A DNA stretch of 64,000 nt, taken from positions 8,352,001 to 8,416,000 of the forward strand of contig CP068257.2 of assembly GCA_009914755.4 (NCBI GenBank). Direction: 5' to 3'. Origin of the DNA: the human T2T-CHM13v2.0 reference genome, Homo sapiens. A model generated the notes under the pieces. It was given only the letters and a program-made list of their open reading frames with translations. It was not told the origin of the DNA and searched no databases. Shown piece after piece: positions 1-64,000 of this stretch (position 1 is the stretch's first letter; each line of letters opens with the position of its first letter). The translations under genes were made by a program, and so were the position numbers.

Positions 1-3000
1 TTCAACCTACTGTGGAAAAGGAAATATCTTGAAATAAAAACTACACGGAAGGCTTCTGAGAATGTTCTTTGTGATGTGTGCATTCATCTCACAGTGTTGA
101 ACCTTTCTTTTGGTAGAGCAGTTTTGAAACACAGTTTTTGAAAAATCTGCAAGAGGATATTTTGAGCGCTTTGATGCCTACTGTGGAAAAGTAAATATTT
201 TCACATAAAAACTACGCAGAGGCATTCTGAGTAACTCCTTTGTGATGTGTGCATTTATCTCACAGAGTTGAACCTTCTTTTTGATTGAGCAGATTTGAAA
301 CACTCTTTCTGTTAATCTTCAAGTGGATATTTTGAGCACTTTGAGGACTATAGTGGAAAAGGAAATATCTTCACATAAAACTACACAGAAGCATTCTGAG
401 AAACTTCTTTGTCATGTGAGCATTCAACACACAGAGTTGAACCTATCTTTTGAAAGAACAGTTTTGAATCGCTCTTTTTGTATAATCTGCAAAAGGATAT
501 TTGAATACCTTGTGGTCTATGGAGGAAAAGGAAATATCTTCAAATAAATACTACACAGAAGCATTCTGAGAAACTACTTTGTGATGTGTGCATTCATCCC
601 ACAGACTTGAAACTATCTTATGATTGAGCAGTTTTGAAACACTCTCTTTGTAGAATCTGAAAGTGGTTACTTGGGGCACTCTGGGTCCTAATGTGGAAAA
701 CGAAATATCTTTACATAAAAACTACACAGAAGGATTCTGAGAAACTACTTTGTGATGTGTGCATTCATTTGACAGAGTTGAACCTTTCTTAAGATTGAGC
801 AGTTTCTAAATACAGTATTTGTAGAATCTGCAAGTGGATATTTGGAGCCCTTTGAGCCCTACTGTGGAAAAACAAATATCTTCACATAAAAAACACAGAG
901 GCATTCTGAGAAACTTCTTTGTGACGTGTGCACTCATCTCACAGTGTTGAAACTTTCTTTTGATTGAGGAGTTTTGAAACACTGTTTTTGTAGAATCTGC
1001 AGGAGGATATTTGGAGCACTTTGAGACCTATTGTGGAGAAGGAAATAATTTCACATAAAAACTACTCTGAAATATTCTGAGAAACTAATTTGTGATGAGT
1101 GCATTCATCACACAGATTTGAAATTTTCTTTTGATTGAGCAGTTTTGAAACACTCTTTTTGTGGAACCTGCAAGTGGATATTTGGAGGGATTTTAGGCCT
1201 ATTTTGGAAAAGGAAGTATCTTCACATAAAAACCACACGGAAGCATTCTGAGAAACTTCTTTGTGATGTGTGCATTCAACTCCAGAGCTGAACCTATCTT
1301 TTGATTGAACAGTTTTAAATTTCACTTTTTTTATTATCTGCAAGTGGACATATGGATCCGTTTGTGGCCTATGGTGCAAAAGAAAATATCTTCAAATAAA
1401 AACTACACAGAAACATCTGAGAAACTTCTTTGTGATGTGTGCATTCATCTCACAGGGTTGAACCTATCTTATCATTGAGCAGTTTTGAAACACTCTTTTT
1501 GTAGAATCTGCAAATGGCTATTTTGAGCCCTTTGTGGTCTATGGAGGAAAATAAAATATCTTCAAATAAAAACTACACAGAAGCATTCTCAGAAACTTCT
1601 AGGTGATGTGTGCATTCATCTCACAGAGTTGAACCTGTCTTTTCACTGAGCAGATTTCAGACACTCTTTTTGTAGAATCAGCAAGTGGATATTTGGTGGG
1701 CTTTGATGCTTTTTGGAAAGGAAATATCTTCACATAAATACTACACAGAAGCTTTCTGAGAAACTTCCTTGTGATATATGCATTCATCTCCCAGAGATAA
1801 AACTTTCTTTTGATTGAGCAGCTTTGAAGCACTCGTTTGTAGAATCTGCAAGTGGATATTTGGAGACCTTTGTGGCTTATGGTGGAAAGAGAAATACCTT
1901 CACATAAAAACTACACAGAAGCATTCTGAGAAACTTCTTTGTGATGTGTGTATTCAACTCACAGCCTTGAACCTATCTCTTGATTGAGCAGTTTTGGATC
2001 TCTCTTTTTCTAAAATCTGCAAGTGGATATTTGGAGCCCTTTGCGGTCCTTGGCGGCAAAGGAAATATCTTCAAATAAAAACTACACAGAAGCACTCTGA
2101 GAAACATCTTGATGATGTGTGCATTCAAATCACAGAGGTGAACTTATCTTATGATTGAGCAGTTTTGAAACACTCTCTTTGTAGAATCTGAAAGTGGATA
2201 CTTGGAGCACTTTGAGTGTTATTGGGGAAAAGGAAATATCTTCAAATAAAAACTAGACAGAAGCATTCTGAGAAACTTCTTTGTGATGTGTGCATTCATC
2301 TCTCACAGTTGAAACTTTCTTTTGATTGAGGAGTTTTGAAACACTCTTTTTGTAGAATCTGCAAGTGGATATTTGGAGCGCTTTGAGGCCTACTTTGGAA
2401 AAGCAATTATCTTTACTTAAAAACTACACAGAAGCATTCTGAGAAAATTTTTTGATGTGTGCGTTCATCTCACACAGTTGAAACATTCTTTTGATTGGGC
2501 AGTTTTGAAACACTCTTTCTGTAGAATCTGCAAGTGGATATTTTGAGCATTTTGAGGCCTATAGTGGAAAATGAAATATCTTCACATAAAAACTACACAG
2601 AATCATTCTGAGAAACATCTTTGTCATGAGAACATTCATCTCACAGAGTTGAACCTATCTTTTCAAAGAGCAGCTTTGAATCTCTCTTTTTGTAGAAACT
2701 GAAAGAAGATATTTGTAGTCCTTTGCAGCATATGGCGGAAAAGGAAATGTCTTCAAATAAATACTACACAGAACCATTCTGAGAAACTTCTTCGTGGTGT
2801 GTGCATTCATCCCACAGACTTGAAATTATCTTATGATTGAGCAGTTTTGAAACACTCTCTTTGTAGAATCTGAAAGTGGATACTTGGAGTGCTGTGGGTC
2901 CTATTGTGGAAAAGGAAATATCTTCACATAAAAACTACACAGAAGGATTCTGAGAAACTACTTTGTGCTGTGTACATTCATCTCACAGAGTTGAACCTTT

Positions 3001-5300
3001 CTTTTGATTGAGCAGTTTTGAAGCACTGTTTTTGTAGAATCTGCAAGTGGATACTTGGAGCGCTTTGAGGCCTACTGTGGAAAAGCAAATATCTTCACAT
3101 AAAAACTACACAGAGGCATTCTGAGAAATTTCTTTGTGATGTGTGCATTCATCTCACAGAGTTGAAATTTCTTTTGATTTAGCAGTTTTAAAACACTGTT
3201 TTTGTGGATCTGAAAGTGGATATTTGGAGCGCTTTGAGGCCTATTGTGGAAAAGGAAATAATTTCACATAAAAACTACTCTGAAACATTCTGAGAAACTA
3301 ATATGTGATGAGTGCATTCATCACACAGAGTTGAACCTTTCTTTTGACTGAGCAGTTTTAAAACACTCTTTTTGTAGAATCTGCAAGTGGATATTTGGAG
3401 GGCTTTGAGGTCTACTTTGGAAAAGGAAATACCTTCACATAAAAACTACACAGGAGCATTCTGAGAAACATCTTTGTGATCTGTGCATTCAACTCTCAGA
3501 GTTGAACCTATCTTTTGATTGAACGGTTTTGAATCTCACTTTTTTTATTATCTGCAAGTGGATATTTGGTGCCCTTTGCGGCGTACAGTGGAAAAGGAAA
3601 TATCTTCAAATAAAAACTCACAGAAGCATTCTGAGAAACTTCTATGTGATGTGTGCCTTAATATCACAGAGTTGAACCTATGTTATTATTGAGAAGTTTG
3701 GAAACACTATTTTTGCAGAATCTGCAAGTGGATATTTGGAGGGCTTTGAGGTCTACTTTGGAAAAGGAAATACCTTCACATAAAAACTACACAGGAGCAT
3801 TCTGAGAAACATCTTTGTGATCTGTGCATTCAACTCTCAGAGTTGAACCTATCTTTTGATTGAACGGTTTTGAATCTCACTTTTTTTATTATCTGCAAGT
3901 GGATATTTGGTGCCCTTTGCAGCATACAGTGGAAAAGGAAATATCTTCAAATAAAAACTCACGGAAGCATTCTGAGAAACTTCTATGTGATGTGTGCCTT
4001 AATATCACAGAGTTGAACCTATGTTATTATTGAGAAGTTTGGAAACACTATTTTTGTAGAATCTGCAAGTGGATATTTGGAGCACTTTGAGGCATATGGT
4101 GTAAAAGGAAATATCTTCACGTAAAAACTACACAGAAGCATTCTGAGAAACTTCCTGGTGATGTGGGCCTTCATCTCCCAGAGTTGAAACTTTCTTTTGA
4201 TTGAGCAGCTTAGAAACACTCTTTTTGTAGAATCTGCAAGTGGATATTTGGAGCCCTTTGTTTCTTATGGTGGTCAAGGAAATATCTTCCCATAGAAACT
4301 ACACAGAATCATTCTGAGAAACTTCATTGTGATGTGTGAATTCATCTCACAGAGTTGAACCTATATTATGGTTTAGCAGTTTTCAAACACTCTCTTAGAA
4401 GAATCTGCAAGTGGAACCATGGAACGATTTGAGGCATATTGTGGAAAAGGAAATATGTTCACATAAAAACTACACAAAAGCCTTCTGAGAAAGTTCTTTG
4501 TGATGTGTGCATTCAACTCACAGAGTCTAATCTGTCTTTTGATTGAGCAGTTTTGAAATACTGTTTTTGTAGAATCTGCAAGTGGATATTTGTTGGGCTT
4601 TGAGGCCTATTTTGGAAAAGGAAATATGCTCACATAAAAACTACACAGAAGCATTCTGAGAAACTTCTTTGTGACGTGTGCATTCAACTCAATGTCTTGA
4701 ACCTATCTTTTGATTGAGCAGTTTTGGATCTCTCTTTTTCTAGGATCTGCAAGTGGATATTTGGAGCCCTTTGCTGTGCATGGAGGCAAAGGAAACATCT
4801 TCAAATAAAAACTACACAGAAGCATTCTGAGAAACTTCTTTGTGATATGTGCATTCAACTCACAGAATTGAACTTATCTTTTGCTTGAGCCGTTTTGAAT
4901 GTCTCCTTTTGTAGAATCTGCAAGTGGATATTTGGAGCCCTTTGCAGCCAATTGAGAAAAAGGAAATATCTTTAAATAAAAACTACACAAAAGCATTCTG
5001 AGAAACTTCTTCGTGGTGTGTACATTCAACTCACAGAGTTGAACCTATCTTTTTATTGAGCAGTTTTGAATTTTGCTTTTTGTAGAATCTGCAAGTGGAT
5101 TTTTGAAGCCCTTTGCAGTCTATGGAGGAAAAGGAAATATCCTGAAATAAATACTACACAGAAGCATTCTGAGAAACTTCTTTGTGATGTGTCCATTCAT
5201 CTTATAGATTTGAACCTATCTTATGATTGAGCAGTTTTGAAACACTCTCTTTGTAGAATCTGCAAGTGGATACTTGGAGGGATTTCAAGCCTGTTGTGGA
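1..5300 (+). repeat. Divergent higher-order periodicity of ~13 monomers (~2.2 kb) within alpha satellite
   Basis: The stretch 540-1330 aligns by eye to 2750-3550 at an offset of ~2215 bp, and 290-480 aligns to 2507-2700, at roughly 90-93% identity. Adjacent monomers are only ~75-85% identical. The marker monomer '...cttatgattgagcagttttgaaacactctctttgtagaatctgaaagtggatacttgg' recurs at ~605, 2140, 2820 and 5200. The copies differ in monomer count, including an extra dimer and extra monomers in the second copy. Confidence 0.6.
3381..4062 (+). repeat. Near-identical (~99%) tandem duplication of an alpha-satellite dimer (2 x 341 bp)
   Basis: The segments 3381-3721 and 3722-4062 are identical except for a handful of substitutions (gcggcgtacagtgg vs gcagcatacagtgg; ctcacagaag vs ctcacggaag; tttttgcagaatc vs tttttgtagaatc). 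The surrounding monomers are far more diverged. Confidence 0.9.
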
Positions 5301-8300
5301 AAAGGAAATATCTTCACATAAAAACTGCACAGAAGCACTCTGAACAACTTCTTTGTGATGTGTGCATTCATCTCACAGAGATGAACCTTTCTTTTGATTG
5401 TGCAGTTTTGAAACACTTTTTTTGTAGAATCTGCTACTGGATGTTTGGAGCCCTTTGCAGCCTATATTGGAAAAGGAAATATCTTCAGATAGAAACTACA
5501 GAGAAACATTCTGAGAAACTTATTTGTGATGTGTGCATTCAACTCACAGAGTTGAACTTTTGTTTTGATTGAGAAGTTTTGAAACACTCTTTTTGTATAA
5601 ACTGCAAGTTGATATTTGGAGCCCTTTGCAGCATATGGTGAAACAGGAAATACCTTCACATAAAAACTACACAGCAGCATTCTGAGAAACTTCTCTGTGA
5701 TGTGTGCATTCATCTAACAGAGTTGAAACTTTCTTTTGTTTGAGCAGTTTTGAAACACTCCTTTTGTATAATCTGCAAGTGGATATTTGGAGCGCACTGA
5801 AGCCTGTTGTAGAAAAGGAAATATCTTCACATAAAAACTACACAGAATCATTCTGAGAAAATACTTTGTGATGTCTGCATTCAACTCAGAGAACTGAATG
5901 GATTTTTTGATTGAACAGTTTTGAAACTCTCTTTTTGTAGGATCTGGAAGTGGGTATGTGGAGCCGATTGTGTCCTATGGTGGAAAAGGAAATATGTTCA
6001 CATAAAACCTACACAGAAGCATTCTGAGAAACTTTGCTGTGATGTGTGCATTCATCTCAAATAGTTGAACATTTCTTTTGATTGAGCAGTTTGGAAACAC
6101 ACATTTTGTAGAATCTTCAAGTAGATATTTAGAGAGCTTTGAGGCCTCCAGTGGAAAAGGAATTATCTTCAATTAAAAACTACCCAGAAGGATTCTGAGA
6201 AACTTCTTTGTGATTTGTGCACTCATCTCACAGAGTTGAACATTTCTTATGATTGTGCAGTTTTGAAACCCTGTTTTTGTAGAATCAGCAAGTAGATATT
6301 TGGAGATATTTGAGGTCTATTGTGGAAAAGGAAATATCTTCACATAAACACTTCACAGAAGCATTCTGATAGACTCTTTTGTGATGCGTGCATTCAACTG
6401 ACAGAGTTGAACCTGTTTTCATTTAGCAGTTTTGAAACTTTCTTTTCGTAGAATCTGGAAGTGGGTATTTGAAGCCGTTTGTGTCCTATGGTGGAAAAGG
6501 AAATAACTTCACGTAAAAACTACACAGAAGCATTCTGAGAAACTTCTTTGTGATGGGTGCATTCTTCTCACAAGGTTGAAACTACGTTTTGATTGAGCAG
6601 TTTTGAATTTCTCTTTTTGTAGAATCTTAAAGGGAACATTTGGAGCCCTTTGCGGCCTATGGTGGAAAAGGAAATATCTTCCCATAAAAACTACACAGAA
6701 GCATTCTGAGAAAATTCTTTGTGATGTGTGCATTCATCTCACGGAGTTGAACCTTTCTTTTGATTGAGCAGATTGAAAAACTCTTTTTGAAGAATCTGCA
6801 AGTGGATATTTGGAGCCCTTTGCGGCCTATGGTGGAAAAGGAAGTATCTTCCCATAAAAACTACACAGAAGCATTCTGAGAAACTACATTGTGATGTGTG
6901 CATTCATCTCACAGAGTTGAGCCTATCTTTTCATTGAGCACTTTTGAATCTGTCCTTTTGTAGGACCTGCAAGTGTATATTTGGCGAACTCTGTGGCCTA
7001 TGGTGGAAAAGGAAATATCTTCCAAAAAAATACATAGAATCATTCTGAGAAAATTCTTTGTGATGTTAGCATTCATCTAACAGAGTTGAACATTTATTTT
7101 TATTGAGCAGTTAGGAAACACTTTTTTTGTAGAATCTGCAAATGGATATTCAGACCGCTTTGAGGCCTTTGGTGGAAAAGGAAATGTGTTCATTTAAAAA
7201 CCACACAGAAGCATTCTGAGAAACTTCTTTGTGATATGAGCATTCAAGTCACGTAGTTGAACAATTCTTTTGACAGAGGAGTTTTCAAACTTTCATTTTG
7301 TAGTATATGCAATTGGATATTTGGAGCACTTTGAGGCCTATTGAGGAAAAGGAAATAACTTTAAATAAAAACTACACAGAATCATTCTGATAAACTTCTT
7401 TGTGCTGTGTATATTCATCTCACAGGGTTGAAACTTTATTTTGATTGAGCAGATTTGAAACACTGGCTTTGTAGTATCTGCAAGTGGATATTTGGAGTGA
7501 TTTGAGGTCTATGGTGTAAAAGGAAATATCTTCACATAAAAACTACACAGAAGCGTTCTGAGAAACTTCTTTGTGATGTGTGCATTCAACTCACAGAGTT
7601 GAACTTATCTTTGGATTGAGCAGTTTTGAAACTTTCCTTTGTAGAATCTGCAAGTGGATATTTGGAGCCCGTTTTGGCTTGTGGTGTAAAAGGAAATATC
7701 TTCACATAAAAACTACACAGAAGCATTCTGAAAAATCTTCTTTGTGACGTGTGAATTCATCTCACAGTGTTGACCCTGTATTTTGATTGAGCAGTTTTAA
7801 ATCACTATTTTTGTAGAATCTGCAAGTGGATATTTGAAGCCGTTTGAGTCCTGTGTTGGACAAGGAAATATCTTCATATAAAAACTACACAGAAGCATTC
7901 TGAGAAACTTCCTTGTGATGTGTGCATTCATCTCACGGAGTTGAACTTTTCTTTTGATTCAGCTGTTTTGAAACACTTTTTTGGAGGATCTGCGAGTGGA
8001 CATTTGCAGCGATTTGAAGCCTATTTTGGAAAAGGAAATATCTTCACATGAAACCTACACAGAAGCATTCTGAAAAACTTTTTTGTGATGTGTGCATTCA
8101 TCTCACAGTGTTGAACCTTTCTTTTGATTGAGTACTTTTGGAACACTCTTTTTGCAGTTTCTGCAAGTGGAGATTTGGAGCGCTTTGAGGCCTATGGTGG
8201 ACAAGAAAATATATTCACATAAAATCTACACAGAAGCATTCTGAGAAACTTCTTTGCGAAGTGTGCATTCATCTTACAGAGTTTAACCTTTCTTTTGATT

Positions 8301-8663
8301 GAGAAATTTTGAAACACTCTTTTTGTAAAATCTGAAAGTGAATATTTGGATTGCTTTAAGTCCTATGGTGGAAAAGGAAATATCTTCACATAAAAACTAC
8401 ACAGAAGCATTCTGAGAAACTTCTTTGTAACATTTTCGTTCAACTCATTGTGGTGAAGATTTCTTTTAATTCAGCAGTTTTGAAACACACTTTTTGTAGA
8501 ATCTGCAAGTGAATATTTGGAGTGCTTTGAGGCCTATTGTGGAAAAGGAAATATCTTCATATAAAAACTACACAGAAGCACTCTGAGAAACTTGTCTGTG
8601 ATGAGTGCACTCAGCTCACAGAGTTGAAGGTATCTTTTGATTGAACAGTTTTGAAACTCTCTT

Positions 8664-9189
8664 ATTTTTTTTTATTTTTTCTCCAGTTTTTTGTTTTGTT
8701 TATTATACTTTAAGTTTTAGAGTACATGGGCACAATATGTAGGTTAGTTACATATGTATACATGGGCCATGCTGGTGTGCTGCACCCATTAATTCATCAT
8801 TTAGCATTAAGTATATCTCCTAATGCTATTCCTGCACCTTCTGCCCACAACACAACAGTCCCCAGAGTGTGATATTCCCCTTGCTGTGTCCATGTTTTCT
8901 CATTGTTCAATTCCCACCTATGAGTGAGAAAATGGGGTTTTTGTTTTTTTGTCCTTGCGATAGTTTACTGAGAATGATGATTTCCAATTTCATCCATGTT
9001 CCTACAAAGGACATGAACTGATCAGTTTTTATGGCTGCATAGTATTCCATGGTGTATATGTGAAACATTTTCTTAATCCAGTCTACCACTGTTGGACATT
9101 TGGATTGCTTCCAAGTCTTTGCTACTGTGAATAGTGCCGCAATAAATATATGTCTGCATGTGTCTTTATAGCAGCATGATTTATAATTT
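8664..9189 (-). mobile_element. L1 (L1PA/L1PB-like) 3'-end fragment, minus strand, 5'-truncated, carrying the ORF2 C-terminus and 3'UTR
   Basis: The reverse complement matches the L1 3' end (...ctgctataaagacacatgcagacatatatttattgcggcactattcacagtagcaaagacttgg...cctaaaacttaaagtataataaa). A poly-T/T-rich tail lies at 8664-8700. The minus-strand ORF at 8907-9203 translates to an L1 ORF2 C-terminal peptide (CCYKDTCRHIFIAALFTVAKTW...KMFHIYTMEYYAAIK). Alpha satellite flanks the fragment on both sides. Confidence 0.93.
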
Positions 9190-12100
9190 TGTAGAATCTG
9201 CAAGTGGATATTTGGAGCCCTTTGCAGCCTACGGTGGAAAAGGAAACATCTTCACACAAAAACTATACAGAAGCATTCTGAGAAACTTCTTTGTGATGTG
9301 TGCATTCATCTAACAGAGTTGAACCTTTGCTTTGATAGAGCAGTTTTGAAAAACTCTTTTTGTAGAAGCTGCAAGTGGATATTTGGAGTGCTTTGAGGCT
9401 TATTGTGGAAAAGGAAATATCTTCACATAAAAACTACACAGAAACATTCTGAGAAACTTATTTCAGATGTGTGCATTCCTCTCACAGAGTTGAACCATTC
9501 TTTTAATTGAGCAGTTTTGAAACCATCTTTTTGTAGAATCTGCAAGTGGATACTTGGAATGCTTTGAGGCCTATAGTGGCAAAGGAAATATCTTCACATA
9601 GAAACTACACAGTAGAATTCTGTGAAACTTCTTTGTGATGTGTGCATTCAACTCACAGATTAGAAACTTTCTTTTGATTGACCAGTTTGGAAACATTCTT
9701 TTTGTGGAAACTGCAAGTGGATATGTGGAGCCTTTTGCGGCCTAAGGTGGAAAAGGAAATATCTTCACATAAAAACTACACAGAAGCATTCTGACAAACT
9801 ATCTTGTCATGTGTGCATTCATCTGACAGAGTTGAAACTTTCTTTTGATTGAGCAGTTTTGCAAAACTCTTTTGTAGAATCTTCAAGTGGATCTTTGGAG
9901 AGCTTTGAGACCTATTGTGGAAAAGAAAATATCTTCACATAAAACTACACAGAAAGAGTCTGAGATACTTTTTGCAAAGTGTACATTCATTTCACCTTTC
10001 TTTTGATTGTGCAGTTTGGAAATACACTTTTAGTGCAATCTGCAAGCGGATATTTGCAGTGCTATGAGGCATATTGAGGAAAAGGAAATATCTTCCCATA
10101 AAAAAAATACCCAAAAGCATTCTGAGAAACTTATTTGTGATGTGTGCATTCACCTCACGGAGTTGACCCTATCTTTCGATAAGCAGTTTTGAAACTCTTT
10201 TTTTGGAATCTGCAGGTGGATATTTGGAGCGCTTTGAGGTCTATGGTATAAAAGGAAATATCTTCACATAAAAACCACACAGAAGCATTCAAAGAAACTT
10301 CTTTGTGATGTGTGCATTCAACTCACAGATTTGAACATATCTTTTTATTGAGGAGCTTTGAAAATCTCTTTCTGTAGAATCTGCAAGTGGATATTTAGAG
10401 CCCCTTGCTGCCTGTAGTGGAAAAAGAAATATCTTCACATAAAAACTACACGGAAGCATTCTGACAAAACCTCTTGGTGATGTGTGCATTCATCTCACAG
10501 AGTTCAACATTTCTTTTGATTGACCTGTTTAGAGACACAATTTATGTAGAACCTGCAAGTGGATATTTGGAGCCTTTTGAGTCCTGTGTTGGAAAAGGAA
10601 ATATCTTCACAGAAAAACTACACAGAAGCATTCTGAGAAAGTTCTGTGTGATTGTGCATTCATCTCACGGAGTTGAACCTTTCTTTTGATTGAGCAGTTT
10701 TGAAACACTCTTTTTTGTAGGAGCTGCAAGTGGATATTTGGAGTGCTTTGAGACCTATCATGGAAAAGGAAATATATTCACATGAAAACAACACAGAAAC
10801 ATTCTGACAGACTTCTTTGCGATGTGTGCTTTCATCTCACAGAGTTGAACTTTTCTTTTTATTGAGCAGTTTTCAAAAACTGTTTTTGTAGTATCTCTAA
10901 TTGGACATTGGGAGCGCATTGAGGACTATGGTGGAAAAGGATACATCTTCACATAAAATCTACACAGAAGCATTCTGAGAAATTTCTTTCTGATGTGTGC
11001 ATTCAAATCACAGATTTGAATCTATCTTTTGATTGCACTGTTTTCAAACTCTCTTTTTGTAGAATCTGCAAGTGGATATTTGGAGCCATTTGTGGCCTCT
11101 GGTGGAAAAGGAAATATCTTCACATAAAAACTACACAGAAACATTCTGAGAAACTTCATTTTCATGTGTGCATTCATCTCAGAGAGTTGAACTTTTCTTT
11201 TCACCAAGCAGCTTTGAAACAGTCTTTTTGTAGAATCTGCAAGCGGATATTTGGAGCCCCTTGAGGCCTACTGTGGAAAAGAAAATATCTTCACATAAAA
11301 ACAACACAGATGCATTCTGAGAAACTTCTTTGCAATGTGTGCATTCATCTCACAGAGATCAACTTTCTTTTGGTTGAGCAATTTTGAAACACACTTTTTG
11401 TAGAATCTGCAAGTAGATACTTGGAGTATGTTGAAAAGGAAATATGGTGGAAAAGGAAATATCTTCACATAAAGCTACACAGAAGCATTCTGAGAAACTT
11501 CTTTGTGACATGGTCGTTCAACACACTGTGGTGAACATTTCTTTTGATTGAGCAGTTTTGAAACCCACTATTTGTAGAATCTGCAAGTGGATATTTTTAG
11601 TGCTTAGAGACCTATTGTGGAAAAGGAAATGTCTTCACATAAAAACTACACAGAAGCATTCTGAGAAACTTCTTTGTGATTTGTGCATTCATCTCACAGA
11701 CTTGTAAATTTCATTGAGCAGTTTGGAAACACTCTTTTAGTAAAATCTACAAGTGGATACTTGGAGTGCTTTGAGGCCTATTGTAGAAATGGAAATATCT
11801 TCACATAAAAACTACACAGAAGCATTCTGAGAAACTTCTTTGAGATGTGTGCATTGAACTCAGAGTTGTACCTATCTTTTGATAGAAGAGTTTTTAAACT
11901 TTATGTAGAATCTGCAAGTGAATATTTGGAGCACTTTGTGGCCTATGGTGTAAAAGGAAATACCTTCACATAAAAACTACACAGAAGCTTTCTGAGAAAC
12001 TTCTTTGTGATGTGTGCATTCGTCTCAAAGAGACGAACCTTTAATTCGATTGAGCAGTTTTGAAACACTCTTTTTGTAGAATCTGCAAGTGAATATTTGG

Positions 12101-15100
12101 AACGCTTTGGAGAGAATGGTGGAAATGGAAATATCTTCATATAAAAACTATGGAGAAGCATTCTGAGAAACGTCTTTGTGATGTGTGCATCCAACTCACA
12201 GAGTTGAACCTTTCTTTTGATTGAGCAGTTTTGAATCCCTCTTTTTGTAGAATCTGCAAGTGGATATTTGGAGTGTTTTGGGGCCTATGGTAAAAAGGAA
12301 ATATCTGCACATTAAAACTATACAAAAGCACTCTGAGAAACTTCTATGTGATGTGTGCATACAATTCACAGTGTTGAATATTTCTTTTGATTGTGCAGTT
12401 TTGAAACACTCTTTTTGTAGAATCTGCAAGTAGATATTCGGAGGGCTTCACAGAGTATAGTGGAAAAGGAAATAACTTTGCATAAAAGCTACACAGAAGC
12501 ATTCTGATAAATTTCTTTCTGATGTGTGCATTCAACTCACAGAATTGAACCTTTCTTTTGATTGAGCAGTTTTGAAACACTATTTTTGTAAAATCTGCAA
12601 GTGTATATTTGGTGCAATTTGCATCCAATGGTGGAAAAGCAAATATCTTCACATAAAAACTAGACAGAAGCATTCTGAGAATCTTCTTTGTGACGTGTGC
12701 ATTCACCTCACAGAGTTGTAACTTTTTTTATTGAGGACTTTTGACACACTCTTTTTGTAGAATCTACAAGTGGGTGTTTGGAGCACTTTGTGGCCTATAG
12801 TGGAAAAGGATGTATATTCACATAAAAACTAGACAGAAGCATTCTGAAAAACATCTTTGTGATGTGTGCATTCATCTCAAAGAGTTCAACCTTTCTTTTG
12901 ATTGAGCACTTTTGAAATACTTTTTGGAGAATCTGTAAGTGGATATTTGGAGGGCTTTGGGTCCTATGGTGGTAAAGGAAACATCTTCACATAAAAACTA
13001 CACAGAAGCATTCTGAAATACCTCTTTGTGATGCTTGCATTCATCTCACATAGTTGAACCATTCTTTTTATTGAGCAGTTTTGAAACAATCTCCTTGTAG
13101 AATGTGCAAGTGGATATTTGGAATGCTTTGATGAGTATGGTGGAAAATGAAAAATCTTCACATAAAAACTAGACAGAATTACTCTGAGAAACTTCTTTGT
13201 GATGTGCACATTCATCTCACAAATTTGAAAATTTCTTTTGATTGAGCAGTTTTGAAACGCTCTTTTTCTAGAATCTGCCAGTGGTTATTTGGAGTGCTTT
13301 GAGTCCTATGGTGGAGAAGGAAATATCCTCACATAAAAACTAGAGAGAAGCATTCTCAGAAACTTCTTTGTGATGTGTGCATACATCTCACAGAGTTGAA
13401 ACTTTCTATTGATTTAGCATTTTTTATACACTTTTTGAAGGATCTGCAGTTGTTATTTGGAGCCCTTTGGGGCCAATGGTGGAAAAGTATTATCTTCTCA
13501 TAAAAACTAGACAGAAGCATTTTGAGAAACTTCTCTGTGATGTGTTCATTCATCTCACAGATTTGAACCATTCTTTTGATTCAGCAGTTTTGAAACACTC
13601 TTCGTAGAATCTGCAAGTGCATATTTAGATCGCTTTGAGAAGTGTGGTGGAAAAGGAAATATCTTCACATAAACACTAGACAGAAGCATTCTGAGAAACG
13701 TCTTTGTGATGTGTCCATTCATTTCACAGAGTTGAAACTTTCTTTTCATTGAGCAGTTTTGAAACACTCTTTTTATAGAATCTGCAAGTGGATATTTGGA
13801 GCGCTTTGGAGGAATTGTGGAAATGGAAATATCTTCATATAAAAACTACGGACAAGCATTCTGAGAAACGGCATTGTTATGTGAGCCTTCAGCTCACAGA
13901 GTTGAACCTTTCTTTTGATTGAGCAGTTTTGAATCCCTCTTTTTGTATAATCTGCAAGTGGATATTTGGAGAGCTTTAGGGCCTATGGTGGAAAAGGAAA
14001 TATCTTCACATAAAAACTACACAAAAGCATTCTGAGAAACTTCTTTCTGATGTGTGCATACAACTCCCAGAGTTGAATCTTTCTTTTGATTGTGCAATTT
14101 TGAAACACTTCTTTTGTAGAATCTGCAAGTGGATATTCGGAGGGCTTTGCCGAGTATAGTGGAAAAGGAAATAACTTTGGATAAAAGGTAGACAGAAGCA
14201 TTCTGAGAAACTTCTTTGTGATGTGTACATTCAACGTACAGAGTTGAACCTTTCTTTAGATTGGGCAGTTTTCAAACACTATTTTTGTAATATCTGCAAG
14301 TGGATATTTGGTGACCATTGCAGCCTATGGTGGAAAGGCAAATATCTTCACATAAAAACTATACAGAGGCATTCTGAGAATCTTCTTTGTGATGTGTGCA
14401 TTCTTCTCACACAGTTCAACTTTTCTTTTGATTCAGCAGTTTGGAAACAGTATTTTTCTACAATCTGCAAAGGGATACTTCTTAGCCGATTTAGGCCTAT
14501 GGTGAATTAGGAAATATCTTCACATAAAAAATAAACAGAAGCTTTCTGAGAAACTTCTTTGGGATGTGTGTTTTCATCTCACAGAGATGAAACTTTCTTT
14601 TGATTGAGCAGTTTCGAAACTCTCTTTTTGTAGGATCTGCAAATGGATATTTGGAGCGCTTTGAGGCCTGTGGTGAAAAAGGAAATATCTTCACATAACA
14701 ACCAGACAGAAGCATTCTGGAAACATTTTTGTGATGTGTGCATTCATCTCACAGAGTTGAACCTTTCTTTTGATTGAGCAGTTTGGAAACAGTCTTTTAT
14801 AGTATCTGCAGAGAGATATTTGTGAGCATTTTGAGGACTTTTGTGAGAAAGGAAATATCTTCATATAAAACCTAGTCAGAAGATTCTGAGAAACTTCTTT
14901 GTGATGTGTGCATTCAACTGATAGAGTTGAAACTTTGTTTTGATTGAGCAGTTTGTAAACAGTCCTTTTGTAGGATCTGCAAAGGGATAGTTCTGGGCCC
15001 ATTGAGACCTATGGTGAAAGAAGAAATATCTTCACTTAAAAACTAGACAGAAGCATTCTGAGAAACTTCTTAGTGATGTGTGCTTTCATCTCACAGGTTT

Positions 15101-18100
15101 GAACTTTCTTTTGATTGAGCAGTTTGGAAACAGTGTTTTTGTAGAATCTGCAAAGGATATTTTGAGCACTTTGACGCCTATGGTGAAAAAGGACATATCT
15201 TCACATGAAATCTAAACAGAAGCTTTCTGAGAAACTTCTTTTTTATGAGTTCATACATCTCACAGAGGTGAAACTTTCTTTTCATTGAGCAGTTTGGAAA
15301 CAGTCTTTTTGTACAGTCTGCAAACAAAATTTCTGCGAAGTTGGAGGCCTATCGTGAAAAAGAAATATCTTCAGATAAAATGTAGACAGAAGTATTCTGA
15401 GAAAATTTTTTGTGATGTATCTATTCATCTCACAGATTTGAATTTTTCTTTTGATGGAGCAGTCTGGAAACAGTCTTTTTGTAGTATCTGCAGAGGGATG
15501 TGTGAAAGCAGTTTAAGGCCTGTGGTGAAAAAGGAAATATCTTCACATAAAAACTAGGTAGAAGCATTCTAAGAAACTTCTTTGTATTGTTTGCATTCAT
15601 CTCAAAGACTTGAACCTGTCTTTGGACTGAGCAGTTTGGAAACTGTCGTTTTGTAGAATCTGTGAAGGGATATTTCTGAGCCCATTGAGGCCTATGGATG
15701 AAATAGGAAATATCTTCACATAAAAACAAGACAGAGGATTTCTGAGAAACTTCTTTGTGATATGTGGTTTCATCTCACAGAGTTGAACCATTCTTTTGGT
15801 TGAGCAGTTAGGAAACAGTATTTTTGTGGGATCTGCAAAGGGATATTTCTGTTCCCATTGACGCCTATGGTGAAAAAGGACATATTTTCACATAAAAAGT
15901 AGACAGAAGCTTTCTGATAAACTTCTTAGTGATGTGTGCTTTCATGTCACAGATTTGAAACTTTCTTTTGATTGAGCAGTTTGGAAACAGTCTTTTTGTA
16001 GAATCTGCAAATGGATATTTGGAGTGCTTTGAGGCCTATGGTGAAAAAGGAAATACCTTCACATGAAATATAAACAGAAGCTTTCTGAGAAACTTCTTTT
16101 TGATGCGTGCATACATCTCACAGAGTTGAACGTTTCTTTTTATTGAGCAGTTTGGAAACAGTCTTTTTGTACAATCTGGAATGGGATATTTCTGAGAATT
16201 TGGAGGCCTATATCGAAAAAGAAATATCTTCACATAAAAACTAGACAGAAGTATTCTGAGAAACTTCTTTGAGATGTATCCTTTCATCTCACAGAGTTGA
16301 ACCTTACTTTTGATGGAGCAGTTTGGAGACAGTCTTTTTGTAGTATCTGCGGAGGGATATCTGAGAGCAGTTTAAGGCCTGTGGTGAAAAAGGAAATATC
16401 TTCACATAAAAACTAGGCAGAAGCATTCTGAGAAACTTCTTTGTGATGTATGCATTCAACTCAAAGAGGTGAAACTTTCTTTGGATTGAGCAGTTTGGAA
16501 ATAGTCCTTTTGCAGAATCTGCAAAGGGATATTTCTCAGTCTATTGAGGCCTATGGTGAAATAGGAAATAACTTCTCATAAAAACCAGGCAGAAGGTTTC
16601 TGAGAAACTTCTTTGAGATATGTGCTTTCATCTCACAGAGCTGAACCTTTCTTTTGGCTCAGAAGTTTGGAAACAGTCTTTGTGTAGAATCTGCAAAGCG
16701 CTATTTTTGAGCACCTTCTGGACTGTGGTGAAACAGAAAATATCTTCACATAAAAACTAGACAGAAGCTTTCTGAGAAACTTCTTTATGATGTGTTCTTT
16801 CATCTCACAGAGTTGTAACTTTCCTTTGATTGAGCAGTTTGGAAACACTCTTTATGGGGAATCTGCAAGTGGATATTTGGAGTCCTTTGTGGCCTATAGT
16901 GGAAAACGAAATATCTTCACATAAAAACTAGACAGAATCATTCTGAGAAACTTCTTTGTGATGTGCACATTCATCACAAAGAGTTGAACATTTCTTTCGA
17001 TTCAGCAGTTTGGAAACAGTCCTTTCGTAGAATCTGTGAAGGGATATTTCTCAGCCCATTGACGCCTATGGATGAAATAGGAAACATTCTCACATAAAAA
17101 CTAGACAGAAAATTTCTGAGAAACTTCCTTATGATATGTGGTTTCATCTCACAGAGTTGAACCATTCTTTTGGTTGAGCAGTTTGGAAACACATTTTTTG
17201 TAGAATCTGCAAGTGGATATTTGGAGCACATTGAGGCCTATGGTGGAAAACGGAATATTTTCACATAAAAATTAGACAGAAGCATTCTGAGAAACTACTT
17301 TGTGATGTGTGCATTCAACCCACAGAGTTCAACCTTTCTTTTGATTCAGCAGTTTTGAAACACTCTTTTTGTAAAATCTGACAGTGGATTTTTGGAGCGC
17401 TTTGAGGCCTACAGTGGAAAAGGAAATATCTTCACATAAATAGTACACAGAAGCATTCTGAGAAACTTCTTTGTGATGTGTGCATTTAACTCAAAGAGTG
17501 CAGTCCTTCTTTAGATTGAGCAGTTTTGAAAGACTCCTTTTGCAGAATCTGCAAGTGGATGTTTGGAGCGCTATGTGGCCTTAAGTGGAAAAGGCAATAT
17601 CTTCACATAAAAACTAGACAACAGCATTCTGAGAAACTTCTTTGTCATGTGTGCATTCATCTCACAGAGTTGAAGCTTTCTTTTGATTGAGCAGTTTTGA
17701 AACACTCTTTTTGTAGAATCTCCAATTGGATACTTGGAGCGTTTTGAGGCTTATGGTAGAAAAGTAAATATTTTCACGTGAAAACTACACAGAAGCATTC
17801 TGAGAAATTGGTTTGTGATGTGTGCATTCAACACACAGAGTTGAACCTTTCTTTTGATTGAGTAGTTTTGAAACACACTTTTTTTTAGGATCTGCAAGTG
17901 GATATTTGGAGTGCTTTGTGGCCTAATGAGGAAAAGGATATATTTTCACATAAAAACTACGGAGAAGCATTCTGAGAAACTTCTTTGTGATGTGTGCATT
18001 CATCTCACAGAGTTCAACCTTTCTTTTGATTGAGCAGTTTTCAACCACTCTTTTTGTAGAGTGTGCAAGTGGATATTTGGAGCACTTTGAGGCTTATGGT

Positions 18101-21100
18101 GGGAAAGGAAATATCTTCACATAAAAACTACAGCGAAGCATTCTGACAAAGTTCTTTGTGTTGTGTGTGTTCAACTCACAGAGTTGAGTCTTTCTTTTGA
18201 TTGAGCAGTTTTGAAACACACTTTTTTTAGAATCTGCAAGTGGATATTTCGAGTGCTTTGCAGCCTCTGTTGGAAAAGGAAATATCTTCACATAAACTAG
18301 ACAGAAGCAATCTGAGAAACTTCTTTGTGATGTGTGCATTCATCTCACAGAGTTGAAACTTTCTTTTGATTGTGAAGTTTTCAAACACTCTTTTTGTAGA
18401 ATCTGCAAGTGGATATTTGGAGGTCTTTGTGACCTACAGGGGAAAAAGAAATATCTTCACATAAAAACTAGACAGAAGCATTCTGAGAAACATCTTTGTG
18501 ATATGTGCATTCATCTCACAGAGTTGAAATTTTCTTTTTATTGACCAGTTTTGAAACGCTCTTTTTGTACAGTCTGCAAGTGGATAATCATAGTGCTTTG
18601 AGGCCTATGGTGGAAAATGAAATATTTTCACAATAAAATTAGACAGAAGCGTTCTGTGATACTTCTTTGTGATATGTGCATTCATCTCACAGAGTTGAAC
18701 CATTCTTTTGATTGAGTAGTTTTGAAATACTCTTTTTGTAGAATCTGCAAGTGGATATTAGGAGCACTTTGTGGCCTATGGCGGAAAAGGAAATATCTTC
18801 ACATAAAAACTAAAGAGAAGCATTCTTAGCTACTTTGTTTTGTGTGCATTCATCTCACAGAGTTAAACCATTCTTTTGATAGAGCAGTTTTGAATGTCTC
18901 TTTTTGTAGAATCTGCAAATGGATATTGGGAGCGCTTTGAGGCCTATGGTGGAAAAGGAAATATCTTCACATAAAAACTACAGAGAAGCATTCTGAGAAA
19001 CTTCTTTGTGATGTGTGCATTCAATTCACAGTGTTCAACCTTTCTTTTGATTGAGCAGTTTTGAAACACTCTTTTTGTAAAATCTGCCAGTGGATATTTG
19101 GAGCGCTTTGAGGCCTATACTGGAAAAGGAAATATCTTCACATAAAGAGTAGACAGAAGCATTCTGAGAAACTTCTTTGTGACGTGTGCATTCACCTCAC
19201 AGAATGGAACCCTTCTTTTGATAGAGCAGTTTTGAAGGACTCCTTTTGTGGAACCTGCAATTGGATATTTGGAGTGCTATGTGACCTTAAGTGGAAAAGG
19301 CAATATCTTCACATAAAAACTAGACAGAAGCATTCTGAGACATTTCTTTGTGATGTGTGCATTCATCTCTCAGAGTTGAAGCTTTCTTTTGATTGAGAAG
19401 TTTTGAAACACTCTTTTTGTATAATCTGCAAGTGGATATTTGGAGCACTTTGCGTTCTATAGTGGAAAAGGAAATATCTTCACATACATATTTGTCAGAA
19501 GCATTCTGAGAAACTTCTTCTTCATGTGTGCATTCATCTAACAGAGTTGAATCTTTCTTTAGATTGAGCAGTTTTGAAACACTCTTTTTGTAGTATCTGC
19601 AAAGGGATACCTGGAGAGGTTTGAGGTCTATGGTGTAAAAGGAAATATCTTCACCTAAAAACTAGAGAGAAGCATTCTGAAAAACTTCTTTGTGGTGTGT
19701 GCATTCATATCACTGTCTTGATCCATTCTTTTGACTGAACAGTTTTGAAACACTCTTTGTGTAGAATCTGCAAGTGGATATTTGGAGCCCTTTGGGGCCT
19801 ATTGTGGAAAAGGAAATGTCTTCAAATAAAGACTAGACAGAAGCATACTGAGAAACTTCTTTGTGATGTGTGCCTTCATCTCACTGAGCTGAAACTTTCT
19901 TTTGATTGAGCAGTTTTGAAACACTGTTTTTATAGAGTGTGCTAGTGGATATTTGGAGCGCTCTGATGCTTATGGTGGAAAAGCAAACATCTTCACATAA
20001 AAACTACAGAGAAGCATTCTGACAAAGTTCTTTGTGCTGTGTGCGTTCAACTCACAGAGTTGAAACTTTCTTTGATTGAGCAGTTCTGAAACACTCTTTC
20101 TGTAGAATCTGCAAGTGAATATTTGGAGCACTGTATGGCCTCTGGTGAAAAAGGAAATATCTTCACATAAAATCTAGACAGAAGCATTCTGAGAAATTTC
20201 TTCATGATGCGTGCTTTCATCTCACAGAGTTGAACCTTTCTTTTGATTGAGCAGTTTTGAAACACTCTTTTTGTAGAGTCTGCAAGTGGATATGTGGATC
20301 ACTTTGAGGCCATGATAGAAAAGGAAATATCTTCACATAAGAACTAGACAGAATCATTCTAAGATACTTCTTTGTGATGTGTACATTCAACTCACAGAGT
20401 TGAACATTTCTTTTGATTGAGCAGTTTTGAAACACTCTTTTTGTAGAATCAGCAGTTGGATATTTAGAGCGCTTTGAGGCCTATGGTGGAAAAAGAAATA
20501 TCTTCACATAAAAACTAGACAGAAGCATTCTGAGAAACTTTTTTGTGATGTGTGCATTCAACTCACCAAGTTGAACATGTCTTTTTATTGAGCAGTTTGG
20601 ATACATTCTTTTCGTACCATCTTCAAATTTGTATTTGGACAGCTTTGAGGCCTAAAGTGGAAAAGGAAATATCTGCACATAAAAACTAGACAGAAGCATT
20701 TGGAAAAACTTCTTTGTGATGCGTGCATTCATCTCACAGAGTTGAACCATTCTTTTCATTGAGCAGTTTTGAAGCACTCTTTGTAGAATCTGCAAGTGGA
20801 TATTTCGATCTCTTTGAGGCATACAGTGGAAAAGAATATATCTTCCCTTAAAAACTAGCCAGAAGCATTCTGAGAAAGTTCTTTGTGATGCGTGTATTCA
20901 ACTCACAGAGTTCAACCTTTATTCTGATTGGGCAGTTTTGAAACACACTTTTTGTAGAATCTGCAATTGGATATTTGGATCGCTTTGCAGCCTCTTGTGG
21001 AAAAGGAAATATCTTCATATAAAAACTACAGGGAATCATTTTGAGAAACTTCTTTGTGATGTGTGCTTTCAGCTCGCAGAGTTGAAACTTTCTTTTGATT

Positions 21101-24100
21101 GTGAAGTTTTGAAACACTCTTTTTGTAGAATCTGCAAGTGGATATTTAGAGTGCTTTGACGCCTATGGTGGAAAAGGAAATATCTGCACATGAAAACTAG
21201 AGAGAAGCATGCTGAGAAACTTCTTTGTGTTGTGTGCATTCATCTCACAGAGTTGAACTTACTTTTTGTTGAGCAGTTTGGAAACACTCTTTTTGTAGAG
21301 TCTGTCATTGGATATTTGGAGCGCTGTGAATCCTATGGTGGAAAAGGACATATCTTCACATAAGAACTATAAAGCAGGTTTTCTAAAAACAACCTTGTAA
21401 TGTGTGCATTCATCTCACAGAGGTAAGTGTTTCTTTTCTCCTATCAGTCTGGAAACTCTGTTCTTGTACAATCTCAAAGGGGGTATTTTTGAGCACTTTG
21501 AGGCCTATTGTGACAAAGGAAATATCTTCACATTCAAAGTATAAAGAAAGTTTCTGAGATACTTCTTTGTGATATGTGTATTCATCTCACAGATTTGAAC
21601 GTCTCTTTTAATTTAGCCCTTTGGAAACAGTCTTTTTGAAGAATCTGCAAACGGATATATGTGAGCACTTTGAGGCCTATGCAGGAAAAGAAGTATCTTC
21701 ACAGAAAACTATAAAGTAGGTTTCTGAGAAACTGTTTTTTGATGTCTGCATTCATTTCACAGAGGTAAACAATTATTTTCTTTGATCAGTTGGGAAACTC
21801 TGTTCTTGTAGGATCTGCTAAGGGACATGTTTGAGTGCCTAGAGCCCTATTGTGAAAAAGATATTGTCTTCACATAAAAACTAGACAGAATTCTACTGAG
21901 AAACTGCTTGGTGATGTGCGCATTCATCTCACAGAATTGTAACTTTCCTTTGATTAATCAGTTTAGAAACGTCTTTTTGTGGAATCGGTAAAGGGATATT
22001 TCTGATCACTTTGAGGCCTATGGTGAAACAGAAAGTATCTTCACATAAAAACTAGACTAAAGATTTCTGAGAAACTGCTTTGTGATGTATGCATTCATCT
22101 CACAGAGTTCAACAATTCTTTTGATGGAGCAGTTGGGAAACCACCTTTTTGTAGAATCTGCAAAGGGATATTTGTGAGCACTTTGAGGTCTATGGTTAAA
22201 AGGAAATATCTTCACATAAAAACTATAAAGAAGGTTTGTGAGAAACTTCTTTATGATGTGTGCATTCATCTCACAGAGTTGAACCATTCCTTTGACTCAG
22301 TGGTTTGGAAACAGTCTTTTTTAGGATCTGCAAAGGGATATTTTTGAGCATTTTAAGGCCCATGGTGAAAAAGGAAACACTTTGACATAAAAACAAGATA
22401 GAAGCTTTCTGAGAATCATCTTTTTGATATTTGCATTTATCCCACAGAGGTGAACCTTTCTTTTGGTGAGCATTTTGGAAGCAGTTTTTGGTAGAATTTC
22501 CAAAGGGTTATTAGTTAGTGTTTTGTGTCCTAAGTTGGAAAATGAATTTTTTTACATAAAAACTAGACAGAATAATTCTGAGAAACTGCCTTGTGATGTG
22601 TGCTTTCATCTCACAGAGGTAACCATTTCTTTTCATTGAACAGATTGGAAATTCTGTTCTTGTAAAATCTGCAAAGAGATACTTGTCAGCACTTTGAGGC
22701 CTATGGTTAAAAGGGAATTATCTTCACATAAAAACTAGACGGAAGCTTTCTGTGAAACATCTTGGAGATATGAGAATTCATCTCACAGAGTTGAAACATT
22801 CTTTTGATTGGGCAGTTTGTAAACAGTGTTTTGGTAGAATCTGCAAATTGATATTTGTGATGCTTTGAAGCCTATGGTGAAAACGAAATATTTTCACATG
22901 AAAACTAGAGAGAAGCTTTCTGAGAAACCTCCTTGTGATGTGTGCATTCATCTCACAGATTTGAAACTTTCTTTGTATTGAGCAATTTGGAAACAGTATT
23001 TTTGTAGAATCTGTAAGGGCATATTTTTGAGTGGTATGAGGCCTATGATGAAATAGGAAATATCTTCACATAAAAACTAGACAGAAACTTTCCGAGAAAC
23101 TTCTTTGTGATGTGTACATTCATCTCATAGAGTTCAACCATTCTTTTGATTGAACAGTTTGGAAACAGTCTTTTTGTAGAATCTGCAAAGGGATATTTAT
23201 GAGTGCTTTGAGGCCTATGGTTAAAAAGGAAATGTATTCACATAAAAAGTATAAACAAGGTTTCTCAGAAACAGCTTTATGATGTATGCATTCATCTCAC
23301 AGAAGTAAACGTTTCTTTTCTCTGATCTGTCTGGAAACTGTTCTTGTAGATTCTGCAAAGGGATAATTGTGAGTGCTTTGAGGCCTATGGTGATAAAGGA
23401 AATATCTTCACATAAAAATTAGAGAGAGGCTTTCTGAGAAACCTCTTTGTGATGTGGACATTCATCTCACAAAGTTGAAACTTACTTTTGATTGAGCAGT
23501 ATGGAAACTGTCTGTTTGTGGAATCTGCAAAGGGATATTTATGAGAGCTTTGAGGCCAATGGTGAAAAAGGAAATATATTCATATAAAAGGTATAAAGAA
23601 GGTTTCTTAGAAACAGCTTTGTGGTGTGTGCATTGATCTCAGAGAGGTAAACGTTTATTTTCTGTGATCAGTCGGAAAACTCTGTTCTTGCAGAATCTGC
23701 AAAGGGATATTTGTGAGTGCTTTGAGGCCTATGGTGAAAAAGAAACTATCTTCACATAAAAAACTAGACAGAAGCTTTCTTAGTGGCTTCTTTGTGATGT
23801 GTGCAATCATCTCACAGAGTTGAACCATTCTTTTCATTGAGCAGTCTGGAAAGAGTGTTTTTATAGAATCTGCAAGGGATATTTGTCACTACTTGGACTG
23901 CTATGGTGAAAAAGGAAATATCTTCACATAAAAAATGGACAGAAGATTTCTGAGAAACCTCTTTGAGATGTGTGCATCCATCTCACAGAGTTCAACCATT
24001 TATTTGATTGAGCAGTTGGGAAGCAGTCTTTTTGCAGAATCTACAAAGGGATATTCCTGAGCACTTTGAGGCCTGTGGTGGAAAAGGAAATATCTTCACA

Positions 24101-26243
24101 TAAAAACTAAAAAGAAGGTTTCTGAGAAACTTCTTTGTGATGTACGCATTCATCTCACAGAGTTGAACTATTCTTTTGATTGAGCACTTTGGAAACAATC
24201 TTTTTGTAGAATCTGCAAAGGGATATTTTTGAGCTCTTTGAGTCCTAGGGAGAAAAAAGAAATATCATCACATAAAAAGTATAAAGAAGGTTTCTGAGAA
24301 ACAGTTTTGTGATGTGTGCATTCATCTCACAGAGAAAAACGTTTGTTTTCTTTGATCAGTCTGGAAATTCTGTTCCTGTAGTATCTTCTAAGGGATAATT
24401 GTGAGCAGATGGAGGCCTATGGTGAAAAAGGAAATGTCTTCATATAAAAATTAGACAGAAGCCTCCTGCGAAACTTCTTAGTGATTTGTGGATTCATCTC
24501 AGAGTTGAAACTTTCTATTCATTGAGCCATTTGGAAACAGTCATTTTGTAGACTCTGCAAATGGATATTTGGAGCACTTTGAGGCCTATGGTGAAAAATG
24601 AAATATATTCACATAAAAACCAGACTGAAAGTTTCTGAGAAACTTCTTTGAGATGTGTGCATTCATCTCACAAAGTTCAATAATTCTTTTTATTGAGCGA
24701 TTTGGAACAATCTTTTTGTAGAATCTGCAAAGAGATATTTGTGAGGGCTTTGAGGCCTATGGTGAAAAATGAAATACCTTCACAGAAAAACTATAAGGAA
24801 GGTTTCTGAGAAACTTCTTTGTGATGTGTACATTCATCTCACACAGTTCAACCTTTCTTTTGATTGAGCAGTTTGGAAACAGTCTTTTTAAATATTCTTC
24901 AAGTGGATACTTGTGAGCACCTTGAGGCTCATGGGGATAAAGGAAACATTCACATAAAAAATTAATAGAAGCTTTCTGAGAAACCACTTTTTGACATGTG
25001 CATTCATCTCACAGAGTTGAACCTTTGTTTTTATTGAGCCGTTTGGAAACAGTCTTTTTGTAGACTCTGCAAATGGATATTTGGAGCACTTTGAGGCCTA
25101 TCATGAAAAAGGAAACATATTCACATAAAAACTACACTGAAGGATTCTGAGAAACTTCTTTGAGCTGTGTGCATTCATCTGACAGTGTTCAATAATTCTT
25201 TTTATTGAGCGGTTTGGAAACAGTCTTTTTGTAGAATCTGCAAAGGGATATTTGTGAGGTCTTTGAGGCCTATGTTGAAAAATGAAATATCTTCACAGAT
25301 AAACCATAAAGAAAGTTTCTGAGAAACTTCTTTGGATGTGTGCATTCATCACACAGAGTTGAAATATTCTTTTGATTGAGGAGTTTCCAAACAGTCTTTT
25401 TGTAGAATCTGCAGAGGGATATTTGTAGCACTTTGAGGCCTATGGTGAATAAGGAAATATATTCACATAAAAACTAGACAAAAGTTTTCCGAGAAACTTT
25501 TTTTGATGTGTGCATTTATCTCGTAGAGTTTAACATTTGTTTTGATTGAGCAGTTTGGAAACAGTCTTTTTGTAGAATCTGCAAAGGGATATTTAGGAGC
25601 AAGTTGAGGCCTATGGTGGAAAAGGAAATATCTTCACATAAAAACTAGAAAGAAGCATTCTGAGTAGCTGCTTTAAGATATGTGTACTCATCTCACAGAT
25701 GTAAACATTTCTTTTCATTGAGCAGTTTGTAAACTCTGTTATTCTAGAGTCTGCAAGGGATATTTTTGAATGCTTTGAGACCCACGTTGAAAAAGGAAGA
25801 ATCTTCACATAAAAACTAGTGAGAAGCTTGCTGAGAAACTACTTTCTGATGTGTTCAGTCATCTAACAGAGTTGAAACTTTCTTTTGATTGAGCAGTTTG
25901 GAAACAGTCTTTTTGTAGACTCTGCAAAGGTATATTTGGGAGTGCATTGAGGCCTATGTTCAGAAAGGAAATATCTTCAAATAAAACTCAGAAGGAAGTT
26001 TTCTGAGAAACTTCTTTGTGATGTACACATTCGTCTCACAGGGTTGAACCATTCTGTTTATTGAGCAGTTTGGAAACAATCTTTTTGTAGAATCTGCAAA
26101 GGGATATCTGTGAGTGCATTGAGGCATATGGTGAAAAAGGAAATCTCTTCACATTAAAAGTAGAAAGAAGTTTTCTGAGTAACTCATTTGTGACATGTGC
26201 ATTTATCACACAGAAGTAAAAATTTCTTCCCATTAAGCAGTTA
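9190..26243 (+). repeat. Alpha satellite in consensus orientation. Sub-blocks: 'ctgcaagtggatatttgg/ggtggaaaagg'-type monomers (9190-~14450 and ~17200-~21300) and 'ctgcaaagggatat.../ggtgaaaaagg'-type monomers (~14450-17200 and ~21300-26243)
   Basis: The monomers are tandem 171-bp units that carry diagnostic substitutions shared within each block. The pJalpha-type motif is retained in two variants, TTCCTTTTCCACCATAG and TTCCTTTTTCACCATAG. I found no CENP-B box. Confidence 0.95.
14465..17200 (+). repeat. Short divergent HOR-like periodicity of ~5 monomers (~860 bp) in alpha satellite
   Basis: The stretch 14975-15835 aligns to 15835-16690, five monomers each, at about 90% identity. In addition 14465-14975 resembles 15835-16345, and 15660 resembles 17035 at an offset of 8 monomers. 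Confidence 0.55.
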
Positions 26244-26244
26244 G
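26243..26244. other. Strand-switch (inversion) breakpoint between alpha-satellite blocks of opposite polarity
   Basis: To the left of the join the monomers read forward (...cacagaagtaaaaatttcttcccattaagcagtt). To the right they read as the reverse complement (agtttttatgtgaagatatttccgttttcaccatagacctcaaaccgcc...). The join links monomer position ~'gagcagtt' to the reverse complement of position ~'cataaaaact', so it is not a same-position hairpin. Confidence 0.9.
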
Positions 26245-28456
26245 TTTTTATGTGAAGATATTTCCGTTTTCACCATAGACCTCAAACCGCCTACATATAT
26301 CCCTTTGCAGATTCTACAAAAAGAGTGTTTCCAAACTACTCAATCAAAGAAAGCTTCCACTCTGTGAGATGAATGCACACATCACAGAGAAGTTTCTCAG
26401 AAAGTTTCTGTCTAGTTTTTATTTGTTGATACTCCCTTTTTCACCATAGGCCTCAAACCGCTCATTAATAACCCTTTGCAGATTCTACAAAAAGACTGTT
26501 TCCAAACTACTCAATCAAAAGAAAGCTTCAACTCTGTGAGGTGAATGCACACATCACAAAGAAGTTTCTCAGAAAGCTTCTGTCTAGTTTTTATTTGAAG
26601 TTGTTTCCTTTTTCAATATAGGCCTCAAAGTGCTCACAAATGTCCCTTTACAGATTTTACAAAAAGACTGTTACCAAACTGCTCAACTGAAACAAAGCTT
26701 CAACTCTTTGAGATGAATGCACACATCACAAAGAAGTTTCTCAGAAAGCTTCCGTCCAGTTTTTATGTGAAGATATTTCCTTTTTCACCATAAGTCTCAA
26801 AGCATTCAAATTATCACTTTGCAGATTCCACAAAAAGACATTTTCCAACCTGCTCTATCTAAAGAAAGGTTTAACTCTGTGAGAAGAATGCACACATCAA
26901 AAATAAGTTTCTCAGAATGCTTCTGTCTAGTTTGTATCTGAAGACATTTCCTTTTTCACCATAGGCCAAAAAGGGATCCCAAATATCCCTTTGTACATTC
27001 TACAAAGGACCGTTTCCAAACTGCTCAATCCAAAGACAGGTTCAACTTTTGGGATGAATGCACACATCACAACGAAGTTTCTCAGAAAGCTTCTGTCTCG
27101 TTTTTGTGTGAAGATATTACTTTTTTCACCATAGGCTTCAAAGAGCTCACAAATATCGCAAAGCAGATTCTACAAAAAAACTCTATCCAAACTGGTCAAG
27201 GAAAAGAACACTTCAAATCTGTGAGATGAATGTGCACATCTCAAATAATTTTCTCAGAAAGCTTCTGTCTAGTTGTTATGTGAAGATATTTCCGTTTTCA
27301 CCATAGACCTGAAACCGCCTATATATAACCCTTTGCAGATTCTACAAAAAGACTGTTTCCAAATGGCTCAATCAAAGGAAGCTTCTACTCTGTGAGATGA
27401 ATGCACATATCAGAGAGAAGTTTCTCAGAAAGTTTCTGTCTAGTTTTTATTTGTTGATACTCCCTTTTTCACCATAGGCCTCAAACAGCTCATAAATAAC
27501 CCTTTGCAGATTCTACAATAGGACTGTTTCCAAACTGCTCAATCAAATGAAAGTTCAGCTGTGTGAGATGAATGCACACATGAAGAAGAAGTTTCTCAGA
27601 ATGTTTCTGTCTAGTTTTTATGTGAAGACACTTCTTTTTCACCATAAGCCTGAAAGTGTTCCCAAATTTTCCTTTGCAGATTCTATGAAAAGACTGTTTC
27701 CAAACTGCTCAATCAAAAGAAAGGTTCAATTCTGTGTGATGAATGCACACATCACAACGAAGTTTCTCAGAAGGCTTCTGTCTAGATTTTATTTGTGGAT
27801 ATTTCCTTTTTCACAATAGGCCTCAGAAAGCTCACAAATATCACTTTGCATATTCTACAAAAAGGCTGTTTCCAATCTGCTCAATGAAAGAAAATTAAAC
27901 TCTGTGAGATGAATGCATGCATCGCAAAGTGGTTTCTTAGAATGCTTCTGTCTAGTTTTTATATGAAGATATTTCCTTTTTCATCACATGCCTCAAAACA
28001 CTCAAAAACATCCATTTGCAGATTCTCCAAAAAGACTGTTTCCAAACTGCTCAATCAAAAGAAAGATTCAAGTCTTTGAGATGCATACACCCATCACAAA
28101 GAAGTTTCCCAGAAAACATGAGTCTAGTTTTTATATGAAGATATTTCCTTTTTCACCATAAGCATCAAAGCATTCACAAATATCACTTTGCAGGTTCTAC
28201 GAAAAGACTGTTTCCAAACTGGTGAATCAAAAGAAAGTTTCAACTCTGTGAGATGAATGCACACATCACAAAGAAGTTCTTCAGAAAGCTGCTGTCTACA
28301 TTTTATTTTTCGATATGTCCTTTTTCACCATTGGATTCAAAGCACTGAAACATATCACTTCGCAGATTCTACAAAAAGACTGTTTCCAAACTGCTCAATC
28401 AAAAGAAAGGTTCAACTCTGTGAGATGAATGCACACATCACAAAGAAGTTTCTCAG
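26244..28456 (-). repeat. Alpha satellite, reverse-complement orientation
   Basis: The tandem 171-bp monomers read ...ccataggcctcaaa..gctcacaaatatccctttgcagattctacaaaaagactgtttccaaactgctcaatcaaaagaaaggttcaactctgtgagatgaatgcacacatcacaaagaagtttctcagaa.gcttctgtctagtttttatgtgaagatatttcc, which is the reverse complement of the consensus. The first ~350 bp (26244-26590) recur at ~95% identity at 27273-27620, an offset of 1029 bp or 6 monomers. Confidence 0.95.
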
Positions 28457-30033
<1,577 letters not shown>

Positions 30034-33000
30034 GAATGTACACATCACAAAGAAGTTTCTCAGAAAGTTTCTTTCTAGTTTTTATGTGAAGATATTTCCT
30101 TTTTCACCATAGTCCACAAGGTGCACCAAATATCTTTTGCAGATTGTACAAAAAGATTTTTTCCAAACTGCTCAATCAAAAGAAAGGTTCAACTCTGTGA
30201 GATGAAATCACAAATCACAAAGAAGTTACTCAGAATGCCTCCGTCTAGTTTTTAAGTGAAGGTATTTCCTGTTACACCATAGACCTCAAAGGGCTCACAA
30301 ATATCCTTTTGCAGATTCTACAAAAAGACTGTTATAGAACTGCTCAATGAAAAGTAAGTTTCAACTCTGTGAGATGAATTCACACCTAAAAAAGAAGTTT
30401 CTTAGAATGCTTCTGTCTAGTTTTTATGTGAAGATATTTCTTTGTCACCATAGGCCTCAAACCACTAAGAAATATCCCTATGCAGCTGTTACAAAAAGAC
30501 TGTTTCCAAACTGCTCAATGAAAAGAAAGATTCTACTTTGTGAGATGAAAACACACATCACAAAGAATTTTCTCAGAAAGTTTTTAGCTAGCTTATATGT
30601 GAAGATATTTCCTCTTTCAGCATAGGCCTCAATGGGCTCAAAAATATCTCTTTTCAGATACTACAAAAGGCCTCGTTCCAAACTGCTCAATCAGAAGAAA
30701 GTTTCAACTCTGTGAGATGAAAGTACACATCACAAGTAAGTTTCTCAGAATATTTTTCTAGTTTTTATGTGAAGATATTTCCTATTTCACCATAAGCCAT
30801 AAAAGTCTCACAAATATCCCTTTGCAGACTCTACAAAAAGCCTGTTTCCAAACAGCTCAATCAAAACAAAGTTTCAACTCTGTGAGATGAATGGACATAT
30901 CACAAAGAAGTTTCTCAGAAGGCTTCTGCCTAGTTTTTATGTGAAGATATGACTTTTTCACCATAGGCCTCAAACTGCTAAGAAATATCCCTTTGCAGAT
31001 TGTACAAAAAGACTGTTTCCAAACTGCTCAATGAAAAGAAAGATTCTACTTTGTGAGATGAAAACACACATCACAAAGAATTTTCTCAGAAAGTTTTTAG
31101 CTAGCTTATATGTGAAGATATTTCCTCTTTCAGCATAGGCCTCAATGGGCTCAAAAATATCTCTTTTCAGATACTACAAAAGGCCTCGTTCCAAACTGCT
31201 CATTCAGAAGAAAGTTTCAACTCTGTGAGATGAAAGTACACATCACAAGTAAGTTTCTCAGAATATTTTTCTAGTTTTTATGTGAAGATATTTCCTATTT
31301 CACCATAAGCCATAAAAGTCTCACAAATATCCCTTTGCAGACTCTACAAAAAGCCTGTTTCCAAACAGCTCAATCAAAACAAAGTTTCAACTCTATGAGA
31401 TGAATGGACATATCACAAAGAAGTTTCTCAGAAGGCTTCTGCCTAGTTTTTATGTGAAGATATGACTTTTTCACCATAGGCCTCAAACTGCTAAGAAATA
31501 TCCCTTTGCAGATTGTACAAAAAGACTGTTTCCAAATTGCTCAATGAAAAGACAGGCTCAACTCTGTGAGATGAATGTGCATATCGTAAAGAAGTTTCTC
31601 AGAATGCCTCTGTCTAGTTTTTATGTGAAGATATTTCGTTTTTCAGCATAGGCCTTAAATGGCTCCCAAATATCCCTCTGCAGATACTACAAAAAGACTA
31701 CTTGAAAACTGTTCAATCAAAGGAATGCTTCATCTCTGTGAAATGAATGCACATATCACAAAGAAGTTTCTCAGAATGCTTCTGTCTAGTTTTTATGTGA
31801 AGATATTTCCTTTTTCACCACAGGCCTCAAAATGCTCCAAATATCCATTTGCAGATTCTACAAAAAGACTGTTTCCAAACAGCTACATGAAGAGAAAGGT
31901 TCAATTCTGTGAGATAAATGCACACATGGAAAAGAAGTTTCTCAGAATGCTTCTGTCTGGTTTTTATCTGACATAATTATTTTTCACCATAGGCCTCAAA
32001 CCGTTCAAAAATATCCCTTTGCATATTGTACAAAAAGACTGTTTCTAAACTGTCAAATGCAAAGAAAGGTTCAACTCTGTGAGATGAAACCACACATCAC
32101 AAAGAAGTTCTTCATAATGCTTCTGTCTGGTTTTTATGTGAAGATATTTCATATTTCACCATAGGCCTCAAAGAGCTCACAAATATCCCTTTGCAGACTC
32201 TACAAAAAGACTGTTTTCGAACTGCTCCATGCAAAGAAAGGTTCAACTCTGTGAGACGAATGCACACATAAAAAAGAAGTTTCTCAGAATGCTTCTGTCT
32301 AGTTTTTTTGTGAAGATATTTCTTTTTCACCATAGGCATCAAACCATTCAGAAATATCCCTTTGTAGATTGTACAAAAATACTGTTTCCAAACTGTTCAA
32401 TCAACAGAAAGGCTCAAACCTGTGAGATGAAAGCACACATCACAAAGAAGTTTCTCAGAATGCTTCTGTCTAGTTTTTATGGGAGGATATTTCTTTTTCA
32501 CCATAGGACGCAAACCCCTCAGAAATATCCCTTTGCAGATTGTAGATAAAGAATGTTTCCTAACTGCTCAATCAAAAGAACAGTTAAAGTCTGTGAGATG
32601 AAAGCACACATCACAAAGAAGTTTCTCAGAAATCTTCTGTCTAGTTTTTATGTGAAGATATTTCCCTTCTAACGATAGGCCTCAAAGAAATCCAAATATC
32701 GATTTGCAGATTCTACAAAATAGTGTTTCCAAACTGCTCAATCAAAAGAAATTTTCAACTCTGTGAGATGAAAACACACATCACAAAGAAGTTCTTCAGA
32801 AAGTTTCTCACTAGATTTTATGTGAAGATATTTAGTTTTTCACCACAAGCCACAAAGTGCTCCAAATATCCATTTGCAGATACTTCAAAAAGAGTTTTTC
32901 CAAAGTGCTCCAAATATCCATTTGCAGATACTTCAAAAAGAGTTTTTCCAAACTGCTCAATCAAAAGGAAATTTCAACCTGTGAGATGAATGCAAACATC

Positions 33001-33884
33001 ACAAAGAAGTTTCTCGGTATGCTTCTGTATAGTTTTTCTGTGAAGATATTTCCCATTTCACCATTGGCCTCAGTGGGCTCACATATATCCTTTTGCATAT
33101 TCTACAAAAGATTGTTTCCGAATTTCTCAATGAAAAGAAAGGTTCATCTCTGGGAGATGAATGCACACATGAATAAGAAGTTTCTCAGAAAGCCTCTGTC
33201 TAGTTTTTGTTTTAAGATATTTATTTTTCACCGTAGGCCTCAAACTGCTCAGAAATATTCCTTTGCAGATTGTACAAAAAGATGGTTTCCAAACTGCTCA
33301 ATGAAAACAAAGGTTCAACACTGTGACATGAATACTCACATCACAGAGAAGTTTTTCAGAAAGCTTCTGTTTAGTTTTTTAAGTGAAAATATTTCCTTTT
33401 TCACCATAGGCCTCAAAGCACTCCAAATATCCTTTTGCAAACTCTACAAAAAGAGAGTTTCCAAACTGTTCAATTAAAAGAAAGATTCAAATCTGTGAGA
33501 AGAAAGTACACATCATGAAGAAGTTTCTCATAATGCTTCTCTCTACTTTTTTTTGTGAAGATATTTCCTATGTCGCCATAGGCCTCAAAGATCTCACAAA
33601 TATCCCATTGCAGATTCTACAAAAAGACAGTTTTTGAACTGCTAAATGAAAAGAAAGGTTCAACTCTGTGAGACGAATGCACACATAATAAATTAGTTTA
33701 TCATAATGCTTCTGTCTAGTTTTTATGTGAAGATATTTCTTTTTCACCATAGGCATCAAACCGTTCAGAAATATCCCTTTGTAGATCGTACAAGAAGACT
33801 GTTTCCAAACTGCTCAATCAAAAGAAAGTTTCAAACTGGTGAGATGAATGAACACATAACAGAGGAGTTTCTCAGGAATCTTTT
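30034..33884 (-). repeat. Alpha satellite, reverse-complement orientation
   Basis: Tandem 171-bp monomers, reverse-complemented, with the pJalpha motif now on the + strand (tatttcctttttcaccatagg). Confidence 0.95.
30497..31528 (-). repeat. Near-identical (~99%) tandem duplication of an alpha-satellite trimer (2 x ~516 bp), with the start of a third, more diverged copy
   Basis: The segment 30497-31012 essentially equals 31013-31528. Both copies include the unusual variants 'gtttttagctagcttatatgtgaag' and 'cataagccataaaagtctcac'. The copy starting at ~31529 diverges after about 70 bp. Confidence 0.88.
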
Positions 33885-34333
33885 TTTTTTTATTTTCATC
33901 ACTTTATTTTACTTTTTTTAAAGTTAGTTTTTTTTTATTTATTATTATTATACTTTAAGTTTTAGGGTACATGTGCACAATGTGCAGGTTTGTTACATAT
34001 GTATACATGTGCCATGCTGGTGTGCTGCACCCACTAACTCGTCATTTAGCATTAGGTATATCTCCCAATTCTATCCCTCCCCCTTCCCCCCACCCCACAA
34101 CAGTCCCCAGAGTGTGATGTTCCCCTTCCTGTGTCCATGTGTTGCTCTCGTTGTTCAATTCCCACCTATGAGTGAGAATATGCAGTGTTTGGTTTTTTGT
34201 TCTTGCGATAGTTTACTGAGAATGATGATTTCGAATTTCATCTATGTCCCTACAAAGTACATGAACTCATCATTTATTATGGCTGCATAGTATTCCATGG
34301 TGTATATGTGCCACATTTTCTTAATCCAGTCTT
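33885..34333 (-). mobile_element. L1PA-like 3'-end fragment (~450 bp), minus strand, 5'-truncated, with a long T-rich (poly-A-derived) tail at 33885-33960
   Basis: The reverse complement reads agactggattaagaaaatgtggcacatatacaccatggaatactatgcagccata...gggtgcagcacaccagcatggcacatgtatacatatgtaacaaacctgcacattgtgcacatgtaccctaaaacttaaagtataataataa. Alpha satellite flanks it on both sides. Confidence 0.92.
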
Positions 34334-37300
34334 CTGTCTTGTTTTTAGTGAACATATTACCTTTCTCAACATAGGCCTCAAAGCAATCCAAACATCCATT
34401 TGCAGACTCTACAAAAAGACTGTTTCCAAACTGATCAATCAAAACAAATTTTTACGTCTGTGAGATGAAAGCACACATCACAAAAAAGTTACTCTGACAA
34501 CTTCTCTCTAGTTTGTATGTGAAGATATTTCCTATTTTAACTGAGGCTATAAAGGGCTCACATATATCCCTTTGAAGGTTCTACAAAAAGACTTTCCAAA
34601 CTGCTCAATCAAAAGAAAGGTTCAACTCTGTGAGATGAATGGACACATCACAAAGAAATTTCTTGGAATGATTCTATCTAGTTTTTATGTGAAGATATTT
34701 CTCTTTCACCATAGGCCTCAAAAGGATCAGAATTATCCCTTTGAAGATTGTACAATAAGCCTCTTTCTAACCTGCTCAATCAAAAGAAAGGTTCAACTCT
34801 GTGAGATGAATGCACACATCACAAGGAAGTTTCTGAGAAAGCTTCTGTTTAGTTTTTATGTGAGGATATTTCGTTTTCCACCATGGGCCTCAATAGCGCT
34901 CAAAATATCCATTTGCAGATTCTAGACAAAGAGTGTTTCCAAACTCCTCAATCAAAAGAAAGTTTCAATTCTGTGAGATGAAAGCACACATCACAAAGAA
35001 GTTTCTTAGAAAGCTTCTTTCTAGTTTTTATGTGAAGATATTTCACATTGCACCATAGTACTCAACACGCTCAGAAATATCCCTTTGCAGATTCTACAAA
35101 AGGGCTGTTTCCAAACTGCTCAATCCAGAGAAAGTTTCAACTATGAGAGATGAATGCACACATCACAAAGAAGTTTCTCAGAATGCTTCTTTCTAGTTTA
35201 TATGTGAAGAAAATTCCTATTTCACCATAGGCAATAAAGGGCTCACAAATATTTTTTTGCAGATTCTACAAAAAGACTGTATCCAAACTGCTCAATAAAA
35301 ATAAAGTTTCAACTCTGTTAGATTAATGGACACATCAAAAAGTAATTTCTCATAAAATTTCTGTTTAGTTTTTATGTGAGGATATTTCCTTTGTCACCAT
35401 TGGCCTCAAAGCACTCCTAATATCCATTTACAGATATCACAAAAAGAATGTTTCCAAACTGCTCAATCAAAAGAAAGTTTTAACTCTGTGAGATGAAAGC
35501 ACACATCTCAAAGAACTTTCTCAGAAAGCTTTGGTCTAGTTTTCATGTAAAGATATTTCCAGTTTCACCGTAGGCCTCAAAGGGCTAAGAAATATCCCTT
35601 TCCAGATTCTAAAAGACAACCATTTCCATACTGCTCAATCAAAAGAAAGCTTAAATTCTGTGAGGTGAATGCACACATCAGAATGAAGTTTCTCAGAATT
35701 CTCCTGTCTAGTTTTTATGTGACAATATTTACTATGTCACTATAAGCTTCAAATGTCTCAAAAATATCCCTTTGCAGATTCTACAAAAATATGGTTTCAA
35801 AAGTGTGAATTAAAAGAAACCTTCAACTCTGTCAGATGAATGAAGACATCACAAAGAAGTTCCTCAGAATGCTTCTGTCTAGTTTAAATGTGAAGATATT
35901 TCTTTTTCACATAGACCTCAAATGGCTCAGAAATACACCTTTGCAGAATGCAGGAAAAGACTGTTTCTAAACTGCTCAAACAAAATAAAGTTTCAACACT
36001 GTGAGATGAATGCACACATCACAAAGAAGTTTCTCAGAAATCTTCTGTCTAGCGTTTATCTCAAGATAATTCCTATTTTGCCATAGGAATCAATGTGCTC
36101 ACAAATATCCCTTTGCAGATTCTACAAAAGTTCTGTTTCCAAGCTGCTCAATCAAAAGAAACGTTCAACATTGTGAGATGAATGCACACATCACAAAGAA
36201 GTTTCTCAGAATGCTTCTGTCTGGTTATTATGTGAAGATACTTCCTTTTTCACCATGGGCCTGAAAACACTCTAAATATCCACTTGCAGATTCTACAAAA
36301 AGAGTGTTTTCAAACTGCTCAATGAAAAGAAAGGTTTAATTCTGTGAGATGAAAGCACACTTCACAAAAGTGTTTCTTAGAAACCTTCTATCTAGTTTTT
36401 ATGTGAAGATATTTCATATTTAAAAATAGGTCTCAATGGGCTCAAAAATATGCTCTTACAGATGCTACAAAAAGAGTGTTTCCAAAAAGCTCAATCAAAA
36501 TAAAGGTTTAACACTGTAAGATAAATGCACACATTACAAAGAAGTCTCTCAGAATTCTTCTGTATAGTTTTTTTGAGAAGCCACTTCTTTTTTCACTATA
36601 AGCCTGTCTGCTCACTAATAGCCCTCTGCAGATACTACAAAATACTCTTTCCAAACTGCTCAATCAAAATAAAGGTTCACATCTGTGAGATGAAAGCCCA
36701 AGTCACAAAGAACTTTCTCAGAAAGTTTCCGTCTAGTTTTTATGTGAAGATATTTCCTATTTCTCCTTAGGCCTCAAAAGGATCACAAATATCCCTATTC
36801 AGATTCTACAAAAAACTGTTTCCAAACTGCTTCATCAAAAGAAAGGTTCAATTCTGTGAGATCAATGCATACATACAAAATTAGTTTCTCAGAATGCTTC
36901 TGTCTAGTTTTTATGTGAAGTTATTACTTTTTCACCATAGGTCTCAAACTGCAAACAAATATTCCTTTGCAGATTGCACAAAAAGTATGTTTCCACACTG
37001 CTCAATGAACAGAAAGGTTCAACTCAGTGAGATGAATGCAAACATCACAAAGAGTTTTCTCAAAATGCTTCTGTCTAGGTTTTAGGTGAAGATATTTACT
37101 TTTTCACCATAGGCCTCAAACTGCTCACAAATATCCCTTTGCAGTTTCTACAAAACGACTTGTTGCCAAACTGCTCAATGAAAGGCAAGGTCCAAATCTG
37201 TGAGATGAAAGGACACATCACAAAGAAGTTTCTCAGAAAGTTTCTGTCTAGTTTTTAAATGCAGATATTTTCTTTTTCACTATAGGCCTCAAAGCACTCC

Positions 37301-40300
37301 AAATATCCGTTTGCAAGTTCTACAAAAAGAGTGTTTCCAAACTGCTCAATCAAAAGAGAGGTTCAACTCTTTGTGGTGAAAGCACACAGCACAAAGAAGT
37401 TTTACAAGAAGCTTCTGTCCAGTTTTTATGTGAAGACCTTTCCTATTTCACCATAGGTCCCAATGGGCTCACAAACATCCCTTTGCAGATTCTACAAAAG
37501 AATTCTTTCCAAACTGCTCAATCCATGGAAAGTTTCAACTCTGTGACATGAATGCACACATCACAAAGAAGTTTCTCAGAATGCTTCTGTCTAGTTTTTA
37601 TGTGAAGAAATTTCTTGTTCACCATAGGCCTGAAATGCTGCAAATATCCATCTTCAGATTCTACAAAAAGAATGTTTCCTAACTGCTCAATCAAAAGAAA
37701 AGTTCAACTCTGTGAGACGAAAGCACACAACACAAAGAAGTTTCTCTGAAAGCTTCTGTCTAGTTTTTTTGTGAAGATATTCCCTATTTCACCATAGTCC
37801 TGAAAGGGCTCACAAATATCCCTTTGCATATTATACAAAAAGACTGTCCCCAAACTGCTCAATCAAAAGAAAGTTTCAACTCTGTGTGATGAATGCACAC
37901 ATTACAAAGAAGTTTCTCAGAATGCTTTTGCTAGTTTTTATATGAAGATATTTCTCTTTCACAGTAGGCCTCAAATGGCTCAGAAATATCCCTTTGCAGA
38001 TTGTACAAAAAGACTGTTTCCAAACTGCTCAATCAAAAGAAAGTTTCAACACTGTGAGATGAATGCACACATCACAAAGAAGTTTCTCAGAATGCTTCTG
38101 TTAAGATTTCATGTGAAGATATTTCCTTTTTCACCATAGGCCTCAAAGGGCTCAGAAGTATTACTTTGTAGATTCTACAAAAGGTCGGTTTAGAAAACTG
38201 CTCAATCCAAAGAAAGGTTCAACTCTGTGAGATGAATGCACACATCTCAAAGAAGTTTCTCACAATGGATCTGTCGAGGTTTTCTGTGAAGATATATCCT
38301 TTTTAACCATAGGCCTTAAACTGCTCATGAATATCCCTCTGCAGATACTACAAAAAGACTGTTTCCAAACTGCTGCATCCAAAGAAATGTTCAACTCTGT
38401 GATATGAATACACACATCACAAAGAAGTTTCTCAGAATGCTTCTGTCTGGTTTTTATGTGAAGATATTTCCTATTTCACCATAGGCTGTAAAGGGCTCAC
38501 AAATATCCGTTTGCATATTCTAAAAAAAAGACTGTTTCCAAACTGTTCAAACAAAAGAAAGGTTCAACTCTGTGAGATGAATGCACACATCAGAAAGAAG
38601 TTTCTCAGAATGCTTCTGCCTGGTTTTTATGTGAAGATATTTCCTTTTTCAGCATAGGACTCAGTGGGCTCAGAAATATCCCTTTGCAGGTTCCACAAAA
38701 GGACTGTTTAGAAAACTGCTGAATCCAAAGAAAGATTCAGCTCTGTGAGATGAATACACACATCACAAAGAAGTTTTGCAGAATGCATCTGTCTAGTTTT
38801 TATGGAAAGATATTTCTTTTTTCACCATAGGCCTCAAAGTGCTCCAAATACCCATTTGTAGATTCTACAAAAAGAGTGTTTCCAAACTGCTCAATCAAAA
38901 GAAAGGTTCAACCTTGTGACACGGAAGTAAACATCACAAAGTAGTCTCTCAGAAAGCTTCTGTCTATTTTTTATGTGATGATATTTCCTATTTCACCATG
39001 GGCCATATAGGGCTCACAAATTTTTTTTGCAAATTCTACAAAAAGACTGTTTCCAAACTGCTCAATCCAAAGGAAGTTTCAACTCTATGAGATGAATGGA
39101 CACACCACAAAAAAGTTTATCAGAATGCTTCTATCTACTTCTTATGTGAAGACATTTTTTTTTCACCCTAGTCTTCAATGGGCTCAGAAATATCCCTCCT
39201 TTGTAGATTCTACAAAAGGACTGTTTCCAAACTGCTCAATCAAAGAAAGGTTCAACTCTATGAGATGAATGCACACATCACATAGATGTTTCTCACAATC
39301 CTTCTGTCTATTTTTTATGTGAAGGTATTTCCTTTTTCACCATAGGCCTCCAAGCACTCCAAACATCCACTTGCTGATTCCACAAAAAGACTGTTTCCAA
39401 ACCCCTCATTCAAAAAAGGATTCAACCGTATGAGATGAATGCACATATCACAGAGATGTTTCTCACAATGCTTCTGTCTATTTTTTATGTGAAGGTATTT
39501 ACTTTTTCACCATAGGCCTCAAAGCGCTCCAAACATCCATTTGCTGATTCCGCAAAAAGACTGTTTCCAAACTGCTCAATCAAAAGAAAGGTACAACTCC
39601 GTGTGTTGAAAGCACACATCACAAAGAAGTTTCTCAGAAAGCTTCTGTCTAGTTTTTCTTTGAGGATATTTCCTGTTTCACCATGGGCCATAAAGGGCTC
39701 AAAAATATTTTTCACAGATTCTACAAAAAGACTGTTTCCAAACTGCTCAATCCAAAGAAAGTTTCAACTCTGTGAGGTGAATGGACACAAGACAAAGAAG
39801 TTTCTCAGAATACTTCTGTCTAGGGTTTATGTGAGATATTTCCTTTTTCACCATAAGCCTCAAAGTGCTCCAAATATCCATTTGCAGATTCCACAAAAAG
39901 ACTGTTTCCAAGTTGCTCAATGAAAAGAAAGTTTCAACTCTGTGAGGTGAAAGCACACATCACAAAGAAGTTTCTCAGAAAGTATCTTTCTAGATTTTTT
40001 GTGAAGATATTTCCTTTTTCACCATAGGCCTCAAATCACTCCAAGTATCCATTTGCAGATTCTACCAAAAGATTGTTTACAAAATGCTAAATCAAAATAA
40101 AGTTTCAGCTCTGTGATGTGAATGCAGGCATCACAAAGGAGTTTCTCAGAAAGATTCTGTTTAGTGTTTATCTGAAGGTATTTCCTTTTTCTCCATAGAC
40201 CTCAAAGCTCTCCAAATATGCATTTCCAGATTCTATAAAAAGTCTGTTTCCAAACTGCTCAATGAAAAGAAAGGTTCAACTCTGTGAGATGAAAGCACAT

Positions 40301-42151
40301 ATCACAAGGAAGTTTCTCAGAATGTTTCTTTCTAGTTTTTTTTGGAAGATATTTCCTTTTTCACCATAGGCCTCAAAGCACTCCAAATATCCATTTGCAG
40401 ATTCTACAAAAAGACTGTTTACAAACTGCTCAATCAAAAGAAGTTTTCAACACTGTGAGATGAATGCACACATTACAAATTAGTTTCCCAGAAAACTTCT
40501 GTTTAGTTTTTATGTGAAGATATTTCCTTTTTCACCAGAGGCCTCAAAACACTCCAATTATCCATTTGCAGATTATGCAAAAAGAGTATTTCCAAACTGC
40601 TCATTCAAAAGAAACACTTAACTCTTTGAGATGAAAGCACTCATTAAAAATAAGTTTCTCAGAAAGCTTCTGTCTAGCTTTTATGTGAAGATATTTCCAA
40701 TATCACCAAAGGCCTCAATCGGCTGAGAAGTACCCCTTTGGGGATTCTACAATAGGACTGTTTCCAAACTGCTCTAGCAAAGGAAAGGTTCAACTCTGTG
40801 AGATGAATGCACGCATCACTAAAAGGTTTCTCAGAAAATTTCTGTGTAGTTTTTATGTGAAGATATTTCCTACTTCACCCTAGGCCTCAAAGGGTTCACA
40901 ATTATCCCTTTGTAGATTTTACAAAAAGACTGTTTCCAAATCTTCAATCAAAGAAATGTTCAAATGTGTGAGATGAATGCAAACCTCACAAAGAAGTTTC
41001 TCAGAATTCTTCCATCGAATTTTTATGTGATGATATTTCCTTTTTTACCATAGGCCTCAATATGCTCCAAATATACATTTGCAGATTCTACAAAAAGAGT
41101 GTTTCCAAACTGCTCAATCAAAAGAAAAGTTCAACTCTGTGAGATGGAAGCACACATCACAAAGAAGTTTCTTAGAAACCTTCTGTCTCGTTTTTATGGG
41201 AAGATATTTCGTATTTCACCATAGGCCTCAATGGGCTCAGAAATATACCTTTGCAGATTCTACAAAAAGATTGTTTACAAACTGCTCAATCCAAAGACAG
41301 GTTCAACACTCTGAGATTAATTCACACATCACAAAGAAGTTTCTCAGAAAGCTTCTGTCTAGTTTTTATGTGAAGATATTTCCTTGCTCACCATAGGCCT
41401 CAAACTGCTCACAAACATCCCTCTACAGATACTACAAAAAGACTGTTACCAAACTGTTCAATCAACAGAAGGGTTCAACTCTGTGTGGTAAATGCACACG
41501 TCACCAAGAAGTTTCTCAGAATGCTTCTGTCTAGTTTTTATGTGAAGATATTTCCTTTCTCATGAAGGCCTCAAACCACTCCAATTATCCATTTGCAGAT
41601 TCTACAAAAGATGGTTTCCAAACTACTCAATGAATAGAAAGGTTCAACTATGTGAGATGAAAGCACACATCACAAAGAAGTTTCATAAAATGTTGCTTTC
41701 TAGTTTTTAAGTGAAGATATTTCCTTTTTCACCATAGTCCTCAAAGTGCTCCAAATATCCATTTGCAGATTCTATAAAAAGTGTGTTTTCAAACTGCTCA
41801 ATCAAAAGAAAGGTTCAACTCTGTGAGATGGAAGCACACATCACAAATAAGTTTCCAGAAATCTTCTGACTAGTTTTTATATGAAGATATTTCCTATTTC
41901 ACCATGGACCTCAATGAGCTCACAAATATCCCTTTGCTGATTCTACAAAAGGACTGTTTTGAAACTGCTCAATGAGAAGAAAGGTTCAACTCTGTGAGAC
42001 GAATGCATACATCACAAAGAAGTTTCTCAGAATGCTTCTGTCTAGTTTTTAGGTGAAGATATTTTCTTTTTCACCATAGGCCTCAAAGTGCTCACAAATA
42101 TCTCCTTGCAGATTCTACAACAACAGAGTATCCAAATTGATTAATCAAAAG
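34334..42151 (-). repeat. Alpha satellite, reverse-complement orientation
   Basis: Tandem 171-bp monomers in reverse-complement orientation. They are diverged from one another, and I saw no CENP-B boxes. Confidence 0.95.
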
Positions 42152-43330
42152 AATGTTTCACATAAAATCTCTAGAAGAAAACCTAGGCAATACCATTCAG
42201 GACATAGGCGTGGGCAAGTACTTCATGTCTAAAACACCTAAAGCAATGTCAACAAAAGCCACAATTGACAAATGGGATCTCATTAAACTAAGGAGCTTCT
42301 GCACAGCAAAAGAAACCACCATCAGAGTGAACAGGCATCCTACGGAATGGGAGAAAATTTTTGCAACCTACTCATCTGTAAAAGGGCTAATATCTAGAAT
42401 CTACAATGAACTCAGACAAATTTACAGGAAAAAGCAAACAACCCCATCAAAAAGTGGGCGAAGGATATGAACAGACATTTCTCAAAAGAAGACATTTATG
42501 CAGCCAATGAACAAATGAAAAAATGTTCATCTCCACTGGCCATCAGAGAAATGCAAGTCAAAACCACAATGAGATACCATCTCATGCCAGTTAGAATGGC
42601 AATCATTAAAAAGTCAGGAAACAACAGGTGCTGGAGAGGATGTGAGAAATAGGAATATTTTTGCACTGTTAATGGGACTGTAAACTAGTTCAACCATTGT
42701 GGAAGTTGGTATGGAGATTCCTCAGGGATCTAGAACTAGAAATCATTTGACCCAGCCATGCCATTACTGGGTATATACCCAAAGGATTATAAATCATGCT
42801 GCTATAAAGACACATGCACACGTATGTTTATAGTGACACTATTCACAATAGCAAAGACTTGGAACCAACGTAAATGTTCAACCACGATAGACTGGATGAA
42901 GAAAATGTGGCACATATACATCATGGAACACCATGCAGCCATAAAAAATGATGAGTTGATGTCCTTTGTAGGGACATGGATGAAGCTGGAAACCATCATT
43001 CTCAGTGAACTATCGCAAGGACAAAAAATAAAACACCACATGTTCTCACTCATAGTTGGGAGTTGATCAAAGAAACACATGGACACAGGAAGGGAAACAT
43101 CACACACCACACACCAGGAACTGTAGTCAGGTGTGGGGAGGGGGAAGGATAGCCTTAGGAGATATACCTAATGTTAAATGATGAGTTCATGGGTGCAGCA
43201 CACAAATATGGCACATGTATACGTGTGTAACAAACTTGCACGTTGTACACATGTTCCCTAAAAAATAAAATATAATAATAATAAAAGTAAATAAATAAAT
43301 AAATAAACCCAGAGCTCCAAAAAAAAAATA
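42152..43330 (+). mobile_element. L1 (older L1PA-like) 3' fragment, plus strand: ORF2 C-terminal ~300 codons, 3'UTR and poly(A)
   Basis: The ORFs at 42153-42470 and 42467-42652 read ...[145 protein letters not shown], which is the L1 ORF2 C-terminus. The element ends ...cctaaaaaataaaatataataataataaaagtaaataaataaataaataaacccagagctccaaaaaaaaaatag. A putative TSD is aagaatgtttc (42141-42151) and aagaatggttc (43335-43345). Confidence 0.92.
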
Positions 43331-44105
43331 GAGAAGAATGGTTCAACTCTATGAGAAGAATGCACACATCACAAATAAATTTCTCAGAAAGCTTCTGTCT
43401 ACATTTTATATGAAGATATTTCCTTTTTCACCATAGGCCTCAAAGCACTCACAAATATCCCTTTGCAGATTCTACAAGAAAAGAGTTTCCCATCTGCTCA
43501 ATGAAAAGAAACGTTTACCGCTTGGAGATGAATGCACACATTACAAAGCAGTTTCTCAGAAACCTTCTGTCTAGTTTTTATGTGAAGATATTTCCTTTTT
43601 CGCCATAGGCCTCAAAGCACTCACAAATATCTCATTGCTGATCCTACAAAAAGACTGTTTCCAAACTGCTCAATCAAAAGAATGGTTTAACTGTTTGAGA
43701 TGAGTGCACTCCAAACACAGAAGTGTCTCAGAAAGATTCTGTCTAGTTTTCATGTGAATATATTTCCTTTTTCACCATTGGCCTCCAAGTGTTCACAAAT
43801 ATCCCTTTGCAGATTCTACAAAAAGACGATTTCCAATATGTTCAATCAACAGAAAGGTTCAAATCTGTGAGACTAATTCACACGTGACAAAGCAGTTTCT
43901 CAGAAACCTTCTTTCTAGTTTTTCTCTGAAGATATTTCCTTTTTCACCATAGGCTTCAAAGTGCTCACAAATATCCTTTTGCAGATTCTACAAAAAGAAT
44001 GTTACCAAACTGCTCAAACAAAAGAATGGTTCACATCTGTGAGATGAATGCACACATCACAGAAAACTTTCTCAGAAAGCTTCTGTCTACATTTTATGTG
44101 AAGAT
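43331..44105 (-). repeat. Alpha satellite, reverse-complement orientation, ending abruptly at the HSat3 junction
   Basis: About 4.5 monomers. The last one is truncated at ...ctgtctacattttatgtgaagatc and is followed directly by the pentamer satellite. Confidence 0.93.
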
Positions 44106-45645
44106 CGGAGTGCAGTGGAATGGAATGGAATGGAATGGAATGGAATGGAATGGAATGGAGTAGAGTGAAGTGGAGTGGAGTGGATTGGAGTGGAATGGAG
44201 AGAAATGGAATGGAGTGGATTTCAAAAAAATGGAATGGAATGGAGTGTAGTGTAATGGAATGGAATGGAGCAGAGTGAAGTGGAATAGAATGGAGTGGAA
44301 TGGAATGGAGAGGAGTGGAATGGAATGGAGTGGAGTGGAGTGGATTGGAGTGGAGTGGAGGGGATTGGAGTGGAGTGGAGTGAAGTGGAGTTAAATGGAG
44401 TGGAATGGTATGGAATGGAATTGAATGGAATGGAGTGGAATGGAATGGAATGGAGTGGAGTGGAGTGGAATGGAGTGAAATGGAGTGGAGTGGAATCGAG
44501 TGAAGTGGAATGGAATGGAGTGGAATGGAACGGAGAGGAAATCAATGAAATGGAATGCAACACAGTGGAATGAAGTGGAGTGGAGTGCAGTGGAGTTGAG
44601 TGGAGTGGATAGGAATGCAGTGCAATGGAATGGAATGGAATGTAAGGGAGTGGAGTGGAGTGGATTGGAGTGCAGTGGAGTGGAGTGGAGTGGAATGGAG
44701 TGGAATGGAGTGGAATGGCATGGAGTGGAGACGAATAGAATGAAATGGAATGAAATTGAATGGAATGGAAATGAATGGAACGCAACGGAACGGAACAGAA
44801 TGGAGTACAGTGGAGAGGAGTTGAGTGGAGTGGATCGCAGTGCAGTGGAATGGAATGGAATGGAATGGAATGGAATGGAATGGAAAGGAATGGAATGGAA
44901 TGGAATGGAAAAGAATGGGATTGAGTGGAGTGGAATGGAAAGGAGTGGAGTGGAATGTAATGGAATGCAATGGAATGGAAAAGAATGGGATGGAGTGGAG
45001 TGGAATGGAAAGGAGTGGAGTGGAATGGAATGGAGTGGAGTGGAATGGAATGGAGTGGAGTGGAGTGGAATGGAGTGGAGTGGAGTGGAATGGAATGGAG
45101 TGGAGTGGAATGGAGAGGAGTGCAGAGGAATGGTATGGATTGGAATGGAATGGAAGGGAGTGGAGTGCAGTGGAGTGGATTGGAATGCAGTGGAATTGAA
45201 TGGAGTGGAATGGAATGGAGTGGAGTAGAGTGGAGTGGAGTGGAGTTGAGTGGGATGGATTAGAGTGCAGTGGAATGAAATGGAATGGAATGGAGTGGAG
45301 TTTGGTGGAGTGGAGTGAAGAGGAATTTAATGGAAAGGAGTGGACTGGAATTGTTTGGAGTGGATAGGAAGGAATGGAACATAAAGGAATGGAATGGAAT
45401 GGAATGGAATGGAAAGGAATGGAATGGAATGGAGTGGAGTGCAGTGGAGTTGAGTCGAGTCAATCTGAGTGCAGTGGAAAGAAAAGGAATGGAATGGAAC
45501 AGAATGGAATGAAATGGAATGGAATGGAATAGAGTAAAGTGGGATGGAAGGGAGTGCAGGAGAGTAGGGTGGAGTGGAGTGCAGTGGAGTGGAGTGGAAT
45601 GGAATGGAATGGAATGGAATGGAGTTGAATGGAATGGAAAGGAAT

Positions 45646-45730
45646 GGTGAAATGCATTGTGAGCTAAGATTTTGCCACTGCACTCCAGTCTGGGTGACAA
45701 AGTGAGATCCAAATGAGATAAAGTAATCGA
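45646..45730 (+). repeat. Ancient Alu 3'-tail relic embedded in HSat3 (copy 1 of 12)
   Basis: The copy reads ggtgaaatgcattgtgagctaagattttgccactgcactccagtctgggtgacaaagtgagatccaaatgagataaag. The Alu source sequence is gtgagccgagatcgcgccactgcactccagcctgggcgacagagcgagactccgtctcaaaa, here with CpGs decayed to TG/CA. Confidence 0.85.
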
Positions 45731-46067
45731 ATGGAATGCAGTAGAATGGAAGGGAATGGAGTGGAGTGGAGTGGAGTGGAGTGGAGTGGAGTGGAATGCA
45801 GTGGACTGGAGTGGAACGGAGGGGAATGGAATGGAGTAGAGTGGAATGGAATGGAAAGGAACAGAATGGAATGGAATGGAACAGAATAGAATGGAAGGTA
45901 ACAGAATGAAGTGGAGGGGAGAGGAGTGCAGTTGAGTGGAGTGGATCGGAGTGGAGTGGAATGGAATGGATTGAAATGGCATGGAATGGAGTGGAATGGA
46001 ATGGAGTGGAGTGGAGTAGAGAGGAGTGGAGTGGAGTGGAATGGAATGGAATGGAATGCAATGGAAT

Positions 46068-46146
46068 GGTGAAATGTAATGTGAGCTAAGATTGTGCCAC
46101 TGCACTACAGTATGGGTGACAGAGTGACATCCAATAGAAATAAAGG
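46068..46146 (+). repeat. Alu 3'-tail relic in HSat3 (copy 2)
   Basis: ggtgaaatgtaatgtgagctaagattgtgccactgcactacagtatgggtgacagagtgacatccaatagaaataaagg. Confidence 0.85.
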
Positions 46147-48552
46147 AATGGAATGGAATAGAGTAGAGTGGAATAGAATGGAGTGGAGTGGAATGGAATG
46201 CAGTGGAACGCAGTGGAATGGAGTGTACTGGAATGGAGTAAAGTGGAATTGAGTGGAACAGAAAGAAATGGAATAGAGAGGAATGGAATGGAATGGAGTG
46301 GAATGGAATGAAGTGGAATGGAGCATAATGGAATGGAGTGGAGTGGAATGGAGAGGAATGGAATGGAATGGAATGGAATGGAATGGAATGGAGTGGAATG
46401 GAATGGAACGCAAATCAGTGGAATGGAATGGAGTGGAGAGGAGTGGAGTGGAGTGAAGTGGAATGGAGTTGAATGGAGTGGAACGGAGTGGAATGGAGTG
46501 AAATGGAATGGAGTGGAGTGGAATGGAATGGAGTGGAATGGAAAGGAACGGTACAGAATGAAAAGGAACGGAATGGAACAGAGTGCAGTGGAGTGGAGTG
46601 AGAGGAGTGGATCGGAGTACAGTGGAACGGAATGGAATGGAATGCAGTGGAGTGGAGTGGAGTAATGGAGTGGAGTAGAATGGAGTGGAGTGGAGTGGAG
46701 CAATGGAATGGAGTAGAATGGAGTGGAGTGGAAGGGAGTGCAGTGGAATGGAGTAGAATGCCATGGAATGGAATGGAGTGGAGTGGAATAGAGTGGAATG
46801 GAATGGAATGGAATGAAATAGAATGGAATGGAAGGGAAAGGAGTGGAGTGGAATGGAGTGGAATGGAATGGAATGGAATTGAATGGAATGAAATAGAATG
46901 GAATGGAAGGGAACGGAGTGGAGTGAAGTGGATTTGAGTGGAGTGGATTGGTGTGTAGTGGAATGGAATGGAATGGAAGGGAATGAAATGGAATAGAGTG
47001 GAGTGGAATGGAATGGAGTGGTATGGAGTGGATTGGAGTGGAATGGAGTGTAGTGGAATGGAGTGGAGTGGAATGGAGTGGAACGGAATGAAATGGAATA
47101 GAGAGGAATGGAATGGAATAGAATGGAATGACGAGGAATATAGTATAATGGAGTGGAGTGGAGTAGAATGGAGTTTAGTGGAATGGAGTGGAATGGAGTG
47201 GAATGGAATGGAAAGGAATGGAAAGGAATGCAATTGAGTGGAATGGAATGGAGTGGAGTGGAGGGGAGTGGAGAGGAGTGGAGTGGCATGCAGTGGAATG
47301 GAGTGCTATGGAGTGAAATGGAGTGGAGTGGAGTGGAATGGAATAGAGTGGAATGGAATGGAATGGTACAGAATGGAATGGAAAAGAATAGAAAGGAGTG
47401 GAGTTGAGTGGAGTGGAGTAGAGTGGAGTGGATTGGAATGCAGTGGAATGCAAGGGAATGGAATGGAATGGAGTGGAGTGGCGTGCATTGGAGTGGAGTG
47501 GAGTGGAGGAGAATGGAGTAGAATGGAGTGGAATGGAATGGAGTGGAGAGGAATGGAGTGGAATGGAATGGAAGGAATGGAATGGAACCGAATGGAAGGG
47601 AATGGAGTGGAGTGGAGTAGATTTGAGTGGAGTGGAATAGAGTGCAGTGGAATGGATTGGAATGGAATGGAGTGGAATGGAATGGAATAGAATGGAATGG
47701 AATGGATTGGAGTGGAGTGGAGGGGAATAGAGTGGAGTAGAGAGGAGTGGACAGGAATGGAGTGGAGTGGAATGGAATGGAATGGAGTGGAATGAAAAGG
47801 AATGGAGTGGAGTGGAATGGGCCGGAATGGAGTGGAATGGAGTGGAATAGAATGGAATGGAGTGGAGTGGAAAGGAATGGGGTGGAGTGGAATGGAAGGG
47901 AGTGGATTGGAGTGGAATTGAGTGGAGTGGAGTGGAATGGAGTGGAGTGGAGTGGAATGGAATGGAGTGGAGTGCAGCAGAATATAATGGAGTGGAATGG
48001 AATAGAATGGAGTGGAGTGGAGTGGAGTGGAGTGGAATTGATTGGAGTGCAGTGGAATGGAATGGAATGTAGGGGAGTGGAGTGGAGTGGAATGGAGAGG
48101 AACGAAATGGAGTGCAGTGGAATGGAATGGAACGAAATGGAATGGAATGGATTGGAATGGAATGGAATGGAACGGAAAGGAGTGGAGGGGAGTGGAGGGG
48201 AATGGAGTGGAGTGGAGTTGAGTGCAGTGGATCAGAGTGCAGTGGACTGGAATGGAATGGAATGAAATGGAATGGAGTGGAGTGGAATGAAATTTAATGG
48301 AACGAAGTGGATTGGAGTGGAGTGGAGTGGAGTGTAGTACAATGAAATGGAGAGGAGTGTAGTACAATGGAATGGAGTGGAATGTAGTACAATGGAATGG
48401 AGTGTAGTGTAGTACAATGGAATGGAGTGGAGTGCAATGGAATGTAATGGAATGGAGTGGAGTGGAGTGCAATGGAATCCAGAGGAGTGGAACGGAGTAG
48501 AGAGGAATGGCATGGAATGGAATGGAATGGAATGGAAAGGAATGCAATGGAT

Positions 48553-48636
48553 TGTTGAAATGAAATATGAGCTAAGATTATACCACTGCACTCCAGTCTG
48601 AGTGACAGAGTAAGATCCAGTCGAAATAAACAACTG
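48553..48636 (+). repeat. Alu 3'-tail relic in HSat3 (copy 3)
   Basis: ttgaaatgaaatatgagctaagattataccactgcactccagtctgagtgacagagtaagatccagtcgaaataaacaactgg. Confidence 0.85.
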
Positions 48637-49510
48637 GAATGGAATGGAGTAAAATCGAAAGAAATGGAGTATACTGGAACAGAATGGAGTGGAATTGAGT
48701 GGAGTGGAGTGGATTGGAGTGGAGTGGAATGGAGTAAAGTGGAATGGAGTGGAATAGAGTGGAATGGAATGGAATGAAAACAAGTAGAATGGAATGGAAT
48801 GGAATGGAGTGGAACGGAGTTTAGTGGACTTGAATGCAGTGGAGTGGAATGAAGTGGAGTGGAATGGAGTTGAATTGAGTGGAATAGAATGGAATGGAAT
48901 AGAGTGGAGTGGAATGGAATAGAGTGGCATGGAGTGGAGTAGAGTAGAGTGGAATGGAATGGAATAGAATGGAGTGAAATGGAGTGGTGGGGAATGGAGT
49001 GGACTGGAACGGAATGGAGTGGAATGGAACAGAAATGAAGGGAAGAAAATGGAATGAAGAGGAGTGCAGTGGAGTGGAGTGGAGTTGAGTGGAATGGATC
49101 GGAGTGGAGTGGATTGGAATGAACTGGAATGGAATGGAATGGAGTGGAGTGAAGTAGAGTGGAGTAGAGCGGAGTGGAATGGAATGCAGTGGAGTGGAAT
49201 GGAATGGAATGGAACAGAAAGCAATGGAAGGGAACAGAATGGAATGGAACGGAACGGAAAGGAGTGGTGTGGAGTGGAGTGGAGTGGAGTGAAGTGGAAT
49301 GGAGTGTAGTGGAGTGAAGTGGATTGGAGTGGAATGGAGTGGTATGGAGTGGAGTCGAGTGGAATGGAATGGAATGGAACAGAATGCAATGCAACAGAAA
49401 GGAATGGAATGGAATGGAACGGAACACAGTTGAGTGGAGTGGAGTGGAGTTCAGTGGAGTGGAGTGGGGTTGAGTGGAATGGAATGGAATGGAATGGAAT
49501 GGAATGGAAT

Positions 49511-49588
49511 GGTGAAATGGAATGTGAGCTAAGATTGTGCCACTGCACTCCTCTCTGGGTGACAGAGTGAGATCCAGTCGAAATAAAG
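49511..49588 (+). repeat. Alu 3'-tail relic in HSat3 (copy 4)
   Basis: ggtgaaatggaatgtgagctaagattgtgccactgcactcctctctgggtgacagagtgagatccagtcgaaataaagg. Confidence 0.85.
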
Positions 49589-50352
49589 GAATGGAATGGA
49601 ATGGAGAAGATGGTAATGGAATAGAGTGAAGAGGAATGGAATGGAGTGGCATGGAGTGTAGTGTAGTGGAATGGACTGGAGTGGAATGGATTGCAGTATA
49701 ATGGAGTGGAATTGAGTGGAATGGAATGGAATGGAATGGGGTGGAATGGAGTGGAATGCAGTGGAATGGAGTGGAGTGGAATGGAGGGGAGTTTGGTGGA
49801 ATGGAGTAGAGTGGAGTGAAATGGAATGAAATGGAATGGAGTGGAATGGAATGGAAAGGAGTGGAGTCGAATGGAGTAAAGTGGAATCGAATGGAGTGGA
49901 ATGGAAAGGAACGGAACAGAATGGAAGGCAATAGAACGGAGTGGACTGGAGTGAATTGAATTGGAGTTTTCTGGAGGGGATAGGAGAGCACTGGAATGGA
50001 ATGGAATGGAATGAAGTGGAGTGGAGTGGAATGAAGTGGAGTGGAATGGAGTGGAATGGAATGGAGTGGAGTGGCATGGAAATGAATGGAATGAAAAGGA
50101 ATGGAATTGAACGGAATGAAACGGAATGGAATGGAACAGAATGGAATTCAATGGAACAGAACGTAGTGGAGTGGAGTGGAGTGGATTTGACTGGAGTGGA
50201 TGGGAATGCAGTGGAATGGAATGGAATGGAATCGAATGGAGTGGAATGGAATGGAATGGAATGGAATGGAATGGAATGGAATGGAATGGAATGGAAAGGG
50301 GTGGAGTGGAATGGAATGGAGTGGAGTGGAATCGAGTGGCATGGAATGGAAT

Positions 50353-50430
50353 GGTGAAATGTAATGTCAGCTAAGATTGTGCCACTGCACTCCAGTCTGG
50401 GTGACACAGTGAGATCCAAACGAAATAAAG
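50353..50430 (+). repeat. Alu 3'-tail relic in HSat3 (copy 5)
   Basis: ggtgaaatgtaatgtcagctaagattgtgccactgcactccagtctgggtgacacagtgagatccaaacgaaataaagg. Confidence 0.85.
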
Positions 50431-53400
50431 GAATGGAATGGAATGGAATGGAATGGAGTAAAGAGGAATGGAATGAAGTGGAATAGAATGGAGTGGAGTG
50501 GAATGGAGTGGAATGGACTGGAATGGAGTGGAATGAAATCGAATGGAGCAGAATGGAGTGGAGTGGAGTGGAACGGATTCAAATGGAATGGATTGGAATG
50601 GAATGGAGTGGAATGGTATGGAGTGGAGTGAAGTGGAGTGGAATGGAGTGGAATGGAGTGAAATGGAGTGGAATGGAATGGAATGGAGTGGAATGGAATG
50701 GAGTGGAATGGTATGGAGTGGAGAGAAGTGGAATGGAATGGAGTGGAATGGTATGGAGTGGAGAGAAGTGGAGTGGAATGGAGTGGAATGGAGTGAAATG
50801 GAGTGGAATGGAATAGAGTGGAGTGGAATGGAATGGAGTGGAGTGGAATGGAGTGGAATGGAACGGAACAGAACGGAATGGAATGGAATGGAATGGAGTG
50901 AAATGGAGTGTTCTGGAGTGCAGTGGAATGGAGTGGAATGGAATGGAGTGGTGTGGAATGGAATGGAATGGAGTAGAATGGAATGGAATGGATTGGAATG
51001 TAGTGGAGTGGAATGGAGTGGAGTGGAACGGAGTGAAATGGAGTGGAATGGAATGGAGTTTAGTGTCGTGGATTGGAGTGGAATGGAGTGGAGTGGAACG
51101 GATTGAAATGGAGTGGAATAGAATGGAATTTAGTGGCGTGGAGTGGAGTGGAATGGAGTGGAATGGAGTAGAGTGGAGTGGATTGCAATGCGGTTGAATG
51201 GAATGGAACAGAACGGAATGGAATGGAACAGATTGGAACAGAGTGTAGTGGAGTTGAGTGGAGTGGAATTGAGATGAGTGTATCGGAGCACAGTGGAATG
51301 TAATGTAGTGTAATGTAACGGAATGGAATGGAAGGGAGTGTAGTGGAGTGGAGTTTAATGTAGTGGAGTGGAATGGAGTGTATTGGAGTGGAGTGGAGTG
51401 GACAGGAGTGGAATGGAGTGGAATGGAATGGAATGTGGTGGAATGGAATGGAGTGGAGTGGAATGGAATGAAGGGGAGTGAAGTGGAGTGGAATGGAGTG
51501 GAGTGGAATGGAATGGAGTAGAACGGAACTGAACGGAATGGAACGGACCAGAATGGAATGGAGCGGAGTGGGGTGAAGTTGAGTTGAGTGGAGTGAATCA
51601 TAGTGCACTGGAATGGAATGGATTGGAATGGAATGGAATGGAGTAGAATGGACTGGAGTGGAGTGAAGTTTAATGGAGTGGAGTGGAGTTGAGTGGAGTT
51701 GTGTGGAATGGAAGGGAATGGGATGGAATGGAATGCAATGGAATGGAATGGAATGGAATGGAATGGAAAGCAAAGGAGAGGAGTGAAGTGGGGTGGAGTT
51801 GAGTGCAGTGTATCAGAGTGCAGAGGAATGGAATGGAATGGAGTGGAGTGGAATGGAATAAAATTGAATGGAGCGGAGTGCAGTGGAGTGGTGTGGAGTG
51901 GAATTGAGTGGAATGGAGTGAAATGGAGTAGAGTGAAATGGAATAGAATGGAGTAGAGTGTAGTAGAATGGAGTGGAGTGGAATGGAATGGAGTGGAATA
52001 TAATGGACTGGAGTGGAATGGAATGGAGTGGAGTGGAGTGGAATGGAGTGGAATGGAGTGGAATGGAATGGATTGGAGTGGAAGGGAATGTATTGGAGTG
52101 GAATGGAATGGAACGGAAAGAAACAGAACAAAGGGGAATGGACTTGAATGGAGTGGAGTGGAGTTGAGTTGAGTGCATTGGAGTGCAGTGGAATGGAAAG
52201 GATTGGAGTTTAGTGGAGAGGAGTGGAGTGGAATGGAGTGAAATGGAGTGTAATGGAACGGAATGGAACGGAACAGAATGGAATAGAGAGGGGTGGCGTG
52301 GAGGGGAGTTGAGTGGAGTGGAATGAAGGGCAGTGGAATGGAAAGGAATGGAATGGAGTGGAGTGGAGTAGAGTGGCGTGTGGTGGAGTTGAGCAGAATG
52401 ATGTCGAATGGAATGGATTGGAATAAAATGGAATGGAGTGTAGTGCAGTGGAGTGGTGTGGAGTGGAATTGAGTGGAATGGAGTGAAATGAAGTGGAGTG
52501 AAATGGAATGGAATGGAGTGTAGTGTAGTAGAATGGAGTGGAGTGGAGTGGAACGGAATGGAGTGGAATATAATGGACTGGAGTGGAAGGGAATGGATTG
52601 GAGTGTAATGGAACAGAATGGAAAGGAATAGACTAAAGGGGAACGGACTGGAATGGAGTGGAGTGGAGTTGAGTGGAGTGGATCTGAGTGTAGTGGAATG
52701 GAATGGATTGGAGTTTAATGGAAAGGAGGGAGTGGAGTGGAGTGGAATGGAGTGTAATGGAGTGGAATGGAACGGAATGGAATGGAACAGAATGGAACAG
52801 AGTGGGGTGGTGTGGAGTGGAGTTGAGTGGAGTGGAACGAAGGGCAGTGGAATGGAATAGAATGGAATGGAGTGGAGTATAGTGGAGTGTGGTGGAGTGG
52901 AGTGGAATGGTGTGGAATGGAATGGATTGGAGTGGAATGGAATGGAGTGGAACGGAATGGAATGGAATGCAATGGAATGGAATTGAAGGGAATGGAATAG
53001 AGTGGAGTGGAGTGGGGTGTAGTGGAGTTGAGTCAAGTGGATTGGAATGCAGTGGAATGGAATGGAATGGAATGGAGTGCAATGGAATGGAATGGAATGG
53101 AGTGGAATGGAATGGAATGGAGTGCAATGGAATGGAATGGAATGGAGTGGAATGGAATGGAATGAAGTGGAATGGAATGGAATGGAGTGGAATGGAATGG
53201 AATGAAGTGGAATGGAATGGAATGCAGTGGAGAGGAGTGGAGTGCAGTGAAATGGAGTGGAGTGGAATGGAATGGACTGGAGTGGAATGAAATGGAATGG
53301 AATGGAGTGGATTGTAGTGGAATGGAATGGAGTGGACTAGAGTGTAATGAAGGATAGTGGAGTGGAATGGAACAGAGTGGAATGGAATGGAGTGGATCGG

Positions 53401-53494
53401 ACTGGAATGCAGTGGAGTGCAGTGGAGTAGAGTGGAGTGGAGTGGAGTGGAATGGAATGGAATGGAGTGGAATAGAAAGCAATAGAATGGAATG

Positions 53495-53572
53495 GTGACA
53501 TGAAATGTGAGTTAAGATTGTGCCACTGCACTGAAGTCTGGGTGAGAGAGTGAGATACAGTCGAAATTAAAG
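53495..53572 (+). repeat. Alu 3'-tail relic in HSat3 (copy 6)
   Basis: ggtgacatgaaatgtgagttaagattgtgccactgcactgaagtctgggtgagagagtgagatacagtcgaaattaaagg. Confidence 0.85.
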
Positions 53573-54945
53573 GAAGGAAAGGAATGGATTAAAATGTAAT
53601 GGAATGCAGTGGAGTGGAATGAAATGGAGTGGAATGGAGTTTTGGGGAGTGGAATTTAGTGGAGTGGAATGGAATGGAATGGAATGGAGAGGAATGGAAT
53701 GGAATGGAGTGGAATGAAGAGGAGTGGAGTGAAATGGAGTGCAGTGGAATGGGATGGAATGGAATGGAATGGAATGGAAAGCAATGGAGTGGATAGGCTT
53801 AGAATGGAGTGGAATGGAGTGGAGAGAGGTGGCATGGAGTGGAGTGGAGAGAAGTGGAGTGGAGTGGAGTGGAATGGAGTGGAAGGGAATGGTATGGAAT
53901 GGAATGGAATAGAACGGAATGGAGTGGAGGGGAGTGGATTGGAGTGGAATGGAGTGGATCGGGGTGTAGTGGAATGGAATGGAATGGAGAGGAATGGGTT
54001 GGAGTGCAGTGGAGTGGTATGGAGTGGAATGGAGTGGAATGGATTGGAGTGGAAAAGAATGTAATGGAATGGAACAGAATGGAGAAGAATGGAATGGAAT
54101 GGAATGGAACGGTATGAAACGGAGTGCAGTGGATTGGACTGGAGTGGACTTGAGAGCAGTGGAACGGAGTGCAGTGGAATGCAATGGAATGGAATGGAAT
54201 TGAATGGAATGGAGTGCAGTTGAACGGAATAGAATGGAATGGAGTGGAGTGGAATGGTGTGTATTGGAATAGAGTGCAATGGTTTGAAACGGAGTGGAGT
54301 GGAATGGAGTGGAGAGGAATTGAATGGAGTGGAATCGAACGGAATAAAACAGAATGTAATGGAATTGAATGGAACAGAGTGGAGTGGAGTAGAATAGAGT
54401 GGAACGGAATGGAACAAAATGTAACGGAATTGAAAGGAACAGAGTGGAGTGGAGTGGAATGGAGTGGAACGGAATGGAGTGGAGTGGAATGGAATGGAAT
54501 GGAATGGAACGGAATGGAATGGAATGGAAAGGAACGGAATGCAATGGAGGGGAAAGGAGTGGAGTGGAATGGAGCTGAGTCGAGTACAGTGCAATGGAAT
54601 GCAGTGAAATGGAATGGAATGGAATGGATTGCGGAGGAGTGGAGTGGAATGAAATGGAACAGAATGGGATTAAATGGAGTGGAGTGGAATTGAATGGAGC
54701 GGAGGGGAATGGAATGGAAAGGAGTGAAGTGGAATGGAATAGAGTGGAGTGAAATGGAATAGAGTGGAGTTTAGTGGTATGGAGAGGAGTTGAGTGGAAT
54801 GGAGTGGAGTGGAGTGGATTGGAATGGAGTGGGGTGGAGTGGAATGGAATGAGGTGGCGGGGAATGGAATGCAGTGGGTTGGACTGGAGTGGAGTGAAAT
54901 GGAATGGAATGAAATGGAATGGAATGGAATGGAACGGAATGGAAT

Positions 54946-55024
54946 GTGTAAATGAAATGTGAGCTAAGATAGTGCCACTGGACTCCTGTCTGGGTGAAAG
55001 AGGGAGAAACAGTCGAAATAAAGG
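54946..55024 (+). repeat. Alu 3'-tail relic in HSat3 (copy 7)
   Basis: gtgtaaatgaaatgtgagctaagatagtgccactggactcctgtctgggtgaaagagggagaaacagtcgaaataaagg. Confidence 0.83.
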
Positions 55025-56770
55025 AATGGAATGGAATGGAGTGGAATGAAATGGAAAGGAGTGGAGAGGAATAGAATAGAGTGGAATGGTGTGGAGTGTA
55101 GTGGAATGGTGTGGAGTGTAGTGGAATGGAGTGGAGTGGAGTGGCATGGAATGGAATGGAATGAAGTGGAAAGGAGTGAAATGGAGTGGAATGGAACAGA
55201 ATGGAACGGAACACAACAGAACAGAGTGGAACAGAGTAGAGTGGAGTGCAGTGGATTTGTTTGGAGTGCATCGAAGTGCAAGGAATGGAATGCAATGCAA
55301 TGGAATGGAGTGGAGTGGAATAGAGTGGAGTGGAATGGAGTGGAATAGAGTGGAGTGGAATGGAGTGGAGTGGAATGGAATGGTGTGGAATGGAACAGAA
55401 CAGAACAGAGAACAATGAAAAGAAATGGAACGAAGCAGAGTAGAGTGGAGTGTAGAGGAGTGGAACGGAGTGGCGTGGAGTGGAGTGGAGTGGAGTGGAT
55501 TGGACTGGAATAGAATGGAATGCAACGGAATGGAAAGGAATTGAAAGTAATTGAATGGAACAGAACGGAATGGAGTGGAGTGGACAGGAGTGGAGTGGAG
55601 TTAAGTTGAGTGGATCAGAGTGTAATGGAATGGAGTGGCATGGAATGGAATGGAGTGGGGTGAAGTGGAGTGGAATGGAATGGAATGGAGTCTAGTGGAA
55701 CGGAAAGTAAAGGAATGGAATGGAATGGAGTCTGGTGGAATGGAAAGTAAAGGAATGGGATGGAATGGAACGGAATAGAATTGCAGGAAATAGAACGGAG
55801 TGGAGTGGAGTGGAGTTGAGTGGATTGGATGGGAGTGCAGTGGAATGGAATGGAATGTAGTGGAATGGAAAGGAATGCAATGGAATGCAATGGAATGGAA
55901 GGGAGTGGAGTGGATTGGAATGGAATGGAGTTTAGAGGAGTGGAGTGGAGTGGATTGGAGTGGAGTGGAATGGAATGGAGTGGAGAGGAGTGTAGTGGAA
56001 TGGAGTGGAATGGAATGGTAAGGAATGGAATGGAGCAGAGTGGAGTGGAATGGAATGGAGTGGCATGGAATGGAGTGGAGTTGACTGGAATGCAGTAGAG
56101 AGGAGTGTAGTGGAGTGGAGTTGAGTGGAGTAGAGTGTAATGGAGTAAAATGGATTATAGTGGAATGGAATGGAGTGGAATGGAATGGAACAGAAAGGAA
56201 TGGAATGGATTGGAACAGAATGGAGTGGAGTGGAGTGGAATGGAATGGAGTGGCATGGAATGGAGTGGAGTTGACTGGAATGCAGTAGAGAGGAGTGTAG
56301 TGGAGTGGAGTTGAGTGGAGTGGAGTGGAGTGTAATGGAGTAAAATGGATTATAGCGGAATGGAATGGAGTGGAATGGAATGGAACAGAAAGGAATGGAA
56401 TGGATTGGAACAGAATGGAGTGGAGTGGAGTGGAGTAGAGTTGAGTGGAGAGAAGAGGAGTGCAGTGGAATGGAATGAAATTTAGTGGAATGGAGTGGAG
56501 TGGAATGGAGTGGAATGGAGTGGAATGGAATGGAGTGGAGTGGAATTGAATGGAATGGAATGGAACTGAATGCAATGGAATGGAATGCAATGGAATGGAA
56601 AGGAACGAAATGGAGTGGAGTGGGGTGGAGCAGAGTAGACTTGAGTGGATCGAAGTGCAGTAGAATGGAATGGAATGGAATGGAGTTGAGTGGAATGGAA
56701 TGGAATGTATTGGAATGCAGTGGAGTGGATTGGAGTGGAAGGGAACGGAATGGATTGGAATGAATGGAAT

Positions 56771-57168
<398 letters not shown>

Positions 57169-60100
57169 GAATGGAATGGAAAGGAGTGGAATGGGATGGA
57201 ATGGAGTGGAATGCAGTGGAGTGGAGTGGAATGGAGAGGAGTGGAATGGAGAGGGGTGGAATGGAAAGGAGCAGAACAGAATGGAATAGAATGGAGTGGA
57301 ATGGAATGGAATGGAGTGGAAAGGTACTGAGTGGAGTGGAGTGGAGAGAATTGGAGTTGAATGGAGTGGAATGGAGTGAAATTGATTGGAGTGGAATGGA
57401 GTGTAGTGGAATGGAATGGAGTGGAATGGAACGGAACAGAACAGAATGTGACGGAACAGAATGGAACAGAGTGAAGTGGAGTGGAGTGGTGTGGAATGGA
57501 GTGCAATGAAGTTGAATGGAAAGGAGTGGCATGGAATGGAATGGAATGGAACCGACTGGAATGGAATGGAGTGGAATGGAATGGAATGGAATGGAAAGGA
57601 ACAGAGTGGAGAGGAGTGGAGTGGAATTGAGTGGAGTGGATCACAGTGCAGTGGAATGGAATGGAATGGAATGGAATGGAATGGAATGGAATGGAAAGGA
57701 ATTGAATTGAGTGGTGTGGCATGGAATGGAATGAAAAGGAGTGGAGTGGAGTAGAGCGGAGTTGAGTGGAGTGGATCGGAGTGCAGTGAAATGGAATGGA
57801 ATGGAACCGAGTTGGTTGGAATGAAATAGAATGTAATGGAATGGAGAGGACTGGACTGGAGTGGAATGAAGCGGAGTGGAATGGAATGGAATGTAATAGA
57901 ATGGAATGGAGTGGAGTGGAATGGAGTGGTGTGGAGTGGAATCGAGTGGAATGGAATGGAAAGGAGTGGAGTAGAATGGAATGGAATGGAATGGAATGGA
58001 ATGGAGTGGAATGGAATGGAATGGAGTTAAATGGAATGGAGTGGAGAGAAGTGGAGTGGAGAGGAGTGGAATGGAGTAGAGTGGAGTGGAATGGAATGGG
58101 GTGGGGTGGAATGAAGTGGAGTGGAATGGAATGGAATGTAGGAGAGAAATGGAATGGAGTGGAGTGGAGTAGAATGGAATGGAGAGGAATTGAGTGGAAT
58201 GGAGTGAAATGGAATGGAGTGGAGTGGAATGGAATGCAGTGGAAAGGACTGGAATAGAACAGAATGGAATGGAACGGAATGGAATGGATTGGAGTGGAGT
58301 GGAGTGGAGTGGATTGGAGTGGAATGGAGAAGAAATGAATGGAGTGGAGTGGAATGGAATGGAATGGAACAGAAAGAAATGGAATGAAATGGAACGGCAT
58401 GGAATGGAATGGAACAGAATGGAGTGGAGTGGAATGGAGTGGAGTTGAGTGCAGTGGATAGGAGTGCAGTGGAATGGAACGGAATGGAATGGAATGCAAT
58501 GGAATGGAATGTAGTGGAGTGGAGTGGAATGGAATAGAATGGAATGGAATGGAGTGGACTGGAGTGGAGTGGATTGGAGTGGAGTGGATGGTGTGGAATG
58601 GAATGGAATTTATTGGAATGGAATGGAATGGAATGGAGTGGAGTGGAATAGAATGTAACGGAATGGAATGGAATAGAAAGGAATGGAATGGAATGGAATG
58701 GAATGGAATGGAATGGAATGGAAAGGAATGGAATGTTGTGGAGTGGAACGGAATGGAGTGGAGTGGAATGGAATGCACTGGAGTGGATTGGATTGGAATG
58801 GAATGGAGTGGAAAGGAATGGAATGGAATGGACAGGAATGGAGTGGAATGTAATGGAATGCAATGCAATGGAATGGAGTGGAATGTAATGGAATGCAATG
58901 GAATGGAATGGAATGGAATGGAATGGAATGGAATGGAATGGAATTGAGTGGAGTGGAGTTGTCTTGAGTGCAGTAGATCAGAGTGCATTGGAATGGAATG
59001 GAATGGAATCAAATGGAATGGAATGGAAGGGAGTGGAGCGGAATGGAATGGAATGGAATGGAGTACAGTGTAGTGTAGTGTAGTGTAGTGGAATGGAATG
59101 AAATGCAGTGGAGTACAGTAGATTGTAGTGGAGTGGAGTGGAATGCAATGGAATGCAGTGGAATGGAATGGAATGGAGTGGAATGAAATGGAAAGGAGTT
59201 TAATGGATTGGCATGGAATGGTGTGGAATGGAATGGAATGGAGTGGTATGCAACGGAATGGAATGGTATTGGGGTGGAGTGGAGTGGATTGAAATTGAGT
59301 GTAGTGGATCGGAGTGCAGTGGAATGGAATGGAATGGAATGGAATGCAATGAAATGGAATGGAATGGAACGGAATGCAACGGAGTGGAGTGAAGTGGAGT
59401 GGAGTTGATGGCAGTGGATCAGAGTGCAGTGGAATGGATTGGAACGGAATGGAATGGAATGGAGTGGAGTGGAATGGAATGGAATGAAGTGGAATGCAAT
59501 GGAGTCGAGTGGAATGGAGTGGAGTGGAGTGAAATGGATGAAATGGAGTGGAGTGGCGTGGAGTGGATTGGAATGGAATGGAACCGAATGGAATAGATAG
59601 GAAAGGAATGGAACGGAAAGAAATGGAGTAGAGTGGAGTGCAGTGGAGTGGAGTGGAGTGAAGTGGAGTGGAATCGAGTGGAATGGAGTGGAACAGAGTG
59701 GAGTGGAGTGGAACAGAGTGGAGTGGAGTGGAGTGGAGTGGAGTGGAGTGGAATGGAGTGGAACAGAGTGGAGTGGAATGGAGTGGAATGGAGTTTTGCG
59801 GAGTGGAGTGGAGGGAATGGAGTTGAGTGGAATGGAGTTTAGTGGAAAGGAATGGAATGGAATGGAAGGGAACGCAACTGAGTGGAGTGGAGTGGATTAG
59901 AATTGAGTGAAGTGTATCGGAGTGCAGGGGAATGGAATGGAATGGAATGGAATGGAATGGAATGGAATGGAATGGAGTGGAGTGGAGTGGATTGTAGTGG
60001 AAAGGAATGGAGTGGAGTGGAATGTATTGCAGTGCAGTGGAGTGAAATATAATGGAATCTAGTGGCATGGAATAGAATGGAGTGGAATGAAATGGAATGG

Positions 60101-60188
60101 GGTGGAATGGAATGGAATGGAGTGGTGTGGAATGGAATGGAATGGAGGGGAATGGAATATAATGGAATGGAATGAAATGAAAGGGAAT

Positions 60189-60266
60189 GGTGAAATGATA
60201 TTTGAGCTAAGATCGTGCAACTGCACTGAAGTCTGGGTGACAGAGAGAGAGCCAGTCGAAATAAAG
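60189..60266 (+). repeat. Alu 3'-tail relic in HSat3 (copy 9)
   Basis: ggtgaaatgatatttgagctaagatcgtgcaactgcactgaagtctgggtgacagagagagagccagtcgaaataaagg. Confidence 0.85.
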
Positions 60267-60834
60267 GAGTGGAATGAAATGGAGTCGAATGGAATGGAAT
60301 GGAGTGCAGTGTTATGGAATGGAGTGCAATGGATTGGAGTGGAGTGGAACAGAGTGCAGTGTAGTGGAGTTGACTGGAGTGGATCAGAGTGCAGTGGAAT
60401 GGAATGGAATGCAATGGGCAGGAAAGGAGTGTAGTGTAATAGAGTGGAATGGAGTGAACAGGTGTGGAGTGGAATGGAGTGGAGTGGAATGGAATGGTGT
60501 GGAATGGAAAGGAACAGAATGGAAAGGAACGGAATAGAATGGAATGGAGTGGAGTGAAGTGGAATGAAGAGGGGTGGATTGGAATAGAATGGACCCGTGT
60601 GTAGTGGAGTGGAGTGGATTGGAGTGGAATGTGGGGGAAGGGAATGGAGTGGAGTGGAATGGAATGTAATGGAACGGAATGTAATGGAACGGAATGGAAC
60701 AGAATGGAACGGAATGGAACGGAATGAACAGAATAGAATGGAATGGAACATAGTGGAGTGGATTGGAGTGGCGTAGAGTTGAGTGCAGTGTATTGCAGTG
60801 CAGTGGAATGGAATAGAATGGAATGGAATGGAAT

Positions 60835-60914
60835 GGTGAAATGATATGTGAGCTAAGATTGTGCAACTGCACTCCAATCTGGGTGACAGAGAGAGTCCCA
60901 ATCCAAATAAAGGA
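60835..60914 (+). repeat. Alu 3'-tail relic in HSat3 (copy 10)
   Basis: ggtgaaatgatatgtgagctaagattgtgcaactgcactccaatctgggtgacagagagagtcccaatccaaataaagg. Copies 9 and 10 share private variants (gtgcaactgc, gacagagagag), and the ~645 bp after each is also duplicated, so this is a 645-bp local repeat unit. Confidence 0.85.
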
Positions 60915-61771
60915 GTGAAATGGAATGGAGTCGAATGGAATGGAATGGAGTGCAGTGGTATGGAATGATGTGCAATGGAGTGGAGTGGAACAGACTGTAG
61001 AGGAGTGGAGTTGACAGGAGTGGATCAGAGTGCAGTGGAATGGAATGGAATGCAATGCACAGGAATGGAGTGGAGTGGAATGGAGTGGAATGTAGTGAAC
61101 AGGAGTGGAGTGGAATGGAGTGAAATGGAAAGCAATGGTGTGGAGTGGCACGGAACGGAATGGAATGGAACTGAATGGAACAGAATGGAGTCGAGTGAAG
61201 TGGAGTAGAGTGGAATGGAATGGACTGGTGTGTAGCAGAGAGGAGTGGATTGGAGTGGAATGGAGGGGAAGGTAATGGAGTTGAGTATAATGGAATGGAA
61301 TGGAATGGAATGGAATGGAATAGAATGGAATGGAATGTAGTGGAGTGGATTGAAGTGGAGTGGAGTGGAGTTGAGCGGAGTGGAGTAGAGTGGAATGGAT
61401 TGGAGTGCAACAGAGTGGAGTGGAACGAAGTGGAATGGTTTGGAATGGAAGTTAGTGGCATGGAATGGAAAGGAGTGGATTGGAGTGGAGTGGAATGGGG
61501 TAGAATGGAGTGAAATGGAGTGGAGTGAAATGGAGTCGAATGGAATGGAGTGGAATGGCATGCAACAGAATGGAAAGGAAAGTAATGGAGAGGAGTGGAG
61601 TGAAGTGGAGTGGAGTTGAGTGGAGTGGATCAGAGTGTACTGGAATGGAATGGAATGGAATGGAGTGAAGTTGAATGGAACAGAGTGAAGTGGAGGGGAG
61701 TGGAGTGTATTGTAGTGGAGTGGAATGGAGTAGGGTGGAGTGGAGTGGAGTGGAATGGAATGGAATGGAAT

Positions 61772-61850
61772 AGTGAAATGAAATGTGAGCTAAGATTCTG
61801 CAACTGCACTACAGTCTGGGTGACAAAGTTAGATCCAGTCAAAATAAAGG
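61772..61850 (+). repeat. Alu 3'-tail relic in HSat3 (copy 11)
   Basis: agtgaaatgaaatgtgagctaagattctgcaactgcactacagtctgggtgacaaagttagatccagtcaaaataaagg. Confidence 0.85.
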
Positions 61851-63282
61851 AATGGAAAGGTATGGAGTAAAATGAAATGGAATGGGTTGGAGTGAAATGG
61901 AATGGAGTGGAATGGAGTGGAGTGGAGTGGAATGGAGTGAAATGGAGTGGAGTGGAGTTTAATGGAATGGAATGCAGTGGAAAGGGAGGGAATGGAGTGG
62001 AGTGGAATGGAGTGAAATGGAGTGGAGTGGAGTTTAATGGAATGGAATGCAGTGGAAAGGGAGGGAATGGAGTGGAGTGGAATGCAGTGGATTGCAATGG
62101 AATGGAGTGGAATGTAGTGAAATGGAGTGGAGTGGAATGGAGTGGAGTGGAATTGAATGGATTGGAATGGAATGGAACAGAATGGAAGAGAATGGAAAGG
62201 AGTGGGGTGGAGTGGAGTGGAGTTCATTGGAGTGGATCGGAGTACACTTGAATTGAATGGAATGAAATGGACTGGAATGGAGTGTAGTGAGTGGAGAGGA
62301 GTTTGGTGGAATTGAGTGGAATTGACTGGAGTTGTGAGGAGTTGTGTGGAGTGGAGTGGAATGGAGTGGAATGGAAGGGAGTGGAGTGGAATGAAGTGGA
62401 ATGGAAGGGAGTGGAGTGGAATGGAATGGAATGGAACGGTATGGAATTGAATGGAACAGAATGGAGTGGAATGGAATGGAATGGAGTGGAGTGGAATTGA
62501 GAGGAGTGGGTCACAGTGCAGTGGAATGGAATGGAATTTGATGGATTGGAATGGAATGTAGTGGAGAGGAATGGAATGGAATAGAATGGAGTGGAGTGGA
62601 ATGAAATGGAGTGGAGTGGAGTGTAGGGGAGTGGAACGGAGTGGTGTGGAATGGAGTGGAATGGAGGGGAATGAAATGGAATGGAATGGAGTGGACTGGA
62701 AGGGAATGGATTGGAATGGAATGAAGTAAAGTGTATCGGAGAGGAGTCGAGTAAAATGGAGTGGAATGTAGGGAAATGGAGTGGAGTGATATGGAGGGGA
62801 GAGGAATGGAATGGAGTGGAATGGAATGAAACAGAATGGAACGGAATGGAACGGAGTGGAGTGGAGTGGAATGGAGGGGAGTTCAGTGGAGTGAAACCGA
62901 GTGCAGTGGAATGGAATGGAATGGAAAGGAATGGAGTGGAGTGAAGTAGAGTGCAGTGGAGTGGTGCGGAGTTGAGTGGAATGGTGTGAAGTGGAATGGA
63001 GTGGAGTAGAGTGGAATGAAATGGAATGTAACGGAATGGAATGGAATGAAATGAAATGGAATGGAAAAGAAAGGAACGGAGTGGAGTGGAGTGGAGAGGA
63101 GTAGAGTGGAGTGGATCGGAGTGCAGTGGAATTGAATGGAATGCAACTGGATGGAAAGGAATGGGGTGGAGTGGATTGGAATGGAAGGGAGTAGAGTGGA
63201 ATAGAGTGGAATGGAGTGAAGTGGAATGGAAAGGAGTGGAGTAGAATGGAATGCAGTGGAATGGAATGGAATGGAAGAGAAT

Positions 63283-63362
63283 GGTGAAATGAAATGTGAG
63301 CTAAAATTGTGCCACTGCACTCCTTTCTGGATGACAGAGTGAGATTCATTTGAAATAAAGGA
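63283..63362 (+). repeat. Alu 3'-tail relic in HSat3 (copy 12)
   Basis: ggtgaaatgaaatgtgagctaaaattgtgccactgcactcctttctggatgacagagtgagattcatttgaaataaagg. Confidence 0.85.
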
Positions 63363-64000
63363 CTGGAATGCAATGGAGTAGAATGGGAAGGAAAGGAGTG
63401 GAGTGGAATGGCATGGAGTGGAATGAAGTGGAGTGGAGTGGAATGGAGTGGAGTGGAATGGAGAGGAGTGGAATGGAGAGCAATGGAGTGGAATGGAATG
63501 GAATGGAGTGGAATGGAATGGAATGGAATGGAGTGGAATGGAATGGAATGGAATGGAATGGAATGGAATGGAGTGGAATGGAATGGAATGGAATGGAATG
63601 GAATGGAATGGAATGGAGTGGAATGGAATGGAGTGGAGTGGAATGGAATGGAATGGAATGGAATGGAATGGAATGGAATGGAGTGGAATGGAATGGAGTG
63701 GAATGGAGTGGAGTGGAGATGAGTGGAGTAGAATGGAGTGGAGTGGAATGGAGGGGTATGGAGAGCAATGGAATGGAATGTAATGGAGTGAAATGGAACG
63801 GAATGGAGTGGAATGAAATTGAGTGGAGAGGAGTGGAGTGGAGTGGAGTGAAGTGGATTGGAGTGGAGTGGAATGGAATGGACTGTAATGGAATGGAGAG
63901 GATTGGAATGAAATAGAACGGAATGGAATGGAATGTAACGGAATGGAAAGAAACAGAACGGAAGTGAGTGGAGTGGACTGGAATGCAGTGGAGTTGAGTG

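What the first reader, a model, noticed from the sequence alone, without database searches (positions are those of the whole stretch)
26200..26300. Abrupt strand switch inside the alpha-satellite array
Alpha satellite reads in consensus orientation from 1 to 26243 and as the reverse complement from 26244 to 44105. The join links two different positions within the monomer, so it is an inversion breakpoint, not a fold-back or palindrome. Both sides belong to the same 'ctgcaaagggatat / ggtgaaaa' monomer class. The first ~350 bp on the right also recur 1029 bp downstream. Together this suggests the inversion happened inside an existing local array rather than bringing together unrelated arrays. 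Polarity switches like this mark evolutionary layer boundaries or inversions in pericentromeres, and they can also signal assembly errors.
Basis: seen in the sequence. Interest (0 to 1): 0.6.

Follow-up and report, generated by a model that had tools for sequence, protein, structure and literature searches.

The report
Old inversion breakpoint in alpha satellite
The strand flip at 26,242/26,243 is a real, ancient rearrangement scar inside decayed pericentromeric alpha satellite; it is not an assembly error or a palindrome, and scars of this kind are already known to be common in such DNA.

Summary
A scan with the 171-bp alpha consensus finds 152 monomers on + (54-26242), then 87 on - (26242-44077, with a partial monomer to 44105). 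A (GGAAT)n HSat3-like array follows.

The join is out of phase. The left monomer stops at consensus position ~72 and the right one starts at ~163 going down. At most 1 nt (T) is shared and there is no filler or transposon. The arms match only at the 80% background level of unrelated monomers, so this is not a fold-back or a recent inverted duplication.

The exact junction 26-mer occurs in five metagenome contigs, probably host contamination. All are collinear across the join with the same phase. One matches the window with 3 mismatches in 1.7 kb. Another type is ~3% diverged and leaves alpha satellite after two inverted monomers. A mis-join is therefore essentially excluded. The junction is old and sits in a block that appears to exist in several copies.

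The two flanks share one majority consensus but differ in composition: the left is a mix of three subtypes and the right is nearly pure.

Strand switches in divergent alpha satellite are already catalogued (T2T-CHM13). The finding is ordinary and of low interest.

The parts
54..26242 (+). Monomeric alpha satellite in consensus orientation (152 monomers). Class A runs 54-14369, the class B island 14370-17113, class A' 17114-21384 and class B 21385-26242. An L1 fragment interrupts it at 8664-9186.
   Evidence: nhmmer hits; diagnostic positions 74/81/102/103/135/164; pairwise identity ~0.78-0.83 with a flat lag profile, so no HOR
21385..26242 (+). Left flank 'B2'. Its majority consensus equals that of the right flank, but it is an irregular mix of three subtypes (S1 R-like 10, S2 9, S3 9). 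It is slightly more diverged from the consensus (87.4% vs 89.2% identity).
   Evidence: (Mann-Whitney p=0.018; AUC 0.92)
26174..26242 (+). Truncated last + monomer, consensus positions 4-72
   Evidence: sequence
26242..26243 (.). Breakpoint junction ...GCAGTT|AGTTTTTATG... It has <=1 nt (T) of possible microhomology, no inserted bases and no transposon sequence.
   Evidence: The 26-mer across it is unique in the window and present in 5 metagenome contigs.
26243..26402 (-). Truncated first - monomer, consensus positions 163 down to 3
26243..44105 (-). Monomeric alpha satellite in reverse-complement orientation: 87 monomers plus a 28-bp partial one cut at consensus position ~146. It is nearly pure S1 subtype and is interrupted by L1 pieces at 28457-30033, 33876-34331 and 42160-43333.
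26242..26590 (-). Copy c1 of a ~2-monomer segment that abuts the junction. It is paired with c2.
   Evidence: 92.9% identity to c2 over 294 columns against 80.3% beyond that. Monomer pairs 26242/27262 and 26406/27434 are both at 0.93.
27270..27620 (-). Copy c2, 1028 bp downstream of c1. The sequence left of c2 has no counterpart left of c1, because the junction cuts c1.
   Evidence: c1 copies and c2 copies cluster separately across all contigs, so the duplication predates the divergence of the copies.
14370..17113 (+). Class B island 'B1' on the + strand, statistically indistinguishable from the - block
   Evidence: AUC 0.64, similar to the R-internal control at 0.655
43392..43561 (-). The only clear S2-subtype monomer in the - block, four monomers from its far end. 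Its three nearest neighbours are S2 monomers of the left flank (23604, 22575, 23262).
44106..64000 (+). (GGAAT/GGAGT)n pentamer satellite, HSat3-like, abutting the - alpha block

Best explanation
The strand switch is a genuine, evolutionarily old breakpoint in dead (non-HOR, CENP-B-box-free) monomeric alpha satellite of a primate pericentromere. Two double-strand-break ends, at unrelated positions of two monomers, were joined without homology. The likely route is classical end joining, or a replicative template switch with <=1 nt of microhomology. Most likely this is the left end of an inversion that arose within the local class-B alpha domain. Its reciprocal end is not preserved in the window: it lies beyond, or was overwritten by, the HSat3 array at 44106. 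The junction has no function of its own. Its consequence is structural: in-register unequal exchange and gene conversion cannot cross it, so the two flanks have since evolved as separate sub-arrays. Shown: the junction anatomy, the lack of arm homology, the presence of the junction in independent contigs, and the divergence among copies. Inferred: the repair pathway, in-situ inversion as opposed to inverted insertion, the age, and the barrier effect.
For: There is one strand switch among 239 monomers, and it is out of phase (72|163). The junction has at most 1 nt of shared sequence and no filler or transposon. Left-versus-right alignments reach only 79-82% in every register. The anti-diagonal identity next to the junction is 0.80-0.82, against a background of 0.80+-0.01. 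Inverted repeats across the junction are 75-84% complementary in every register. The junction 26-mer occurs in 5 metagenome contigs, all collinear with the same 72|163 phase. L001 has 3 mismatches across 25130-26829, and L001 and L004 are 100% identical to the window over 26243-26574. The L002/L003 type is 2.7% diverged over 4.27 kb and still carries the identical junction, so the junction predates that divergence. The flanks share one consensus, and an R-like island lies on the + strand at 14370-17113. The single S2 monomer of the - block sits at its far end. Published work states that divergent alpha satellite contains many inversions and strand switches, alongside L1 insertions and HSat expansions (bioRxiv 10.1101/2021.07.12.452052; PMC9549924; PMC2729386). 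All three kinds of feature occur in this window.
Against: No reciprocal breakpoint is present. The - block ends against HSat3 at consensus position ~146, not at the position 73 that a simple two-break inversion predicts. Subtype composition changes abruptly at the junction (AUC 0.92), which also fits an inverted insertion of foreign class-B alpha. The far-end hint rests on one clear monomer and was noticed post hoc. The repair pathway is inferred only from junction anatomy.
Confidence: 0.6

Rival explanations
1. Inverted duplicative transposition. A block of class-B alpha satellite, possibly together with the adjoining HSat3, was copied or moved from elsewhere in the pericentromere or from another chromosome. 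It was inserted in the opposite orientation next to the left flank, so 26242/26243 is an insertion boundary rather than an inversion end.
For: Subtype composition changes abruptly at the junction: three mixed subtypes on the left and 79/83 S1 on the right, AUC 0.92. No reciprocal inversion breakpoint is in the window. The region appears to be multi-copy: contigs are mosaics of at least 3-4 sequence types, and the L003 type leaves alpha satellite after two inverted monomers for non-satellite DNA. That pattern is typical of pericentromeric segmental duplication.
Against: Both flanks have the same majority consensus. R-like monomers already exist on the + side at 14370-17113. An S2 monomer typical of the left flank lies at the far end of the - block. 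The copies that share the junction show that duplication happened after the junction formed, not that duplication created it.
Confidence: 0.3
2. Fold-back (palindromic) inverted duplication that has since decayed.
For: Opposed alpha arrays necessarily form long imperfect inverted repeats, for example arms 25569-26228 and 26347-27006 at 80% complementarity.
Against: The junction is asymmetric (72 vs 163). Arm-to-arm identity equals the background between unrelated monomers in every register. Subtype composition differs between the arms.
Confidence: 0.03
3. Assembly mis-join of two alpha-satellite contigs.
For: Satellite DNA is prone to mis-assembly, and no reads are available here.
Against: The identical junction, with collinear flanks of 0.3-4 kb on each side, is present in five contigs from separate metagenome records. 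One has 3 mismatches in 1.7 kb against the window.
Confidence: 0.02

Closest known systems
Inversion breakpoints (strand switches) in divergent or monomeric alpha satellite, as catalogued for T2T-CHM13 (Altemose et al., bioRxiv 10.1101/2021.07.12.452052, Fig. 2F; also Miga & Alexandrov review PMC9549924; Shepelev et al. 2009 PMC2729386)
   Same: It is a polarity change inside contiguous non-HOR alpha satellite flanking a centromere. L1 insertions and an adjoining HSat expansion accompany it, exactly the 'decay' signature these papers describe.
   Different: Nothing differs in kind. The particulars established here are the out-of-phase 72|163 join with <=1 nt of homology, the evidence that the junction is shared by several ~2-5% diverged copies, and the change of subtype composition at the join.
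The 1.7-Mb inversion in the active chr1 HOR array and inversions in inactive HORs of chr3, 16 and 20 (same paper)
   Same: A strand switch within alpha satellite.
   Different: Those lie in homogeneous HOR arrays, and the chr1 one is polymorphic among people, so it is recent. This one lies in ~80%-identical monomeric alpha and is old.
Pericentromeric segmental duplications containing monomeric alpha satellite
   Same: Several diverged copies (about 97%, with stretches of 95% and 99.8%) share the junction-bearing block. One has a different downstream context.
   Different: These tools could not show that the copies lie in one genome, or where. The contigs may be partly chimeric de Bruijn paths.
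L1 insertion with an inverted 5' part (twin-priming-like), such as the element at 28457-30033 in this window
   Same: It also produces a local strand flip with a non-homologous internal junction.
   Different: The alpha-satellite junction contains no L1 sequence, poly-A tail or target-site duplication, so it was not made by retrotransposition.

Membership tests
Alpha satellite | Tandem ~171-bp monomers matching the alpha consensus | tested here: met
   239 nhmmer hits with ~171-bp spacing across 54-44077
Monomeric (non-HOR) divergent alpha satellite | Neighbouring and distant monomers equally ~70-85% identical, with no higher-order periodicity | tested here: met
   Block means are 0.77-0.835 and lag profiles are flat, apart from three small local duplications
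Monomeric (non-HOR) divergent alpha satellite | A-type monomers without CENP-B boxes | tested here: met
   No match to TTCGNNNNANNCGGG on either strand. The consensus has GGTGGAAAAGG or GGTGAAAAAGG at that site. pJalpha binding itself cannot be tested here.
Named suprachromosomal family / layer (SF4-SF18) | Match to the family-specific monomer consensus or HMM | not tested
Simple two-break inversion | Strand switch with a non-homologous junction | tested here: met
Simple two-break inversion | Reciprocal breakpoint with complementary monomer phases (- monomer ending at position 73 joined to + positions 164-171) | tested here: not met
   There is only one strand switch in the window. The - block ends at consensus position ~146 against HSat3. 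The reciprocal end may lie outside the window or may have been destroyed.
Fold-back / palindromic inverted duplication | Symmetric junction, and arms homologous above background | tested here: not met
   The join is 72 vs 163. The arms are 79-82% identical in all registers with no anti-diagonal excess.
NAHR-mediated inversion | Breakpoints lying inside high-identity inverted repeats | tested here: not met
   No inverted pair rises above the monomer background, and the junction is out of phase with <=1 nt of homology
Assembly mis-join | Junction absent from independent data | tested here: not met
   The junction is present in 5 independent contigs
Segmental duplication (paralogous copies >=1 kb, >=90% identical) | Two or more diverged copies in one genome | tested here: inconclusive
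   The L002/L003 type is 97.3% identical over 4.27 kb with a different downstream context. L001 and L004 are mosaics of window-type and other types within single-sample contigs. The source genomes and loci are unknown.

The most novel reading that the evidence does not exclude
The 17.9-kb minus block is an in-situ inversion whose right breakpoint later became the seeding or insertion site of the HSat3 array. The strand switch has since acted as a barrier to homogenisation, producing the distinct subtype compositions on its two sides. The junction-bearing block was then spread to several pericentromeric sites, so this exact 72|163 join would be a shared-derived marker for dating and ordering those duplications across apes.
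Probability: 0.15. Interest if true: 0.35.

Novelty: already known. Interest (0 to 1): 0.15.

Why it matters
The junction matters mainly as a quality check and a marker. It shows that this polarity switch is biological rather than an assembly artefact. It is also a unique, datable sequence tag (CATTAAGCAGTTAGTTTTTATGTGAA) inside otherwise hard-to-map monomeric alpha satellite that seems to exist in several diverged copies. Such a tag could anchor reads, separate paralogous pericentromeric copies, and help order inversion, duplication, L1 insertion and HSat3 expansion during centromere decay. It does not reveal a new kind of element or mechanism.

Tried and rejected
1. Recent inverted duplication or palindrome: rejected. 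Left-versus-right blastn gives 79-82% in every register, the anti-diagonal monomer scan shows no excess, and inverted repeats are at background level.
2. Transposon-mediated junction: rejected. The four L1 pieces lie elsewhere and none is at the join.
3. HSat3 boundary as the reciprocal breakpoint: rejected, because the monomer phase is ~146 rather than 73.
4. HOR structure on either side: rejected, because the lag profiles are flat.
5. The minus block's first 13 monomers as an ancient inverted copy of the B1 island: not significant. The best register scores 0.825 against a block mean of 0.817.
7. Junction search in bacterial/archaeal genome contigs and in viral contigs: 0 hits each. The alpha/HSat3 join in genome contigs: 0 hits.
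8. Using the 93% c1/c2 repeat to bracket the age of the inversion: abandoned. It could be an older duplication cut by the break, or a later gene-conversion tract that stopped at the junction, and both would start exactly at the join.
9. B2-like composition at the far end of the minus block: only one monomer (43392) is convincingly S2, and the two rule-based 'S3' calls there are ambiguous.
Full report
**What is in the window.** A 171-bp alpha-satellite consensus searched with nhmmer gives 239 monomer hits. There are 152 consecutive hits on the + strand from 54 to 26242, then 87 consecutive hits on the - strand from 26242 to 44077. A 28-bp partial monomer runs to 44105, where a (GGAAT/GGAGT)n pentamer satellite of HSat3 type starts and continues to the end of the window. 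GC skew changes sign at about 26 kb. Four gaps in the monomer series are L1 fragments. Pairwise monomer identity is 0.77-0.835 everywhere and does not depend on monomer lag, so this is monomeric alpha satellite and not a higher-order repeat. There is no CENP-B box.

**The junction.** The sequence reads ...CCCATTAAGCAGTT|AGTTTTTATGTGAAG..., with the join between 26242 and 26243.
- The last + monomer (26174-26242) covers consensus positions 4-72.
- The first - monomer (26243-26402) covers positions 163 down to 3.
- The join is therefore out of phase and asymmetric. A fold-back would join a position to itself.
- From the consensus and from the 93% relative at 27270 (upstream ...TTCTGTC|TAGTT), at most one base, the T at 26242, can be assigned to both sides.
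- There is no inserted sequence, no transposon sequence, no poly-A tail and no target-site duplication.

This anatomy fits non-homologous end joining or a template switch with minimal microhomology. It does not fit homologous recombination between inverted repeats. The pathway is an inference.

**Not an inverted duplication.**
- blastn of 26243-44105 against 1-26242 gives 761 minus-strand alignments, all at about 79-82% identity in every monomer register.
- In a monomer-by-monomer anti-diagonal scan, the registers abutting the junction score 0.80-0.82 against a background of 0.798+-0.011.
- The repeat finder reports only inverted pairs of 75-84% complementarity in all registers.

**Monomer classes.** Six consensus positions (74, 81, 102, 103, 135, 164) split the window into these segments:

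| Segment | Coordinates | Strand |
|---|---|---|
| Class A | 54-14369 | + |
| Class B island (B1) | 14370-17113 | + |
| Class A' | 17114-21384 | + |
| Class B (B2) | 21385-26242 | + |
| Class B (R) | 26243-44105 | - |

- The three class changes on the + side keep the 171-bp phase and have no strand switch.
- B2 and R have the same majority consensus, apart from a CpG-decay position (117) and the alignment end.
- The two flanks are nonetheless different populations. A cross-validated classifier separates B2 from R with AUC 0.92 (label-permutation null 0.51+-0.09). B1 versus R gives 0.64, and the two halves of R give 0.655.
- B2 is an irregular mix of three subtypes: S1 (R-like, 10 monomers); S2 (9 monomers, 14 consensus differences including 83G, 15G, 72C and 67T); and S3 (9 monomers, with 53A, 48C, 164T and 166A).
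- R is S1 in 79 of 83 monomers.
- B2 is also slightly more diverged from the consensus, at 87.4% identity against 89.2% (p=0.018).
- So the junction coincides with a change of composition inside one broad class.

**The recurrence.** 26242-~26535 matches 27270-~27563 (offset 1028) at 92.9%. The per-50-bp identity is 0.86-1.00 up to about 26590. The remaining four monomers of the 6-monomer interval match at 80.3%. Homology starts exactly at the junction. There are two readings of this. One is an older duplication that the break cut. The other is a later gene-conversion tract that could not extend past the point where orientation changes. I could not tell them apart, so the repeat does not bracket the age of the junction.

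**Independent evidence for the junction.** The 26-mer CATTAAGCAGTTAGTTTTTATGTGAA is unique in the window, even with 3 mismatches allowed. It occurs in five metagenome contigs from separate records, L001-L005. I presume these are host contamination. It was not found in bacterial/archaeal genome contigs or in viral contigs.
- All five contigs are collinear with the window on both sides of the join.
- All five show the same 72|163 phase by nhmmer.
- L001 has only 3 mismatches over 25130-26829, then about 5% divergence to 28463.
- L004 carries L002-type variants over 25665-26025, is identical to the window over 26026-26600, and is about 1.7% diverged after that.
- L002 and L003 come from different records, are 99.8% identical to each other, and are 2.7% diverged from the window over 4.27 kb.
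- L003 keeps only two inverted monomers after the junction. It then has a 54-bp alpha piece that is not orthologous to the window, followed by 2.7 kb of non-satellite DNA. L002 ends exactly at the window-equivalent position 26574.
- Across all contigs the c1 copies cluster together (95-100%) and the c2 copies cluster together (95-99%), with 91-93% between the two groups.

I draw three conclusions from these contigs:
1. The junction is real, and a mis-join is essentially excluded.
2. It is older than the 2.7-5% divergence among the copies that share it. At roughly 0.5-1 x 10^-9 substitutions per site per year per lineage, that is on the order of 10-30 million years. This is an inference, and pericentromeric mutation rates are uncertain.
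3. The mosaic contigs and the different downstream context indicate several paralogous copies in one genome, or chimeric assembly paths through such copies. That pattern is usual for pericentromeric segmental duplication. I could not establish the species or the loci. The near-identity of L001 suggests the window and that sample come from the same species, probably human.

**Inversion or inverted insertion?** Only one breakpoint is in the window. A simple two-break inversion predicts a reciprocal join in which a - monomer ends at position 73. The - block instead ends at position ~146 against HSat3. The reciprocal end therefore lies elsewhere or has been overwritten.

Three observations favour a local origin:
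- The flanks share one consensus.
- The R-like B1 island lies on the + side.
- The only convincing S2-type monomer in the whole - block (43392) lies four monomers from its far end. It is 91.7% identical to the S2 consensus against 88.0% to S1, and its three nearest neighbours are B2 monomers. A simple inversion would place the former neighbours of B2 at exactly that end. This last point rests on one monomer and was seen post hoc.

Two observations favour insertion: the abrupt change of composition at the junction, and the multi-copy nature of the region. I put an in-situ inversion at about 0.6 and an inverted duplicative insertion at about 0.3.

**Comparison with what is known.**
[quoted passage not shown] It quantifies inversion breakpoints (strand switches) per megabase, and describes the flanks as accumulating mutations, inversions, transposon insertions and other satellite expansions.
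- The Miga and Alexandrov review lists deletions, inversions, transposon insertions and HSat expansions as the decay signature of abandoned centromeres.
- Shepelev et al. 2009 map inversion breakpoints in monomeric layers and propose that an inversion can cut a segment off from homogenisation.

This window shows that whole signature. The feature is therefore an instance of an already known and common kind. What I add is the base-level anatomy, the exclusion of artefact and palindrome, the evidence of age and multiple copies, and the subtype change at the join.

**Verdict.** The kind of feature is already known, and I score interest at 0.15.

Noticed in passing
window 14370, 17114, 21385: There are three changes of alpha monomer class on the + strand: A to the B island, back to A', then to B. 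All keep the 171-bp phase and none has a strand switch. Class A left of the island has 164C, while A' right of it has 164G. The 2.7-kb B island is indistinguishable from the minus-strand block.
   Followed up: partly
window 21385-26242: The left flank is an irregular mix of three monomer subtypes (S1, S2 and S3, at 10, 9 and 9 monomers) with no clear periodicity. It may be a decayed multi-monomer layer, and it was not assigned to any named SF family.
   Followed up: partly
window 28457-30033: This L1 has an inverted 5' part. An ORF2 segment lies on the - strand (28457-29523), joined to the 3' end with poly-A on the + strand (29524-30033). About 1.6 kb of L1 is missing between the two parts. 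The whole element is flanked by a ~30-bp direct repeat of alpha sequence (about 28427-28456 and 30034-30063). It looks like a twin-priming-like single insertion with an unusually long target-site duplication.
   Followed up: partly
window 8664-9186, 33876-34331, 42160-43333: There are three more L1 3'-end fragments: two on the - strand with poly-T at the left, and one on the + strand with poly-A. The first two are 87% identical to each other. Their subfamilies, and hence minimum layer ages, were not determined.
   Followed up: no
window ~30500-30950 vs +513; ~3400-3700 vs +341: There are two very recent local tandem duplications inside the otherwise ~80% identical monomeric arrays. One spans 3 monomers and the other spans 2, and the copies are 96-100% identical per 50-bp bin (monomer pairs 0.988-0.994).
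   Followed up: partly
window 44105/44106: There is a sharp alpha-to-HSat3 junction (...TTTATGTGAAGAT|CGGAGTGCAGTGGAATGG...). The alpha monomer is cut at consensus position ~146. The 20-kb pentamer array is GGAGT-rich (TRF period 5, 71% matches). The junction 33-mer was not found in bacterial genome contigs.
   Followed up: partly
L003 1103-3793; L002 end: In the ~3% diverged copy of the junction block, alpha satellite stops after two inverted monomers plus a 54-bp piece, and 2.7 kb of unidentified non-satellite DNA follows. Contig L002 ends exactly where homology to the window ends (window-equivalent 26574), as expected at an assembly-graph branch between paralogs.
   Followed up: partly
L001 and L004 vs window 25130-28463: These contigs are mosaics. 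L001 is 99.8% window-like up to 26829 and about 5% diverged after it. L004 switches type at about 26026 and again at about 26600. They are either gene-conversion mosaics among paralogs or chimeric short-read assembly paths.
   Followed up: partly
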